From assembly GCA_023248995.1 (NCBI GenBank), contig JAHFDN010000007.1:3980-67979 (forward strand): 64,000 bases of DNA, given 5' to 3'. The translations under genes and the position numbers were made by a program. Source of the DNA: Candidatus Rokuibacteriota bacterium (GTDB taxonomy: Bacteria > Methylomirabilota > Methylomirabilia > Rokubacteriales > CSP1-6). This document shows positions 1 to 64,000 of this stretch, one piece after another (the first letter of the stretch is position 1; every line of letters begins with the position of its first letter). The notes under the pieces were generated by a model. It was not told where the DNA came from. It ran no database searches and saw only the letters and a list, made by a program, of their open reading frames with translations.

Positions 1-266
1 CCCGAAGCCTCGGCCGGGACGAGACCGCCGCGCGGGTGGCCGTGCCGATCTGGGTGGACTACATGCGCAAGGTCTTGGCGGGGACCCCGCCGGAGGAGTT
101 CCCGGTGCCGGAACGCGTCGTCCTCATGCCGGTGGACATGGACCCCTCAGGGACCTGCGCGCGCCCGGTCGTCATGGCCTTCGTCCGCGGGACCGAACCC
201 CGCGCCGCGTGCGGTTCCACCAGGGACGGCGCCGCGACGGGTCAGGGCTTGAGGGAAGGAGGATAA
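1..266 (+). CDS. C-terminal fragment of a class A penicillin-binding protein (PBP1A-like); the gene starts upstream of the window
   Basis: Frame is open from the window start. The motif ...[14 protein letters not shown]... is typical of the PBP1A C-terminal region. Its 3' end converges on and overlaps glyQS. Confidence 0.45.
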
Positions 267-1723
267 CGAGGGGCGAGAGACGCCCAGGACTCCCCTGCGA
301 ACAGCCGCTCACACACTGCTGTCAGCTCTCCGATCGGCACCCGGATCTGCTCCATCGAGTCCCGATCGCGGATGGTCACCCGCTGATCCCCCGCCTCACC
401 CGTTTCCGGATCGCCGACCGTCTGGACGTCCACCGTCACGCAGTACGGGGTGCCGACTTCGTCCTGGCGGCGATAGAGCCGGCCGATCGACGCCGTGTCG
501 TCGTAGACGGTCAGCCAACGCGGCGCCAGCTGGGCGCGAATCGCCTGGGCCGTCTCCACGATCTTCTCCCGCTTCTTGAGCAGCGGGAGCACCGCGATCT
601 TGAGGGGGGCCAGTTCCGGGTGTAGGCGCAGGACGACCCGCTTCTCCCCCCGCACCTCCTCCTCCCGGTAGGCCTCCACGAGAAACGCCAGGAACGCCCG
701 GTCCACCCCCCCCGATGGCTCGATCACGTACGGCACGACGTGCTCCTTCCGCTCCTCGTCGAAGTACGTGAGCGATTTGCCGCTGAAGCGGGCGTGTTGC
801 GTCAGGTCGAAGTCCGTGCGGTTGGCGATGCCTTCCAGCTCGCTCCAGCCCATCGGGAAGCGGTATTCGATGTCCGCGGTGCGCTTGGAGTAGTGCGACA
901 GCTCGTCCTTGCCGTGCTCCCGGAGCCGGAGGTTCTCGGCGCGGATGCCGTACCGCTGATACCAGGCCAGCCGGTCCTGCATCCACCGCTCGTGCCAGTA
1001 CTCGTCCGCCGGCACGCCGTTGACCGTGTCCTTCGGGTTCACGAAGTACTCGATCTCCATCTGCTCGAACTCGCGCGTGCGGAAGATGAAGTTGCCCGGG
1101 GTGATCTCGTTGCGGAAGCTCTTGCCGATCTGCGCGATCCCGAACGGGAGCCGGAGGCGCATGGCCTGGAGCACGTTGTCGAAGTTCACGAAGATGCCCT
1201 GCGCGGTCTCGGGCCGGAGGTACGTGAGCGACGCGTCCTCCTCCACCGGGCCCATGAACGTCTTAAACATGAGGTTGAACTGTCGCGGCGCCGTCAGCTC
1301 GCCCTTGCCGCACTCCGGACAGAGAGTGCGGCGGTTATCGCAATGCTTGCACGGCTCGCCGGCCGGCACCTCGAATTTGTTGTTGGCCTTGGCCGGACAG
1401 TAATGCGCCCACGGGACGGTGTCGAGGTGGTCGGCGCGGAAGCGCCGCTTGCAAGCGCGGCAGTCCACCATGGGATCGGTGAAGTGATCCACGTGGCCGC
1501 TGGCTTTCCACACCGTCGGGTGCATCAGGATCGAGGCGTCGAGCCCGACCATGTCGGGGCGCAGGTGAACGTTGTCCCGCCACCAGAGCCGCTTGATGTT
1601 GTTCTTGACCTCGACGCCCAGCGGGCCGAAGTCCCACACCGACCCGGTCCCGCCGTAGATCTCGCTGGACTGGAAGACGAGGCCCCGGCGCTTCGCCAGG
1701 GAAACGAGCGCCTCCATGCTCAT
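242..1723 (-). CDS. glyQS: glycine--tRNA ligase (dimeric alpha2 type)
   Basis: Strong GlyRS sequence throughout ([25 protein letters not shown]...). The 666-aa track ORF carries a GC-rich N-terminal extension. The true ATG overlaps the recO stop (ATGA). Confidence 0.9.
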
Positions 1724-2532
1724 CCTGGTCCCCCCGTGGCCGCCCCCGAGCCTCCGGCGTGGGAGAGGGGGCGGCGGATCTGGGTCATGAAGCGCGTGGT
1801 CCGAGGGACCTGGCCGATCAGCCGGGTCATCTGAGCCTCCAGCACGCCGGCCATCTCGGCCTCGAGGGGAAGTGGCACGGACGCCTTCAACACTTCGTCC
1901 CAGGAGAGAGTCCGGAGCCGCCTGAGCCCGCCGACGGCGGCGCCCGACACGTCCACCCCGTCGCTCCCGTACCGCGCGCACGGCTCGCAGACGAGCCCGC
2001 CCGCCGTGAAGTCCAGCCGCGCGGAAGCGGCGTCGGCCGGGGAGGGCTTGCTGCACGCGAGGCAGCGGTCCAGCCGGAGCCGGTGGCCGAGGAGGTCCAC
2101 GGCCCGGAGCGCAAAGCCGAAGGCCGCGCGCTGCGGCCGGACGGATCCCTCGAGCGCCCCGAGGGCCCGGAGCAGGAGGCCGTAGAGGGCCGGGTTGGGA
2201 TCGCGCTCGGCCGAGAGCCGTCCCAGGCACTCCACCACCCACGAGCCGAACGCCAGCCTGTCCAGGTGCTCCCGCACGGCCTGGAAAGGGTGAACCATGT
2301 CGAAGGCATCCACCTGGGCCAGGTCGCTCCGCTCGGTCTCGAAGAACAGGAGCTGGCCCTGGGTGAACAGCTCGAGGCCGCCGCCGAAGCGCGAGCGCGG
2401 CCGCCGGGCCGCTTTCGCGACCCCGCGGACTTTCCCGAACTCGCGCGTGTAGAAGGTGACGAGCCGATCGCTCTCGCCGAGCGCCATCCTGCCGATCACC
2501 ACCGCCTGGGTTTTCCTGAGCGCCACCGACAT
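1720..2532 (-). CDS. recO: DNA repair protein RecO
   Basis: RecO N-terminal OB-fold pattern (..[41 protein letters not shown]..) plus a Cys-rich zinc motif (CLACSKP...CEPC). Confidence 0.85.
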
Positions 2533-2536
2533 CCCT

Positions 2537-3472
2537 CTACGACGTGCGCATGAAGCCCAGCTCGCGCAGGGCCCGCCCGTCCCGCCGCCAGTTGCGGCGC
2601 ACCTCGACCCGGAGCTCCAGGTACACCGGGATGCCGAAGAACGCCTCCAGCTCCCGGCGCGCGGCGCTCCCGATCTTCTTGAGCATGGCGCCTCCCCGCC
2701 CGATCAGGATCCCCCGCTGGGACACCTGCTCCACGAAGATCGAGGCCCGGACGTACAGCCGCTCCTGGACCTGCCGCTCGGTCAGCTCCTCCACCCGGAC
2801 CGCGCAGGCGTAGGGGATCTCCTCGCGCGTGAAGCGGAAGATCTTCTCGCGGACGATCTCGGCGACGAAAAACGTCTCGGGCTGGTCTGTGAGCGTGTCC
2901 GTCGGGAAGTAGGGCGGGTGCTCGGGGAGCGCGGCCGTGACGAGCTCCAGGAGCCGGTCACAGTTGGTCCCATCCACCGCCGAGACCGGGAGGACCTCCC
3001 TGAACGGAAACCGCTTCCGATACGCCTCGATCAACGGCAAGAGCCGGGATTTGGGCCGCACCAGATCCACCTTCGTGAGGCAGCAGAAGACCGGCCCCCG
3101 GAACGCCGCCAGCGGCTTCAGGAGCTCCTCGTCCAAGGCACTCGGCTCCCCGGCCGCCGGAACGAGCAGACAGACCAGATCCACCTCCTCGACGGAGCGG
3201 TGAACGGTCTTCGCCATGAGCTCACCGAGCGGGCCTCGGGCCTCGGCGAGTCCCGGCGTGTCCACGAAGACGACCTGCGCGCCCGGCGCGTTCCTGATTC
3301 CCGTGATCCGGGTGCGCGTGGTCTGGGGTCGGGGGGAGACGATGGCGAGCTTCTCGCCGACCAGCCGATTCAGCAGCGTGGACTTGCCGACGTTGGGGCG
3401 CCCGAAGAGGCAGACGAACCCCGCCCTGAAGGTGGAGAGCGCGGGCCCGGCGAGGTCGGAAGCCGTACGCAT
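2537..3472 (-). CDS. era: GTPase Era
   Basis: G1 motif GRPNVGKSTLLN, DTPG motif, and a C-terminal KH domain (..GILIGRGGAMLKKIG..). Confidence 0.9.
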   Translation of the reverse strand: MRTASDLAGPALSTFRAGFVCLFGRPNVGKSTLLNRLVGEKLAIVSPRPQTTRTRITGIRNAPGAQVVFVDTPGLAEARGPLGELMAKTVHRSVEEVDLVCLLVPAAGEPSALDEELLKPLAAFRGPVFCCLTKVDLVRPKSRLLPLIEAYRKRFPFREVLPVSAVDGTNCDRLLELVTAALPEHPPYFPTDTLTDQPETFFVAEIVREKIFRFTREEIPYACAVRVEELTERQVQERLYVRASIFVEQVSQRGILIGRGGAMLKKIGSAARRELEAFFGIPVYLELRVEVRRNWRRDGRALRELGFMRTS

Positions 3473-3936
3473 CAGCCAGAGAGGAGACCGGCCCAGAGCC
3501 GCGTCGTCAGCGGGCCCCGCGCGCCCTCGAGGATCTCGCGGGCTCGCTCATGCATGAGCCGCGCCTCGCCCGGCTCGCCGTCCTCGTACCCGGCCAGGTG
3601 GAGGAGACCGTGCACCACGAGCAGATCGAGCTCGAGCCCGACCGGAATCTGAAGCCGCCGCGCCTGCCGGCGGGCCGTCTCGGCCGAAATGACGACCTCG
3701 CCCCAGAGCGGCGAGGGCCCGGCCACCTCAAGCGGAAAGGCCAGGACGTCGGTGGGCCGGGCACGACGCCGATAGCGGGCGTTCAAGCGCCGGATCTGGG
3801 CGTCGCCAACGAAGGTCAGATGGACAAGGGAGCCGGGACGGCCCAGGGCTCTGAGCGCGCACGCGGCTGTCCGTCGCACCCGACGGAGGGAGACGGGGAC
3901 CCGACGCTGGAGGTTCGCCAGCTCCACCGCCATCAC
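3472..3936 (-). CDS. ybeY: rRNA maturation endoribonuclease YbeY
   Basis: UPF0054 pattern with the HGLLHLAGY metal-binding region. Gene ends overlap phoH and era. Confidence 0.8.
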
Positions 3937-4935
3937 GTCGCTGGAGCCGCGGACCCCGGCGCGCGCGCCGGAGTCCCGCGCTCCTCGTATGCCTTGACGA
4001 TCTGGGCGACCAGCTCGTGCCGGACCACGTCCTTCTCGGTGAAATACACGAAGCGGATGCCCTCGATGCCCTTCAGGATCGACTGGATCTCGATCAGTCC
4101 CGACGGCCGGTTCGACGGCAGGTCCACCTGCGTGATGTCGCCGGTGATCACCATCCTCGAGTTGAACCCGAGACGCGTGAGGAACATCTTCATCTGCTCG
4201 GACGTCGTGTTCTGGGCTTCGTCGAGGATGATGAAGGAGTCGTTCAGCGTGCGGCCCCGCATGTAGGCGAGCGGCGCGATCTCGATGACGCCCTTTTCCA
4301 TCAGCGAGGCCACCTTCTCAGCCTCCAGCATGTCGTAGAGCGCGTCGTAGAGCGGGCGCAGGTAGGGGTGGACCTTCTCGTACATGTCCCCCGGGAGGAA
4401 GCCGAGCCGCTCGCCCGCCTCCACGGCCGGACGCGTGAGGATGATCCGCGCCACCTCGCGCCGCATGAGCGCGGAGACCGCCATCGCCACGCCCAGGTAC
4501 GACTTCCCCGTCCCGGCCGGACCGATCGCGACCACGACGTCGTGGGCCCGGAGCGCGTCCACGTACCGCTTCTGGTTCGGCGTCTTCGGGCTGATCTGCT
4601 TCTTGCGCGAGGGGATCGGGATGGAGTCGCGGAGGATCCCCTCGACGTCCGCCCCCTCGTCCTCCGCGAGCATGCGGAGCGCGGCCCGCACGTCCGCCGA
4701 CTGTATCGGCGTTCCCGCCCGAACCAGCTCGGACAGCCGGTTCAGGAGGCGCTCGGCGCGAGCCACCCGTGGCTCGTCCCCCTTCAGGATGATCTCGTTG
4801 CCCCGGGCCACGATCCGGAGGGCCAGGAGGGACTCCAGCGCTTTCAGGTTCTCGTCGTGTGGCCCGAGGAGGGGGAGCAGGTCGGCCTCGGACTGGAGCT
4901 GGATGCGGCGGGTGACAGTGGTCTCAGTCAACGGC
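3933..4935 (-). CDS. phoH: PhoH-like ATPase (YbeZ family)
   Basis: Walker [10 protein letters not shown]; conserved ..[31 protein letters not shown].. The track ORF start is an upstream GC artefact; the real start (probably TTG/GTG near 4935) is uncertain. Confidence 0.8.
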
Positions 4936-4972
4936 AGCAAACCCTTCTCCCATACGTAGAGACTACCCCAAC

Positions 4973-6754
4973 TCAGGGCTCCTCGACCAGCCGGATTCCG
5001 AGGTCCCTGAGCTGGGCCGGATCCACCGGGGAGGGCGCGTCGGTAAGGGGACAGGTCCCCTTCTGGGTCTTGGGGAAGGCGATCACCTCCCGGATGGACC
5101 CTTCGCCCGTCAGGAGCGCCACCAATCGGTCCAACCCGGCGGCGATCCCTCCCATGGGGGGTGCGCCGAACTCGAGGGCTTCCAGCAGGAACCCGAAGCG
5201 GGCCCGAGCCTCCTGGGGCGCGATGCCCAGCAGCTTGAACATCTTCTCCTGGACCGACTGCTGGTGGATCCGGATGGAGCCCCCGGCCGCCTCCTGGCCG
5301 TTGATCACCAGGTCGTAGGCCTTGGCCCGGGCGCGCCCGGGGTCCGTGTCCAGGAGCGGGAGATCCTCGTCCCGAGGCGCGGTGAACGGATGGTGCACCG
5401 CGTTCCAGCGCCGCTCCTCCTCGTTCCATTCCACGAGCGGGAAGTCCACCACCCACGCCATCCTGAACTCCCCTTCCGGGACCAGGTGGAGGCGTTGAGC
5501 GACCTCCTGGCGGAGGCGGCCGAGGACCGTCGCCGCGAGCGGCATCTGATCGCCGACCAGGAGGACGAGGTCTCCAGGCTCGGCGGCCAGCCGGGACATG
5601 AGCGCCGGCCTCACGGGATCGAGGAACCGCGCCACGGGAGACTGGAGCCCCTCGGGGTTCACCTTCGCCCAGACGAGTCCCTTGCCGCCCAAGCTCTTAG
5701 CCGTCTCGGTCAGGTCGTCGAGCTCCTTGCGGCTCATCCCCGCCGCTTTCGGCGCCCGGAGCCCCTTGACCACGCCCCCCGCCGCCACAACCTGGGCGAA
5801 GGCCTGGAACTCGCTCCCCCCGAACAGGTTGGAGCAGTCAGTGAGCTCGAGGCCGAAACGCAAGTCCGGTTTGTCGCTCCCGAAGCGGGCGATCGCCTCC
5901 TCGAAGGCGAGCCGCGGGAAGGGGGTCGGCAGTTCGATCCCCTTCACGCGGCGCCAGATCGCCGCCACCATCCCTTCGACGATGGGGAGGAACTCGTCCC
6001 GGTCGAGGAAAGAGGTCTCGATGTCAATCTGGGTGAACTCCGGCTGCCGGTCTCTTCGGAGATCCTCGTCCCGGAAGCAGCGCACGATCTGGAAGTATCG
6101 CTCGACGCCCGCCACCATGAGGAGCTGCTTGAAGAGCTGGGGGGACTGGGGGAGCGCGTAGAAGCTCCCGCGTGTCAGCCGGCTCGGGACGAGGAAGTCC
6201 CGGGCGCCCTCGGGCGTGGAGCGGGTGAGAAAGGGCGTTTCCACTTCCACGAACCCGTGGGCGTGCAGATACTCGCGCACCGCCCGGCAGGCCTGGTCGC
6301 GGATGACGAGATTCAGATAGGCGGCGGGGCGCCGCAGGTCCAGGTAGCGGTGCCTGAACCGCACCGTTTCGTCCACTTCGATCTCTTCCTCGAGCGGAAA
6401 CGGAAGCGGCTTCGACTCGTTCAGGACCTTCAGCTGGCTGACCTGGACTTCCACGTCTCCGGTGGGGAGCTTGGGGTTCTCCGTCCCCGGAGGGCGGCGC
6501 TGGACCGTCCCGACCACGGCCAGCACGAACTCCGAACGCACCTCTTGGGCCCGGGTGTGGGCCTCGCCGCTCGTCTCCGGGTTAAAGACGCACTGGGTCA
6601 GCCCCTCGCGGTCGCGCAGGTCCACGAAGATCAACCCCCCGTGGTCCCGCCGCCGGAATGCCCAGCCCATCAGCGTCACGGTCCGGCCCACGTGGGAGGC
6701 CCTGAGCTCTCCCGAGCTGTGAGTCCTCCGCCAGCCGCCCAGCGTGTCCGTCAT
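4973..6754 (-). CDS. aspS: aspartate--tRNA ligase
   Basis: Full-length class II AspRS: N-terminal anticodon-binding OB domain, class II catalytic motifs, C-terminal ..GGIAAGLDRLVALL.. Confidence 0.95.
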   Translation of the reverse strand: MTDTLGGWRRTHSSGELRASHVGRTVTLMGWAFRRRDHGGLIFVDLRDREGLTQCVFNPETSGEAHTRAQEVRSEFVLAVVGTVQRRPPGTENPKLPTGDVEVQVSQLKVLNESKPLPFPLEEEIEVDETVRFRHRYLDLRRPAAYLNLVIRDQACRAVREYLHAHGFVEVETPFLTRSTPEGARDFLVPSRLTRGSFYALPQSPQLFKQLLMVAGVERYFQIVRCFRDEDLRRDRQPEFTQIDIETSFLDRDEFLPIVEGMVAAIWRRVKGIELPTPFPRLAFEEAIARFGSDKPDLRFGLELTDCSNLFGGSEFQAFAQVVAAGGVVKGLRAPKAAGMSRKELDDLTETAKSLGGKGLVWAKVNPEGLQSPVARFLDPVRPALMSRLAAEPGDLVLLVGDQMPLAATVLGRLRQEVAQRLHLVPEGEFRMAWVVDFPLVEWNEEERRWNAVHHPFTAPRDEDLPLLDTDPGRARAKAYDLVINGQEAAGGSIRIHQQSVQEKMFKLLGIAPQEARARFGFLLEALEFGAPPMGGIAAGLDRLVALLTGEGSIREVIAFPKTQKGTCPLTDAPSPVDPAQLRDLGIRLVEEP

Positions 6755-8016
6755 CGCCGCCCGGCCAGCGTCATGAGCTCGCCCTCCAGCCGGCTCAGGG
6801 GCACGACCCGCTGGGCACCCGAGGTCATCTCGCGGATCAGCGCTTCGCCCTTTTCCAACTCGCTCTCCCCGACGATCACAGCGTAGGGCACCTTGAGGCG
6901 GTTCGCCCGGTCCAGCTCGCTTCTCAGCCTGCGCACGCCATAGCCGAGCTCCACGACCGCGCCTTGCTTCCGCACGGCTTGCGCCACGGGGAAGAGACGG
7001 AGCAGCGCCGCGTCCCCGAGCGGGATGAGCAGGGCCAGCGGCCCGGCCTTATTCGAGTCGGAGGACAGGAGGAGGACGACCCGCTCCATCCCGACGGCGA
7101 AGCCGATCCCCGGGTCGGGGGGGCCACCCAGGAGCTGGACGAGGCCATCGTAGCGGCCACCGCCCGCCACCGCGTTCTGAGCTCCCAGCTCGCCCGTCAA
7201 CAGCTCGAAGGTGGTCCTCACGTAATAGTCGAACCCCCGCACCAGGCGTGGCGTCACGCGGTAGGGCAGCGCCATGGCCTCGAGGTACCGGCGGACGTGC
7301 GCGAAGTGCTCGGCGCACTCCCGGCAGAGCGCGTCCAGGATGGAGGGAGCCTCGTCGAGGACCGGCTGGCAGCCGGGCTTCTTACAGTCCAAGACACGGA
7401 GCGGGTTCCGCTCCGCCCGCTCCCGACACTCCTGGCAGAGTTCCGCCGCGCGCCGCCGGAGGTACTCCACGAGTTTCTCCCGATAGGCGGGGCGGCAGGC
7501 CGGATCCCCGATGGAGTTGAGGGCAAGGGTGAGCCGGTCTGCCAGGCCCACGCCCTGAAACAACTCCATCAGCACCGCGATCACCTCGGCGTCCAGCCCC
7601 GGGTGGACCTCGCCGACGGCCTCGAGGTTGAGCTGATGGAACTGGCGGTAACGGCCGGCCTGCGGACGCTCGTACCGGAACATGGGGCCGATGGTGTAGA
7701 GGCGGACGGGCTTGGGCTGGACGTGGAGGCCATGCTCGACGTACGCGCGCAGGACCGACGCCGTCGCTTCCGGGCGCAGGGTGAGACTCTCCCCGCCCTT
7801 GTCCTCGAAGGTATACATCTCCTTCTGAACGATGTCCGTGAGCTCACCGATCCCGCGGGCGAAGAGCTCGGTCCGTTCGAAGATCGGCGGGCGGATCTCG
7901 TGATACCCGTGCGCTTCGAACACGCGACGAGCGGTGGCCTCGACGCGCTGCCACCGGGGCGTGTCGGCGGGGAGAATGTCGTGGACGCCGCGGACGGCCT
8001 TGATCGCCACGCTCAC
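6751..8016 (-). CDS. hisS: histidine--tRNA ligase
   Basis: HisRS signature (..RGVHDILP..; ..LRPEATASVLRAY..; ..GGGRYDGL..). Overlaps aspS by ATGA. Confidence 0.95.
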   Translation of the reverse strand: MSVAIKAVRGVHDILPADTPRWQRVEATARRVFEAHGYHEIRPPIFERTELFARGIGELTDIVQKEMYTFEDKGGESLTLRPEATASVLRAYVEHGLHVQPKPVRLYTIGPMFRYERPQAGRYRQFHQLNLEAVGEVHPGLDAEVIAVLMELFQGVGLADRLTLALNSIGDPACRPAYREKLVEYLRRRAAELCQECRERAERNPLRVLDCKKPGCQPVLDEAPSILDALCRECAEHFAHVRRYLEAMALPYRVTPRLVRGFDYYVRTTFELLTGELGAQNAVAGGGRYDGLVQLLGGPPDPGIGFAVGMERVVLLLSSDSNKAGPLALLIPLGDAALLRLFPVAQAVRKQGAVVELGYGVRRLRSELDRANRLKVPYAVIVGESELEKGEALIREMTSGAQRVVPLSRLEGELMTLAGRR

Positions 8017-8531
8017 GCCCCCCGGGCGGCCTTGTACTCGGCCCGCAGCCGGACGTAGTTCCGGGCCGAGCGATGGATCAGGTCGAGGTCCTCGGCCGTG
8101 ACCGCGCGCTTCACCCGGGCCGGCGCGCCCATGAGGAGGCTCCCCCTGGGCGTCTTAGTCCCCGGAGCCACGAGGGAGCCGGCGGCCACCAGGCACTCCT
8201 CCTCCAGCACCGCCCCGTCCAGCACGATGGCGCCGATCCCGATCAGGCAGTTGGACTTGATGTGGCAGCCGTGGAGCCGCGCCCCGTGCCCGACGGTCAC
8301 GAAGTCCTCGATGATCACGGGAAAGCCGCGGCTGTTCACGTGGATCACGGTCCCGTCCTGGATGTTGGTGCCCCGCCCGATCCGGATCACGTTGACGTCC
8401 CCCCGGACGACCGCGTTGAACCAGACGCTCGATTCCTCGCCGACCTCCACGTCCCCGACGACCTGGGCCGAGGCCTCGACGAAGGCGGTCGGATGAACGT
8501 TCGGCATGGCGCCCTGATACGCGTGGATCAT
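8013..8531 (-). CDS. gamma-class carbonic anhydrase / hexapeptide-repeat (LbH) family protein
   Basis: Left-handed beta-helix hexapeptide repeats with the conserved His triad context (..VIHVNSRGFPVIIEDFVTVGHGARLHGCHI..). Confidence 0.8.
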   Translation of the reverse strand: MIHAYQGAMPNVHPTAFVEASAQVVGDVEVGEESSVWFNAVVRGDVNVIRIGRGTNIQDGTVIHVNSRGFPVIIEDFVTVGHGARLHGCHIKSNCLIGIGAIVLDGAVLEEECLVAAGSLVAPGTKTPRGSLLMGAPARVKRAVTAEDLDLIHRSARNYVRLRAEYKAARGA

Positions 8532-8622
8532 CGGTCGCCTCCACAGAAGGTCTGACGGCTCAGTATATCCCTCTGGGGCGGCGGGCGGAAGCAGCGACGA
8601 AAGGAGGAGACGAGCGGAGGGA

Positions 8623-10506
8623 TCACCTCGAAGTCGTCATGACGATGCTGGTCTCGCCCCATTTCGCCAGGACGCCCTCGAAGTAGACCACCGAGAGGAT
8701 CAGGGTCGGGGCCGGGGAGCCAGCGACAGCTCCCAATCCCGTGATCGTGTCCCCGAATCCGGTATCGAAGGTCTGAAACCGGTATCCGTTCGGACTACGG
8801 GACACCACCGCCAGCTTTCCTCTGACTTGGTTCTGCGGAAGGACGACCTCCTCGACACCGTCCCCGTCGAGATCCACCGCTAGGGGCATAGGCTCGAGGG
8901 AGTAGAAAAGGTCCCGGCTGGCTCGATCGGTCTGTCCCTCCAGCTTCAAGTGTCCGGCACTGCCGACAAGCGCAGCCGACCTCCACATCTCTTTGCCTCC
9001 GCTCGCGATGGCGAATCGATGCTGGTCGTCCACGTACGCGAGCGCCCGCGCCCCCGCACCCGCGATATTGGACAGAATCGCCCCCGTGACCCGAAAGTCC
9101 CGGGGCACCTGCACGGACCCGTCGGCGACGAGCTTTCCATCCCGAAGGACGTACCGCTCGGCCCGCCCCTTTGTGAAGAACGTATCGGCGTTGAATCGCT
9201 GGGCCCACAGGGTCCGCTTGATCCCGTCTCCGGTGGTGTCCACGGCAAAGAGGATCTGTGAAAAGCTCTGAACGACCGCTGCCGCCTTGCCCTCCCTGGT
9301 CTCCAGGATAAAGGAGGTGGGCCCAATATGGGTCAACGGGCTGTAGCGGTTCCCAACGACCTCCAGGAGACCATCGCCGTCGAGGTCGGCCAGCTGAACC
9401 GAGACGATCTGACCCGTCTCGTCCGTCACGTAGGTCCATTCGATCTCCAGGGTCCGCCCGACGATCCGGTAGAGGTAAATCCTCTGCCCGTCGGTCACGA
9501 CCAGCCGAGGGACCTTGTCCTTCGGAGAAACCGCGACATCCATCGCCAGAACGGGAAACCTCAACCGCTTCACCTCGCGGAGCGGCATCGGAAAGTTCCC
9601 GGCCGAGGGAGACTCGCTCTCCACTTCGCCGAGGAAGAGGCGCGCCAGGAAGGAACGGGAAGGGCGCGACGCCTGCTGGGGCTCGCGGCTCGCGGAGAAC
9701 TGCCGCTGAGTGGCAAGAGCCTGTTGCTGGAGAAGGCTCGCCGAGGCCGCGTTGATGGAGGATGGCACGAAGAGCCCCGCGCTCAGCACCGGGGCCGTCT
9801 CCCGCCCGGAGAGGATGGAAAAGAGGCGCACCTCGACAAAGGGCTTGGCCTCAACCTGCTTCACCCACAGGACCAGCAGATGACGGACCCCCTGGCGGGT
9901 GGCCGTGACAGCGAGCCCCTCCCCCTGGATGACTCGTTCGGGAGGGATGTGGGCCTGGGCCGCGGCCGCCGCGAAGGCGTCGCCGCTGATCACCCGAAAG
10001 CGGCGGGTCGCGGTCAGCTCTGCTGCCAACTCGTTATAGACGGTCTCCAGAAGGCCCGGGCTGACGCCCTCCGACCCGAGCGCCGCCACCGTGAGGGTGA
10101 CCGGGCCCGCCGAAATCCGCACCCGGTCCCCCGGGCGCACCCCACCGCCCCTCGCCACCGTGGCAACGGAAGACGTCTCGGAGACCTGGGCGACGACCGC
10201 CAGTCCGAGCTCCTGCTCGACCCGGCCGAGGACCTCCGCCGTCTTGGGATGCCGGAGCTCCCGCCCCTCCCGGACGAGGGAGAGCTCCATGCCCACCTGA
10301 GCGCCCTGGCGGCGGCCGACACTCAGGATCAGGTTCTTGTCCCGCACCTCGATGACCTCGCCGCTCAGCGGAGGGAAGAAGGCCGCGATCTGGCTCACGA
10401 GGGAGCCCAGGGCGGCCGGCCCCTTCGGCTCCTCGGCGGCACTCGTGGCCGCCAGGGCCGTGAGCACGAGCAGAAGGCAGCAAGCAAGCCTCCTACGGTG
10501 GGTCAT
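8623..10506 (-). CDS. secreted protein, paralog P1 of a three-member family in this window, with a C-terminal FG-GAP/VCBS beta-propeller
   Basis: Cleavable signal peptide (MTHRRRLACCLLLVLTALAATSA). The unassigned beta-rich domain is ..EVIEVRDKNLILSVGRRQGAQVGMELSLVREGRELRHPKTAEVLGRVEQELGLAVV.. The TolB-N/CsgG-like segment is ..VTLTVAALGSEGVSPGLLETVYNELAAELTATRRFRVIS.. Repeated DLDGDG..EVV FG-GAP motifs follow. See findings. Confidence 0.55.
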   Translation of the reverse strand: MTHRRRLACCLLLVLTALAATSAAEEPKGPAALGSLVSQIAAFFPPLSGEVIEVRDKNLILSVGRRQGAQVGMELSLVREGRELRHPKTAEVLGRVEQELGLAVVAQVSETSSVATVARGGGVRPGDRVRISAGPVTLTVAALGSEGVSPGLLETVYNELAAELTATRRFRVISGDAFAAAAAQAHIPPERVIQGEGLAVTATRQGVRHLLVLWVKQVEAKPFVEVRLFSILSGRETAPVLSAGLFVPSSINAASASLLQQQALATQRQFSASREPQQASRPSRSFLARLFLGEVESESPSAGNFPMPLREVKRLRFPVLAMDVAVSPKDKVPRLVVTDGQRIYLYRIVGRTLEIEWTYVTDETGQIVSVQLADLDGDGLLEVVGNRYSPLTHIGPTSFILETREGKAAAVVQSFSQILFAVDTTGDGIKRTLWAQRFNADTFFTKGRAERYVLRDGKLVADGSVQVPRDFRVTGAILSNIAGAGARALAYVDDQHRFAIASGGKEMWRSAALVGSAGHLKLEGQTDRASRDLFYSLEPMPLAVDLDGDGVEEVVLPQNQVRGKLAVVSRSPNGYRFQTFDTGFGDTITGLGAVAGSPAPTLILSVVYFEGVLAKWGETSIVMTTSR

Positions 10507-10617
10507 GACAAAACCCGGCACCCTCACGGAGGGCACTATACCTCCGCCCCATCCGAGCGAGCAAGGCGACAGGATCCGAGCGGGGGAGATCTCGTGTGGA
10601 CGGGTGGCCGGCGCGCC

Positions 10618-11928
10618 TTAGAACGGGACCTGCACTACCAGGCTGATGTACCGAGTCTTCAGGAACTGACTGGGCGACGCCGCGTTGCGCGGGCCGGAGC
10701 CGGCAAATCGATCCCGGTACCCGACCGAGATATTCATCGGGAAGGGAACCTTCCCCGCCAAGTACAACGGGAGTGTGGAATAGGTCCCGCGGACGATGAA
10801 AATCTGTTCTGTCGAGTCCGAATCTCTCTCAAGCCCCTCGCTCGGAAATGTCTTGTGCCCCGTAATCCGATCTTCGACCTTCCACCCGTACTTGTAGAGA
10901 GCCGACACTGATAGGCCCCGCAAGATCTCGTATTTGCCCGCGAACTCGACTTCGAACCTGTCCCCAAGGTCTCTGTCAACAGGCTCCCGCTGGCTCAACG
11001 GGGTGAGGGGGGTCGAGGGAGAACCTATTCTCAGCGTCGCTCGATCAGGCAGGACCCAGTCATACCGGAAGGTGAAATCGAGAGTGAGATCTCCAGGCCG
11101 GGGGGTCAGCGAAGGTTCTGTCGGCCTCCCTTTCCACAGGTTGCTCACAACATAGTCATGATGCAGACGGAGCAGCAGCGCATAGGCGCCCGAGCCCCAG
11201 GCCACGTCAGCCAGGTCATTCGGATCGTCCTGCCGTCCCGTGGGGAATCGCACGCCCCCGGTCGCGGCCAGCCGCCAGTCTTCGTTCTTGAAATACTGGT
11301 ACTTCGCTACGGTCACGATGTCTCCCAGCCCATCCGCGGAAAAGGGCTGAACTCTCTTGAAGCCCAAGCCACCGACCGTGACGCCCCCGACATTCAGGCC
11401 GGGGCCTATGACTTGCTGAATATCTTCTGTCGTGAACCGGCGAGCATTAGGGCAGGCAAGAGGTATGACGGCTCCCGCACAGACTCCAGCCCCACCCCCG
11501 GTGTTTACCCCCACGTTCGCGGTCGAGCCCGGGTCCGAGTTCAGACGCGCCCTGACCCGGTTCTGCGCCCAGTAGTAAGGAAGGTCTAACCCGACGGTGA
11601 GTCTATCGGTGACCCCGTACGCGAAGGAGGAATCGAGAATGTTGTAGTCGTACTTGAAACGGACAAGGACATCTCCCGCGCTCGCCCCGGGGGCCAAGAG
11701 AAAAGATTTTTCGTTTAAAACACCGACGACTGTCTCGGGATTTCCGTGCGGGTTCCATCGGCTTTCAGTCGGGAAATAGAAGAGGTTCTCCACCGAGGCG
11801 ACTGACCTTCCCTTCGGGAGCACCTGGGCATCATCGGCACGCGCCGGACTGGTAAGCCATGGCAGGAAGAGCGCGACGAACAACCCGACAGCGAGACGGC
11901 TTCTGATCGGCGCGGGGCTCCGGCTCAA
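10618..11928 (-). CDS. outer-membrane beta-barrel protein (MetA-pathway/transporter-like OMP family); probable TTG start
   Basis: Signal peptide, then alternating amphipathic strands, ending in ..VVQVPF with a C-terminal Phe (OMP signature). Lies directly upstream of and co-directional with the P1 gene. Confidence 0.55.
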   Translation of the reverse strand: MSRSPAPIRSRLAVGLFVALFLPWLTSPARADDAQVLPKGRSVASVENLFYFPTESRWNPHGNPETVVGVLNEKSFLLAPGASAGDVLVRFKYDYNILDSSFAYGVTDRLTVGLDLPYYWAQNRVRARLNSDPGSTANVGVNTGGGAGVCAGAVIPLACPNARRFTTEDIQQVIGPGLNVGGVTVGGLGFKRVQPFSADGLGDIVTVAKYQYFKNEDWRLAATGGVRFPTGRQDDPNDLADVAWGSGAYALLLRLHHDYVVSNLWKGRPTEPSLTPRPGDLTLDFTFRYDWVLPDRATLRIGSPSTPLTPLSQREPVDRDLGDRFEVEFAGKYEILRGLSVSALYKYGWKVEDRITGHKTFPSEGLERDSDSTEQIFIVRGTYSTLPLYLAGKVPFPMNISVGYRDRFAGSGPRNAASPSQFLKTRYISLVVQVPF

Positions 11929-12247
11929 CCAGGCCCCTTGTCGGTCGGCCGGGGCATGAGATCCCCCGACTCTAGAAGATACGCTCTCCGACGGCGGAAG
12001 GACTCTCCGCCTCCTAGTGGGGCTTGAGCCGCTGGTGGACTGGGCAAAGGCTTTGTGCAGTTTTGCAAGAAAAATACGTGATTGCCGGAGCTTCGGTCAA
12101 GAAAAAACGTCTCGTCTGACAGAACGTTCCGCCCAAAGCCCTCGGATGTCTCTTGACGCCGACCCGTCGGCTCTGTTACCACCAAGCCACTGCCCGGGCG
12201 GGCGGACCCGGCCCGCTCCGGGCCCGGGCAGACAGGGGGTCCGACAC

Positions 12248-13420
12248 GTGCTTGACCACGTTTTAGAGGAGAGGCTGACGGACCTCAAGAGGCGCGGCCT
12301 TCACCGCTCCCTCCGTCTCCTCTCCGGGGCCCCGAAGGCCGTCGTCACGGTGGAGGGGCGGGAGGTCATCCACCTTTCGTCGAACAACTACCTGGATTTG
12401 GCCAGCCACCCGTCCGTCACACGGGCGGCCATCGAAGCACTCGAGTCCCATGGGTGTGGGGCCGGCGCCTCCCGCCTGATCTCGGGTACCCTGGAGCTCC
12501 ACGCCGAGCTGGAAAAGGATCTGGCCGAGTTCAAAGGCGCCGAGGCCGCGCTGGTCTTCGGCTCCGGCTACCACGCCAACCTGGGTTGCATCTCGGCCAT
12601 CGTGGGACCGGGAGACACCATCTTCAGCGACGAGCTCAACCACGCCAGCATCATCGACGGCTGTCGCCTGTCCCGAGCCCAGGTGCAGGTCTTTCGCCAC
12701 AAGGACCCGGAGAGCCTCGAGAAGCTCCTGGCTTGCCAGCCCCCGACGGGCCAGCGGCTCATCGTGACGGACACGGTGTTCAGCATGGACGGCGACGTGG
12801 CCCCGCTCAAGGAGATCGTCGCCCTCGCGAGGAGGCACCGGGCCTGGATCATGGTGGACGAAGCTCACGCCACCGGCGTCTTCGGCCCGAACGGGGCCGG
12901 GGTGGTCGAGGCCATGGGTCTCCAGGGACAGGTCGAGATCCAGATGGGAACGCTGGGAAAGGCCCTCGGGGGCTTCGGCGCGTACGTGGCCGGGAGCCGG
13001 GTGCTCGTCGAATGGCTCATCAACCGCGCCCGGAGCTTCATCTTCAGCACCGCGCTTCCGCCGCCGCTCCTGGCGGCGGCACGGGCCGCCCTGGCCATCG
13101 TGAAAAGCGAACCCGAGCGGCGCAAGCAGCTCTGGGAAAACGCCAACTTCTTGCGCCAAGGGCTCCTAGGTCTGGGCTACCGCCTGGGCGACACCGCGTC
13201 CCCGATTCTGCCTGTTCTCATCGGCGGCGAGGAGAAAACGATGGCGCTCGGCGCGGCGCTCCTCCGGCACGGGGTCCTGGCCCACGGGATCCGTCCGCCC
13301 ACCGTGCCGGAGGGCACCGCGCGCCTGCGCGTCACGCCGATGGCGACCCACACGACGGAAGAGCTTCGGCGGGCGATCCGGGCCTTCGCCGACACGGGAC
13401 ACGAGGTGGGGGTCCTCTGA
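12248..13420 (+). CDS. bioF: 8-amino-7-oxononanoate synthase
   Basis: PLP aminotransferase class II with the BioF pattern (..SGYHANLGCISAIVGPGDTIFSDELNHASIIDGCRLS..; ..TLGKALGGFGAYVAG..). GTG start with an upstream AGGGGG; the track ORF carries a 5' extension. Confidence 0.85.
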   Translation: MLDHVLEERLTDLKRRGLHRSLRLLSGAPKAVVTVEGREVIHLSSNNYLDLASHPSVTRAAIEALESHGCGAGASRLISGTLELHAELEKDLAEFKGAEAALVFGSGYHANLGCISAIVGPGDTIFSDELNHASIIDGCRLSRAQVQVFRHKDPESLEKLLACQPPTGQRLIVTDTVFSMDGDVAPLKEIVALARRHRAWIMVDEAHATGVFGPNGAGVVEAMGLQGQVEIQMGTLGKALGGFGAYVAGSRVLVEWLINRARSFIFSTALPPPLLAAARAALAIVKSEPERRKQLWENANFLRQGLLGLGYRLGDTASPILPVLIGGEEKTMALGAALLRHGVLAHGIRPPTVPEGTARLRVTPMATHTTEELRRAIRAFADTGHEVGVL

Positions 13421-14796
<1,376 letters not shown>

Positions 14797-14800
<4 letters not shown>

Positions 14801-15507
14801 CCGGCCTCCTGATCACCGGGACGGACACCGGGGTGGGCAAGACGTTCCTCGCCTGCGGGCTCGCCGCGCTGCTGGCAGCCAAGGGGAAGCGGGTCGGGGT
14901 CATGAAGCCGGTCGAGACCGGCTGCGAGCTGAGGGACGGCCAGCCGTATCCCGAGGATGCGGTGCGTCTTCGCCGCTCTGCCGGCTCGACGCTTCCGCTG
15001 GAACTTCTCTGTCCCTACCCCTTCAGGCCGGCCGTGGCGCCGGAGGTCGCGGCCGAGATGGCGGGAGTCAGGATCGAGAAAGAGAAGATCCGCTCCTGCT
15101 TCGAGCAGATCGCCGCCCGGCATGACATCACGCTGGTGGAGGGAGCGGGAGGCCTGCTGGTCCCGCTGACCCGGGGGTACACCTTCGCCGACCTTGCCCG
15201 GGACCTCGGCACTCCCCTGCTGGTCGTGGTCGGCTCCAAGCTCGGCGCGATCAACCACACGCTCCTGACCCTCGCCTGCGCCCAGGCCATGGGTCTCGCG
15301 GTTCAGGGCTATGTGCTGAACCACCCCGCCGCGACTCGGGACCTCGCCACAGAGACCAACCGCGACGCGCTGGCCCGGCTCACCGACTCCCCGTGCCTGG
15401 GCTCCGTTCCCTTCTTCCCGCTCAGCGGGGAGGACGGGCGTGACCAGGAGGCGCTCCTGGCGCTGATCGCCCGGGAAGTGGATGTGAGCCGGATCCTGGA
15501 GGACTGA
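14797..15507 (+). CDS. bioD: dethiobiotin synthetase
   Basis: MTGLLITGTDTGVGKT P-loop; ATG overlaps the bioA stop (ATGA); about 236 aa. Confidence 0.85.
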
Positions 15508-15525
15508 GCCGGGCCGAAGCGGCGG

Positions 15526-16209
15526 CTACCCGCCCTCCCCGAGCGCCTTCAGGTGCTGCTGGGCCGCCAGCCCGAACGGGGTGTCCGGCGCCAACTCCCT
15601 GGCCCGGCGGAACTCCACCTTGGCCTCGTCCCGCCGCCCTTGCCTGACCAGCACAAGCCCCAGGTGATAGGAGGCCGCTACCATCTTCGGATCTAACTTC
15701 AGGGCCAGCCGGAGGACCTCCTCCGCCTCCTGGAGACGGTTGAGGTTATAGTAGGCCCAGCCCAAGTTGTTGTAGGTATCGATATTGCCATAGGCGGGGA
15801 GGGCCAGAGCCTTTTTGTAAGTCCGAACCGCCTCCTCCCACTTCCCCCCCTCGGCGTAGGCCACTCCAAGGTTGTGCAGGGCCGCCCCGTAGGTCCCATC
15901 CAGATCCACGGCCCGCTTGAGTGCGACCAACGCTTCGGGCTGGCGCTTGAGGTCGAGGTACACGGCGCCAAGGGCGTTGTGATAAAGCGGCACATCGGGG
16001 GCGAGCGCCACCGCCTCTCGGAGTGCGGAGAGACCCAGCGCCGTCCGCCCCTCCCGGAGATCCCTGTCCGCGCCCTCGTACACCGAGCGCGCCTGGAGCC
16101 GCCTGACCTCCGCCTCTTTGCCGGTCGCACAGGCGGCGACGAGGACTGCCACCACCCAGAGAAGAGCGCCTGTCAGGACCCCAAACCTTGACACCCGTAA
16201 ACTCGTCAT
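15526..16209 (-). CDS. TPR-repeat lipoprotein
   Basis: Lipoprotein signal with lipobox LVAAC, followed by about 5 TPR repeats. Confidence 0.6.
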   Translation of the reverse strand: MTSLRVSRFGVLTGALLWVVAVLVAACATGKEAEVRRLQARSVYEGADRDLREGRTALGLSALREAVALAPDVPLYHNALGAVYLDLKRQPEALVALKRAVDLDGTYGAALHNLGVAYAEGGKWEEAVRTYKKALALPAYGNIDTYNNLGWAYYNLNRLQEAEEVLRLALKLDPKMVAASYHLGLVLVRQGRRDEAKVEFRRARELAPDTPFGLAAQQHLKALGEGG

Positions 16210-16223
16210 GTACGCTTTGCTCC

Positions 16224-16499
16224 GTGCCAACTTACGAGTACCAGTGCGACCAGTGCGGACGGACCTTCGAGGTCCGCCAGCGCATTTCCGAGCCTCCCCT
16301 CGACCGCTGCCCGAGCTGTGAGGGCAACGTTCGACGCTTGCTGGGACCGGCCCTGTTCATCTTGAAGGGCTCGGGCTTCTACGTGAACGATTACCCCTCC
16401 AACTCGCGGAAGAAGGGGCAGAAGGAAGAGCAGAAGACCTCCACCTCTCCAAGCCCGCCCACTCCTGCCCCATCTGAGTCTAGCCCCTCCAAAGCGTAG
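16224..16499 (+). CDS. FmdB-family zinc-ribbon protein
   Basis: Canonical N-terminus (V/M)PTYEYQCDQCG..., a second CPSC pair, and a low-complexity S/P/E/K-rich tail. GTG start only 14 bp from the divergent TPR gene start. Confidence 0.6.
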   Translation: MPTYEYQCDQCGRTFEVRQRISEPPLDRCPSCEGNVRRLLGPALFILKGSGFYVNDYPSNSRKKGQKEEQKTSTSPSPPTPAPSESSPSKA

Positions 16500-16508
16500 C
16501 CCCAACTT

Positions 16509-17291
16509 TTATCCCTTCCTGACGCGCACCGCGGCGCCCCGGCGCGCCCCCATCACTGCCTGCGCGCTCCCCTCTCGAACAGAAATCTCCAGGCGACCGC
16601 TCGAGCCGATCAGCGCGCCGACTCCTCCCGGGGGGAGATCGGCGTAGCAGGGGACGATCCTCCCGACCTCCTTCTCCTCCACCTCGACGACCAAGGCGGC
16701 GGCCGGGCCAAGAGCCTCGAGATCCGTCAGCCGGAGGGAGGTCACCAGGTTGCCGAACCTGTCGGCATGAATCACCTCCCCCGCCAGACGGTCCCCTTCC
16801 CGCCGCGCGGTGGGCCAGGGGATGACAACGGGATCACTGAGCGGGGGGCCGAAGCGATGGAGGGGGACCCCGACGGCCAGGTGGGCCGCCGCCGGCGCGA
16901 AGATATCCCGCCCGTGGAAGGTTTGGCTCACGGTAGGAAGACGGTAGGCGGGAGCCTCGAGCGCCACAGCGCTCCAGGCGGCCGCGCGGAAGAGAAAGGT
17001 GAAGAGGCCGTTGTCCGGGCCGACGAACAGCTGGCCCGCGGCTGCGGCCGCGAGCGGACGCCGTGTGCTTCCGACCCCCGGGTCCACCACCGCCAGGTGA
17101 ATGGTCCCCGGCGGGAAAAACGGCACGGCGGCCTCGAGCGTGATGGCGGCCTCCAGGACGTCATGGGAGGCAATGTCGTGGGTCAGGTCAACCAAACGCA
17201 CGGTGGGGGCGATCTGGAGAATCACCCCCTTCATCACGCCGACGAATGGGTCCCGCGTCCCGAAGTCCGTCGTCAAGGTAATAATCGGCAC
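16509..17291 (-). CDS. SAM hydroxide adenosyltransferase (DUF62 / fluorinase-chlorinase-like fold)
   Basis: N-terminal ..PIITLTTDFGTRDPFVGVMKGVI.. and C-terminal barrel pattern typical of the DUF62 family. GTG start. Confidence 0.7.
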   Translation of the reverse strand: MPIITLTTDFGTRDPFVGVMKGVILQIAPTVRLVDLTHDIASHDVLEAAITLEAAVPFFPPGTIHLAVVDPGVGSTRRPLAAAAAGQLFVGPDNGLFTFLFRAAAWSAVALEAPAYRLPTVSQTFHGRDIFAPAAAHLAVGVPLHRFGPPLSDPVVIPWPTARREGDRLAGEVIHADRFGNLVTSLRLTDLEALGPAAALVVEVEEKEVGRIVPCYADLPPGGVGALIGSSGRLEISVREGSAQAVMGARRGAAVRVRKG

Positions 17292-17466
17292 TGCGCTAAG
17301 TCCTCATGCCGTGGCGAGAACCGAGCAGCCCAAGGCCCGAGGGAGGAGCCGACCGGAGCGTAGCGACCACGCCGGCCTGCGGCCGGACGTGGTGCCCGTA
17401 GAGGAATGGCGACGAGCGACGATAACTAACGGCCGAAGGCCATCCTTGGCGGGCACCCACGAAGTG

Positions 17467-17491
17467 GGTCGTGCGACGGTTATCGCCACGG
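17467..17491. repeat. 25-nt conserved motif GGTCGTGCGACGGTTATCGCCACGG abutting the ispB stop codon (copy 1 of 2)
   Basis: 22/25 identical to 28783-28807. Embedded in a region whose minus-strand transcript forms two UUCG-tetraloop hairpins (ACCCAC-UUCG-GUGGGU and GGCC-UUCG-GCC). Confidence 0.6.
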
Positions 17492-17492
17492 A

Positions 17493-18494
17493 CTAGCGGT
17501 CGCGGTCCACCACGTAGTCCGCGATCAGGCTCAACGTCTCCCGTTCCTCGGAGAGCGGGAACGGGGCCAGGTCCTCCTTCGCGGCCCGCGCATAGCTCCG
17601 GGCCCGGCTCAGGGCGTACTCGACCCCGTCGTACTTCACGACGAGGCGGCGGATCTCCTCGACCCCCTGGTCGTTCAGCTCGTGGGGGGCCAGGATGGAC
17701 AGGATGCGCTCCCTGTCGCCGTCACTCGCCCGCTCGAGCGTGGCGATGAGCGGCAGGGTGCGCTTTCCTTCCCGCAGGTCGGCCCCGACTGCCTTGCCCA
17801 GGCGCGCCTGATCGGCCACGAAATCCAGCGAATCGTCGCTGAGCTGAAAGGCGACCCCCACGTCCAGTCCGTAGCGCGTCAGGGCATCGACTCGCTCGGC
17901 GTCCGCCTGCCCGAGGAGAGCGCCGATCCGGCAGCAGGCGGAGATGAAAGAGGCGGTTTTCTGCGTGATGATGCGAAGGTAATCGGCCTCCGTGGCGCTG
18001 CCGTTGCGCTTGTGCTCGAGCTGGAAGACCTCCGCCTCGGTCATCGAAACAGTGGCGCGCGCGAGGGTCTCCATGATCGAGCGGTCGTTGTCCCGGACGA
18101 GGATCGAAAAGGACTTGGAGTAGAGGTGGTCGCCGACGAGGATGGAGGCATCGTCGCCCCACTGCGCGTTGGCGGAGGGACGACCGCGCCGGAGCGAGGC
18201 CTGATCCACCACGTCGTCGTGCATCAGGGTCGCGGTGTGCAGGAGCTCCACCGCACACCCCAGCCGCGTGCTCCGCGGCCCGCGGTAGCCGGCGAGGCGA
18301 GAGGCAAGCAGGAGGAGGATCGGCCGGAGTCGCTTGCCGCCGGCGCTGGCGATGTAGCCCCCCATTTCCTGAATCAGCGCGACCGGGGAATCGAGCGCGC
18401 TGGCGATCTCCTCCTCGATCGCGCGAAGATCGGCACCGACGAGCAAGCCGACGCGCTCCTTCAGCAGGGTTTCCAGGGTGGCGGTGCGACCCAA
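17493..18494 (-). CDS. ispB: polyprenyl diphosphate synthase (octaprenyl/heptaprenyl-type; IspB-like)
   Basis: FARM motif LMHDDVVD and SARM motif (..FQLSDD..); about 333 aa. Confidence 0.85.
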   Translation of the reverse strand: MGRTATLETLLKERVGLLVGADLRAIEEEIASALDSPVALIQEMGGYIASAGGKRLRPILLLLASRLAGYRGPRSTRLGCAVELLHTATLMHDDVVDQASLRRGRPSANAQWGDDASILVGDHLYSKSFSILVRDNDRSIMETLARATVSMTEAEVFQLEHKRNGSATEADYLRIITQKTASFISACCRIGALLGQADAERVDALTRYGLDVGVAFQLSDDSLDFVADQARLGKAVGADLREGKRTLPLIATLERASDGDRERILSILAPHELNDQGVEEIRRLVVKYDGVEYALSRARSYARAAKEDLAPFPLSEERETLSLIADYVVDRDR

Positions 18495-18503
18495 AGGGAC
18501 AGA

Positions 18504-19226
18504 CTACCGGGGAACGACCCGGTCCTTGAGTTGGATCTTCATGCCCGGCGAGACAGCCTGAATTTCCGCCACCGAGAACTTGTCGCGCACCTCGATCACC
18601 TTGGCCGTGGCCACCTCCTCGTCGAGCTCCCCCAGGACCTCGCCGGTGACGGGGTGGATGATGGGGAACTTGTCACGGCGGAGACTCACCATGGTCCCTG
18701 GCCGGATTCCATCCTTGGCTGAAAGGTCCACCACAATGCGCGTTGTATCCACATAGACGACGTAGCCGCGCGGCGGCTCGACGTAATCGTCCTGCGACTC
18801 CGGCGATCTGAATCTCCCACGCCCCCCCGCACGCAACGCGGCCTCCGAAGAGGTCGGATTCTGAAGCGGGCTGACCTTGCCACCACCCGGCGGCGGGCCA
18901 TACCGCGCCACAACATCCGACGAGGCAATGATGGACTTTTGGCCAAAGAGCACGGTCGAGATCGTGGTGGGAATTTTGTCCTCCTCCACCCAGATATATT
19001 CCGGCTCGCTAGAAACTTCCCCGAACCGCGGGTTCCTGACCAGCACCCACCGCGTGGCGGCCTGCTTCTGAGTGACGGTGGGAGTGGGCTCGGCCGGAAG
19101 GCCCACAACCTCGCGAAGGCTCACGCACCCGGCAGGTAGGAGTGCCAGAATCATAGAAAAAAGAAGGGCCTTTCGCCCGCCCGCGCCCATCATACGCCCC
19201 TTACGATACCAGAGGTGGAAAGCCAA
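18504..19226 (-). CDS. lipoprotein, paralog P2, carrying the shared unassigned beta-rich domain at its C-terminus
   Basis: Lipobox ..LLPAGC. C-terminal ..GYVVYVDTTRIVVDLSAKDGIRPGTMVSLRRDKFPIIHPVTGEVLGELDEEVATAKVIEV.. matches the P1/P3 domain. The true start is probably at the internal MMGAGG. Confidence 0.5.
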   Translation of the reverse strand: MAFHLWYRKGRMMGAGGRKALLFSMILALLPAGCVSLREVVGLPAEPTPTVTQKQAATRWVLVRNPRFGEVSSEPEYIWVEEDKIPTTISTVLFGQKSIIASSDVVARYGPPPGGGKVSPLQNPTSSEAALRAGGRGRFRSPESQDDYVEPPRGYVVYVDTTRIVVDLSAKDGIRPGTMVSLRRDKFPIIHPVTGEVLGELDEEVATAKVIEVRDKFSVAEIQAVSPGMKIQLKDRVVPR

Positions 19227-19240
19227 GGTCTACTCACCGC

Positions 19241-20030
19241 TCAATCCTCGCCGCCGGGCTCCCACGGAAACCGCTGCTCTCCGGCGGGTTCGGGCCGGCT
19301 CAAGACCAGCCGCCGGGAAAACAGGGCGGTCCCGCTGACGGCTGAAATCCACGTGGCGTCGAGATAGGTCACGCCCCGACGCTCCAGCAGCACGAGCACG
19401 ATCAACCCGACCGCCTCGAGGCTCCGCCCGAGTCCGGTGGCCTTCGGAGGGTCAGCCAGGAGCTGTTCGACGCGGATCCGTTCTGTGTCCATGAGCGTGG
19501 AGACCGTCAGGGGATCCGCGACCTGGAAGCGCTTGGTCTTCTCGAGCGCGCCGGCGATAAGGTACGGCACCCGCCGAAGGTCGGCCCCGGATTCCGTGAG
19601 GTCCAGGAGGGGCGCGACGGCCACCTTGATGCGCGTCCGTGTGATCCGGACGCCGTCTTCCGGGCGGGCCCGGGGATGCCCGTTCAGCGGGACATAGAGC
19701 GCTTCCGAGAAGCGCGGAAAGACCCGCCGCACCTGGGCATAGCCGAGGTGCTCCTCATAGCGCCCGAGGGGTTGGTTGGTGACCGGGTGGTGGAAGACCT
19801 CGCCCTTCCTGAAGATGACGAACTCCTGTCCGGGCTGGACGCCGTTGTCCTCGGTCAGATCCATGAAGATGCGGTCGCCATCCACCGCGACCACCATCCC
19901 TTCCGCGGGCGGGAACGCCTTGACGAACTCCTGGGTCATCTGCGCGAAGGTGGCGCCGACCCGCTCGGTCAGCCCCGCCTGGGCCGGCGTCGCCACGAGA
20001 AGAACGGGGAGGAAAACCGCGGCGAGCGTG

Positions 20031-20059
<29 letters not shown>
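19241..20059 (-). CDS. secreted protein, paralog P3 (unassigned beta-rich domain plus TolB-N/CsgG-like domain)
   Basis: Signal peptide ..LLVATPAQA. The domain ..[57 protein letters not shown].. aligns with P1 and P2. It is followed by ..[37 protein letters not shown].. The 5' end overlaps the mcm 3' end by about 29 nt. Confidence 0.5.
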
Positions 20060-21694
<1,635 letters not shown>

Positions 21695-21698
<4 letters not shown>

Positions 21699-23245
21699 AG
21701 CGGGATGTTCCCGTGCTTCTTCGGCGGGTTCGAGTCTCGCTTGGTGTGGACGATATCGAGCGCCTGGATGAGCCTCCGCCGGGTGTCCCTCGGTTCGATC
21801 ACCTCGTCGATGTAGCCGCGCTCCGCGGCTGCGAACGGGTTGGCGAACTTTTCGCGGTACTCGCGGGCCCGCTCGTCCCTGAACTTGACCGGCTCGTGGG
21901 CCCCCTCCATCTCACGCCGGTAAAGGATGTTCACCGCAGCCTCCGGTCCCATCACGGCGATCTCGGCCGTCGGATAGGCGAAGTTGACGTCGCCCCGGAT
22001 GTGCTTCGATGACATGACGCAGTAGGCGCCGCCGTAGGCTTTCCGGGTGATGACGGTGAGCTTGGGTACCGTGGCCTCGCAGTACGCGAAGAGGAGCTTG
22101 GCCCCGTGTTTGATGATCCCGCCGTACTCCTGAGCCGTGCCGGGCAGGAATCCCGGGACGTCTTCGAACGTCACGAGCGGGACGTTGAAGCAGTCGCAGA
22201 AGCGGACGAAGCGCGCGCCCTTGACGGAGGCGTTGATGTCGAGACAGCCGGCCAGGTGGGCCGGTTGATTGCCGACGATCCCCACCGGGCGCCCGTTGAG
22301 CCGACCGAACCCGATCACGATGTTCGGGGCAAAGTCGGCGTGGACCTCGAAGAAGTAGCGATCGTCGAGGACCGCCCGAATGATCTCCTTCATGTCGTAA
22401 GGCTTGTTCGGCTGATCGGGCACGATCGTCTGGAGCGGCTCGTCGACGCGGTCAGGCGGGTCCAGCGTCTGCCGGATCGGCGGCTCCTCCATGTTGTTCT
22501 GCGGCAGGAACGTCAAGAGCTCGCGGATCAGCGCGAGACACTCCTCCTCGCTCTCCGACGCGAAGTGGGCAACCCCGGAGGTCCCGGCATGGCGGGCGGC
22601 ACCGCCGAGCTCCTCGGCGGAGACTTCCTCGTGAGTCACCGCCTTGATGACATCCGGCCCGGTCACGAACATGTACGCGGTGTGCTTCACCATGACGACG
22701 AAATCCATGACGGCCGGGGAATAGACCGCGCCCCCCGCGCACGGACCCAAAATGGCCGAGATCTGGGGAATCACCCCGGAGGCGAGGGTGTTCCGGAGGA
22801 AGATGTCGGCGTAGCCTGCCAGGGAGACCACGCCCTCCTGGATCCGCGCTCCTCCCGAATCGTTGAGGCCGATGATCGGCACGCCAGTCTTCATGGCGAG
22901 GTCCATGATCTTGCAGATTTTCCGCGCATAGGCCTCGGACAGCGAACCGCCGAAGACGGTGAAGTCCTGGGCGAAGACGAAAACGGGGCGGCCGTGGATC
23001 CGCCCCGAACCGGTCACCACGCCGTCGCCGAGGATCTTCTGGGTGTCCATGCCGAAGTCCCGGCACTGATGGACCACGAACTTGTCCACCTCGGCGAAGG
23101 AGCCCTTGTCCAGGAGCAGTTCCAGGCGCTCGCGCGCGGTCTTCTTGCCCGCCTTGTGCTGACGCTGGATCCGCTCCTCGCCTCCGGCCACCTCGGCTCG
23201 TCGGTGGAGGCGATGGAGTTCCTCGAAGCGCTCCTGGAGGGACAT
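21695..23245 (-). CDS. pccB: propionyl-CoA/methylmalonyl-CoA carboxyltransferase beta subunit
   Basis: Acyl-CoA carboxylase carboxyltransferase domains (..[23 protein letters not shown]..; ..[13 protein letters not shown]..). Confidence 0.9.
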
Positions 23246-23304
23246 CTCCGGCTCCTCGTCAGGTGGGGTCGAACGACGCCCCTAGTATAGAGAAGGTCCC
23301 GGCG

Positions 23305-23374
23305 TCAAGTCAACGGATTTGCCTTCTTTTCCGGCGAGATCCAATTGACTTGAGGGCCGTCGGCCTGAGATAAT
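23305..23374. promoter_or_regulatory. back-to-back divergent sigma70-type promoters whose two -35 hexamers form a 9-bp perfect inverted repeat
   Basis: Plus strand: TTGACT (23345-50), N18, TGaGATAAT (extended -10, 23366-74), leading to DUF948. Minus strand: TTGACT (23313-08), N18, TATACT (23289-84), leading to pccB. The arms are TCAAGTCAA / TTGACTTGA. Confidence 0.5.
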
Positions 23375-23410
23375 GCCCTTCGCGTCTTCCTGACTCTGGA
23401 AGCCAGCGCT

Positions 23411-23821
23411 ATGACCACTGCCGTTCTCCTCGTGATCGGGCTCTCGGCCGTCGTCGTCACGGCGGCGCTGGTCTCCACGCTGCTCGCCATCAGACGCGCG
23501 ACGCTCAGGGCCGAAATGCTCCTGATGATTCTCGAGCGCGAGGTCCGCCCGATGACGAGCCAGCTCCAGTCCCTGGTGGAGGAGTTGCGCGGCCTCTCCC
23601 AACACGCCGACCAGAACATGGAGCGGATGGGAGCGGTGATCCGCCGGGTGGATGACGTGACGACCGGCATCGCCCGGGTGGTGGGGTTCGTCGGGGGGAT
23701 GACGCGGGTCGGCCAGCTCGTGGGGACGGCCACGGGCGTCAAGAAAGGGCTCGACGTCTTCATCGCGAAGCTCATCAGCAAGAACAAGAAGCATGATCCG
23801 AGGAGGACGACCAATGGCTGA
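23411..23821 (+). CDS. DUF948-family membrane protein
   Basis: N-terminal TM segment, then a coiled-coil with the DUF948-like pattern (..LQSLVEELRGLSQHADQNMERMGAVIRRVDDVTTGIARVV..). Confidence 0.55.
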   Translation: MTTAVLLVIGLSAVVVTAALVSTLLAIRRATLRAEMLLMILEREVRPMTSQLQSLVEELRGLSQHADQNMERMGAVIRRVDDVTTGIARVVGFVGGMTRVGQLVGTATGVKKGLDVFIAKLISKNKKHDPRRTTNG

Positions 23822-24128
23822 CGAACGGAGTTCCGACGCGGCAGGCTATCTCGGCTGGTTCTTCCTGGGGGCGCTGATGGGCGCGGCGGCCGCCCTGCTC
23901 CTGACTCCGCGGACCGGGGAGGAGACCCGCGAGCTGATCCGGGAGAAGGGAGGCGATTTCGCCAAGCGCGCCCAGGAGTACGCCAAAGACGCCCAGGTGC
24001 GGGCGGGCGAATTCCTCGACAAAGGGCGCGAGGTCTTGGAGGAGCACTCCCAGCGGCTCCTGACGGCGTTCGAAGCTGGCAAGGACGCCATGAAGGAGGA
24101 GATCGGCAAAGCTCGGCGGGACAGCTAG
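23814..24128 (+). CDS. YtxH-like protein
   Basis: ..GYLGWFFLGALMGAAAALLLTPRTGEETRELIREKG.. matches the YtxH N-terminal TM plus helical pattern. A GGAGGA Shine-Dalgarno sits 7 nt upstream of this ATG; start chosen over the track 23793. Confidence 0.5.
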   Translation: MADERSSDAAGYLGWFFLGALMGAAAALLLTPRTGEETRELIREKGGDFAKRAQEYAKDAQVRAGEFLDKGREVLEEHSQRLLTAFEAGKDAMKEEIGKARRDS

Positions 24129-24134
24129 CGAGAC

Positions 24135-24722
24135 ATGGCGGAGGTTGAGCTTCCCAACCCCGAAGAGCTGAAGGAGAAGGCCGAGCGGTCTTTCAGCCGG
24201 CGCGTCGCACTGGTGACCGCGGTCTACGCGGTCGTCCTCGCCATCGCCTCCCTGGGCGGGAACAACGCCATGAAGGAGATGCTCCTCGCCCAGCAGCAAT
24301 CCTCCGACCAGTGGTCCTTCTACCAGGCGAAGGTCATCCGCGAGCACCTCTACCGGGCTCAGCGGCTCCCCCTCGAGCTGGCGCTGGCCGAGCCCGGGGC
24401 GCTCAAGGGACCGGAGCGGCAGAAGGTCGAGGCGCTGGCGACGAAGTTCAGCGAGGAGGAAAAGCGCTACAACGCCGAAAAGAAGGACATCGAAAAGGAT
24501 GCCAGGAAACTGGAGCACGAGCGCGATCGGAACCGCGACAAGGACCCCTACTTCGACTATGCCGAGGTGCTCCTCCAGATCGCCATCGTGATGGCGTCGG
24601 TCTCGATCCTCGCGACATCGCGCCCCCTGTTCCTCTTCAGCCTGGCCCTGTCGTTACTCGGGGCGCTCCTGACTGTCAACGGCTACACGCTCTCCTTCCG
24701 CCTCCCCTTCCTCCACCACTAA
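24135..24722 (+). CDS. DUF4337-family protein
   Basis: Charged helical N-terminal region plus a C-terminal TM pair (..VLLQIAIVMASVSILATSRPLFLFSLALSLLGALLTV..), consistent with DUF4337. Confidence 0.5.
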   Translation: MAEVELPNPEELKEKAERSFSRRVALVTAVYAVVLAIASLGGNNAMKEMLLAQQQSSDQWSFYQAKVIREHLYRAQRLPLELALAEPGALKGPERQKVEALATKFSEEEKRYNAEKKDIEKDARKLEHERDRNRDKDPYFDYAEVLLQIAIVMASVSILATSRPLFLFSLALSLLGALLTVNGYTLSFRLPFLHH

Positions 24723-24724
24723 TT

Positions 24725-24801
24725 CCTCGGAGGGGGCCTCGACGGCCCCCTCCGATTCCTCCCCCTAGGGTTGCGCTGGCATAGCCAGCGCTCGAACGGC
24801 C
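24725..24801. repeat. GC-rich intergenic repeat element, copy A (about 77 bp, two hairpins)
   Basis: Starts 3 nt after the DUF4337 stop, between convergent genes. Aligns to copies B and C. Contains GGAGGGGGCC-TCGAC-GGCCCCCTCC and GCGCTGGC-ATA-GCCAGCGC. Confidence 0.75.
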
Positions 24802-24881
24802 AACTCTCCGGGACAAGCGGGAGGCGGCGGGCGACCACCGTGGAGCTGCTCGCCGCGGCAGGACCCGCTGGCGGCGCGCGA

Positions 24882-26282
24882 CTAGATGTGAATAGCTTGG
24901 CCGAGGGCCCCGAGCGTCGCCTCCAGCGCCGCTTCCGAGAGCGTCGGATGCGCGTGGATCGTGTGGATCAGCTCCTCGAGGGTTGCCTCCAGCGTCCTCC
25001 CCACCGCGAACTCGTGGATGAGCTCCGTGGCCTCGGGGCCCACGATGTGCACCCCCAGGATCTCCCCCGTCGCCTTGTCCGCCACCACCTTGAGGAACCC
25101 TTCGGCCTCCCCGAGGGCGACCGCTTTGCCGTTGGCCGAGAAGGGGAACCGCCCGACGGCCACCTCGCTGCCGCCGGCTTTCGCCTGCTCCTCCGTTTTG
25201 CCGATGGACGCCACCTGCGGGCGGCAGTAGGTGCAGCTCGGGACATTGGTGTAATCGAGGGAATCGGGCTTCCGCCCGGCGATCGCCTCGGCCGCGACGA
25301 CGCCCTCGGCCATCGCCTTGTGGGCGAGCAGCGGCGGACCCGCCATGTCGCCGATGGCGTAAACCCCAGCCACCGAGGTTTCCATGCGCGGCGAGACTTT
25401 GACGAACCCGCGCTCCAGGGCGACGCCGAGCGCCTCGAGGCCCACGTCTTTCACCTTGGCTGCGCGCCCCACGGCCATGAGCACCTGCTCCGCTTCGAGC
25501 CGCTCGGCCTTGCCGTCGGCCTCGATCTCAACGGTCACGGCCGCCTTGGCCGCTTTGACGGCCTGCACCTTCACGCCGGTCCGGATCCCGATCCCACGCC
25601 GGCTGAAGCAGCGCGCCACTTGCGAAGAGACCTCCTCGTCCTCCAGCGGGAGGACACGCGGCAGCGCCTCGAGCAGCGTGACCCGGACCCCGTATGCCGC
25701 ATAGACGTCGGCGAACTCCATGCCGACGGCGCCCGCCCCGACGATGATCAGCGACCCAGGCGCCCGCTCGAGGCGGACCGCTCCGTTGGAAGAAATGACG
25801 GACTGCTCGTCGATCGCGACGCCGGGCAGAGACTTGGGCTCCGACCCGGTGGCGAGGATCACGTGCCGCGCCTCCACCGTCTGACTCCCGCCGCCGGTCG
25901 CGACCTCCACCGCCGTGGGGCTCTTGAGCCGGCCCCGCCCCGCGAGGAGCGTGATCTTGTTCTTCTTGAAGAGGTACTCGACCCCCTTCGCCATCCGATC
26001 GGCAATCTTGCGGCTTCGCCGGATCGCCTCCGCATAATCCGCCTCGAAGCCGGACAGCTTGATCCCGAACTCGGCCGCCCGCTCGAAGAGGCCCACGACC
26101 TCGGCATTGCGGAGCAACGCCTTGGTGGGGATGCACCCCCAGTTGAGGCACACGCCCCCCGGGCGGTCGTCCTCGACCGCCGTCACGCGGAGCCCCAGCT
26201 GGGCGCAGCGGATGGCCGCGACGTAGCCGCCCGGCCCCGTCCCCACGACCAGGACGTCAACCTTCTCGGTCCCCAACGGCAT
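24882..26282 (-). CDS. lpdA: dihydrolipoyl dehydrogenase (E3)
   Basis: FAD motif ..VLVVGTGPGGYVAAIR.., redox disulfide ..GGVCLNWGCIPTKAL.., C-terminal ..HAHPTLSEA.. ATG start at MPLG; the track ORF begins at an upstream GTG. Confidence 0.9.
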   Translation of the reverse strand: MPLGTEKVDVLVVGTGPGGYVAAIRCAQLGLRVTAVEDDRPGGVCLNWGCIPTKALLRNAEVVGLFERAAEFGIKLSGFEADYAEAIRRSRKIADRMAKGVEYLFKKNKITLLAGRGRLKSPTAVEVATGGGSQTVEARHVILATGSEPKSLPGVAIDEQSVISSNGAVRLERAPGSLIIVGAGAVGMEFADVYAAYGVRVTLLEALPRVLPLEDEEVSSQVARCFSRRGIGIRTGVKVQAVKAAKAAVTVEIEADGKAERLEAEQVLMAVGRAAKVKDVGLEALGVALERGFVKVSPRMETSVAGVYAIGDMAGPPLLAHKAMAEGVVAAEAIAGRKPDSLDYTNVPSCTYCRPQVASIGKTEEQAKAGGSEVAVGRFPFSANGKAVALGEAEGFLKVVADKATGEILGVHIVGPEATELIHEFAVGRTLEATLEELIHTIHAHPTLSEAALEATLGALGQAIHI

Positions 26283-26292
26283 TTCTCCCTCC

Positions 26293-26344
26293 CCCCTCAC
26301 CTTTATCCTCTCCCCCGCAGGGGGGGAGAGGGCAGGGTGAGGGG
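26293..26344. other. nested GC hairpin between the E2 stop and lpdA start (intra-operon stem-loop)
   Basis: Inner stem CCTCTCCCCC-GCA-GGGGGGGAGAGG lies inside outer arms CCCCTCACC ... GGTGAGGGG. No downstream U-tract on the coding (minus) strand. Confidence 0.5.
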
Positions 26345-26348
26345 ATCT

Positions 26349-27683
26349 CTAGACCAGGAGACGGAGCGGCTCTTCCAGGAGCCGCCTCAGGTCCTGGAGG
26401 AAGCGCGCCCCCATCGCACCGTCCATCGCCCGGTGATCGCACGAGAGCGTGATCTGCATCCGCCGGCCCATCCCGATCCGCCCGTCCTCCACGACGGGCA
26501 CCACCTTCACCGCTCCGACGGCGAGGATCGCGCCCTCGGGCGGGTTGATGATCGCTGAGAATAGGTCCACGTCGAACATGCCGAGGTTGGAGATCGAGAA
26601 CGTGGCGCCCGAGAGCTCGGGAGCCCTGAGGCGCCGGTTGCGGGCGCGCTCCACCAGATCCCGCCCCTCCACGGCGATCTCGGCGAGCGACCTCGCCTCG
26701 CAGTTGCGGAGGACCGGCGTGATGAGCCCATCGTCCAGCGCCACCGCAAGTCCGATGTGCACCCGGTAGTGCACCCGGATCGTGTCGCCCTGGAACGAGG
26801 CGTTTACCTCCGGATGCTGGAGGAGCGCGAGCGCGCACGCCTTGACGATCATGTCGGTGACCGAGATCTTGGGCTGCCCATCGAGCGCGTTCAGCTCTTC
26901 CCGGAGCTCCCAGGCCCGGTCCATGGCGATCTCGCTCGTCAGGTAGAAGTGGGGGACGGGGCTCTTGGCCAGCGGCATCCGCTTGGCGATGACCGCCCGG
27001 ATCGAGGAAAGCGGCACGTCCTGGTACTCCACCCCGGGCACGGTCGGGACCTTTGCCGGCGCCACGACGGGCATTGGAGCTCCGCTCATCGCCCCCAGAA
27101 CGTCGCGGCGGACGATGCGCCCGCTCGGGCCGCTCCCATGGACGAGCCGGAGGTCAACGCCCGACTGGGCCGCGATCTTCTTCGCCAGCGGCGAGGCCTT
27201 CACGCGGCCACCCGGGACGCCGGCCGGCTCTCCTGCCGACGGCTCTGGGCCTCTGACCAGCGACCGGGGCGCGGGGACGGGGGTCGGGACCGGAGCGGCG
27301 GCACGCGCGGGAGCCGGCGGAGGCGCAGTCCCGGCAGGCTTCGGGGGCGCGGGAGGCGGCGGCGCGGCAGTCGGGGATGGCGACACGGCAGGAGCCGGGC
27401 TCGGCGCGGCGGCGCCGGCCAGGACGCCCGCGATGTCGTCGGCCGGCTCGGCGACGACGGCGATCAGCCCCCCTACGGGAGCCCGCGCGCCGGCCGGCAC
27501 CATGATCTTCCTGAGCACGCCCGTCCCGAAGGATTCGAGCTCGATGTCAGCCTTGTCCGTCTCGATCTCGGCAATGATCTCCCCGCCCTCGACCTTGTCC
27601 CCTTCCTCCTTCAGCCACTTGATGACCCTGCCGGTCTCCATGGCCTCCGAGAGCTTGGGCATCACCACTTTCGTGATCGCCAT
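26349..27683 (-). CDS. dihydrolipoamide acetyltransferase, E2 component of pyruvate dehydrogenase
   Basis: N-terminal lipoyl domain (..IAEIETDKADIELESFGTG..), Ala/Pro-rich linker, and catalytic domain ending ..LSCDHRAMDGAMGARFL.. Confidence 0.9.
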   Translation of the reverse strand: MAITKVVMPKLSEAMETGRVIKWLKEEGDKVEGGEIIAEIETDKADIELESFGTGVLRKIMVPAGARAPVGGLIAVVAEPADDIAGVLAGAAAPSPAPAVSPSPTAAPPPPAPPKPAGTAPPPAPARAAAPVPTPVPAPRSLVRGPEPSAGEPAGVPGGRVKASPLAKKIAAQSGVDLRLVHGSGPSGRIVRRDVLGAMSGAPMPVVAPAKVPTVPGVEYQDVPLSSIRAVIAKRMPLAKSPVPHFYLTSEIAMDRAWELREELNALDGQPKISVTDMIVKACALALLQHPEVNASFQGDTIRVHYRVHIGLAVALDDGLITPVLRNCEARSLAEIAVEGRDLVERARNRRLRAPELSGATFSISNLGMFDVDLFSAIINPPEGAILAVGAVKVVPVVEDGRIGMGRRMQITLSCDHRAMDGAMGARFLQDLRRLLEEPLRLLV

Positions 27684-27695
27684 GTCGAACCTCCG

Positions 27696-28676
27696 TCACG
27701 CGTAGCAGACCCGGCGGATGGCGGCGATGATCTTCTCCTTCGAGGGCGTCTTCGCTTGCTCCAGATTTTTCGCGTACGGCATGGGGGCGTTGGCGCCGGT
27801 GACCCGCTCCACCGGAGCGTCGAGGTCGTCGAAGGCGTTCTCGGTGATGAAAGCGACGATCTCCGATCCCATCCCGGCGAAACCGGCACCCGCTTCCACG
27901 ACCACCGCCCGGTGAGTCTTCCTGACGGAGCCGATCAACGTCTCGATGTCCATGGGCCGGAGCGTCCTGGGGTCAACGATCTCGCACGAGATCCCCTCCT
28001 GGGCCAGCGCCTCCGCCGTCTCCAGCGCCCGGTACATCATCCCCATGTAGGCGATCACCGTCACGTCCGTCCCCTCCCGGCGGATCTTCGCCCGGCCGAG
28101 CGGGATGGTGAAGTCCGCGTCGTCGGGGACCTCGCCCTTGATGCCGTAGAGCGTCTCGGACTCGATGAAGATGACCGGGTTCTCGTCGCGGATGGCGCTC
28201 TTCAAGAGCCCTTTCGCATCCTCGGGAGTGGAGGGGCGCACCACCTTGAGACCCGGCACGTGGTAGAAGTAGGACTCCATGGACTGGGAATGCTGAGCAG
28301 CCAGTTGATGGGCGGGTCCGCCCGGGCCGCGCACGACGATCGGGACGTTGAACTGCCCCCCCGACATGTAAGACATCTTGGCCGCGGAATTGACGATCTG
28401 ATCGAGCGCCAGGATGGCGAAGTTGAAGGTCATCATCTCCACCACCGGCCTGAGCCCCAGCATGGCGGCGCCGATCGCCACCCCCGTAAACCCGGACTCG
28501 CAGATCGGCGTGTCCATCACGCGCCGCTCGCCGAACTCCTTGAGGAGCCCCTGAGTCACCTTGTAGGCGCCGTCGTACACCCCGATCTCTTCGCCGAGGA
28601 GGAACACCCGCGGATCGCGCCGCATCTCTTCCCGCAGAGCCAGGTTCAGCGCCTCACGATACGTCATCACACTCAT
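27696..28676 (-). CDS. pdhB: pyruvate dehydrogenase E1 beta subunit
   Basis: Transketolase-like beta subunit pattern (..RVMDTPICESGFTGVAIGAAMLGLRPVVEMMTFNF..). Confidence 0.9.
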   Translation of the reverse strand: MSVMTYREALNLALREEMRRDPRVFLLGEEIGVYDGAYKVTQGLLKEFGERRVMDTPICESGFTGVAIGAAMLGLRPVVEMMTFNFAILALDQIVNSAAKMSYMSGGQFNVPIVVRGPGGPAHQLAAQHSQSMESYFYHVPGLKVVRPSTPEDAKGLLKSAIRDENPVIFIESETLYGIKGEVPDDADFTIPLGRAKIRREGTDVTVIAYMGMMYRALETAEALAQEGISCEIVDPRTLRPMDIETLIGSVRKTHRAVVVEAGAGFAGMGSEIVAFITENAFDDLDAPVERVTGANAPMPYAKNLEQAKTPSKEKIIAAIRRVCYA

Positions 28677-28690
28677 ACGCTACTCCTTCT

Positions 28691-28767
28691 CCTCGGAGGG
28701 GGGCTAGCGCCCCCCTTCCGAACCTCCCCCCGGGATGGCGAGGGCAAAGCCCTCGCTCGAAGCCGCC
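28691..28767. repeat. GC-rich intergenic repeat element, copy B (between pdhA stop and pdhB start)
   Basis: CCTCGGAGGGGGGCTAGCGCCCCCCTTCCGAACCTCCCCCCGGGATGGCGAGGGCAAAGCCCTCGCTCGAAGCCGCC. Confidence 0.75.
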
Positions 28768-28782
28768 TGATCGAACGTTGTC

Positions 28783-28807
28783 GGTCGTGCGACGGTTATC
28801 GACACGG
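28783..28807. repeat. 25-nt conserved motif GGTCGTGCGACGGTTATCGACACGG abutting the pdhA stop codon (copy 2 of 2)
   Basis: Ends 3 nt before the pdhA stop triplet. Immediately follows repeat element copy B. Confidence 0.6.
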
Positions 28808-28810
28808 CGC

Positions 28811-29809
28811 CTACTCCTTGAAGATGTCCGTGGTCAGCCACTCGAGCGGCGGCTCGGGGGAGGCGTCGGCGAAGGCCACGGCTTCGTCCACGAGGTCGTT
28901 GATGTCTTTCTCGATGGTTTTCACCTCGCCCTCCGTCAGGACTCCGTCCTTGAGACAGCGCCCCCGGAACAGCGCGATGGGGTCGCGCTGCTTCTCGCGC
29001 TCCACCTCTTCCTTCGTCCGGTAGATCGCCGCGGAGGGGTCGCGCATAGAGTGCCCCCGGAAACGGTACGTGCGCGCCTCGATCAGGCTGGGCCCCTGCC
29101 CCCGCCGGCCGCGCTCGACCGCCCGTCCGACGACCTCCCGCACCGCGAGGACGTCCATGCCGTCCACCGCCTCGCCGGCGATACCGTAGGTCTCCGCGTA
29201 GCGCCAGATCTCGGTTTGGGCCAGCGCCCGGTGGATGGCGGTCCCCATGGCATACCGGTTGTTCTCGCACAGGTAGATCACGGGGAGCTTCCAGAGGGCC
29301 GCGAGATTCAGCGATTCGTGGAATTCCCCCTGGGGCACCGCGCCGTCCCCGAAATAGCAGACGACCACCTGGTCGCCACCCTGGTACTTGACGGCGAAGG
29401 CGGCCCCCGCCGCCAGCGGCAGATGCGCGCCCACGATGGCGTGTCCTCCCAGGAAGTTCTTGGACTTGTCGAAGAGATGCATGGAGCCGCCCCTGCCTTT
29501 ACTCAGGCCGTCGCGGCGGCCAAAGAGCTCGGCCATGATGCGGCGCGGGTCCGACCCTTTCGCCAGGCAGTGGCCGTGCTCCCGGTAGGAGGAGATCGCG
29601 TAGTCGTCGGGCCTGAGCGCAGCCGTGGCCCCCACCGCAACCGCCTCCTCGCCGATGTAGAGGTGGAGGAAGCCGCCGATCTTGCCCAGGGCGTACATCT
29701 CCGCCGCCTTTTCCTCGAAGCGACGGATCAGGACCATCTGGGAGAGAAGCCGACGCGCCAGCTCGGCGTCCACCTTTGGCGCCACCGTTATTGCCTTCGC
29801 TTGAGCCAT
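28811..29809 (-). CDS. pdhA: pyruvate dehydrogenase E1 alpha subunit
   Basis: ThDP-binding ..GDGAVPQGEFHESLNLAALWKLPVIYLCENNRYAMGT.. Confidence 0.9.
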   Translation of the reverse strand: MAQAKAITVAPKVDAELARRLLSQMVLIRRFEEKAAEMYALGKIGGFLHLYIGEEAVAVGATAALRPDDYAISSYREHGHCLAKGSDPRRIMAELFGRRDGLSKGRGGSMHLFDKSKNFLGGHAIVGAHLPLAAGAAFAVKYQGGDQVVVCYFGDGAVPQGEFHESLNLAALWKLPVIYLCENNRYAMGTAIHRALAQTEIWRYAETYGIAGEAVDGMDVLAVREVVGRAVERGRRGQGPSLIEARTYRFRGHSMRDPSAAIYRTKEEVEREKQRDPIALFRGRCLKDGVLTEGEVKTIEKDINDLVDEAVAFADASPEPPLEWLTTDIFKE

Positions 29810-29824
29810 ACGTTCCCTCCGGGT

Positions 29825-30130
29825 TCACCAGCGCATCAGGCTCAGGTCGTCCACGGACAGCCTCCGGCGGAGCCTGAAGATGGCGACGATGATCGCCAGC
29901 CCGACGGCCACCTCCGCCGCGGCTACCGTCATCACGAAGAAGACTAGCACCTGCGCCTCGGCTGTGGCGAGCCCCGAGCCGAACGCCACCAGGGCCAGGT
30001 TGGCGGCGTTCAGCATCAACTCGATCGACATGAAGATCACGAGCGGGTTCCGGCGCACCAGGACTCCCACCACCCCGATCGCGAACAGGACCGCCGACAG
30101 CCCCGTATAGTACGCCTCGGGCACCATCAT
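29825..30130 (-). CDS. nuoK: NADH-quinone oxidoreductase subunit K (copy 1)
   Basis: 101-aa 3-TM NuoK/ND4L pattern (..[25 protein letters not shown]..). The track ORF has an upstream extension. Confidence 0.85.
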
Positions 30131-30645
30131 TCGCTCTTCCGTTTCGCGAGCGTAAGGACCCCCACCAGGGCGGCGAGGAGGAGGATCGACGTGACCTCGA
30201 AGGCAAAGAGGTAATCGCCCAGGAGGAGCCGGCCGACGGACTCGATCCCCCCCGCACGGACTCCGACCTGAGGCAGCGACGCCGCGCCTCCGACCCCACC
30301 CCCGCTCCGGCTGCCCCAGAGGACGAGGGCGATCTCGAGAAGAAGGAAAAGGCCCAGCGGCACGGCCATCAGGCGCTGCGAGCGAAGCGGATCCGGCCCC
30401 GTCTCCTCCTTGCCCGGGATCAGCACCATGATGGCGAAGACAAACAGGACCATGATCGCGCCGGCATAGATGATGACCTGTGCCAGGGCCAGGAACTCGG
30501 CGCCCAGGAGCAGGTAGAGCACCGCCACGCAACCCAGGTTCACCACCAGGAACAGGGCGCCGTGGATCGGGTTCCGGCGCAGCACCAGCGCCAGCGCCGA
30601 GGCCACCGCGACGATGGCCACGATGAGGAAGACCCCCAGCGCCAT
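30127..30645 (-). CDS. nuoJ: NADH-quinone oxidoreductase subunit J (copy 1)
   Basis: 172-aa NuoJ/ND6-like protein (..[28 protein letters not shown]..). Confidence 0.8.
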
Positions 30646-30647
30646 GG

Positions 30648-31202
30648 CTAGGGTCGCCGGTCCGGCGGAATCGAAATCGGGGACCGCGGCGTCCCGTCCG
30701 GCCCCGCCGGCTCCAAGGCCAGGAGCGTCTCTTTCGTGTAGATCATGCCCAGCCGACTGTAGGACGAGAATTCGAGAATGCCCGTGTCCATACGAATGGC
30801 ATCCTCCGGGCACGCCTCCACGCAGTAGCCGCAGAAGACGCACTTGCCGAGATCGATGTCGAAGCGCTCCGGATACTTTTCGATGTCCTGATTCGGATGC
30901 TCGGCCGCCACGATGTAGATGCAGTGCGCCGGACAGACCGTCTCGCACATCATGCACGCGACACAGCGCGGGGACCCATCCTCCCGACGGACCAATCGGT
31001 GGAGGCTCCGGAGCCGCGGGGAGTAGGGCCGCCGCTCCTCCGGGTACTGGAAGGTCACCGCCCCAGGCACCGTCTTGCGCCCGAAGACGTGGTGCGCGGT
31101 GTGGCGGCCCAGGTTCACGAAGAAGTGGGCTGCGGTGACCCCCAGGCCGATCAGCACTTCGGCGAGATAGAAGCGCTGCCGAAACTTCACGGACCCCTCC
31201 AC
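30648..31202 (-). CDS. nuoI: NADH-quinone oxidoreductase subunit I (copy 1)
   Basis: Two 4Fe-4S ferredoxin motifs ([12 protein letters not shown]; [12 protein letters not shown]). Confidence 0.9.
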
Positions 31203-32299
31203 GCGACCAACACAAGGCCCGTGGCGGCGACGTTCAGGATCGAGAGAGGGAAGAGCCCGAGCCAGCCGAGCCGCATGGCCTGATCATACCGGAAACGGGG
31301 GAGCGTCCAGCGGATCAGCATGAGGAACCAGCACACGACAGCGACCTTCAGGCAGAAGGCCAGCACCTGGAGCAGGGCGACCAGGGGCTGCGCCAGCGCG
31401 ACCGTCGCGCCCCAGGGAAAGCGGAAGCCGTCGCCGGCCAGGTAGGGCACCTGCCAGCCGCCCAGGAACAGCGCGGTCGTCAAGCCGGCGATCACCACGG
31501 TCTCCACGAAGTCCGCCATCATGAACATCCCGAACTTCATCCCGCTGTACTCCACGAAGTAGCCGATGATCTCGGATTCCCCCTCGGGGAAATCGAAGGG
31601 GATGCGCTTGGTGGCGGCCATGCCCGCCGCGAGGAAGAGGATAAAGGCGGGCAGCTGGGTGAAGATCCCCCACTTGGGGATCCAGTCCCCGAACCACTGG
31701 GGCAGCAGCGGCGCCCCCTGGCCGCGGATGATCTCCATCATGTCCAGCGAGCCGTAGACCATGGCGACGCCCATGATGGAGGCGCCGATGGCGACCTCGG
31801 CCGAGATCATCAGAGCGGCGGCGCGCTGGCCCCCCAGCAGGGCGTAGTTGTTGGCCGAGGCCCAGCCAGCCATCATCACCCCGAAGACGCCGAGAGACAG
31901 CATGGCGAACACGTAGAGGATCCCCGCGTTCAACGTGACCGCCTGGAGCGGGATCTCCCGGCCGCCGGCCCGGAGCACGTCGCCGAAGGGGATCGCGGCA
32001 AACGCCACCAGAGCAGAGACCACCGAGACGAAGGGCGCCAGCGTGAAGAGCGTCCGGTCCGCCCGCGCCGGGAGGAAGTCCTCCTTCGTGAGCATCTTGA
32101 TGGCGTCCGCCAGCGGGTGAAAGAGACCGAGGAGCCGGAGGCCGAAGATGGAGGCCCGGTTGGCCCCGATCCGGTCCTGCATGACCGCCGACTGCTTGCG
32201 CTCCACCCACGTCAGCAACCCTCCCATGGTGAGGACGAACAGCATGACGAAGGCGACCCGCCCGAAGGCGATCCCCAGGCCGGCCATCGTCGGCGTCAT
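31187..32299 (-). CDS. nuoH: NADH-quinone oxidoreductase subunit H (copy 1)
   Basis: NuoH/ND1 signature (..QDRIGANRASIFGLLQ..; ..EGESEIIGYFVEYSGMKFGMFMMAD..). ATG overlaps the nuoG stop. Confidence 0.9.
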   Translation of the reverse strand: MTPTMAGLGIAFGRVAFVMLFVLTMGGLLTWVERKQSAVMQDRIGANRASIFGLRLLGLFHPLADAIKMLTKEDFLPARADRTLFTLAPFVSVVSALVAFAAIPFGDVLRAGGREIPLQAVTLNAGILYVFAMLSLGVFGVMMAGWASANNYALLGGQRAAALMISAEVAIGASIMGVAMVYGSLDMMEIIRGQGAPLLPQWFGDWIPKWGIFTQLPAFILFLAAGMAATKRIPFDFPEGESEIIGYFVEYSGMKFGMFMMADFVETVVIAGLTTALFLGGWQVPYLAGDGFRFPWGATVALAQPLVALLQVLAFCLKVAVVCWFLMLIRWTLPRFRYDQAMRLGWLGLFPLSILNVAATGLVLVAWRGP

Positions 32300-33900
32300 G
32301 CCGTCGCCGCCTCTTTGCCGAAGTCTCCGAGCTCCCGGTAGGAGAGGCCGGCGAAGGCCGGCACCCCGGCCGCCAGGGACTTGAAGGAGTCCTCGGCCCT
32401 GCCCGGCACCGCGCCCAGCCCCAGCGCATCGCCGATGCGGGCGAGGATCTCCCAATCGGAGAGCGACGCGCCCGGGGGCTCCACCGCCTTCCAGAAGCGC
32501 TGGACGCGGCCCTCGAAGTTGGTGAAGGTCCCCTCCCGCTCCACCCAGGTCGCGCTGGGCAGCAGAACATCCGCGTCGGGGCTGATCCCGTTGGCGTTCG
32601 AGCCCTGGAAGATGAACCAGTCCAGGGCGCGGAGGGCTTCCCGGATCTCCGATCCGGGCCAGGCCGAGGCCAGGAGATCGTGGTGGAACACCCAGAGGCC
32701 CTTGAGCCGGCGCTCGCGCGCCGCTCTCAGCATCCCGCGCGCGTCCAGCCCGCCGGCCCGCGGCGCGAGCCCGATCAGCTCGGCCCCCCGCGTGTTGGGA
32801 TTCTTGTCGGCCTTGATCAGGATCCGATCCTCGTCCCCCGGGCGCCCGGGCGGAACGCGGAAATCCACGTTGGCGATCCCCAGGTGCTCCACGAGCCGCT
32901 TCAAGACGAAGAGGTCCTCGTTGGCCATCCGGGGGGAGGCGAGGACGCCGATCTCATCCGGCCGGTAGTCCCGGAGCCGGGCGGCAACCAGCGGCACCAT
33001 TTCATCCCAGCCGACCTCCCGAGCCGCGTTCTCCCGCCCGCGCGTCGGAAAGAGGAGACGGCTCGCGTCGTCCACGAACTTCCCGCCGTAGCGGCCGGCG
33101 TCGCAGATCCACCACTGGTTGACCTCCGGGTTCTCGCGCGGCTTGAGACGCGCCACCCGGTGCCCCTGGTTATGGTGAGGTCGGCGCAGATTGTAGTGGA
33201 CCTCGATGTTGCAGCCGCGGCTGCACCCCGGGCAGACCGACTTCGCCGTCTCCAGGTACCAGACGCGGACCGCGAAGCGGAAGTCGCGGTCGGTCAGCGC
33301 CCCCACCGGGCAGATGTCCACCACGTTCGCCGAGTAGGGATTCGCCAGCTCCTTGCCGGGGAAGAGCCCGATCTCGGAGTGATCGCCGCGCTGGAAGATC
33401 CCGAGCTCCCCCGTGCCCGTGATCTCGTCGCAGAACCGGACGCAGCGGGAACAGAGGATGCAGCGCTCGGCGTCGAGGATGACATGAGGACCCAGGGGTA
33501 CGGCCTTAGGCTTGTGAACCTTCTCGTCCACCATCCGCGGCTCGTAGAGCCCGTGCTTCATGTAGTAGATCTGGAGCCAGCACTCCCCGGCCTGGTCGCA
33601 CACGGGGCAGTCCAGCGGGTGGTTGATCAGATGGAACTCCATGACGGACTGCCGGGTCTCGAGCACCTTCGGCGTCTCGGTGCGCACCACCATCCCGTCG
33701 GCGGCCAGGGTGTTGCAGGCGATCTGAGGCCGCGGGCTGTTTCCGACATCCACCATGCAGAGGCGGCACTGCCCGGCGATCGAGAGCCCGGGATGGTAGC
33801 AGTAATAGGGGACCTCGATCCCCAGCCTCCGGGCCGCCTCGATGAGGTTGGTCCCGGCGGGGACTTCGACCTCCCTACCGTCGATCGTAAGCTTGGGCAT
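32296..33900 (-). CDS. nuoG: NADH-quinone oxidoreductase subunit G (short form, 534 aa)
   Basis: N-terminal 2Fe-2S (C..C..C) and 4Fe-4S ligands (..HPLDCPVCDQAGEC..; ..CILCSRCVRFCDE..). The molybdopterin-like domain is truncated. Confidence 0.85.
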   Translation of the reverse strand: MPKLTIDGREVEVPAGTNLIEAARRLGIEVPYYCYHPGLSIAGQCRLCMVDVGNSPRPQIACNTLAADGMVVRTETPKVLETRQSVMEFHLINHPLDCPVCDQAGECWLQIYYMKHGLYEPRMVDEKVHKPKAVPLGPHVILDAERCILCSRCVRFCDEITGTGELGIFQRGDHSEIGLFPGKELANPYSANVVDICPVGALTDRDFRFAVRVWYLETAKSVCPGCSRGCNIEVHYNLRRPHHNQGHRVARLKPRENPEVNQWWICDAGRYGGKFVDDASRLLFPTRGRENAAREVGWDEMVPLVAARLRDYRPDEIGVLASPRMANEDLFVLKRLVEHLGIANVDFRVPPGRPGDEDRILIKADKNPNTRGAELIGLAPRAGGLDARGMLRAARERRLKGLWVFHHDLLASAWPGSEIREALRALDWFIFQGSNANGISPDADVLLPSATWVEREGTFTNFEGRVQRFWKAVEPPGASLSDWEILARIGDALGLGAVPGRAEDSFKSLAAGVPAFAGLSYRELGDFGKEAATA

Positions 33901-33903
33901 CGC

Positions 33904-35148
33904 CTATTTCGGGATCAAGGCTTCGAACTCGTCCCGGAACTTCTCGATGTAGCTGATGTACGGGCCCACCGCCCCGTCGTAGAAGGCGCAAATGGTGGTG
34001 CCGGCGCCGCGGCGGGCCACATCCAGAATGGTATCCAGCTCTTCCTTGCGCCCTCTCCCCTCCACGATGCGGCGGGTCATCTTGTAGATCCAGCCGGTGG
34101 ACTCGCGACACGGCGTGCACTGCCCGCACGACTCGTGGGCGTAGAAGCGCGCCACGATCATCAGCGCCTCCGGGATCGAGACGCTCTCGTCCATGACGAT
34201 CACGCCCGCGGATCCGGCCATTGTGCCCGCGTTCTTCAGTCCGTCCACGTCCATCGTGACGTCGATCTCGTCGGCCGTGAGGATGGGAGCCGACGAGCCG
34301 CCGGGAACGACGGCCTTGAGGCGCCGCCCGTTGGCGATCCCGCCGGCGTGCTCGGAGATCAGCGAGCGCAGGGTCACCGACACGGGCAGCTCGTACACTC
34401 CCGGCCGGGCGACGCGTCCCGACACCGAATACATCCTGGTTCCGCCCTGGCCGGCGGTGCCCAGCGCGGCGAACCACGACGCCCCCCGCTGGACGATGTG
34501 GGGAACGTGGCAGATGGTCTCCACGTTGTTGACGATGGTGGGCGCGCCGAAGGCGCCGCGGACCGCCGGGAACGGCGGCTTCAGCTTCGGCCACCCTTTC
34601 TTCCCCTCGAGCGACGAGATCAACCCGGTTTCCTCACCGCAGATGTAGGCACCCGCCCCCCGATGGACGACGACGTCCAGGTCGACCCCGGATCCCAGGA
34701 TGCTTTTCCCGAGAAACCCGGCGTCGTACGCCTCCTGGACCGCCCGGCTGAAGATGCGCCACGGCTGGACGTACTCGCCCCGGACGTAGACGAAGGCCAG
34801 TCGGGAGCCGATGGCGTGCGCCGAGACGATCATCCCCTCGATCAGCCCATGGGGGTCCTTTTCGAGGAGGTAGCGGTCCTTGAAGGTCCCCGGCTCGCCC
34901 TCGTCGGCATTGATCACCAGGTAGACCGGCCCCTGGTGCCCCTTGGGGATGAACCCCCACTTGACTCCCGTGGGAAAGCCAGCCCCTCCGAGACCACGCA
35001 AATTCGACCTCTTGACCGTCTCGATGATCGTGGCCGGCGCCATGGCGAGCACATCGGAGAGCCCCTCGTAGCCGCCCGTCTCGCGGTAGACCCTGAGGGT
35101 GTGCGACTCGGGAAGGTGAAAGTTCCGCGTCAGGATGCGCTCGGCCAT
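33904..35148 (-). CDS. nuoF: NADH-quinone oxidoreductase subunit F
   Basis: NADH/FMN-binding 51-kDa subunit (..GLRGLGGAGFPTGVKW..; ..VINADEGEPGTFKDR..; ..ESCGQCTPCREST..). Confidence 0.95.
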   Translation of the reverse strand: MAERILTRNFHLPESHTLRVYRETGGYEGLSDVLAMAPATIIETVKRSNLRGLGGAGFPTGVKWGFIPKGHQGPVYLVINADEGEPGTFKDRYLLEKDPHGLIEGMIVSAHAIGSRLAFVYVRGEYVQPWRIFSRAVQEAYDAGFLGKSILGSGVDLDVVVHRGAGAYICGEETGLISSLEGKKGWPKLKPPFPAVRGAFGAPTIVNNVETICHVPHIVQRGASWFAALGTAGQGGTRMYSVSGRVARPGVYELPVSVTLRSLISEHAGGIANGRRLKAVVPGGSSAPILTADEIDVTMDVDGLKNAGTMAGSAGVIVMDESVSIPEALMIVARFYAHESCGQCTPCRESTGWIYKMTRRIVEGRGRKEELDTILDVARRGAGTTICAFYDGAVGPYISYIEKFRDEFEALIPK

Positions 35149-35634
35149 CTACTCGAGCCCTTCGAGAATCCGGTCAATCTTCGCGGGAGTCAGGTTCCCC
35201 TCGTAGCGGTCATCCACCTGCAGCATGGGGGCCATCTCACACGCGCAGAGGCATTCCACCGCGAGGAGCGTGACCCGGCCGTCGGCGGTCGTCGCGCCCA
35301 CGTCCACCCCGAGCCGCATCCTGAGGTGCGCCAGGACGGTCGGAGCGCCCTCCAGGTGACAGGTCAGGTTGTGACAGACGCTCACCACGTGTCGACCCTT
35401 CGGCTCCTGAAAGAAGAGGGTGTAGAAGGTGACGACCTCGTGCACGTGGGCGGGCGGCAGGTCGAACAACCCCGCCACATACTCCTCCGCCTCGAGCGAG
35501 ATGTAGCCGAAGGTGTCCTGGACGAGCTGGAGCACTGGCAGGAGCGCCGCGCGCTTGTCGGGGTAGAGCGCCTGGAGCCGCCGCACCAGGGCGAGCTCTC
35601 CGGCCGTGAACTGCACGGCGGCGGGACGGCTCAC
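35149..35634 (-). CDS. nuoE: NADH-quinone oxidoreductase subunit E
   Basis: 24-kDa thioredoxin-like subunit with 2Fe-2S ligands (..VCHNLTCHLEG..; ..VECLCACEMAP..). GTG start overlaps the nuoD stop. Confidence 0.85.
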   Translation of the reverse strand: MSRPAAVQFTAGELALVRRLQALYPDKRAALLPVLQLVQDTFGYISLEAEEYVAGLFDLPPAHVHEVVTFYTLFFQEPKGRHVVSVCHNLTCHLEGAPTVLAHLRMRLGVDVGATTADGRVTLLAVECLCACEMAPMLQVDDRYEGNLTPAKIDRILEGLE

Positions 35635-37004
35635 CGGTCCAGTTCCCCGCCGATCATGTTGACCGACCCGAAGGTGGGGACCACGTCGGCGACCATCCCG
35701 CCCTCGATCATCCGGTGAAGCGCGGCCATCGGCGGAAAGCACGGCGGCCGGCACCGGACGCGGTAGGGGCGATCGGTCCCGTCGGAGACGACGTAGAACC
35801 CCAGCTCGCCGTTGGCCCCCTCCACAGGAAAGTAGGCCGCGCCCCGGGGCGGTCGGATTCCGTTCCCCTCCATGATCAGCATGAAGTGGTTCATGAGCCC
35901 CTCGATGGACCCGTAGGCCTCTTCCTTCGGCGGAAGCACGACGCGCTTGTCCGACACGTTCACCCGATGGTGAACCGGCCGCTCCAGCCCCTCCAGGTTG
36001 GGCGACAGGGTGATCGGGATCAGCAGGAGCCCCTCCGTCTTCCCCTGCTTGCCCAGGTCCACGTACGTGGCGGGGTCCATGGGCTTCCCCTGGAAGTCCA
36101 CGTTGATGGGGCCGCCGGGGATCGCGTCGAGCGCCTGCTCCACGATCCGCATGGACTGTTCCATCTCGACCATCCGGACCAGGTACCGGTCGTAGTTGTC
36201 CCCGTTCCGGCCGGTGGGAACCTCGAACTCCACGCGGTCGTAGGCCCAGTACGGCTGCGCCCGCCTTACGTCGTACGGCACGCCGGCGGCCCTGAGCATC
36301 GGCCCCGTGATCGCGTAGGCGACGGTGTCCTCCCGGGAGAGGACGCCCACCCCCACCAGACGGTCCATGAAGATGCGGTTCCCCGTGAGAAGCTTGTGCA
36401 CTTCCTCGAGCACCTGGCGGGTTTCCTTGAAGGCTTTGCAGAGCTTCAGGGCAAACCCCTCCGGCAGGTCGGCCTTGACCCCCCCGACCCGCGCGTACGA
36501 GATGGTGAGGCGCGCGCCGGTCACGTCCTCCACGAGCTCCCAGAGGTACTCCCGGGCCTTGATCATGTACAGAAAGACCGTGAAGGCGCCGAGCTCCATC
36601 GCCGAGGCCCCGATGCACGTGAGGTGATCGCAGATCCGGGAGATCTCGCTCATGATCACCCGGATGTACTGGCAGCGCTCGGTCGCGTCGATCCCCAGGA
36701 GCTTCTCGACGCAGGAGGTGTAGCCGAAGTTGTTGATGAGAGGGGAGACGTAGTTGAGGCGGTCGGTGTACGGGATGGCGTTATTGTACGGACCTCCCTC
36801 GCACTCCTTCTCGAAGGCCCGGTGCAGGTAGCCGATCTCCACATCCGCCTTTACCACGGTCTCGCCGTCGAGCTCAGCGAGGATCCGGATGATCCCGTGC
36901 ATGGCCGGGTGGGCCGGGCCCACGTTGACGTAGAGGTGCTGGGACCCCGAGCCGGTCCCGCTTCCCTCGCCCAGATAAATCTCGCGCGTCGTGCGTTCGG
37001 CCAC
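35631..37004 (-). CDS. nuoD: NADH-quinone oxidoreductase subunit D (copy 1; 457 aa, longer than copy 2)
   Basis: ..NVGPAHPAMHGIIRI.. and C-terminal ..RVRCRPPCFPPMAALH.. An extra segment of about 50 aa relative to copy 2 sits in the C-terminal third. Confidence 0.9.
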   Translation of the reverse strand: MAERTTREIYLGEGSGTGSGSQHLYVNVGPAHPAMHGIIRILAELDGETVVKADVEIGYLHRAFEKECEGGPYNNAIPYTDRLNYVSPLINNFGYTSCVEKLLGIDATERCQYIRVIMSEISRICDHLTCIGASAMELGAFTVFLYMIKAREYLWELVEDVTGARLTISYARVGGVKADLPEGFALKLCKAFKETRQVLEEVHKLLTGNRIFMDRLVGVGVLSREDTVAYAITGPMLRAAGVPYDVRRAQPYWAYDRVEFEVPTGRNGDNYDRYLVRMVEMEQSMRIVEQALDAIPGGPINVDFQGKPMDPATYVDLGKQGKTEGLLLIPITLSPNLEGLERPVHHRVNVSDKRVVLPPKEEAYGSIEGLMNHFMLIMEGNGIRPPRGAAYFPVEGANGELGFYVVSDGTDRPYRVRCRPPCFPPMAALHRMIEGGMVADVVPTFGSVNMIGGELDR

Positions 37005-37008
37005 CTGG

Positions 37009-37506
37009 CTAAATCCTGGGACCGATGAGTGGCTGGCGCTTGTTCACCGGATAGTCCTTCCGGAGCGGATGCCCCTCGAACTCCTCGTACATGAGGAGCC
37101 GCCGGAGGTCGGGATGGCCGTCAAAGCGGATCCCGAACATGTCCCACACCTCACGCTCGAACCAGTTGGCGATGGGCCAGAGCCCCACCGCGCTCGGAAC
37201 ATGCGCCTCGTCCTCCTCCACGCGCACCTGGAGCCTCACCCGGTGATTACACGGCAGCGAGTAGAGGTGATAGACCACCTCGAAGCGGGGGCCGAACTCG
37301 CGACCGGGATACTTGAGATAATCCACCGCGGTGAGATCCATGAGGACGTCGAACCTGAGCGCCGGGTCGTCACGGCAGAATTCCAACACGTCCAGGACCG
37401 CCGACCGGTCCACCATCGCCGAGTGATCGCCGCGGTAGTCGTGGGTCTCCAGAATCCGACCGCCGAAGGCCGCGGTCAACCGCGCAAGAATCACCTGTCC
37501 GTCCAT
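37009..37506 (-). CDS. nuoC: NADH-quinone oxidoreductase subunit C
   Basis: 30-kDa subunit pattern (..WPIANWFEREVWDMFGIRFDGHPDLRRLL..). Not fused to nuoD. Confidence 0.85.
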   Translation of the reverse strand: MDGQVILARLTAAFGGRILETHDYRGDHSAMVDRSAVLDVLEFCRDDPALRFDVLMDLTAVDYLKYPGREFGPRFEVVYHLYSLPCNHRVRLQVRVEEDEAHVPSAVGLWPIANWFEREVWDMFGIRFDGHPDLRRLLMYEEFEGHPLRKDYPVNKRQPLIGPRI

Positions 37507-37535
37507 CGACTCGGGAGAGGGCTGCTGGCCGCGAC

Positions 37536-37994
37536 CTAGTAACGCTGAGTCCCGGCCGCGATTTTGTCCTGGAGCTTCATCAGGCCATCGAGCACGCTCT
37601 CGGGGCGGGGCGGGCAGCCGGGGATGTACACGTCCACGGGGATGATCGTGTCGATCCCCATGACCGTGGCGTAATTGTCGTAGAAGCCCCCCGTGCAGGT
37701 GCAGACCCCGAAGGCCACCACCCACTTGGGCTCGCACATCTGATCGTAGATCCGCTTCAGCACCGGCGCCATCTTGTGGCTGATCGTCCCCACCACGAAG
37801 AGCACGTCCGCCTGGCGGGGGGAGAACCGGGGCAAGCCCGCGCCAAACCGGTCCACGTCATAGTGAGAGCAGGCGGTGGCCATGTACTCCATGCCGCAAC
37901 ACGCCGTGACGAACGGGTACTGAAAGATGGAGTACTTCCGCGCCCACCCGATGGCCTCATCGAGCTTGCCGGTGAAGAACCCGCCTACTCCCAC
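37536..37994 (-). CDS. nuoB: NADH-quinone oxidoreductase subunit B
   Basis: N2 cluster ligands (..FVTACCGMEYM..; ..GVCTCTGGFY..; ..IPGCPPRPE..). Probable GTG start. Confidence 0.85.
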   Translation of the reverse strand: MGVGGFFTGKLDEAIGWARKYSIFQYPFVTACCGMEYMATACSHYDVDRFGAGLPRFSPRQADVLFVVGTISHKMAPVLKRIYDQMCEPKWVVAFGVCTCTGGFYDNYATVMGIDTIIPVDVYIPGCPPRPESVLDGLMKLQDKIAAGTQRY

Positions 37995-38335
37995 TCGAAG
38001 CCCCCCTTCTTCCACATGTAGAGGAACCCCAGCATCAGGATGCCGAGGAACACAAGCATGGCGAAATAGCCCGCCCAGCCCAGCCGCCGCACCTGCACCG
38101 CCCAGGGGAAAATCAGCATCACTTCGATGTCGAAGATGATGAAGAAAATCGCCACGGTCGAAAACTTGACGGCGAAGCGCCCTTCCGGGATCGCGACCGG
38201 GTCCATGCCGCACTCGAACGGCTCGGCCTTCACCGGGCTCGGCCGGCGCGGAGCGACGAGCTTCGGGAGCCCCATCATCGCGCCCGCCACGGCCGCGGCG
38301 AAGGCGAAGACCATCACGATCGGCGCGTACTCCAC
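37985..38335 (-). CDS. nuoA: NADH-quinone oxidoreductase subunit A
   Basis: About 116-aa 3-TM NuoA/ND3 pattern (..PFECGMDPV..FSTVAIFFIIFDIEV..). Probable GTG start abutting the lipA stop. Confidence 0.75.
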   Translation of the reverse strand: MEYAPIVMVFAFAAAVAGAMMGLPKLVAPRRPSPVKAEPFECGMDPVAIPEGRFAVKFSTVAIFFIIFDIEVMLIFPWAVQVRRLGWAGYFAMLVFLGILMLGFLYMWKKGGFEWE

Positions 38336-39237
38336 TAGGCGCTCCCGAGGCCTGCCGCCTGGCGCTTGGCGTGGTAGGAGCTCCTGACGAGCGGCCCGGC
38401 CTCCACGTGAGCGAACCCCATCCACCGGCCCTCCTCCGCCAACTCCCTGAACTCGTCCGGGTGGTAGAAGCGGGCGACCGGCAGGTGCCGGGAGGAAGGG
38501 CGGAGGTACTGGCCCAGCGTCAGGATGTTCACGTCCGCGCCGCGCAGGTCGCTCATGGTGGCCAGCAGCTCCCCGCGCTCCTCGCCCAGCCCGACGATGA
38601 TCCCGGACTTGGTCAGGAGCGGGGGGACGCGGCCGCGCGCACGCCGGAAGAGCTCCAGCGTCCGTTCGTAGCGCCCGCCATGCCGCGCCAGCCTATAGAG
38701 GCGCGGCACGGTCTCGGTGTTGTGGTTCAAGATGTCCGGCCGGGCCTCCAGCACCGTCTCGAGCGCCTCGGCCGATCCCTGGAAGTCGGGGATCAACACC
38801 TCGACCTGGCACCCCGGCGCCTCCCGGCGGATGGCGCGCACCGTGGCAGCGAACACCGCCGCGCCCCCGTCGGCCAGATCGTCCCGGTTCACCGAGGTAA
38901 CCACCACGTGCTCCAGGCCGAGCGTCCGCACCGCCTGTCCCACGCGCTCCGGCTCCTCTCGGTCCTCCCACGTCGGACGCCCATGGGTGACGGCGCAGTA
39001 GCCGCAGTTGCGCGTGCACACGTCGCCCAGGATCATGAACGTGGCGGTGAGGTCCTCCCAGCACTCTCCGATGTTGGGGCAGTGGGCCTCTTCGCACACG
39101 CTGTGCAGCTTCCACTCCCGCATGAGCCCCTTGAGGCGGATATAGCGCGGGCCGCCCGGGGCCCGCACCTTGAGCCAAGCGGGCTTCCGTGCGTCGGGGG
39201 AAGCGGGGGTCTCCAGGAGGGGAAGAGAAATTCCCAT
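38335..39237 (-). CDS. lipA: lipoyl synthase
   Basis: Radical-SAM and auxiliary cluster cysteines (..[12 protein letters not shown]..; ..[10 protein letters not shown]..). The track ORF extends upstream through a tRNA gene and is an artefact; the true ATG is at MGISLPLL. Confidence 0.9.
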
Positions 39238-39270
39238 AGCGTCTTGGTCCTTCACTCGCCGCGCCGATTC

Positions 39271-39300
39271 ATTATGCCACACCCGTCGAGACCCGCCAAG
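39271..39300 (-). promoter_or_regulatory. candidate promoter of the lipA-nuo-pdh array (TTGGCG-N18-TGgCATAAT, extended -10)
   Basis: Read on the minus strand, TGGCATAAT sits about 27 nt upstream of the lipA ATG, with a GAAGGA Shine-Dalgarno between. Confidence 0.4.
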
Positions 39301-39311
39301 GCGGGCACGCG

Positions 39312-39337
39312 AAAAAGGCCCCCGACGAGCGGGAGCC
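39312..39337 (-). terminator. intrinsic terminator downstream of tRNA-Leu
   Basis: Minus-strand RNA GGCUCCCG-CUCGU-CGGGGGCC forms an 8-bp stem. It is followed by UUUUU, 9 nt after the tRNA 3' end. Confidence 0.55.
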
Positions 39338-39346
39338 CGGAAGGCA

Positions 39347-39431
<85 letters not shown>

Positions 39432-39445
39432 GCCGGCAAGCGCTG

Positions 39446-39475
39446 AGTATGGCGCCGGCCCGGCCGTCGTGTCAA
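39446..39475 (-). promoter_or_regulatory. candidate sigma70 promoter for tRNA-Leu (TTGACA-N18-CATACT)
   Basis: A perfect -35 hexamer 4 nt after the dppC-like stop. The -10 ends about 14 nt before the mature tRNA 5' end. Confidence 0.45.
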
Positions 39476-39478
39476 GGA

Positions 39479-40363
39479 TTAGCGGCCATCGCGCGCCGGG
39501 CGGCCCAGGGCCTGCCGGAGACGCGGGTCCAGGGCATCGCGGATCCCCTCGCCCAACAGATTGTAGGAGAGGACCGTGATCAGGATCGCCAGCCCCGGAT
39601 AGACCGAGAGCCACCACGCGATTTCGATCGAGTCCCTGCCGTCGTTCAAGATGTTCCCCCAGGTGGCGTACGGCGGCTGCACCCCGAGGCCGAGGAAGGA
39701 GAGGCCGGATTCGGTGAGGATCGCGGCCGGGATCCCCAGGGTCATGGCCACGAGCACGGGCGCCATCGCGTTGGGAAGCGTGTGCCGCCAGATGATCCGG
39801 AACGCGCTCGCTCCGATGGACTGCGACCAGATCACGAACTCGCGCTCCTTGAGCGACAGAAATTCGGCGCGGACCAGGCGGGCCACCCCCATCCAACCGG
39901 TCAACCCGATGACGGCCATGATGGTCCAGATGGACGGCTGGAGAAACGCCAGGACGGCGAGCAGCAAAAAGAAACGCGGGAAGACCAGCATCAGATCCAC
40001 CAGGCGCATGATCGCCGCGTCCACGATCCCGCCGTTGTAGCCGGATGCGGCACCCAGGATCACACCCAGCGCCGTCGCGATGCCGACCGAGACGAATCCC
40101 ACCGCGAGCGAAACCCGGGAGCCGTACAGGATCCTGGAGAGCACGTCCCGCCCGATCTGATCGGTCCCAAGGAGATGGGCCCGCGACGGCGGATCCAGAA
40201 TCTTCTTCACGTCCGGCCGGTGCGGATCGTGGGGAGAGAGCCACGGGGCGCCGAGCGCCACGAGCACGAGGGCGCCCACGACGACTCCGCCGGCCAGGGC
40301 GAGCTGGTTGCGCGAGAAGCTCCGCCAGAACAAGCGCACTTGCCCGTGGGAGCCCGCGGCCAT
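39479..40363 (-). CDS. ABC transporter permease (DppC/OppC family)
   Basis: Six-TM permease with the EAA-like loop and the family 5 transporter N-terminal pattern. Confidence 0.8.
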   Translation of the reverse strand: MAAGSHGQVRLFWRSFSRNQLALAGGVVVGALVLVALGAPWLSPHDPHRPDVKKILDPPSRAHLLGTDQIGRDVLSRILYGSRVSLAVGFVSVGIATALGVILGAASGYNGGIVDAAIMRLVDLMLVFPRFFLLLAVLAFLQPSIWTIMAVIGLTGWMGVARLVRAEFLSLKEREFVIWSQSIGASAFRIIWRHTLPNAMAPVLVAMTLGIPAAILTESGLSFLGLGVQPPYATWGNILNDGRDSIEIAWWLSVYPGLAILITVLSYNLLGEGIRDALDPRLRQALGRPARDGR

Positions 40364-40367
40364 GGCG

Positions 40368-41360
40368 TCACGATCTCCCGCGACGGCCGACCCGAATGCG
40401 CGGGTCCACCAGCCCGTAGGAGATGTCGGCCAGCAGGTTCGCCACCAGCGTGAGCGTGGAGACGATGACCAAGTTCCCCATGATCACCGGGTAGTCCCGG
40501 GAAAACACCGCCTGGACCATCAACTGGCCCATCCCGGGAATAGCGAAGACCGACTCCACGATCACGCTCCCTCCGATCAGCCCCGGCAGCGACAGGCCCA
40601 GGATGGTCACGACGGGGAGGAGTGCGTTCCGGAGCGCGTGCTTGCCGATGACCGCCTGCTCGGAGAGGCCCTTGGCGCGCGCCGTCTGGACGTACTCCTG
40701 CCTGACCACCTCCAGCATGCTCTGCCTCATGTAGCGAGAAAACCCGGCCAGTCCCCCGAACGTAGCGACCACAATCGGGAGAACCAGATGGCTCAGGAAG
40801 TCCCAGTGCTGGCGCCAGAAGGACAGGAACTCCCAGGTGGGCGAGCGGAGCCCGGAGATCGGCAGCCAGCCAAGCTGCACGCCAAAGAGGATCATGAGCA
40901 GGAGGGCGAGCCAGAAATCTGGAGTGGCGAATCCGACGAAGACAAAGACCGTGGTGATCTTGTCGAAGACCGAGTACTGCCGCGTCGCAGAGAGAACTCC
41001 GATGGGGACCGCCAGGGCCAGGATCAGCAACATCTCGATGATGTTGAGGAAGAGCGTGATCGGCAGGCGCTCGCCGATCTTCTGAAGCACCGGCTTGCCG
41101 TCAGGGGCGAACGACCGGCCGAAGTCCAGCCGCGCCAGGCGGGTGACCCAGCTCCAGTACTGGACGTAAAGCGGCTGGTCCAGGCCGTACAGCTTCCGGA
41201 GAGACTCGATGGCCTGGGCCGAGCTTTTTATCCCCAGATCCCCGGTCTGAAGCTCCACCGGCTCGCCCGGCGCCAGGTGGATCACAAGGAAGGAGATGAA
41301 CGTGATGCCGACCAGAAGCGGGATGGCCAGGGCGACCCGGCGAAGCGCGTACGGGATCAT
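40368..41360 (-). CDS. ABC transporter permease (DppB/OppB family)
   Basis: ..IPYALRRVALAIPLLVGITFISFLVIHLAPGEP.. canonical DppB N-terminus. Confidence 0.8.
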   Translation of the reverse strand: MIPYALRRVALAIPLLVGITFISFLVIHLAPGEPVELQTGDLGIKSSAQAIESLRKLYGLDQPLYVQYWSWVTRLARLDFGRSFAPDGKPVLQKIGERLPITLFLNIIEMLLILALAVPIGVLSATRQYSVFDKITTVFVFVGFATPDFWLALLLMILFGVQLGWLPISGLRSPTWEFLSFWRQHWDFLSHLVLPIVVATFGGLAGFSRYMRQSMLEVVRQEYVQTARAKGLSEQAVIGKHALRNALLPVVTILGLSLPGLIGGSVIVESVFAIPGMGQLMVQAVFSRDYPVIMGNLVIVSTLTLVANLLADISYGLVDPRIRVGRRGRS

Positions 41361-43010
41361 CTAGCCGGCGGTGTATCGCTGACGCTCTTTCGGGACGTAC
41401 CACCTGATGAAGTTGTACGAGATGCCGTTGGGCGAGGGCTCGATCCCACGCACCCGCGAGGACACCACCGGCAGCGCGTCCCGGAAATAGAGGAAAATGA
41501 CCGGTTGATCCTCGGCCAGCACCTCCTGCAGCCGATCGTAATGCTTCTTCCGCTGCTCCCTGACGCACGAGGCGCGCCCCAGCTCGAGCAGCCGATCCGC
41601 CTCGGGGTTCGCGTACGAGATGTGGTTCAGTTCGTCGGGTCCGGCCTTGGAAGAGTGCCAGACCTCGTACTGGTCGGGGTCCAGGCCGATCCCCCATCCG
41701 AGGATGATCGCCTCGAAGCGCCGCTTCTTGATGAACTCCTTGATCAACGACGCCCATTCGAGGGTGCGGATCTCCACCGCGACCCCGATCTCTCTCAGGC
41801 GTTGCTGAATGATCTCCGCGACTTTCTTGCGCTCCTCGTTCCCCTGATTGGTCAGGATCGTGAAGGCGAACGGCTGGCCGCCTTTGTCGAGGATCCCGTC
41901 GCCGTCCGCGTCCTTCCATCCCGCCTCCGCCAAGAGGCGCCGCGCCCGGTCGGGATCGTACGGGAACCGGGGCACATCGGGGTTGTAGGCCCACGTCTCC
42001 GGCTTGTACGGCCCGGTGGCCTCGCGGCCCAACCCGAGGAGCACGCCGTCGATCAGCTCCTGCTTGTTGATGGCGTGCGCGAAGGCCTGCCGGACGCGAC
42101 GGTCGGCGAAGCGCGGGTCCTTGAGGTTGAAGCCGAGGTACGTGTACGCGTTGGACGGGTACTGATACTTGACGTACGCCTTTTCGAACGCCCGGTAGGT
42201 GGTCTGCCGCGTGTACTGGATGGCCGTGAGCCCCGCAAAGTCCACGCCCTTGGCCTTCAGCTCCAGGAAGATGGTCGCCTGGCTCGGGATGATCCGGTAC
42301 ACGACGCGGGAGAGGTAGGGGCGGCCCTCGAAGTGCTCCGGGTTGGCGACGAGCACCACCCGTTCCCCGCTCTTCCACTCCACGAAGCGGTAGGCGCCGG
42401 TCCCGATCGGACGCCGGTTTTGCGGCGCCTCGCGCAGCCGGCCCTCGTGCACGTAGGAGGCCAGGAGGTGCTTCGGCAGCATGTACATGCCCCAGGTCTC
42501 CAGCGCCTGGGCGTAGGGCTTGGCGTAGCCGATGCGCAGGGTGTGGGGATCGAGAACAGCCAGGCGCGTCACCGCCAGGAAATCCTCCCTGTAGGCGGTG
42601 GGGGTCTTCGGGTCGAGCATCGTCTCGTACGTGAAACGCACGTCCTCGGCGGTGAACGGCCGGCCGTCGTGCCACTGGACGTTCTTTCGGAGCTTGAACG
42701 TCAGGGTCAGGCAGTCCCGGGAGAGCTGCCAGGACTCGGCCAGGCTCCCGACGATGTTCAGGTCCTTGTCGCGCTTGACGAGTCCATCGTAGATCAGCCC
42801 GCCGACTTCGTGTGACGCGCTGTCGGAGGTGATGTTGGGGATCAGCCCCTGAATGTCCCCGATCGAGGCCTCGATGAAGGTATCGCCGTAGGCGGGCGAC
42901 CCCGACTTGCGCGACTGGCCGTCGTCCTTGCCCTCGACCTTGACGCCACAGCCCGAGAGCCCCGGGAGGAAGGCGAGGAGGAAGAAGAGATCCCGGACCC
43001 GTAGGTTCAC
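41361..43010 (-). CDS. ABC transporter substrate-binding lipoprotein, family 5 (peptide/nickel type)
   Basis: Lipobox ..LSGCG, 549 aa, SBP_bac_5 pattern. No ATPase gene is adjacent. Confidence 0.8.
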   Translation of the reverse strand: MNLRVRDLFFLLAFLPGLSGCGVKVEGKDDGQSRKSGSPAYGDTFIEASIGDIQGLIPNITSDSASHEVGGLIYDGLVKRDKDLNIVGSLAESWQLSRDCLTLTFKLRKNVQWHDGRPFTAEDVRFTYETMLDPKTPTAYREDFLAVTRLAVLDPHTLRIGYAKPYAQALETWGMYMLPKHLLASYVHEGRLREAPQNRRPIGTGAYRFVEWKSGERVVLVANPEHFEGRPYLSRVVYRIIPSQATIFLELKAKGVDFAGLTAIQYTRQTTYRAFEKAYVKYQYPSNAYTYLGFNLKDPRFADRRVRQAFAHAINKQELIDGVLLGLGREATGPYKPETWAYNPDVPRFPYDPDRARRLLAEAGWKDADGDGILDKGGQPFAFTILTNQGNEERKKVAEIIQQRLREIGVAVEIRTLEWASLIKEFIKKRRFEAIILGWGIGLDPDQYEVWHSSKAGPDELNHISYANPEADRLLELGRASCVREQRKKHYDRLQEVLAEDQPVIFLYFRDALPVVSSRVRGIEPSPNGISYNFIRWYVPKERQRYTAG

Positions 43011-43306
43011 TGTGGGGGGGCCGGGGCAGGCGCCGGCTGCTCGACGGGAGCGGGCGTGGTCATCACGGAAGCCGAACGGCGCGACGCCATCATCGCGAGG
43101 GTGAACGATGTCACCATGAACATGATGGCCACGACCGTGGTGATCTTTCCCAGGAGGGTCGGGGTCCCCATGGAGCCGAAGACGGCCTGACTGCCCGCGC
43201 CGCCGAACGCCGAACCGATGTCGGCCCCCTTGCCGGCCTGCAACAGGACGATGGCGATGATGGCGAGGCTCACGATCACGTGGACGACGACGAGCAGAGT
43301 GTACAC
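43007..43306 (-). CDS. secG: preprotein translocase subunit SecG
   Basis: Two TM segments with ..LLQAGKGADIGSAFGGAGSQAVFG.. and a Pro/Ala tail. Confidence 0.85.
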   Translation of the reverse strand: MYTLLVVVHVIVSLAIIAIVLLQAGKGADIGSAFGGAGSQAVFGSMGTPTLLGKITTVVAIMFMVTSFTLAMMASRRSASVMTTPAPVEQPAPAPAPPQ

Positions 43307-43309
43307 GCC

Positions 43310-44089
43310 TTACTCCTTTGGGTTGGCGCCGCGGACCGCGGCCTTTTTGACGATCCCGACGAACGTGGCGGCCTGAAGGCTCGCCCCTCCCACCAGGGCT
43401 CCGTCAATCTCCGGCTCCCGCAACAACTCCGCCGCATTCTCCGGCTTCACGCTGCCGCCGTAAAGGATCCGGACGGTCTGCGCGACCTCCTTGGAGGCCA
43501 GCTCGGACAGGAGCCCGCGCAGGTAGCCGTGCACCTCCGAGGCCTGCGCTGGCGTCGCGTTGACCCCCGTCCCGATCGCCCAGATGGGCTCATACGCCAC
43601 AATACACCGCCCGATGGCGTCGGGCGAAACCCCTCCGAGGCCGGCTCTGAGCTGCCCCTCGACCGTCGTGAAGGTCAATCCCTGACTCCGCTCGTGGGCG
43701 GACTCGCCCACGCAGAGCAGCGGCACAAGTCCGTGGTGGAGCGCCGCCCGGACCTTGAGGTTCACTTGGTGATCGGCCTCCCCAAGGTGCTGCCGTCGCT
43801 CCGAGTGGCCGAGGACCACCAAGCGGCAGCCGAGCTCGACCAGCATCGCCGCCGATACCTCTCCCGTGAACGCGCCGCTCGCCTCCCAGTGGCAGTTCTG
43901 AGCGCCCAGGCCAATGGCCGATCCCGCCAGCGCGTCGGCGACGGCGGCAAGCGCGGTGAAGGGTGGACAGAGCACGACCTCGACTCCCCGCGTCCGCCGG
44001 AGCCCGTCCCGCACCTGGGCGGCCAGGACGCGCGCCTCCGCCAGCGTGCCGTGCATCTTCCAGTTGGCCACGACCATCGGCTTGCGCAT
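43310..44089 (-). CDS. tpiA: triosephosphate isomerase
   Basis: ..VVANWKMHGT..; ..AYEPIWAIGTG..; ..ILYGGSV.. Confidence 0.95.
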   Translation of the reverse strand: MRKPMVVANWKMHGTLAEARVLAAQVRDGLRRTRGVEVVLCPPFTALAAVADALAGSAIGLGAQNCHWEASGAFTGEVSAAMLVELGCRLVVLGHSERRQHLGEADHQVNLKVRAALHHGLVPLLCVGESAHERSQGLTFTTVEGQLRAGLGGVSPDAIGRCIVAYEPIWAIGTGVNATPAQASEVHGYLRGLLSELASKEVAQTVRILYGGSVKPENAAELLREPEIDGALVGGASLQAATFVGIVKKAAVRGANPKE

Positions 44090-45273
44090 CAGGGCCGGTC
44101 CGTGAGGGCCTGGACGCCGGGAAGCGCTCGGCCCTCCAGAAACTCGAGGAAGGCTCCGCCGGCGGTCGAGATGTACCCGATCTTCTCGGCGACCCCGGCC
44201 TGGTGGACGGCCGCAGCCGTGTCGCCGCCCCCGACGACCGAAAAGGCTGCCGAGGCGGCCAGGGCCCGGGCAAGCCCCAGCGTCCCCGCGGCGAACGGAG
44301 GCCTCTCGAACACGCCCATCGGCCCGTTCCAGACGACCGTTCGAGCTCCCCGGACCGCCTCGCCGAAGCGCGCCAGCGTCAGGGGCCCGATGTCGAGTCC
44401 CATGAGGTGAACCGGGATCTCCCGGACAGCGACCACGCGGCCTTCGCCGCTCTCAGGGCTCTCGGCCACCACCATGTCCACGGGAAGCACGACCCGCACC
44501 CCTCGCTGGCCGGCCTTGACCAACACGCCGCGCGCCAGTTCGATCCGCTCCGGTTCGACCAGCGAACGCCCGACGCCGTGGCCGAGAGCCGCCAGGAAGG
44601 TGAAGGCCATGCCGCCGCCGATGACAAGGGCCTCCACGCGCTCGAGCAGATTCTCGACCAACGCGAGCTTATCGGACACCTTGGCGCCTCCAAGGATGGC
44701 CACGAGCGGACGCTCGGGGCGCTCGAGGATCCGGCCCAGCGCTTCGAGCTCGCGCTGCATGAGCAGGCCTGCCGCCGCCGGAGACAGGTAGCGGGTGATG
44801 GCCTCGATGGACGCGTGAGCCCGATGGGCAGCACCAAACGCATCGTTGACGTAGCAATCGGCCAGCCGGGCCAGCGCCTGAGCGAAGGCCGCGTCGTTGG
44901 CTTCCTCCTCCGGGTGGAAGCGGAGGTTCTCGAGGAGGAGGATCTGGCCCGGCTCGAGCTGTCGGGCCCTGGCTTCCACCGCCTCCCCCACGCAGTCCGA
45001 AGCGAGCGGGACCGCTTGACCGAGCACCTCTTCGAGCCGCCGGGCGACAGGGGCCAGCGAGTAGTTCGGATCGGGCTTCCCCTTCGGCCGCCCCAGGTGG
45101 GAGGCGAGAACCACCGCGGCTCCGGCTTTGAGGCAGTGCTGGAGCGTGGGGACGATGGCCTGGAGTCGGGTATCGTCGCCGACCCGCCCTTCGGCCAGCG
45201 GGACGTTCAGATCCGCGCGAACGAAGACCCGCTTCCCCCCGAGGTCGAGATCCTCGACGGTCAGCTTCACCAT
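44089..45273 (-). CDS. pgk: phosphoglycerate kinase
   Basis: ..RVFVRADLNVP..; ..ASHLGRPKG.. Start taken at MVKLTVEDLD, 15 codons inside the track ORF. Confidence 0.9.
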   Translation of the reverse strand: MVKLTVEDLDLGGKRVFVRADLNVPLAEGRVGDDTRLQAIVPTLQHCLKAGAAVVLASHLGRPKGKPDPNYSLAPVARRLEEVLGQAVPLASDCVGEAVEARARQLEPGQILLLENLRFHPEEEANDAAFAQALARLADCYVNDAFGAAHRAHASIEAITRYLSPAAAGLLMQRELEALGRILERPERPLVAILGGAKVSDKLALVENLLERVEALVIGGGMAFTFLAALGHGVGRSLVEPERIELARGVLVKAGQRGVRVVLPVDMVVAESPESGEGRVVAVREIPVHLMGLDIGPLTLARFGEAVRGARTVVWNGPMGVFERPPFAAGTLGLARALAASAAFSVVGGGDTAAAVHQAGVAEKIGYISTAGGAFLEFLEGRALPGVQALTDRP

Positions 45274-45330
45274 GGTGAGTGGGGGACGCCGACCATCGCG
45301 CCCCTCCGTCCGGAACACGCCCTCATTCGC

Positions 45331-46335
45331 TCAGAGCGACTTGGCCATGAGGCAGATCAGGTCGCGCACCCGGCAGGAGTACCCCCACTCGTTGTCGTAC
45401 CAGGCCAGGACCTTCACGAGGTTGCCATCCACGAGAGCCGTCGAGGGGAGGTCCACGATGGACGAGTGGGGGTTACCGTTGAAATCGCACGAGACCAGCT
45501 CCTCGTCGGTGACGTCGAGGATGCCCCTCAACGGACCCGCGGCGGCCGCGCGGAAGGCCTCGTTCACGGCGTCCGCGCTCGCGGGGCGCTCCAGCTCGGC
45601 GACCAGATCCACGACAGACACGTTGGCGGTCGGGACGCGGATCGCCAGGCCGTCGAGCTTCCCCTTGAGTTGCGGGAGCACAAGTCCCACGGCGGTGGCG
45701 GCCCCCGTGGTGGTGGGAATCATCGAAAGGGCCGCCGCCCGGGCGCGGCGGAGATCCTTGTGGGGAAAATCATGGACTGGCTGGTCGTTGGTGTAGGCAT
45801 GGACCGTGGTCGCGAAGCCGCGCTTGACGCCGAAGCGGTCCACCAGGACCCGGGCCACCGTCGCCAGGCAGTTCGTCGTGCACGAGGCGTTGGAGACCAG
45901 ATGATGCCGGGCGGGGTCGTACGCCGTGTCGTTCACCCCCAGGACGATCGTCACGTCAGCGTCCTTGGCCGGGGCCGTGATGATGACCTTGCGGGCGCCG
46001 GCGGCCAGATGCTTGGAGGCCGTCCCCCGATCGCGGAAGACGCCCGTGGATTCCACCACCACGTCCACGCCCAGCTCCTTCCAGGGGAGCGCGGCCGGGT
46101 CCTTGATCGAACAGACCCGCACCTCCTTGCCGTCCACGAAGATCGCGTCACCCTTGACCACCACCTCCGCAGCGAGCCGGCCATGGACTGAATCGTGCTT
46201 GAGAAGGTGGGCGAGCGTCTTGGGGTCGGCCAGGTCGTTGACGGCCACCACGTCCAGCTCTTTCGCGTCGAGGGCCGCCCGGAAGAAGACGCGGCCAATC
46301 CGCCCGAACCCGTTCACGCCGACCCGCACGCCCAT
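45331..46335 (-). CDS. gap: glyceraldehyde-3-phosphate dehydrogenase
   Basis: ..VGVNGFGRIGR..; catalytic ..SNASCTTNCLA.. Start taken at MGVRVGV. Confidence 0.95.
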   Translation of the reverse strand: MGVRVGVNGFGRIGRVFFRAALDAKELDVVAVNDLADPKTLAHLLKHDSVHGRLAAEVVVKGDAIFVDGKEVRVCSIKDPAALPWKELGVDVVVESTGVFRDRGTASKHLAAGARKVIITAPAKDADVTIVLGVNDTAYDPARHHLVSNASCTTNCLATVARVLVDRFGVKRGFATTVHAYTNDQPVHDFPHKDLRRARAAALSMIPTTTGAATAVGLVLPQLKGKLDGLAIRVPTANVSVVDLVAELERPASADAVNEAFRAAAAGPLRGILDVTDEELVSCDFNGNPHSSIVDLPSTALVDGNLVKVLAWYDNEWGYSCRVRDLICLMAKSL

Positions 46336-46425
46336 GAGGCACTCCTTTTGCTTGAGACGGGGCAATGGATTCGTTACCACCGAAGCACCTCATTATATCG
46401 GCCCACGAAACGGAGCGTCAATGGC

Positions 46426-47199
46426 CTACGGAACCCGCGCGACCGTCAACACTCCCACCGTGGCGGCGCCCCCCGCCAGGAGCGTCCGGGCGCACTCGGA
46501 GACCGTGGCCCCCGTGGTGAAGACATCGTCGATCAGCAAGACGTGGCGTCCGGAGACGGCCCGGGGCCGGGCGACGACGAACGCGCCGCGCACGTTGCGC
46601 CGCCGCGCCCCGGCGCCCAAGTCGGTCTGCGGCAGCGTGGAACGCTGCCGCCGAAGCGCCCGCGACTCCACTGGGACCCGCCAGCACCGGCTCACGCGGC
46701 GGGCCAGAAGTCTCGCCTGATTGAACCCGCGCTCCGCCTCGCGCGCCGGATGGAGCGGGACGGGTACCAGACACCCCACGTCCCCCACGGGGATCATCAC
46801 CCTGCCCGCCTCCGCCATGAGGTCGCCCAGCGGGCGCGCCATGGCGGTCTTGCCCTCAAACTTCAGGCAATGCACCGCCTCCCGCACCCAGCCGTCGTAG
46901 AGCGTCGCGGCGCGCGCGTAGGAAAAGGGCGGGCGGCGGCGGCGGCACGGTTCGCATGGGGAGCGCTCCGCGGGGGAGCCCATCTCAAAACTCGGCAGCG
47001 GGCGGCCGCAGCGGGCGCAGTACGGTGGCAGGAGCCGCTCCAGTCGTTGCCAGCAGGACCCGCACAGCGGGTCGCGGCGGTCCTCCCCGAGACGGAGCTC
47101 GCAGAGCGGACAGAACGGGGGGAAGAGGAGATCGAGAGCGACCCTGGCCCACTCCGACAACAACGTGAGGTCAGGGTTGGGAGGTGTTCCAGCGACCAC
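46426..47199 (-). CDS. comF: ComF-family protein (phosphoribosyltransferase-like)
   Basis: N-terminal zinc-finger pairs (CPLC..CGSC; CARCG..CEPC) and a C-terminal PRTase motif (..VLLIDDVFTTGATV..). Confidence 0.75.
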   Translation of the reverse strand: MVAGTPPNPDLTLLSEWARVALDLLFPPFCPLCELRLGEDRRDPLCGSCWQRLERLLPPYCARCGRPLPSFEMGSPAERSPCEPCRRRRPPFSYARAATLYDGWVREAVHCLKFEGKTAMARPLGDLMAEAGRVMIPVGDVGCLVPVPLHPAREAERGFNQARLLARRVSRCWRVPVESRALRRQRSTLPQTDLGAGARRRNVRGAFVVARPRAVSGRHVLLIDDVFTTGATVSECARTLLAGGAATVGVLTVARVP

Positions 47200-48457
47200 A
47201 GCCAGAGCAGCGGTCCTGCCACTGGGCGTGCCCGATCCCGCAGGCGGCGCACCGGTGCGGCCATTCGAAACTCCGTGTCAGCGTCAGGGCCCGTCGGTAC
47301 TCCTGGAAGGCCTCGGCTGACTGGCCGCGGTGCTCGAAGATGGCGCCCAAATAGGCATGCAGCGGGGCGAAATCCGGCGCTCGAACCTCGACCTTCTGAA
47401 ACTGTTCCGCGGCCTCGTCGAGCATTTCGAGCTCGAAATAGACCCTCCCCAGCTCAAAAGCCAGCGCCGGGTCGTGCGGCGCGCGGGCGGCGGCGGCCGC
47501 GTGCAGGCTGATCATCCGGCTGGGGCGCCCCTCGACGCGATACGTCTGCTCCAGTCTCCGAAGGAGGACGAGCGCCGGGTTCGCCTCTGCGGCCCGCTCC
47601 CAGGCCCGAATCGCTTCGCGCTGATCGCCGACCTTCACATAGGCGTCCCCGATCCCGACCTGAGCTGGCAGAAAGCCACGGTCCGCCTTCAGCGACTCCT
47701 TGAAGCGGCTCAGGGCTTCCTCGGCCCTCCCCTCGGCCAGGAGCCCCTTGCCAATCTCATACTGAATCCCCGCGAGCCATTCGAGCTGCTGGGGGCGCTC
47801 CGCTTCGGGTACGACCTCGACGAGCCGCTCCTGGACCGACAGCGCCTCCGCCCACCGCCCCCGCTTGACGGTGAGGTCCCGGACTGCGCGGAGGGTGGCC
47901 GGGTGAGTCCGATCCCGCTGGAGAATCCGATGATAGGTCGCCAGTGCTTCGTCAACCCGCCCGGCGGAGTGATAGTCGAGGGCCACGGCCAGGAGCGTGT
48001 CGGGGCGCTCGCCAGCCCGCATGGCCTCCAGATGATGCTCGAGGGCGGCCTCGTGATCTCCCCGGGCGCGCGCCAGCTCGCCCAGCCGGGCGTGGGCGTC
48101 GCCAAAGCCGGGGTCCCGGGCGAGGAGCTCCCCGTACGCGTTGGCCGCGTCTTCGCTCCTGCCGGCCAGCTGCGCACCCAGGCCCCGATAGTAGATCTCC
48201 TGCAGGCTCTCATCACGGCGGGCGCGGCGCGCCAGCGCGTGATCACGAAAGGACCGACCCAGATCCCGGAGCACAGTCAGGGCGAGGGCGAGGCACGCGC
48301 CGGCGACAAAGGCGCCCACGACCAGCGCCATCAGAGGAAGCTCGTAGACCCAGTCGCCTCCCAGCGCGAGTCGGACGTGCGTGGCGTTGAGGGCGGTCAG
48401 GTAGGCAACGAGGGCGGCGAACAGGAGGGCCAGCAGGAGACCGAGGCGGACAGACAC
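47171..48457 (-). CDS. LapB/YciM-like TPR protein with C-terminal rubredoxin-type zinc finger
   Basis: N-terminal TM helix, multiple TPRs, C-terminal ..CAACG..CSGCGRWNT.. as in the LPS assembly regulator LapB. Confidence 0.65.
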   Translation of the reverse strand: MSVRLGLLLALLFAALVAYLTALNATHVRLALGGDWVYELPLMALVVGAFVAGACLALALTVLRDLGRSFRDHALARRARRDESLQEIYYRGLGAQLAGRSEDAANAYGELLARDPGFGDAHARLGELARARGDHEAALEHHLEAMRAGERPDTLLAVALDYHSAGRVDEALATYHRILQRDRTHPATLRAVRDLTVKRGRWAEALSVQERLVEVVPEAERPQQLEWLAGIQYEIGKGLLAEGRAEEALSRFKESLKADRGFLPAQVGIGDAYVKVGDQREAIRAWERAAEANPALVLLRRLEQTYRVEGRPSRMISLHAAAAARAPHDPALAFELGRVYFELEMLDEAAEQFQKVEVRAPDFAPLHAYLGAIFEHRGQSAEAFQEYRRALTLTRSFEWPHRCAACGIGHAQWQDRCSGCGRWNTSQP

Positions 48458-48466
48458 ACATTCACC

Positions 48467-48877
48467 TTAGCCGGTGGTCATTCGCTCCTCTTGCTCGACC
48501 AGGCGTTGGCAATCGATGCAGTACCGCGCGAACGGAAGGGCTTCCAGGCGTTTCTCCACGATCGGCTCGCCGCAGCGCTCGCAGGTGCCAAAGGTGCCCC
48601 CGTCAATCTTCTGAAGCGCCGTCACGACCTCCTTGAGGAGACGGCGATCGCCGTTGCCCAACTCGAAGAGAAATTCGCGCGTGTAGGCGGTGGTGGCCTG
48701 GTCGCCGAGATCTTTGATGGAATCATCCTCTTGGCCCTTGCCGTAGAGGGCGCTCTTGCCCACCTCTTCCACCAGCTGGCGATGCTTCTCGACCAGCTTC
48801 TTCCGGTAGTGCGCCAGTCGATCCTTCCTCATGGCCGCCTCCTCACCGCGGGGCGCTCCCCTCGGTTTTGAGGGCAT
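48467..48877 (-). CDS. dksA: DksA/TraR-family C4 zinc-finger transcription factor
   Basis: Coiled-coil plus ..CERCGEPI..RYCIDCQ.. Confidence 0.8.
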   Translation of the reverse strand: MPSKPRGAPRGEEAAMRKDRLAHYRKKLVEKHRQLVEEVGKSALYGKGQEDDSIKDLGDQATTAYTREFLFELGNGDRRLLKEVVTALQKIDGGTFGTCERCGEPIVEKRLEALPFARYCIDCQRLVEQEERMTTG

Positions 48878-48915
48878 ACGCTACCATGGCCTGTCAAGGA
48901 AATCAACCTCACGCC

Positions 48916-49272
48916 TCAGCGCTCCACCGAGAGGAGCGGGGCGTCACCCCAGAGGCGTTCCAGGGCGTAGAACTCGCGCGTCTCCTCCAGAAAGATGTGC
49001 ATCACGATGTCCCCGTAATCGAGCAGCAGCCATCCGCTTTCGCGCGTGCCTTCGCTGTGACGCGGTCGAACCCCCTCAACTTTGAGGGCATGGCGCACCG
49101 CCTCCACGATCGCCTCGAGCTGGGTGGTGGAGCTGCCGCTGCAAATCAAGAAAAAATCGGCCACTCCGGAGATTCCCTGAAGATCCAGCACCTGGAGGTC
49201 CAGGGCCTTCTTGTCCAGAGCCGCCCGGGCGCCGAGCCGAACCTTGTCCTTGGCGCTCAGCGAGGGCATCAA
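48916..49272 (-). CDS. rsfS: ribosomal silencing factor RsfS (Iojap)
   Basis: ..LDKKALDLQVLDLQGISGVADFFLICSG..; 118 aa. Confidence 0.85.
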   Translation of the reverse strand: MMPSLSAKDKVRLGARAALDKKALDLQVLDLQGISGVADFFLICSGSSTTQLEAIVEAVRHALKVEGVRPRHSEGTRESGWLLLDYGDIVMHIFLEETREFYALERLWGDAPLLSVER

Positions 49273-49970
49273 CCTCCCTCGCGGTAGAGGCGCTGCACGA
49301 GGATATACTCGCGCACCGCCTCAGGCACACGGTAGGCGAGCGAGCGCCCGTCGCGGGCGCGTCGGCGTAGCTCGGAGGAGGAAATCGGCAGCGAGGTGGC
49401 GAGGACGAGGAGGGGGCTCTTCCCCCACGTCGCGGCGGGGGCCGGCCGGGACGGCTCGATCCGGACCCAGGGGTCCTGCCCGGTCTCCGCCAGCACTTTC
49501 TGAGCCTGGACCCCGTCCGGGTCGAAGGCCGCGCCGGCCCGGGGCACCACCACCAGGCGCGCCAGTTGCGCGATCCGCTGCGGATCCCGCCAGGAGAGCA
49601 GGTCCAGGAAGGTTTCGGATCCGATGAGGAGGAACAGTTCCGCCTCCCGCCCCGCTTCCCGTCTGAGCGCCTCGAGCGTGTCCACGGTATAGGAGGGCCC
49701 GGGGCGACGGAGCTCGAGATCGGAGATGGCAAAGCGCGGGTGGCCACGGATGGCGAGCTCGGTCATCGCGTAGCGGTCTCGGGCCGGAGCGAGCCCGCGG
49801 AGAGGCTTGTGGGGCGGTGCGGCGGCGGGCACGAAGAGGATCTGGTCCACCTGGAGCAGCTCCAGGATCTCGTCGGCCAGGAGCAGGTGACCCAGGTGAA
49901 TGGGATTGAAGGATCCGCCGAAGACCCCGACGCGCGGCAACGCCCGGCTACTCCCGCACCTGGCCGTCAC
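49269..49970 (-). CDS. nadD: nicotinate-nucleotide adenylyltransferase
   Basis: ..GVFGGSFNPIHLGHL.. HxGH motif; overlaps rsfS. Confidence 0.85.
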   Translation of the reverse strand: MTARCGSSRALPRVGVFGGSFNPIHLGHLLLADEILELLQVDQILFVPAAAPPHKPLRGLAPARDRYAMTELAIRGHPRFAISDLELRRPGPSYTVDTLEALRREAGREAELFLLIGSETFLDLLSWRDPQRIAQLARLVVVPRAGAAFDPDGVQAQKVLAETGQDPWVRIEPSRPAPAATWGKSPLLVLATSLPISSSELRRRARDGRSLAYRVPEAVREYILVQRLYREGG

Positions 49971-51210
49971 CGAAGACGACGAACTTCGTGGTCGTCAGCT
50001 CCTCCACCCCCACCGGACCGCGCGCATGAAGCTTGGACGTCGAGATGCCCATCTCGGCGCCCATCCCGAATTGGCCCCCGTCGACCAGCCGGGTGGAGGC
50101 ATTCACGAGCACGCACGCCGCGTCCACCTCCTGCGTGAACCGGCGCGCGCGGCGGTAGTGGGAGGTCACGATCGCTTCGGCGAGCCCGGAGCCGTGAGCG
50201 CGAATGTGGGCGACCGCCTCCTCGAAGCTGTCCACGACCTTCACCGACAGGATCAGGTCCAAATATTCGGTGTCCCAGTCCTCGTCGGCCGCCGCCCGCG
50301 CCCGCGGGACGAGCCCCAGCGTCCGCGGACACCCGCGGATCTCCACGCCGGCCTCGAAGAGGCGCGGGGCCAGCGCCGGCAGGAGCCGGGAGGCTACCGC
50401 GCGATGAACGAGCAGGGTCTCCATGGCGTTACAGACGCCCGGCCGTTGCACTTTGGCGTTCAGCGCGATCTCGACCGCCATCGCGAGGTCCGCGTCCTCG
50501 TCCACGAAGACGTGACAGAGCCCCTTGTCGTGCTTGAGGATCGGCACCGTGGACCGCTCGGCGACCAGCCGGACGAACTCCTCCCCTCCACGCGGGATGA
50601 TGAGGTCCACGTATCGGTCCATGGCGAGGAGGGCGAGCACCGCGTCCCGGTCCGGGGTATCGATGAACTGGATCGCCTCCGGGGGGACCCCGGCCTTCTC
50701 CAGGGATTTGGCGAGGATCGTGACAATCAAGGAGTTGGAGTCCAGCGCCTCGCTCCCGCCGCGAAGGACAACGGCATTCCCGGCCTTGATGCAGAGCCCG
50801 GCGGCATCCGCTGTCACGTTGGGACGCGACTCGTAGATGAATCCCACGACGCCGAGAGGCACGCGGACCCGCGCGATTTCAAGGCCGTTGGGGCGACGCC
50901 ACACTTCGATCGTTTTGCCCACCGGGTCGGGGAGCGCCGCCACCTGACGGAGCCCCAAGGCCATCTCCTCGATGCGCGCCTCGCTGAGCGTGAGCCGATC
51001 GAGAAAGGCGCGCGAGTGCCCCCGGCTCCGGGCGCGGTCCAGGTCGGCCCGATTCGCTTCCAGGATCATGGCCGCTTTCTCCTCCAGGCCTCGACTCATC
51101 TGGAGGAGCGCGTCGTTCTTGACCTTGGCCGAGCAGAGAGCCAGCGCGCGCGAGGCTTCCTTGGCGGCGCGCGCCTTGGCCCCGACCAGTTCCCGAATCC
51201 CCATGGTCAT
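49948..51210 (-). CDS. proA: gamma-glutamyl phosphate reductase
   Basis: Aldehyde dehydrogenase family ProA pattern; 420 aa. Confidence 0.9.
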   Translation of the reverse strand: MTMGIRELVGAKARAAKEASRALALCSAKVKNDALLQMSRGLEEKAAMILEANRADLDRARSRGHSRAFLDRLTLSEARIEEMALGLRQVAALPDPVGKTIEVWRRPNGLEIARVRVPLGVVGFIYESRPNVTADAAGLCIKAGNAVVLRGGSEALDSNSLIVTILAKSLEKAGVPPEAIQFIDTPDRDAVLALLAMDRYVDLIIPRGGEEFVRLVAERSTVPILKHDKGLCHVFVDEDADLAMAVEIALNAKVQRPGVCNAMETLLVHRAVASRLLPALAPRLFEAGVEIRGCPRTLGLVPRARAAADEDWDTEYLDLILSVKVVDSFEEAVAHIRAHGSGLAEAIVTSHYRRARRFTQEVDAACVLVNASTRLVDGGQFGMGAEMGISTSKLHARGPVGVEELTTTKFVVFGDGQVRE

Positions 51211-51220
51211 CCTCCCACCG

Positions 51221-53656
<2,436 letters not shown>

Positions 53657-53660
53657 GCTT

Positions 53661-53972
53661 CTACACCTCGATTTTCGTAATCCGCACCGACGTGAAGGGC
53701 TGGCGGTGCCCCCGCTTTCGCCGGTAGTTCTTCCGCCGCTTGAACTTCACCACGGTCACCTTGGCGGCCTTGCCGTGTCCCAGCACCTCGCCGATCACCT
53801 TCGCGTTCGCCAGGGCCTTTGCCCCGACGGTCACCTGACCGTCCCGGCTGGCCAGGAGCACCGTCCGAAACTCCACGGGGTCGCCCCCGGCCTCGGGCAA
53901 CCGCTCAACCCGAATCACGTGACCAGGTGCAACCCGGTACTGCTTTCCGCCGACCGCGATCACCGCTTCCAT
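53661..53972 (-). CDS. rplU: 50S ribosomal protein L21
   Basis: [13 protein letters not shown]..; 103 aa. Confidence 0.95.
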
Positions 53973-54016
53973 GGATACGAAACCCTCGGAGAGAAATGAA
54001 CTGCGTTAGACGTTCA

Positions 54017-54046
54017 TTTCACCACGGATGAGCGAAAAAAGTCAAG
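54017..54046 (-). promoter_or_regulatory. candidate rplU-rpmA-obg promoter (TTGACT-N18-TGAAAT), overlapped by a 9-bp inverted repeat
   Basis: A consensus -35 in a GC-rich background. The inverted repeat GAAATGAAC-N10-GTTCATTTC (53994-54021) overlaps the -10. Confidence 0.4.
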
Positions 54047-54099
54047 GCAGAGGCGCGATTAGCTGTAGGAGCCCTCGGTGAGTCGCTTCCCCGCGAAAC

Positions 54100-54753
54100 C
54101 TACGCCACCGCCAGGTACCGCCCGAGCCGCTGGCGCAGGAACAGTCGCGAGCGGTGAACCCGCGACTTGACCGCAGGCAGGCTGATCCCGAGCGATCGCG
54201 CGATCTCGCGGTTGGGCATGCCCTCGACGTCGTGCAGGAGGAACGCCGTCCGGTAGTCCGCGGGCAGGGCCTCGACGGCGGCCGCCAGGACGTCCCGGAG
54301 TTCACTGTGGAGGACCGGCTCTTCCGCCTTCCCCGACCAGTCCTCGACTGGCTCGACGTGACGCCCGGCCTCGGTGAACTGGGGCAGGAGCGCCTCCCAC
54401 GAGATTTCCGCGTGGTCCCGGCCGCGCCGCCCCCGGAGCTTCTGGTAGGCGGTGTTGGCGGTGATCCGGTAGAGCCAGCTCCCGAAGGCCGACTCCCCCT
54501 TGAACATCCCGATCTTCCGCGCCGCCGTCCAGAGCGCGTCCTGCGCGACCTCCTCGGCATCCTCGCGATTGCCGGTGATCCTGAACGCCAGCCGGTACGC
54601 ACGGTCGCCGTACTCGCGCACGAGCCCCTCGGCAGCATCGCGGTCTCCGCCCCGGAGCTGCCGCACCAAAGCCTCGTCGCGATCGCGTTTGGCTCGTTCC
54701 CGTACCGCACCCCGTGGCATCCCTCGATCCTCCAGCACCAGCGTGCTCATCAC
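54100..54753 (-). CDS. ECF-subfamily RNA polymerase sigma-70 factor
   Basis: Region 2 (..YRLAFRITGNREDAEEVAQDALW..) and region 4 (..LPADYRTAFLLHDVEGMPNREIARSLGISLPAVKSR..). Confidence 0.85.
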   Translation of the reverse strand: MMSTLVLEDRGMPRGAVRERAKRDRDEALVRQLRGGDRDAAEGLVREYGDRAYRLAFRITGNREDAEEVAQDALWTAARKIGMFKGESAFGSWLYRITANTAYQKLRGRRGRDHAEISWEALLPQFTEAGRHVEPVEDWSGKAEEPVLHSELRDVLAAAVEALPADYRTAFLLHDVEGMPNREIARSLGISLPAVKSRVHRSRLFLRQRLGRYLAVA

Positions 54754-55367
54754 CGCGGCCCCCTCGTGTAGAGCAACAGGTGCGCCTTGAGTTCACCGAC
54801 GCACGCTTCCATGATTTGAATGTCCTTGGTGACCTTCGTCAGGAGGATGGCGCCCTCGAGCCCCGCGACGAGGAAATACGCGAGGACCGCCGGATCACAC
54901 TCCGGTCCGAGGCTCTCCTGGGCCTGAGCCTCAGCGAGCGCGTCGGTCAACCGCGCCCGCCAGCGGGTGAAAATCTCGGCCAGGCGCTGGCGAAACCCTT
55001 CGTGCACGTCCGACAACTCGGAGGCCAGGTTGCCCATGGGGCACCCGCCCACGCAGTTCCGCTGCCGCTGCGCCTCGAGGACGCGGTCGAAAAAGCACCG
55101 GACCCGGTCCAGCGGAGCGACGGTGCCATCGGAAAAGCAGGGCTCGAGGGTCCGCTCCACGAACCCCAGGATGATCCGGTCGAGCATCGCGTAGCCGAGC
55201 TCTTCCTTGCTCTTGAAGTAGTAGTAGAAGTTCCCCTTGCCGACCCCGCTCGCCCGCAGCACGTCATCCAGAGAGGTCGAGTGATACCCCTTGAGCGTCA
55301 TGAGGCGACTGGCCGCATGCAGGATGTGCTCCCGGGTCGCGTTGGGGGTCTTCGTGGCCGAAGTCAT
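54750..55367 (-). CDS. TetR/AcrR-family transcriptional regulator
   Basis: N-terminal HTH ..TREHILHAASRLMTLKGYHSTSLDDVLRASGVGKGNFYYYF.. Stop overlaps the sigma factor start. Confidence 0.85.
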   Translation of the reverse strand: MTSATKTPNATREHILHAASRLMTLKGYHSTSLDDVLRASGVGKGNFYYYFKSKEELGYAMLDRIILGFVERTLEPCFSDGTVAPLDRVRCFFDRVLEAQRQRNCVGGCPMGNLASELSDVHEGFRQRLAEIFTRWRARLTDALAEAQAQESLGPECDPAVLAYFLVAGLEGAILLTKVTKDIQIMEACVGELKAHLLLYTRGPR

Positions 55368-55373
55368 CTGTCT

Positions 55374-55391
55374 GTACCAACTAGTCGGTAC
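55374..55391. promoter_or_regulatory. 18-bp near-perfect palindrome GTACCAACTAGTCGGTAC 7 bp upstream of the tetR ATG; candidate TetR operator
   Basis: The palindrome is seen directly. Its position overlapping the probable promoter/5' end of the TetR gene is typical of autoregulated TetR operators. Confidence 0.4.
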
Positions 55392-55452
55392 ATAACTTAG
55401 CCATTGGGATGCGACTTGTCAATCGAATGGTGCTCTGAGGCCCTAAGTGGGC

Positions 55453-56862
55453 CTAAAACAAGGCGTTGGCAACTCGGAGCGTCAACTCGACAAGGGGCTT
55501 GGGATAGACCCCGACGCCAACAACGCCCAGGGTGCAGATCAGAATGGCCAGGGCGAGCGGCGGGGAAACAGGAATCGGGCCAGACCGCCGGGGCGCGTCG
55601 ATGTACATCGGCCGGGCAAGCATCAGATAGTAAAAAAGAGCCACCACCGTCAAGATCGCCCCGAGCAGGACGAGCCCGTAGAGCCCGGCCTGGGCGGCCG
55701 CCCAGAACACGTAGAGCTTGGCCCAGAATCCCGCCACGAAGGGAATCCCCCCGAGCGAGAGGAGCGACAGCAGCATGGCCAGAGCCAAGAGCGGCGCGCG
55801 CTCGGCCAAACCCCTGAGGGCGTCCAGATGCACGGACCCCTCAGCCTGGGCCACGGCCTCCACGATCAAGAACGCGCCCATGTTCCCGAAGACGTAGGCG
55901 ACCAGATAGAACAGGACCATGGCGGTCCCCGAGGCCGAGACGGCGGCGAGCCCCACCAGCATGTAGCCGATGTGGGCGATCCCGGAGTAGGCGAGCAGCC
56001 GTTTGCTGTTGCGCTGGGGCAGCGCCATCAGGTTCCCCGCTGTCATCGTGATCGCGGCGAGCCCGGCCACGATCGGGATCCACAGCGCCACCCGGTCTCC
56101 CACGCCCTCCAGATAGACGCGGAAGATCGCGACGAACCCCGCGGCCTTCGGGGCCACGGAGAGCCAAGCGACGAACGGCGTGCTGGCGGCCTCGTACGTG
56201 TCCGGCACCCACATGTGGAACGGGAACGCGGCGATCTTGAACCCGAACCCGGCCAGGACGAGGAACATTCCAACGAGGAGGAGTGGTCCCGGGGCTCCAA
56301 GGGCCCGGGCGACACCGGCCAGGGCGGTCGTCCCCGCCGCGCCGTACACGAAGGAGAGCCCGTAGGCCAGGATGGCGGACGACACGGTACCGACGAGGAA
56401 GAACTTCAGCGCGGCCTCCACGGCGACGCTCTCGCGCTTGAGGAAGCCCGACAGGACGTAGAGGGGGATGGACATGAGCTCGAAGGCCACGAAGAGCAGG
56501 ATCAGCTCCCGCGCGCTCACTAGGACGAGCATGCCGAGCAGCGAGGCCAAGAGGAGGAGGTAGTACTCGGGCGCCCGGCGCCTGAACGCCGGGTCGGTGA
56601 GCGACAGGGACCCCAGGATCCCGATGAAGGTGGCCACGAGGAGGAGTTGCTTGGCGAAGAGCGCGAGACCATCCAGCACGAAGGCGTCGCCGGGAGCGGC
56701 CGGAGCGGGCTCGAGGAGAAACGATCCGACCGCCAGGGCCAGGACGCCGATGGCAGAGATCATCCCGGCGATCCGCCGAGCGTCATCTCGGGCGACGACG
56801 CCGACGACGAAGACTCCCAGCATCAGCGTGCTCAACCCGAGCTCCAGCCCGAGAGCACTCAT
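55453..56862 (-). CDS. nuoN: NADH-quinone oxidoreductase subunit N
   Basis: 14-TM antiporter-like subunit with the NuoN pattern. ATG at MSALGLEL overlaps the nuoM stop. Confidence 0.85.
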   Translation of the reverse strand: MSALGLELGLSTLMLGVFVVGVVARDDARRIAGMISAIGVLALAVGSFLLEPAPAAPGDAFVLDGLALFAKQLLLVATFIGILGSLSLTDPAFRRRAPEYYLLLLASLLGMLVLVSARELILLFVAFELMSIPLYVLSGFLKRESVAVEAALKFFLVGTVSSAILAYGLSFVYGAAGTTALAGVARALGAPGPLLLVGMFLVLAGFGFKIAAFPFHMWVPDTYEAASTPFVAWLSVAPKAAGFVAIFRVYLEGVGDRVALWIPIVAGLAAITMTAGNLMALPQRNSKRLLAYSGIAHIGYMLVGLAAVSASGTAMVLFYLVAYVFGNMGAFLIVEAVAQAEGSVHLDALRGLAERAPLLALAMLLSLLSLGGIPFVAGFWAKLYVFWAAAQAGLYGLVLLGAILTVVALFYYLMLARPMYIDAPRRSGPIPVSPPLALAILICTLGVVGVGVYPKPLVELTLRVANALF

Positions 56863-58406
56863 GGGAGGGCTCCGAGCCGCGCCAGCAGCGGAACCGTGGC
56901 CGTATCGATCGGGCCAAGGGCGATCCCCGGCGCCACGCCGAAGAGCACGATCACGAAGATGAGAAGCACCAGCGCCACCCACTCGGGCCCCCGGGCGTCT
57001 GGGAGATCGTGGAACTCGCCCCCGGCCGGCACCGCGCCCCAGAAGATCTGCTTCACCACGCGGAGGACGTAGATGGCGGTGAGGAAGGTCCCCGCGACCG
57101 CCGGGAAGAGCCACCAGGAGTGGGCCGAGCGCCAGGCGCCCAGGAAGGTCAGAAACTCGGCCACGAAGCCGGCCGTCGCCGGCAGTCCCAGCGAGGACAG
57201 CCCGCCGATCGTGAAGGCCGTGGCGATCCCCGGCATCATGCGGCCGAAGCCGCCCATCCGGAAGATCTCCCGCGAGTGCGCTTTCTCGTAGACGAGCCCG
57301 ACGAGGGCGAAAAAGAGCCCCGTCATGATCCCGTGGGCGAACATCTGGAAGACCGAGCCGTTCAGCCCCGCCTCGGTCAAGGTGGCCGCCCCGAGGAGAA
57401 CGATCCCCATGTGGGAGACGGAAGAATAGGCGATGACGTACTTCAGGTCGGTCTGAGCCATGGCCGAGAGCGCCCCATAGACGATGTTGATGGTGGCGAT
57501 CGTCCCCACGAGCGGCACCCAGTCGTGCGTGCCTTCGGGAAGAAGCCCCATCCCCAGCCGCACCACGCCGTAGGCGCCCAGCTTCATCAGCACGCCGGCG
57601 TGGAGCATGGAGACGGCCGTGGGAGCCGAGGCGTGGCCGTCAGGGGACCAGGTGTGGAGCGGCCAGATGCCCGCCAGGATTCCAAACCCGACGTAGAACA
57701 GCAGGAACACCCACCGCTGGAGCACCGGGTCGAAGGCGACACCCTCCATCTCGAGAAAGCTGAACGAGGCCCCACCGGCGGCCATATAGAGCGCCAGGAT
57801 CCCCACGAGGATGAAGGCCGACCCGAGGAGCAGGTAGAGGGTCAGCTTCATGGCGGCGTACTCCTTGGAGCCCACGCCAGTCTCGCGCATCGCCCAGCCG
57901 AAGAGACCCCGCGGACGGATCTGGGCCGACGACCCCCAGATACCGATCAGGAGGTACATGGGGAGGACGGCGAGTTCGTAGAACAGGAAGAAGACGAAAA
58001 GGTCCAAGGAGACGAAGACGCCGAAGACCCCCGTGACGAGGACCAGGAGCAGCGCGTAAAACTCCTGGCTCCGTGTCTCGACCGTCCAGGAGGCGAAGAC
58101 GCCCGCGAAGATGATGATGGCCGTGAGCAGGACCAGCACGAGGCCGATCCCGTCGGCCCCCACCTCGTAGGAAATGCCGAGGGGCGGCACCAGCGCGACC
58201 TTCTGGTAGAACTGAAAGCGCGCGGCGTCCACGTCCCCGTCGAAGCGGGCGTAGGCTACGAGCGACAGGAGCAGCGAGATGCCCGTCGCCACGGCCGCGA
58301 TCAGGCGCACCGCCCGCGGGCGGTGGCGGGCGGTGAACATGATGAGCAGCGCCCCCACGAAGGGCATCCAGGTGATCAGCGAGAGGATCCAGACGTTCAG
58401 GTCCAT
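56859..58406 (-). CDS. nuoM: NADH-quinone oxidoreductase subunit M
   Basis: ND4-like (..WLPDAM.. equivalent ..HTWSPDGHASAPTAVSMLHAGVLMKLG..). ATG at MDLNVWIL abuts the nuoL stop. Confidence 0.9.
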   Translation of the reverse strand: MDLNVWILSLITWMPFVGALLIMFTARHRPRAVRLIAAVATGISLLLSLVAYARFDGDVDAARFQFYQKVALVPPLGISYEVGADGIGLVLVLLTAIIIFAGVFASWTVETRSQEFYALLLVLVTGVFGVFVSLDLFVFFLFYELAVLPMYLLIGIWGSSAQIRPRGLFGWAMRETGVGSKEYAAMKLTLYLLLGSAFILVGILALYMAAGGASFSFLEMEGVAFDPVLQRWVFLLFYVGFGILAGIWPLHTWSPDGHASAPTAVSMLHAGVLMKLGAYGVVRLGMGLLPEGTHDWVPLVGTIATINIVYGALSAMAQTDLKYVIAYSSVSHMGIVLLGAATLTEAGLNGSVFQMFAHGIMTGLFFALVGLVYEKAHSREIFRMGGFGRMMPGIATAFTIGGLSSLGLPATAGFVAEFLTFLGAWRSAHSWWLFPAVAGTFLTAIYVLRVVKQIFWGAVPAGGEFHDLPDARGPEWVALVLLIFVIVLFGVAPGIALGPIDTATVPLLARLGALP

Positions 58407-60226
58407 CAGGGCCAGTAGCTCCACACGATCACGAGGAGGAGCCCGAAGGCGACGCCATAGAGGTAGTCCTGAGCGCGGCCGGTCTGGATCCGCCGGAGGC
58501 GGTCGCCTACCCTCAGGGTCCACGCGCTGGCCCAATTCACGAGGCCATCGACCAGGTAACGATCCACCCACCCCACCAAGCGCGAGAGCGCGAGGAAGCC
58601 TCCCCGGTAGACGGCACCGTAGAAGTCGTCGAGCCAGAACTTGCGCTGGGCGGCGGTATAGAGCGGGGCGAAGATCCGCGCCAGCGTCTCGGCGCTGACG
58701 GCCTGCTTCTGGTACGTGACCCAGGCACAGACGATCCCCGCCACGGCCAGCGCGGACGAGACCCACGGAATCCACCCCGGGCCGTGGCCTTCCTGTCCGC
58801 CCCCACGGAGCGCGAAGTAGCCGCCGACGCCCACGGTCAGCCCCGCTAGAGTCCAGAGCGGCAGGCTCATGGACACCGGCGGATCGTGGGGATGTCCCTC
58901 CGCGCGACCAGCACCGAAGAAGACCAGGAAGACGACGCGAAACATGTAGAAGGCCGTGAGGAAGACCGTGAGCGCGAGCATCAGGAAGGGAACCGTGAGC
59001 CCCCCTTCCCAGACGCCGGCCAGGACGGCGTCCTTGGAGAAGAAGCCGGCCAAGGGCCAGATCCCCGCCAGGGCCAGGGTTCCCACGAGAAAAACGATCG
59101 CGGTCTGGGGCATGGCGCCGCCGAGGCGCCCCATCCTCCAGACGTCGTTGGTGCCAACGGCATGGATCACCGCGCCCGCGCCGAGGAACAGGAGCGCCTT
59201 GAAGAGGCCGTGGGTCAGGAGGTGGAAGAACCCCGCCCCGAGGGCGCCCGCGCCCAGCGCCGCCATCATGTAGCCCAGCTGCGAGACCGTCGAGTACGCG
59301 AGAACGCGCTTGATGTCAGCCTGGACCAGCCCGAGCACCGCCGCCAGCAGCGCGGTGAACGCGCCCACCCAGCCGATCAGCGCCAGGACGTCGGGGGTCA
59401 GGAGGAAGAGCGGATAGGCGCGGGTGACCAGGTACACGCCCGCGGCCACCATCGTCGCCGCGTGGATGAGGGCGGAGACGGGCGTCGGTCCCTCCATCGC
59501 GTCGGGAAGCCAGACGTGGAGGGGAAACTGGGCGCTCTTGCCCACGGCCCCGAGGTAGATGAGGAACATGACGAGCCCGAGCCCGTCGGGCGCCAGAGTC
59601 CCGTCCCCCGCCATCTTGAAGAGCTCGGAGAAGGTGAAGGTCCCGGCGCGCCCCCACAGGAGTACGATGCCGATGATAAAGCCGAGATCGCCGACCTTCG
59701 TCGTCCAGAACGCCTTCACCGCGGCGCGCGCCGCCTCGGGCTTGTCGTACCAGAAGCCGATCAGGAGGTACGAGCAGAGCCCCACCAGCTCCCAGAAGAT
59801 GAACATCTGGAGGAAGTTCCCCGCAAGGACCAGGCCGATCATCGAGACGGCGAAGAGCGAGTGGTAGGCGTAGTAGCGCCCGAGCGCCGGCCCCGTCTCG
59901 TGCTCCAGGTACCCGAGCGAGTAGAGCTGGACCAGGAACGAAACCAGGGCCACCAGGACGAGCATCACCGCCGCCACCGGGTCCACCAGGATCCCGACGG
60001 TGGCCATGGGTCCGCCCTCGGCGGGAAGCCAGCTCCACGCGAGCTCCACCCCCTGCCCGGAGCGCCAGAGGACCAGCGCCGCGACGAGAGCCCCTCCGAT
60101 CGCGGCGATGCCGAGCGCCCCGGCGGCCTTCCCGGCCCGACGCAACGGCGCCACCACCGCGAGGAGAACGAAGGCGCAAAGAGGGAGCCCGAGGGCCGCC
60201 AGAGCCAGCGTGCCGGCGTCGTTCAT
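58406..60226 (-). CDS. nuoL: NADH-quinone oxidoreductase subunit L
   Basis: ND5-like, about 606 aa (..HVWLPDAMEGPTPVSALIHAATMVAAGVYL..). ATG at MNDAGTL. Confidence 0.9.
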   Translation of the reverse strand: MNDAGTLALAALGLPLCAFVLLAVVAPLRRAGKAAGALGIAAIGGALVAALVLWRSGQGVELAWSWLPAEGGPMATVGILVDPVAAVMLVLVALVSFLVQLYSLGYLEHETGPALGRYYAYHSLFAVSMIGLVLAGNFLQMFIFWELVGLCSYLLIGFWYDKPEAARAAVKAFWTTKVGDLGFIIGIVLLWGRAGTFTFSELFKMAGDGTLAPDGLGLVMFLIYLGAVGKSAQFPLHVWLPDAMEGPTPVSALIHAATMVAAGVYLVTRAYPLFLLTPDVLALIGWVGAFTALLAAVLGLVQADIKRVLAYSTVSQLGYMMAALGAGALGAGFFHLLTHGLFKALLFLGAGAVIHAVGTNDVWRMGRLGGAMPQTAIVFLVGTLALAGIWPLAGFFSKDAVLAGVWEGGLTVPFLMLALTVFLTAFYMFRVVFLVFFGAGRAEGHPHDPPVSMSLPLWTLAGLTVGVGGYFALRGGGQEGHGPGWIPWVSSALAVAGIVCAWVTYQKQAVSAETLARIFAPLYTAAQRKFWLDDFYGAVYRGGFLALSRLVGWVDRYLVDGLVNWASAWTLRVGDRLRRIQTGRAQDYLYGVAFGLLLVIVWSYWP

Positions 60227-60230
60227 AACC

Positions 60231-60307
60231 CCTCGGAGGGGGGCTCCGCCCCCCTTCCGACGCCTCCCCCACGGGATTGCGCGGGCAAAGCCCGCGCTCG
60301 AACGGCC
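60231..60307. repeat. GC-rich intergenic repeat element, copy C (between nuoK2 stop and nuoL start)
   Basis: CCTCGGAGGGGGGGCTCCGCCCCCCTTCCGACGCCTCCCCCACGGGATTGCGCGGGCAAAGCCCGCGCTCGAACGGCC. Confidence 0.75.
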
Positions 60308-60333
60308 GCGAACCAGCGTGTCATGGAGGTGCG

Positions 60334-60633
60334 CTAGCCCTTCAGCAAGTCCAGGCGATCCGCTTCCACCGTGCGCCGGACCCGGAAGATCAGAATGACG
60401 ATGGCGAGTCCCAGGGCGACCTCGGCCACGGTGATGGAAATGGTGAAGAGCGCGAAGATCAGGCCCGCCGGGTCCGCGGCGTAGCGGGCGAAGGCGACCA
60501 GGTTCACGTTGACCGCGTTCAGCATCAGCTCGATCCCGAGGAGGATCCCGATGGCGTTCCGCCGGGTCAGGACGCCGAAGAGCCCGATGGCGAAGAGGCA
60601 GGCGGCCAGGAGCAAGTAGGGCTGGAGCCCCAT
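60334..60633 (-). CDS. nuoK: NADH-quinone oxidoreductase subunit K (copy 2)
   Basis: 100 aa (..RRNAIGILLGIELMLNAVNVNLVAFA..). Confidence 0.85.
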   Translation of the reverse strand: MGLQPYLLLAACLFAIGLFGVLTRRNAIGILLGIELMLNAVNVNLVAFARYAADPAGLIFALFTISITVAEVALGLAIVILIFRVRRTVEADRLDLLKG

Positions 60634-61127
60634 CACTCCTCCTTCCGCGCGAAGAAGAGGGCGCCCAGGAGCGCCGCGAGGAAGACCACGGCCAGGAGCT
60701 CGAAGGGCAGGACGTAGCGCGTGAGGAGATTGCGACCAATGGCCTCGGTCAGATCGCCCGCCACGGGGGGGGCGGCGTGGGGGAGCGGCGCCCGCATCAC
60801 GAAGAGGCCGATCGCGATCAGGACGGCAAGGGAGACGAGCCCGCCGGCGGCGACCCCGCGGTTGGTCTGGTTGAGCCGCTCCCCGACGAGCCGCTCGGTC
60901 ACGACGATGGCGAAGACCACGATGGTGATCACACCGCCCGCGTACAGGAGGATCTGGACCGCGGCCAGGAACTCGGCGTGGAGGAGGAGGAACACGCCGG
61001 CGGTGGCCACCAGCGCCAGGGCCAGGTAGAGGACCGAGTGAAAGAGGTTCTTGGAGAGCACGACGGCGAGACTGGAGGCCAGGAGCACGAGGGCCAGCCC
61101 CCAGAAGCCCGCCGCCTCGAGGCTCAC
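60633..61127 (-). CDS. nuoJ: NADH-quinone oxidoreductase subunit J (copy 2)
   Basis: ..LLLHAEFLAAVQILLYAGGVITIVVFAIVV..; GTG start. Confidence 0.8.
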   Translation of the reverse strand: MSLEAAGFWGLALVLLASSLAVVLSKNLFHSVLYLALALVATAGVFLLLHAEFLAAVQILLYAGGVITIVVFAIVVTERLVGERLNQTNRGVAAGGLVSLAVLIAIGLFVMRAPLPHAAPPVAGDLTEAIGRNLLTRYVLPFELLAVVFLAALLGALFFARKEE

Positions 61128-61654
61128 TCCTTGGCCTCTCCCTTGGCCGCCTTGGGCGGGGCCTGCATGTCACGCAGCCTGGTCCCGGTGGCCCAGGAGG
61201 GCTGGAACTCTTTGCCCAGGGCGTGGAGGCGATCCTTGTCGAGCAGGAGCTCCCGGCGGTCCGACGTCGCCAGGTCGAACGTCTTCAGCATGATGATGGC
61301 ATCCGTGGGGCACACCTGCACGCAGAGCTCGCAGAACTCGCAGGCGTAGAGTTCGAGCGTGAACGTCTTGGCGTAATTCCGCTTCTCCGCCTTCAACATC
61401 TCCACCTGGATGACCTGCGGCGGGCAGACGTACTCGCAGAGCCGGCAGCCGATGCAGTTCTCCTCGCCGGTCTCGGGATCGTAGGTGAGCGCCAGGAGGC
61501 CCCGGAGGCGGTCGGGGTACGGGCGCACGACGTCCGGGTAGTGGACCGTCACCGGCTTGCGGAAGAGGTTTTTCAGGGTGATGCCCATGGCCCGGGCCAC
61601 CGCGCCCGCCGTCTGCCAGGTCTCCTGCCAGAATCCCATCCCGTTACGCGACAT
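61124..61654 (-). CDS. nuoI: NADH-quinone oxidoreductase subunit I (copy 2)
   Basis: CIGCRLCEYVCP and CEFCELCVQVCP ferredoxin motifs. Confidence 0.9.
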   Translation of the reverse strand: MSRNGMGFWQETWQTAGAVARAMGITLKNLFRKPVTVHYPDVVRPYPDRLRGLLALTYDPETGEENCIGCRLCEYVCPPQVIQVEMLKAEKRNYAKTFTLELYACEFCELCVQVCPTDAIIMLKTFDLATSDRRELLLDKDRLHALGKEFQPSWATGTRLRDMQAPPKAAKGEAKE

Positions 61655-62612
61655 GGCCGCTCCGGAGCGCCACCCAGAAGCCCGTGGCCATGAGGAGCGC
61701 CAGCGTGGCCGGGAGCAACACCTTCCAGGAGAGCCCCAGGATCTGGTCCACGCGGATCCGGACGAAGCTCCACCGGACCCAGGTCACCAGGAGGAAGATG
61801 AAGAGCGCCTTCAGGAGGAACCAGACGGGGCCGGGGAGCCCCGGCCCGAGCCAGCCGCCGAGGAAGAGCAGCGCACCGAGGCAGGACACGCCGAACATGT
61901 GCGTGTACTCGGCGAGCTGGATCAGCGCGAACTTCATGCCGCTGTACTCCACGCGAAAGCCGGCGACCAACTCCGACTCGGCCTCGAGAATGTCGAAGGG
62001 CACCCGGTTCTCCGAGGCGATCGTCGCCAGGAGGAACATCACGAACGCCAGCTGGCCGATGACCGGATAGGCCACGAACCAGAGCCCCCGCTGAGCCTCG
62101 ACGATCAGCGAGAGCTTGAGCGAGCCGGCCAGGAGGACCGGGATCAGCGCGGTCAGGACGAAGGGGACCTCGTAGGAGATGATCTGGTTGACCGCGCGCA
62201 TCGCGGAGAGGAGCGCGTACTTGTTGTTGGACCCCCAGCCGCCCATGAAGAGCCCGACGATCTCCAGCGACGACACGGCCAGGAAGAAGAGGAGCCCGAT
62301 GTTCAGGTCCGCGAGCCCCAGCCCCGGCGCGAAGGGGACGGTGGCGAAGATGAGGAACGACGGGATCAGGAAGACGATCGGCGCCAGGTTGTAGACCGGC
62401 CGGTCCGCGAGGGCCGGGACGATGTCTTCCTTGATCAGCAGCTTGAGCGCGTCGGCGATCGGCTGGAGCCACCCGTGCGGTCGGCCCACGCGGTAGGGCC
62501 CGATGCGCGACTGCATGCGGGCGGCGAACTTCCGCTCGACGTAGGTGAGGTAGGTGACGATGAGGACGATCGCGTTGAGAAGAACGAACGCGGTGATGAC
62601 GTGGCGGATCAT
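61644..62612 (-). CDS. nuoH: NADH-quinone oxidoreductase subunit H (copy 2)
   Basis: ..YVERKFAARMQSRIGPYRVG..; ..EAESELVAGFRVEYSGMKFA.. ATG overlaps the nuoD2 stop. Confidence 0.9.
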   Translation of the reverse strand: MIRHVITAFVLLNAIVLIVTYLTYVERKFAARMQSRIGPYRVGRPHGWLQPIADALKLLIKEDIVPALADRPVYNLAPIVFLIPSFLIFATVPFAPGLGLADLNIGLLFFLAVSSLEIVGLFMGGWGSNNKYALLSAMRAVNQIISYEVPFVLTALIPVLLAGSLKLSLIVEAQRGLWFVAYPVIGQLAFVMFLLATIASENRVPFDILEAESELVAGFRVEYSGMKFALIQLAEYTHMFGVSCLGALLFLGGWLGPGLPGPVWFLLKALFIFLLVTWVRWSFVRIRVDQILGLSWKVLLPATLALLMATGFWVALRSGHVA

Positions 62613-63772
62613 CGGTCCACTTCTCCGAAGACCGGATCCACCGAGCCCATGATCGCGACCACGTCCGCCACCTTGTGGCCCGGCACGATGTGGGGCAGGA
62701 TGGAAAGGTTCGAGAAGGAGGCCCCGCGCCACTTCATCCGGTACGGCTTGGGGCCGCCGTCGGCGATCAGGTAGCATCCCACCTCACCCCGCGGCCCCTC
62801 CACGCGGGCGTAGGCCTCGCCCTTCGGGATCCGCACCTGCCCCACCGACTTGAGCCCCGGCCGGGAGGAGATGGGCCCCGCGGGGAGCCCGTCGAGAACC
62901 TGGCGGACGATCTTGATGGACTCCCGGAACTCCTGCATCCGCACGCGGTAGCGCGCGTAGCAGTCGCCCGCCGCCTCCACCGGAATCTTGAAGTCGAAGT
63001 CGGGGTAGGACGAGTACGGATCGTCGCGCCGGGCGTCGAAGTCCACGTCGGACCCGCGCAGCAGGGGTCCCGCGACGCCGACCTCCTGGGCGAGCTCCCT
63101 CGAAATCACGCCCACCCCCTGGGAGCGCACCAGGAAGGGCGTGTTGGCTTCGAGCATGCTCTCGTACTCGTCGATCCGCCGGTCGATGTGGTCCACCGTC
63201 TCGCGGCAGTGCTTCGCCCAGCCCTCCGGCAGGTCGTAGCGGGTGCCGCCCACCTGGTGGAAGCCGTAGAGGAGCCGGGCGCCCGTCAGGGCCTCGAACA
63301 GGTCCAGTACCATTTCGCGCTCGCGAAAACAGTAGAGAAACACCGTGGCGCCGCCGCCGAGCGCGCCGCCCATGTCCAGGCACCACGTCCCGAGCCAGAG
63401 GCAGTGGGAGGCGATCCGCTGGAGCTCGCCGACGAGGACCCGCAGGTACTGGGCCCGCTTGGGCACCTCGATCTTCCCGATCTTCTCGGCCGCCAGCACG
63501 TAGGCGAGCTCTGAGGTCATCGCCGCCACGTAGTCGGTCTTAGAGGCGATCGAGGGGTACTGGGCGTAGGTGAGGGTCTCGCCGAGCTTCTCGTGGCACC
63601 GGTGGAGGTAGCCGATCACCGAATCCATCGCGACAATGGTCTCGCCCTCGAGGGTCAGGATCATCCGGAAAACCCCGTGGGCGGAGGGGTGCTGGGGCCC
63701 CATGTTCATCACGAGGCGCTCGTTCCCCCCGTAGCCGAGCTCGATGACCTTGCGGGCTTCCAGATCCGCCAT
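62609..63772 (-). CDS. nuoD: NADH-quinone oxidoreductase subunit D (copy 2, 387 aa)
   Basis: ..NMGPQHPSAHGVFRM..; ..GVDPVFGEVDR C-terminus. Confidence 0.9.
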   Translation of the reverse strand: MADLEARKVIELGYGGNERLVMNMGPQHPSAHGVFRMILTLEGETIVAMDSVIGYLHRCHEKLGETLTYAQYPSIASKTDYVAAMTSELAYVLAAEKIGKIEVPKRAQYLRVLVGELQRIASHCLWLGTWCLDMGGALGGGATVFLYCFREREMVLDLFEALTGARLLYGFHQVGGTRYDLPEGWAKHCRETVDHIDRRIDEYESMLEANTPFLVRSQGVGVISRELAQEVGVAGPLLRGSDVDFDARRDDPYSSYPDFDFKIPVEAAGDCYARYRVRMQEFRESIKIVRQVLDGLPAGPISSRPGLKSVGQVRIPKGEAYARVEGPRGEVGCYLIADGGPKPYRMKWRGASFSNLSILPHIVPGHKVADVVAIMGSVDPVFGEVDR

Positions 63773-63775
63773 GGC

Positions 63776-64000
63776 CTACCGGAGCGGCGAGAACTCCGTC
63801 GGGACCAAAATTTTGGACTCCATCACCTGCATGAGCGGCTGGAGCTTTTCCACAGTCTGTTTCCAAACCGGGTCGGCCATACAGGCCTTCCGTAGCTGGG
63901 CGCGATGCTCCAGGCTCTCGTACTGCCAGAGATGGACCACGCGGTTCAGCTCCCCGAGCTCAGAGGACCAGATGGCCACGGGCTTACTGTACTTCAGGCG
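63776..64000 (-). CDS. NIPSNAP-family protein (partial; the 5' end runs off the window)
   Basis: ..VVHLWQYESLEHRAQLR..DPVWK.. is a NIPSNAP C-terminal pattern. The frame stays open to the window end. Only 4 nt separate it from nuoD2. Confidence 0.55.
   Translation of the reverse strand, partial: RLKYSKPVAIWSSELGELNRVVHLWQYESLEHRAQLRKACMADPVWKQTVEKLQPLMQVMESKILVPTEFSPLR

What the first reader, a model, noticed from the sequence alone, without database searches (positions are those of the whole stretch)
55453..64000. Second partial complex I cluster NIPSNAP-nuoD2-H2-I2-J2-K2-L-M-N with no nuoA/B/C/E/F/G
D, H, I, J and K are duplicated relative to cluster 1, and the copies are clearly divergent (compare NuoD1 ..NVGPAHPAMHGIIRI.. 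with NuoD2 ..NMGPQHPSAHGVFRM..; NuoK1 and NuoK2 share only the core). L, M and N are unique to this cluster. D and H form the quinone pocket, and I/J/K link it to the membrane arm. Two D/H/I/J/K sets sharing one L/M/N set and one A/B/C/E/F/G set would suggest alternative quinone-module isoforms (for example different quinone type or oxygen regime). Alternatively, a second complex-I-like enzyme may have its remaining subunits encoded elsewhere. A NIPSNAP-family gene sits 4 nt upstream in the same orientation, which is unusual.
Basis: partly seen in the sequence, partly recalled or inferred. Interest (0 to 1): 0.6.

Follow-up and report, generated by a model that had tools for sequence, protein, structure and literature searches.

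The report
Eleven-subunit complex I operon, truncated view
This is the downstream two-thirds of a well-known kind of second respiratory complex I operon (the 11-subunit type without the NADH-binding module) in a Rokubacteria genome: the "missing" nuoA/B/C genes lie just past the window edge, and the only unusual feature is a conserved NIPSNAP gene between nuoC and nuoD.

Summary
The genes exist as described, on the minus strand: a NIPSNAP fragment, then nuoD2-H2-I2-J2-K2-L-M-N. They are intact, tightly coupled and under purifying selection. The claim "no nuoA/B/C" is an artefact of the window edge. A metagenome contig 99.9% identical to window 60103-64000 continues upstream into nuoA2-nuoB2-nuoC2-NIPSNAP. 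The same order is found in 59 of 59 related Rokubacteria genomes with enough flank.

[quoted passage not shown] This class is known from Moorella, Desulfitobacterium, Chloroflexota and cyanobacteria, and its electron donor is still debated (probably ferredoxin). It is separate from cluster 1, whose paralogues are only 33-48% identical.

Three things remain of interest:
- A two-domain NIPSNAP gene sits in the operon in 67 of 72 loci. Its function is unknown, and I found no published description.
- NuoM has leucine in place of the conserved TM7 lysine, as does the whole Moorella-type lineage.
- Cluster 1 (nuoA-K followed by pyruvate dehydrogenase genes) never carries nuoLMN. I could not determine whether a third L/M/N locus exists.

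Overall this is a new variant of a known kind, of modest interest.

The parts
63776..64000 (-). 3' end (last 74 codons plus stop) of a two-domain NIPSNAP gene of 211 aa. The rest lies beyond the window edge.
   Evidence: Pfam PF07978, E 3e-23. The full gene is seen on L165 2682-3317, which is 99.9% identical over the overlap. It has an AAGGAG ribosome-binding site. dN/dS is 0.13 against its orthologue in L003. AlphaFold2 model pLDDT 97.
62609..63772 (-). nuoD2 (387 aa), the quinone-site subunit
   Evidence: PF00346, E 6e-90. His32 and Tyr81 are kept (equivalent to Thermus Nqo4 H38/Y87). There are no NiFe cysteine ligands. Best solved relative is cyanobacterial NdhH 6hum_H, E 8e-108. dN/dS 0.06-0.09.
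61644..62612 (-). nuoH2 (322 aa); overlaps nuoD2 by 4 nt
   Evidence: PF00146, E 2e-110. The same 322-aa gene call is made on the ENA contigs. Junctions.
61124..61654 (-). nuoI2 (176 aa), carrying two [4Fe-4S] motifs
   Evidence: CIGCRLCEYVCP at residue 67 and CEFCELCVQVCP at residue 105. TIGR01971 NuoI hit.
60633..61127 (-). nuoJ2 (164 aa)
   Evidence: PF00499. Gene call on L165.
60334..60633 (-). nuoK2 (99 aa)
   Evidence: PF00420. Both membrane glutamates are kept (GIELMLN, VAEVA).
58406..60226 (-). nuoL (606 aa), preceded by the only sizeable intergenic gap in the operon (107 nt)
   Evidence: PF00361 plus PF00662. NF005141 scores 608 bits, above its cutoff. TM5 Glu, TM7 Lys (GKSAQ) and TM8 His are kept. 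A C-terminal lateral-helix region is present.
56859..58406 (-). nuoM (515 aa). It has Leu in place of the conserved TM7 Lys and a roughly 19-aa insertion after TM5.
   Evidence: TIGR01972 hit. Alignment to Paracoccus NuoM and T. elongatus NdhD1 shows K to L. Leu in 55 of 55 orthologues and in 119 of 119 Moorella/Chloroflexota-type homologues.
55453..56862 (-). nuoN (469 aa), the last gene of the operon
   Evidence: TIGR01770 hit. TM5 Glu, TM7 Lys (FKIAAFPFHMW) and TM8 Lys are kept.
54750..55367 (-). TetR-family regulator, 85 nt downstream of nuoN on the same strand. It is conserved at this position.
   Evidence: PF00440 plus PF16925. Found downstream of nuoN in 39 related loci.
29825..38335 (-). 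Cluster 1, shown for comparison: nuoA1-B1-C1-D1-E-F-G-H1-I1-J1-K1. It is flanked by lipA upstream and by pyruvate dehydrogenase E1 alpha/beta, E2 and E3 downstream. It has no nuoL/M/N.
   Evidence: Pfam. Gene calls on identical ENA contigs. The same architecture is seen in about 45 Rokubacteria metagenome loci.

Best explanation
The flagged region is the 3' two-thirds of one 12-gene operon: nuoA2-nuoB2-nuoC2-NIPSNAP-nuoD2-H2-I2-J2-K2-L-M-N. The genome is a Rokubacteria (Methylomirabilota) genome.

[quoted passage not shown] It has a quinone-reducing module (NuoB/C/D/I with clusters N2, N6a and N6b and the His/Tyr quinone site). It also has a full membrane arm (H, A, J, K, N, M, L). It has no NADH-oxidising N-module (NuoE/F/G).

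By analogy with its relatives, it most likely takes electrons from a donor other than NADH. Reduced ferredoxin is the leading candidate. It would pass them to the quinone pool while pumping protons. It works in parallel with cluster 1, the NADH-linked enzyme encoded 17 kb away.

The NIPSNAP protein is probably a lineage-specific accessory subunit, docking adaptor or assembly factor of this enzyme.

Shown: gene content, completeness, cofactor and quinone-site motifs, purifying selection, conservation across the phylum, and membership of the lineage that lacks NuoEFG.

Inferred: the donor, proton pumping, and any role for NIPSNAP.
For: - Completeness: L165 is 99.9% identical to window 60103-64000 and carries nuoA2/B2/C2 and the full NIPSNAP gene upstream. 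A second contig with an identical NuoD2 shows the same order.
- Conservation: 59 of 59 related genome loci with enough upstream flank have A, B and C upstream of D2. None of 80 has any E/F/G-like gene within 10 kb.
- One transcription unit: gene junctions are -10, +4, +30, +3, -4, -11, -4, -1, +107, -1 and -4 nt.
- Functional and not a remnant: dN/dS is 0.05-0.24 for every nuo gene. The N2 ligands in NuoB2, the two 4Fe-4S motifs in NuoI2, His32/Tyr81 in NuoD2 and the Glu/Lys residues in K, L and N are all present.
- Family: the nearest NuoM homologues (119 of 119 with the same Leu at TM7) include Moorella thermoacetica and Chloroflexota, whose operons are nuoABCDHIJKLMN without EFG. NuoD2 and NuoL are closest to subunits of the ferredoxin-dependent cyanobacterial NDH-1L among solved structures.
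- Donor: PMC11238625 reviews the class and proposes ferredoxin as the electron shuttle. An EFG-less operon in another organism sits directly after a 2-oxoacid:ferredoxin oxidoreductase (L172).
- NIPSNAP link: the gene is present between nuoC and nuoD in 67 of 72 loci. It has its own ribosome-binding site and a 3-nt gap to nuoD2. dN/dS is 0.13 against its orthologue.
Against: - The upstream genes are read from a 99.9%-identical metagenome contig and not from the window's own record. The 81-kb NCBI contig that holds an identical NuoD1 was not retrieved.
- No ferredoxin, flavodoxin or other donor gene is encoded in or next to the operon.
- NuoEFG exist in the same genome (cluster 1) and could in principle also dock on this enzyme.
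- NuoM lacks the TM7 lysine, which is regarded as essential in canonical complex I (my own knowledge of E. coli NuoM K234 mutagenesis). Pumping stoichiometry may therefore differ.
- Affinities to solved structures are mixed: H2 and M are not closest to NDH-1.
- For NIPSNAP: equally similar homologues sit in unrelated catabolic neighbourhoods (L161, L164). Three Rokubacteria loci lack the gene. It has no redox-cofactor motif. Its fold matches no known complex I subunit.
Confidence: 0.8

Rival explanations
1. The two D/H/I/J/K sets are alternative quinone-module isoforms that plug into one shared set of NuoA/B/C/E/F/G and one shared L/M/N set.
For: Within the 64-kb window alone, A/B/C/E/F/G occur once and L/M/N occur once. 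The paralogues are divergent.
Against: Cluster 2 has its own nuoA2, nuoB2 (with N2 ligands) and nuoC2 directly upstream, in 59 of 59 related genomes. The paralogues are 33-48% identical, so they are ancient separate lineages and not isoforms. Relatives in Moorella and Chloroflexota run the same 11 genes as a stand-alone enzyme.
Confidence: 0.03
2. Shared distal pump module. Rokubacteria have only one nuoL/M/N set, so the NADH-linked A-K module of cluster 1 must use the L/M/N proteins encoded by cluster 2, or else work without antiporter-like subunits.
For: Cluster 1 ends at nuoK1 and runs straight into pyruvate dehydrogenase genes in the window and in about 45 Rokubacteria loci. No other L/M/N-like gene is in the window or in the flanks of 160 related loci. 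NuoK is the most similar paralogue pair at 48%, against 33-34% for D/H/I/J. The genes downstream of cluster 2 (tetR, an ECF sigma factor, rplU, rpmA, obg) are conserved in many related loci. I did not test whether the 17-kb spacing between the two clusters is itself conserved.
Against: I could not inventory any whole genome, so absence elsewhere is not shown. Split nuo operons with L/M/N or other subunits at separate loci are common, for example in Nitrospina (PMC3578206). The interfaces would have to fit two sets of A/J/K/H that are only 33-48% identical. My attempts to find a lysine-type NuoM from Rokubacteria were uninformative and not negative.
Confidence: 0.1
3. Shared N-module. The cluster 2 enzyme borrows NuoE/F/G made from cluster 1 and is a second NADH:quinone oxidoreductase, with a different Q and P module (for example for another quinone or oxygen regime).
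For: NuoEFG are encoded 17 kb away in the same genome. No alternative donor gene is found in the operon.
Against: The lineage to which cluster 2 belongs functions without NuoEFG in organisms that lack them (Moorella operon; Desulfitobacterium, PMC11238625). NuoD2 and NuoI2, which would form the docking surface, are only 33-34% identical to D1 and I1. nuoE/F/G are embedded between nuoD1 and nuoH1, which is typical of a dedicated 14-subunit-type arrangement.
Confidence: 0.08
4. The NIPSNAP gene is a passenger. It is a small enzyme or ligand-binding protein that happens to sit in the operon and has no physical or functional link with the complex.
For: Homologues 35-55% identical lie in unrelated neighbourhoods. 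The gene is absent in L025, L052 and L075. Two NIPSNAP types less than 53% identical to each other occupy the same slot in different genomes. The fold belongs to the ABM / dimeric alpha+beta barrel superfamily of small-molecule enzymes.
Against: It is kept at exactly the same position, inside a translationally coupled operon, in 67 of 72 loci across a phylum whose nuo genes have diverged to about 80% identity. It is under purifying selection. When one type is lost, the other is retained.
Confidence: 0.3
5. Cluster 2 is a decaying, unexpressed remnant of a duplicated nuo operon.
For: None beyond its apparent incompleteness in the window.
Against: All ORFs are intact. dN/dS is 0.05-0.24. All cofactor motifs are kept. 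The operon is conserved in 80 genomes.
Confidence: 0.01

Closest known systems
[quoted passage not shown]
   Same: The same 11 core genes occur in the same order with no nuoE/F/G. The NuoM signature is also the same, with Leu replacing the TM7 Lys ('GFGxL...WPxHxWSPDGH'). The Q-site and Fe-S motifs are kept. The class is reviewed in PMC11238625.
   Different: Rokubacteria carry a two-domain NIPSNAP gene between nuoC and nuoD and a roughly 45-residue N-terminal extension on NuoB (212 aa against 166 aa in Moorella). The host is a large-genome soil and groundwater lineage and not a strict anaerobe (my own knowledge). It also encodes an NADH-linked complex I.
Cyanobacterial/chloroplast NDH-1L (ferredoxin:plastoquinone oxidoreductase)
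   Same: It has 11 homologous core subunits and no NuoEFG. NdhH and NdhF1 are the best solved relatives of NuoD2 (E 8e-108) and NuoL (E 2e-129).
   Different: No genes for the photosynthesis-specific subunits (NdhL-NdhS, NdhV) are in the operon; I did not search for them elsewhere. NdhD1 keeps the TM7 Lys. H2 and M are not closest to NDH-1.
Canonical 14-subunit complex I (Thermus, E. coli, Paracoccus, mitochondria), represented in this window by cluster 1
   Same: It shares the homologous core architecture, quinone-site residues and antiporter-like subunits L/M/N with a lateral helix.
   Different: Cluster 2 has no N-module, its subunits are only 33-48% identical to those of cluster 1, and its NuoM lacks the TM7 Lys.
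Lineage-specific accessory proteins encoded with or bound to bacterial complex I: Thermus Nqo15/Nqo16, and the two non-Nuo genes that replace nuoE/nuoF in the Campylobacter/Helicobacter nuo operon (my own knowledge, not tested here)
   Same: In each case a small, non-core soluble protein associated with the peripheral arm is specific to one lineage.
   Different: The NIPSNAP fold (tandem dimeric alpha+beta barrel) is unrelated to those proteins. Its position between nuoC and nuoD differs. No physical association has been shown.

Membership tests
[quoted passage not shown] | All eleven core genes nuoA, B, C, D, H, I, J, K, L, M, N in one cluster | tested here: met
   D through N are in the window. 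A, B and C are on the 99.9%-identical extension L165. NCBIfam confirms A2/B2/C2 from the close orthologue L003. 59 of 59 related loci agree.
[quoted passage not shown] | No nuoE, nuoF or nuoG in the cluster | tested here: met
   Gene calls on L165 show none between C and H. None of 80 related loci has an E/F/G-like hit within 10 kb.
[quoted passage not shown] | Q-module like complex I and unlike [NiFe] hydrogenases: NuoD has the His/Tyr quinone ligands and no NiFe cysteine motifs, NuoB has the N2 ligands, and NuoI has two 4Fe-4S motifs | tested here: met
   NuoD2 has GPQHPSAHG (His32) and TDY (Tyr81), and its C-terminus 'VDPVFGEVDR' has no cysteines. NuoB2 has CCAIE, GSCANSGG and GCPP. NuoI2 has two C..C..C...CP motifs.
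[quoted passage not shown] | Sequence relatedness to recognised members | tested here: met
   NuoM homologues at 46-51% identity to the probe P0241 (itself 48% identical to this NuoM) include Moorella thermoacetica and Chloroflexota, with EFG-less operons.
[quoted passage not shown] | Quinone reduction driven by a non-NADH donor and coupled to ion translocation | not testable with these tools
   This needs biochemistry. The donor is unresolved even for cultured members (PMC11238625).
Canonical 14-subunit complex I (Nuo14) | NADH-oxidising module NuoE/F/G as part of the enzyme | tested here: not met
   No E/F/G in the operon. The only copies are inside cluster 1.
Canonical 14-subunit complex I (Nuo14) | TM5 Glu / TM7 Lys pair in each of NuoL, NuoM and NuoN | tested here: not met
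   L and N keep it. NuoM has Leu at the TM7 Lys position in the window, in 55 of 55 orthologues and in 119 of 119 relatives.
Cyanobacterial-type NDH-1 | Oxygenic-photosynthesis-specific subunits (NdhL-S, V), including the ferredoxin-binding NdhS | not tested
   None is encoded in the operon. I made no genome-wide search. The resemblance rests only on NdhH and NdhF being the best solved relatives.
NIPSNAP family (PF07978) | NIPSNAP domain; tandem copies form a dimeric alpha+beta barrel | tested here: met
   PF07978, E 3e-23 on the window fragment. Both halves of the full-length protein match single-domain NIPSNAP crystal structures. The AF2 model (pLDDT 97) superposes on 5ixu and 1vqy at about 1 A rmsd per domain.

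The most novel reading that the evidence does not exclude
Rokubacteria possess only one set of antiporter-like subunits. The NADH-linked module (cluster 1, nuoA-K with EFG but never LMN) and the N-module-less module (cluster 2) would then both assemble onto, or compete for, the same NuoL/M/N distal pump. The operon-encoded NIPSNAP protein would help to specify which proximal module is built. This would be a modular, exchangeable complex I.
Probability: 0.08. Interest if true: 0.8.

Novelty: new variant of a known kind. Interest (0 to 1): 0.35.

Why it matters
In itself the locus is an ordinary second complex I operon of the 11-subunit class. It shows that Rokubacteria, a widespread uncultured soil and groundwater lineage, run an NADH-linked enzyme and an N-module-less enzyme side by side.

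Its value is as a lead on an old open question: what donates electrons to, or docks on, the 11-subunit enzyme. No common partner has been found (PMC11238625). Here a soluble protein of unknown function (NIPSNAP) has been held inside the operon across a whole phylum. It also has full-length homologues 50% identical in animals, where NIPSNAP proteins are mitochondrial. That gives a concrete candidate to test.

Two side observations also matter. First, the supposedly essential TM7 lysine of NuoM is replaced throughout a large natural lineage, which bears on current models of proton pumping. Second, cluster 1 universally lacks nuoLMN in this phylum, which needs a whole-genome answer.

Tried and rejected
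1. Third nuoLMN locus for cluster 1. None of the following resolved it:
- tblastn of L/M/N against the window and 160 related loci found nothing outside cluster 2.
- Two Rokubacteria genome papers do not mention complex I at all, and the Methylomirabilis literature searches gave no inventory.
- The homologue search with NuoD1 returned only Rokubacteria orthologues of at least 82% identity.
- Lysine-type NuoM representatives were screened by high-GC amino-acid composition, then by source names and genomic context. All turned out to be EFG-less operons of other organisms.

2. Clade assignment from best PDB hits. D2 and L point to cyanobacterial NDH-1, but H2 and M do not. I do not claim membership of an NDH-1 clade.

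3. An apparent loss of the quinone-binding tyrosine in NuoD2 (Ile aligned under a 'PY' tyrosine). I rejected this after counting offsets: the functional Tyr is the 'DY' tyrosine, which is conserved as Tyr81.

4. NIPSNAP as a known complex I subunit or redox protein. There is no sequence or fold match to any respiratory-complex chain in the PDB. There is no NCBIfam model. The protein has one cysteine only.

5. NIPSNAP as a family specific to nuo operons. Rejected, because homologues occur in unrelated neighbourhoods.

6. Promoter and terminator scans upstream of nuoA2 and downstream of nuoN gave nothing above chance.

7. Literature on NIPSNAP together with nuo and on a natural lysine-less NuoM: nothing relevant was found in the searchable library.


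Full report
**1. What is in the sequence**

All genes of the finding lie on the minus strand. ORF listing and Pfam scans identify the following:
- the last 74 codons of a NIPSNAP gene (63776-64000, cut by the window end)
- nuoD2 (62609-63772)
- nuoH2 (61644-62612)
- nuoI2 (61124-61654)
- nuoJ2 (60633-61127)
- nuoK2 (60334-60633)
- nuoL (58406-60226)
- nuoM (56859-58406)
- nuoN (55453-56862)
- a TetR regulator (54750-55367)

The NIPSNAP stop codon and the nuoD2 ATG are 3 nt apart.

A first cluster, nuoA-B-C-D-E-F-G-H-I-J-K, lies at about 29825-38335, also on the minus strand. It runs directly into pyruvate dehydrogenase E1 alpha/beta, E2 and E3 genes and has no nuoL/M/N. The paralogue pairs are only 33% (D), 34% (H), 34% (I), 33% (J) and 48% (K) identical. 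The window holds no further L/M/N-like gene. The descriptive part of the finding is therefore correct.

**2. The "missing" nuoA/B/C are an edge artefact**

Exact-sequence look-ups of NuoD2 and NuoI2 found metagenome contigs that carry them. One of these, L165 (6,990 bp), is 99.9% identical to window 60103-64000, with 4 mismatches in 3,898 nt. It continues 3,092 nt beyond position 64000.

That extension carries, in order:
- ahpC on the opposite strand
- a tRNA-Leu gene
- nuoA2 (117 aa)
- nuoB2 (212 aa)
- nuoC2 (150 aa)
- the full 211-aa NIPSNAP gene
- nuoD2

A scan of one genome per species returned 80 loci with NuoD2 at 80-93% identity. Most are labelled Candidatus Rokubacteria, Rokuibacteriota or Methylomirabilota, and the closest include CSP1-6 (92%). 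A few carry other labels, such as Nitrosocosmicus, Verrucomicrobiia, Binatia and Acidobacteria.
- Of the 59 loci with enough upstream flank, all 59 have nuoA, B and C upstream of D2.
- None of the 80 has any E/F/G-like gene within 10 kb.
- Of the 50 loci with enough downstream flank, 44 passed a scripted check for H through N. Five others failed only on nuoH2, which one search shows present and starting at the last base of D2. One (L064) lacks a nuoJ2 hit.

**3. One operon, under selection**

The 12 genes are joined by gaps of -10, +4, +30, +3, -4, -11, -4, -1, +107, -1 and -4 nt. The NIPSNAP gene has its own AAGGAG ribosome-binding site.

Pairwise dN/dS against close orthologues is 0.05-0.24 for every nuo gene. 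For NIPSNAP it is 0.13 against its true orthologue in L003.

The functional motifs are in place:
- NuoB2 has the N2 cluster ligands (CCAIE, GSCANSGG, GCPP).
- NuoI2 has two CxxCxxCxxxCP motifs.
- NuoD2 keeps His32 and Tyr81 (Thermus Nqo4 H38 and Y87) and has no NiFe cysteine ligands.
- NuoK2 keeps both membrane glutamates.
- NuoL and NuoN keep the TM5 Glu, the TM7 Lys and the TM8 His or Lys.

The "unexpressed remnant" alternative is therefore not supported by the sequence.

**4. What kind of enzyme it is**

Cluster 2 encodes the 11 core subunits NuoABCDHIJKLMN and no N-module. Among solved structures, NuoD2 and NuoL are closest to NdhH and NdhF1 of the ferredoxin-dependent cyanobacterial NDH-1L (E 8e-108 and 2e-129). 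NuoD1 is closest to the mitochondrial 49-kDa subunits. H2 and M do not follow the NDH-1 pattern, so I make no clade claim from these rankings.

A more telling marker came from NuoM. The conserved TM7 lysine (E. coli K234) is a leucine here (alignments) and in 55 of 55 Rokubacteria orthologues. An exhaustive search of 1.84 billion representative proteins showed that about 50 of the best 150 clusters also lack the lysine.

The nearest such protein outside the Rokubacteria (P0241) has 119 listed homologues, and all 119 carry Leu. They include Moorella thermoacetica, Thermanaerosceptrum, Dehalobacterium, Calderihabitans, Peptococcaceae and Chloroflexota. In Moorella the context is nuoA-B-C-D-H-I-J-K-L-M-N with no EFG and no NIPSNAP. 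A Chloroflexota MAG is similar, with two M-like genes.

Cluster 2 is therefore a member of the established 11-subunit complex I-like class. According to PMC11238625:
- The class is widespread.
- Its Q-module is considered equivalent to that of complex I.
- Its direct electron donor is unresolved, and no common partner has been found.
- Ferredoxin is the favoured shuttle.

One EFG-less operon from another organism sits directly after a 2-oxoacid:ferredoxin oxidoreductase (L172), which fits that view. Lysine-type NuoM also occurs in EFG-less operons (L170-L172). The leucine type is therefore a sub-lineage of the class.

**5. Most likely mechanism**

Shown: a complete, selected, cofactor-competent 11-subunit operon that is separate from cluster 1.

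Inferred:
- It oxidises a non-NADH donor, most likely reduced ferredoxin. NADH is instead handled by cluster 1, which sits next to pyruvate dehydrogenase and lipoate synthase.
- It reduces quinone at the NuoD2/B2/H2 site.
- It pumps protons through H/A/J/K and N/M/L.

The leucine in NuoM means that the central antiporter-like subunit cannot form the canonical Glu-Lys pair. How this lineage couples is unknown.

**6. The NIPSNAP gene**

A gene of about 211 aa with two NIPSNAP domains lies between nuoC and nuoD in 67 of 72 loci. Three loci have no room for one, with a gap of only 24-41 nt. For two others (L011, L013) the ORF script found no gene of this size, although tblastn does find NIPSNAP-like sequence there.

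There are two main types, less than 53% identical to each other, plus a small third group:
- The majority type is found in 65 loci.
- The window's type is found in L003 and L018, and as the first of two tandem copies in L060 and L067.

This suggests a duplication followed by differential loss. It also explains why the window's NIPSNAP is only 48% identical to that of L001 while the neighbouring nuo genes are 89-93% identical.

The family is not specific to nuo operons. One homologue at 58% identity sits in nuoABC-NIPSNAP-D (L163). Others at 55% and 35% sit in unrelated neighbourhoods. A Nematostella protein is 50% identical over 98% of the length.

The AlphaFold2 model is very confident (pLDDT 97.3, pTM 0.91) and shows two tandem beta-alpha-beta-beta-alpha-beta domains. 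Foldseek finds only the following, and no respiratory-complex subunit (sequence search):
- uncharacterised NIPSNAP structures
- ABM-type cofactor-free monooxygenases
- haem-binding relatives

The protein has a single cysteine and no Fe-S motif. I rate an accessory, docking or assembly role at roughly 0.6 and a passenger role at 0.3. Nothing here tests physical association. I found no publication linking NIPSNAP to nuo operons.

**7. Cluster 1 without nuoLMN**

The order lipA-nuoA..K-pdhA-pdhB is conserved in about 45 Rokubacteria metagenome loci, and none has L/M/N after nuoK1. The genes downstream of cluster 2 (tetR, an ECF sigma factor, rplU, rpmA, obg) are also conserved.

Whether a third locus supplies L/M/N to cluster 1 could not be determined with the tools left. 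Split nuo gene sets are common elsewhere, for example in Nitrospina. I therefore give the shared-pump reading about 0.1.

**8. Verdict**

- Observation: partly confirmed.
- Main interpretation: refuted by its own test. The alternative, a second complex I-like enzyme, is right.
- The locus is a Rokubacteria member of the known 11-subunit complex I-like class, distinguished by an operon-embedded NIPSNAP gene.
- Novelty: new variant of a known kind.
- Interest: modest, 0.35.

Noticed in passing
window 56859-58406 (-), NuoM residue about 244: NuoM has Leu where all canonical antiporter-like subunits have the TM7 lysine (E. coli NuoM K234): 'GFGILAGIWPLHTWSPDGH' against 'FAVKMPMWPVHTWLPDAH'. This holds in 55 of 55 Rokubacteria orthologues. 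It also holds in 119 of 119 homologues from Moorella, Dehalobacterium, Peptococcaceae, Chloroflexota and NC10, and about 50 of the top 150 representative clusters are non-lysine. The TM5 Glu, TM8 Lys and TM12 Glu are kept. An extra His appears in TM8 ('SMLHAG'), and there is a roughly 19-aa insertion after TM5. I found no description of this in the searchable literature.
   Followed up: yes
window 29825-38335 (-); L082-L160: Cluster 1 (nuoA-K with E, F and G) never has nuoL/M/N. It is flanked by lipA upstream and by pyruvate dehydrogenase E1 alpha/beta, E2 and E3 downstream, in the window and in about 45 Rokubacteria loci. The location of its L/M/N genes, if any, is unknown.
   Followed up: partly
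L001-L080, slot between nuoC2 and nuoD2; L060 1817-3005 and L067 7753-8942: Two main NIPSNAP types, less than 53% identical to each other, occupy the same operon slot in different genomes (plus a small third group in L047/L066). L060 and L067 carry both types in tandem, and L025, L052 and L075 carry none. The window's type is the minority one. This points to duplication and differential loss, or to replacement.
   Followed up: yes
P0083 (homologue of the NIPSNAP protein encoded at L003 5153-5788): A Nematostella vectensis (animal) NIPSNAP protein is 50% identical over 98% of the bacterial protein and has an N-terminal extension of about 30 residues. Eukaryotic NIPSNAPs are mitochondrial matrix proteins (my own knowledge), so a link between NIPSNAP and complex I-type enzymes may be worth testing.
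   Followed up: no
window 35631-37004 (-), NuoD1 residues about 303-349; window 32296-33900 (-), NuoG1: NuoD1 (457 aa) has an insertion of about 47 residues with no counterpart in mitochondrial or bacterial 49-kDa subunits (the alignment splits at 302/350). NuoG1 is short (534 aa). Both features are conserved in length among the Rokubacteria orthologues.
   Followed up: no
L165 1556-2194 (nuoB2, just beyond the window edge): NuoB2 is 212 aa and has a hydrophilic N-terminal extension of about 45-50 residues compared with Moorella NuoB (166 aa) and NuoB1 (152 aa). It could be a docking element, possibly for NIPSNAP or for an electron donor.
   Followed up: no
window 54100-55367 (-) and 52351-53972 (-): A TetR regulator and an ECF-type sigma factor follow nuoN directly. 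The order nuoN-tetR-sigma-rplU-rpmA-obg is conserved in many Rokubacteria loci, which suggests a dedicated regulator for the operon.
   Followed up: partly
L172 22-2860 (another organism): A 2-oxoacid:ferredoxin oxidoreductase (POR alpha/beta) lies immediately upstream of nuoA in an EFG-less nuo operon. This is contextual support for ferredoxin as donor to this enzyme class.
   Followed up: no
L169 8430-11464 (Chloroflexota MAG): An EFG-less nuo operon carries two consecutive NuoM-like genes, and no NuoB was called between nuoA and nuoC (there is a 765-nt gap). The second M is of the leucine type.
   Followed up: no
window 60227-60333 (-): The only sizeable intergenic gap inside the operon (107 nt) lies between nuoK2 and nuoL. 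In related loci this gap ranges from about 2 to about 160 nt. It could hold an internal promoter or an RNA processing site that separates the proximal genes from L/M/N.
   Followed up: no
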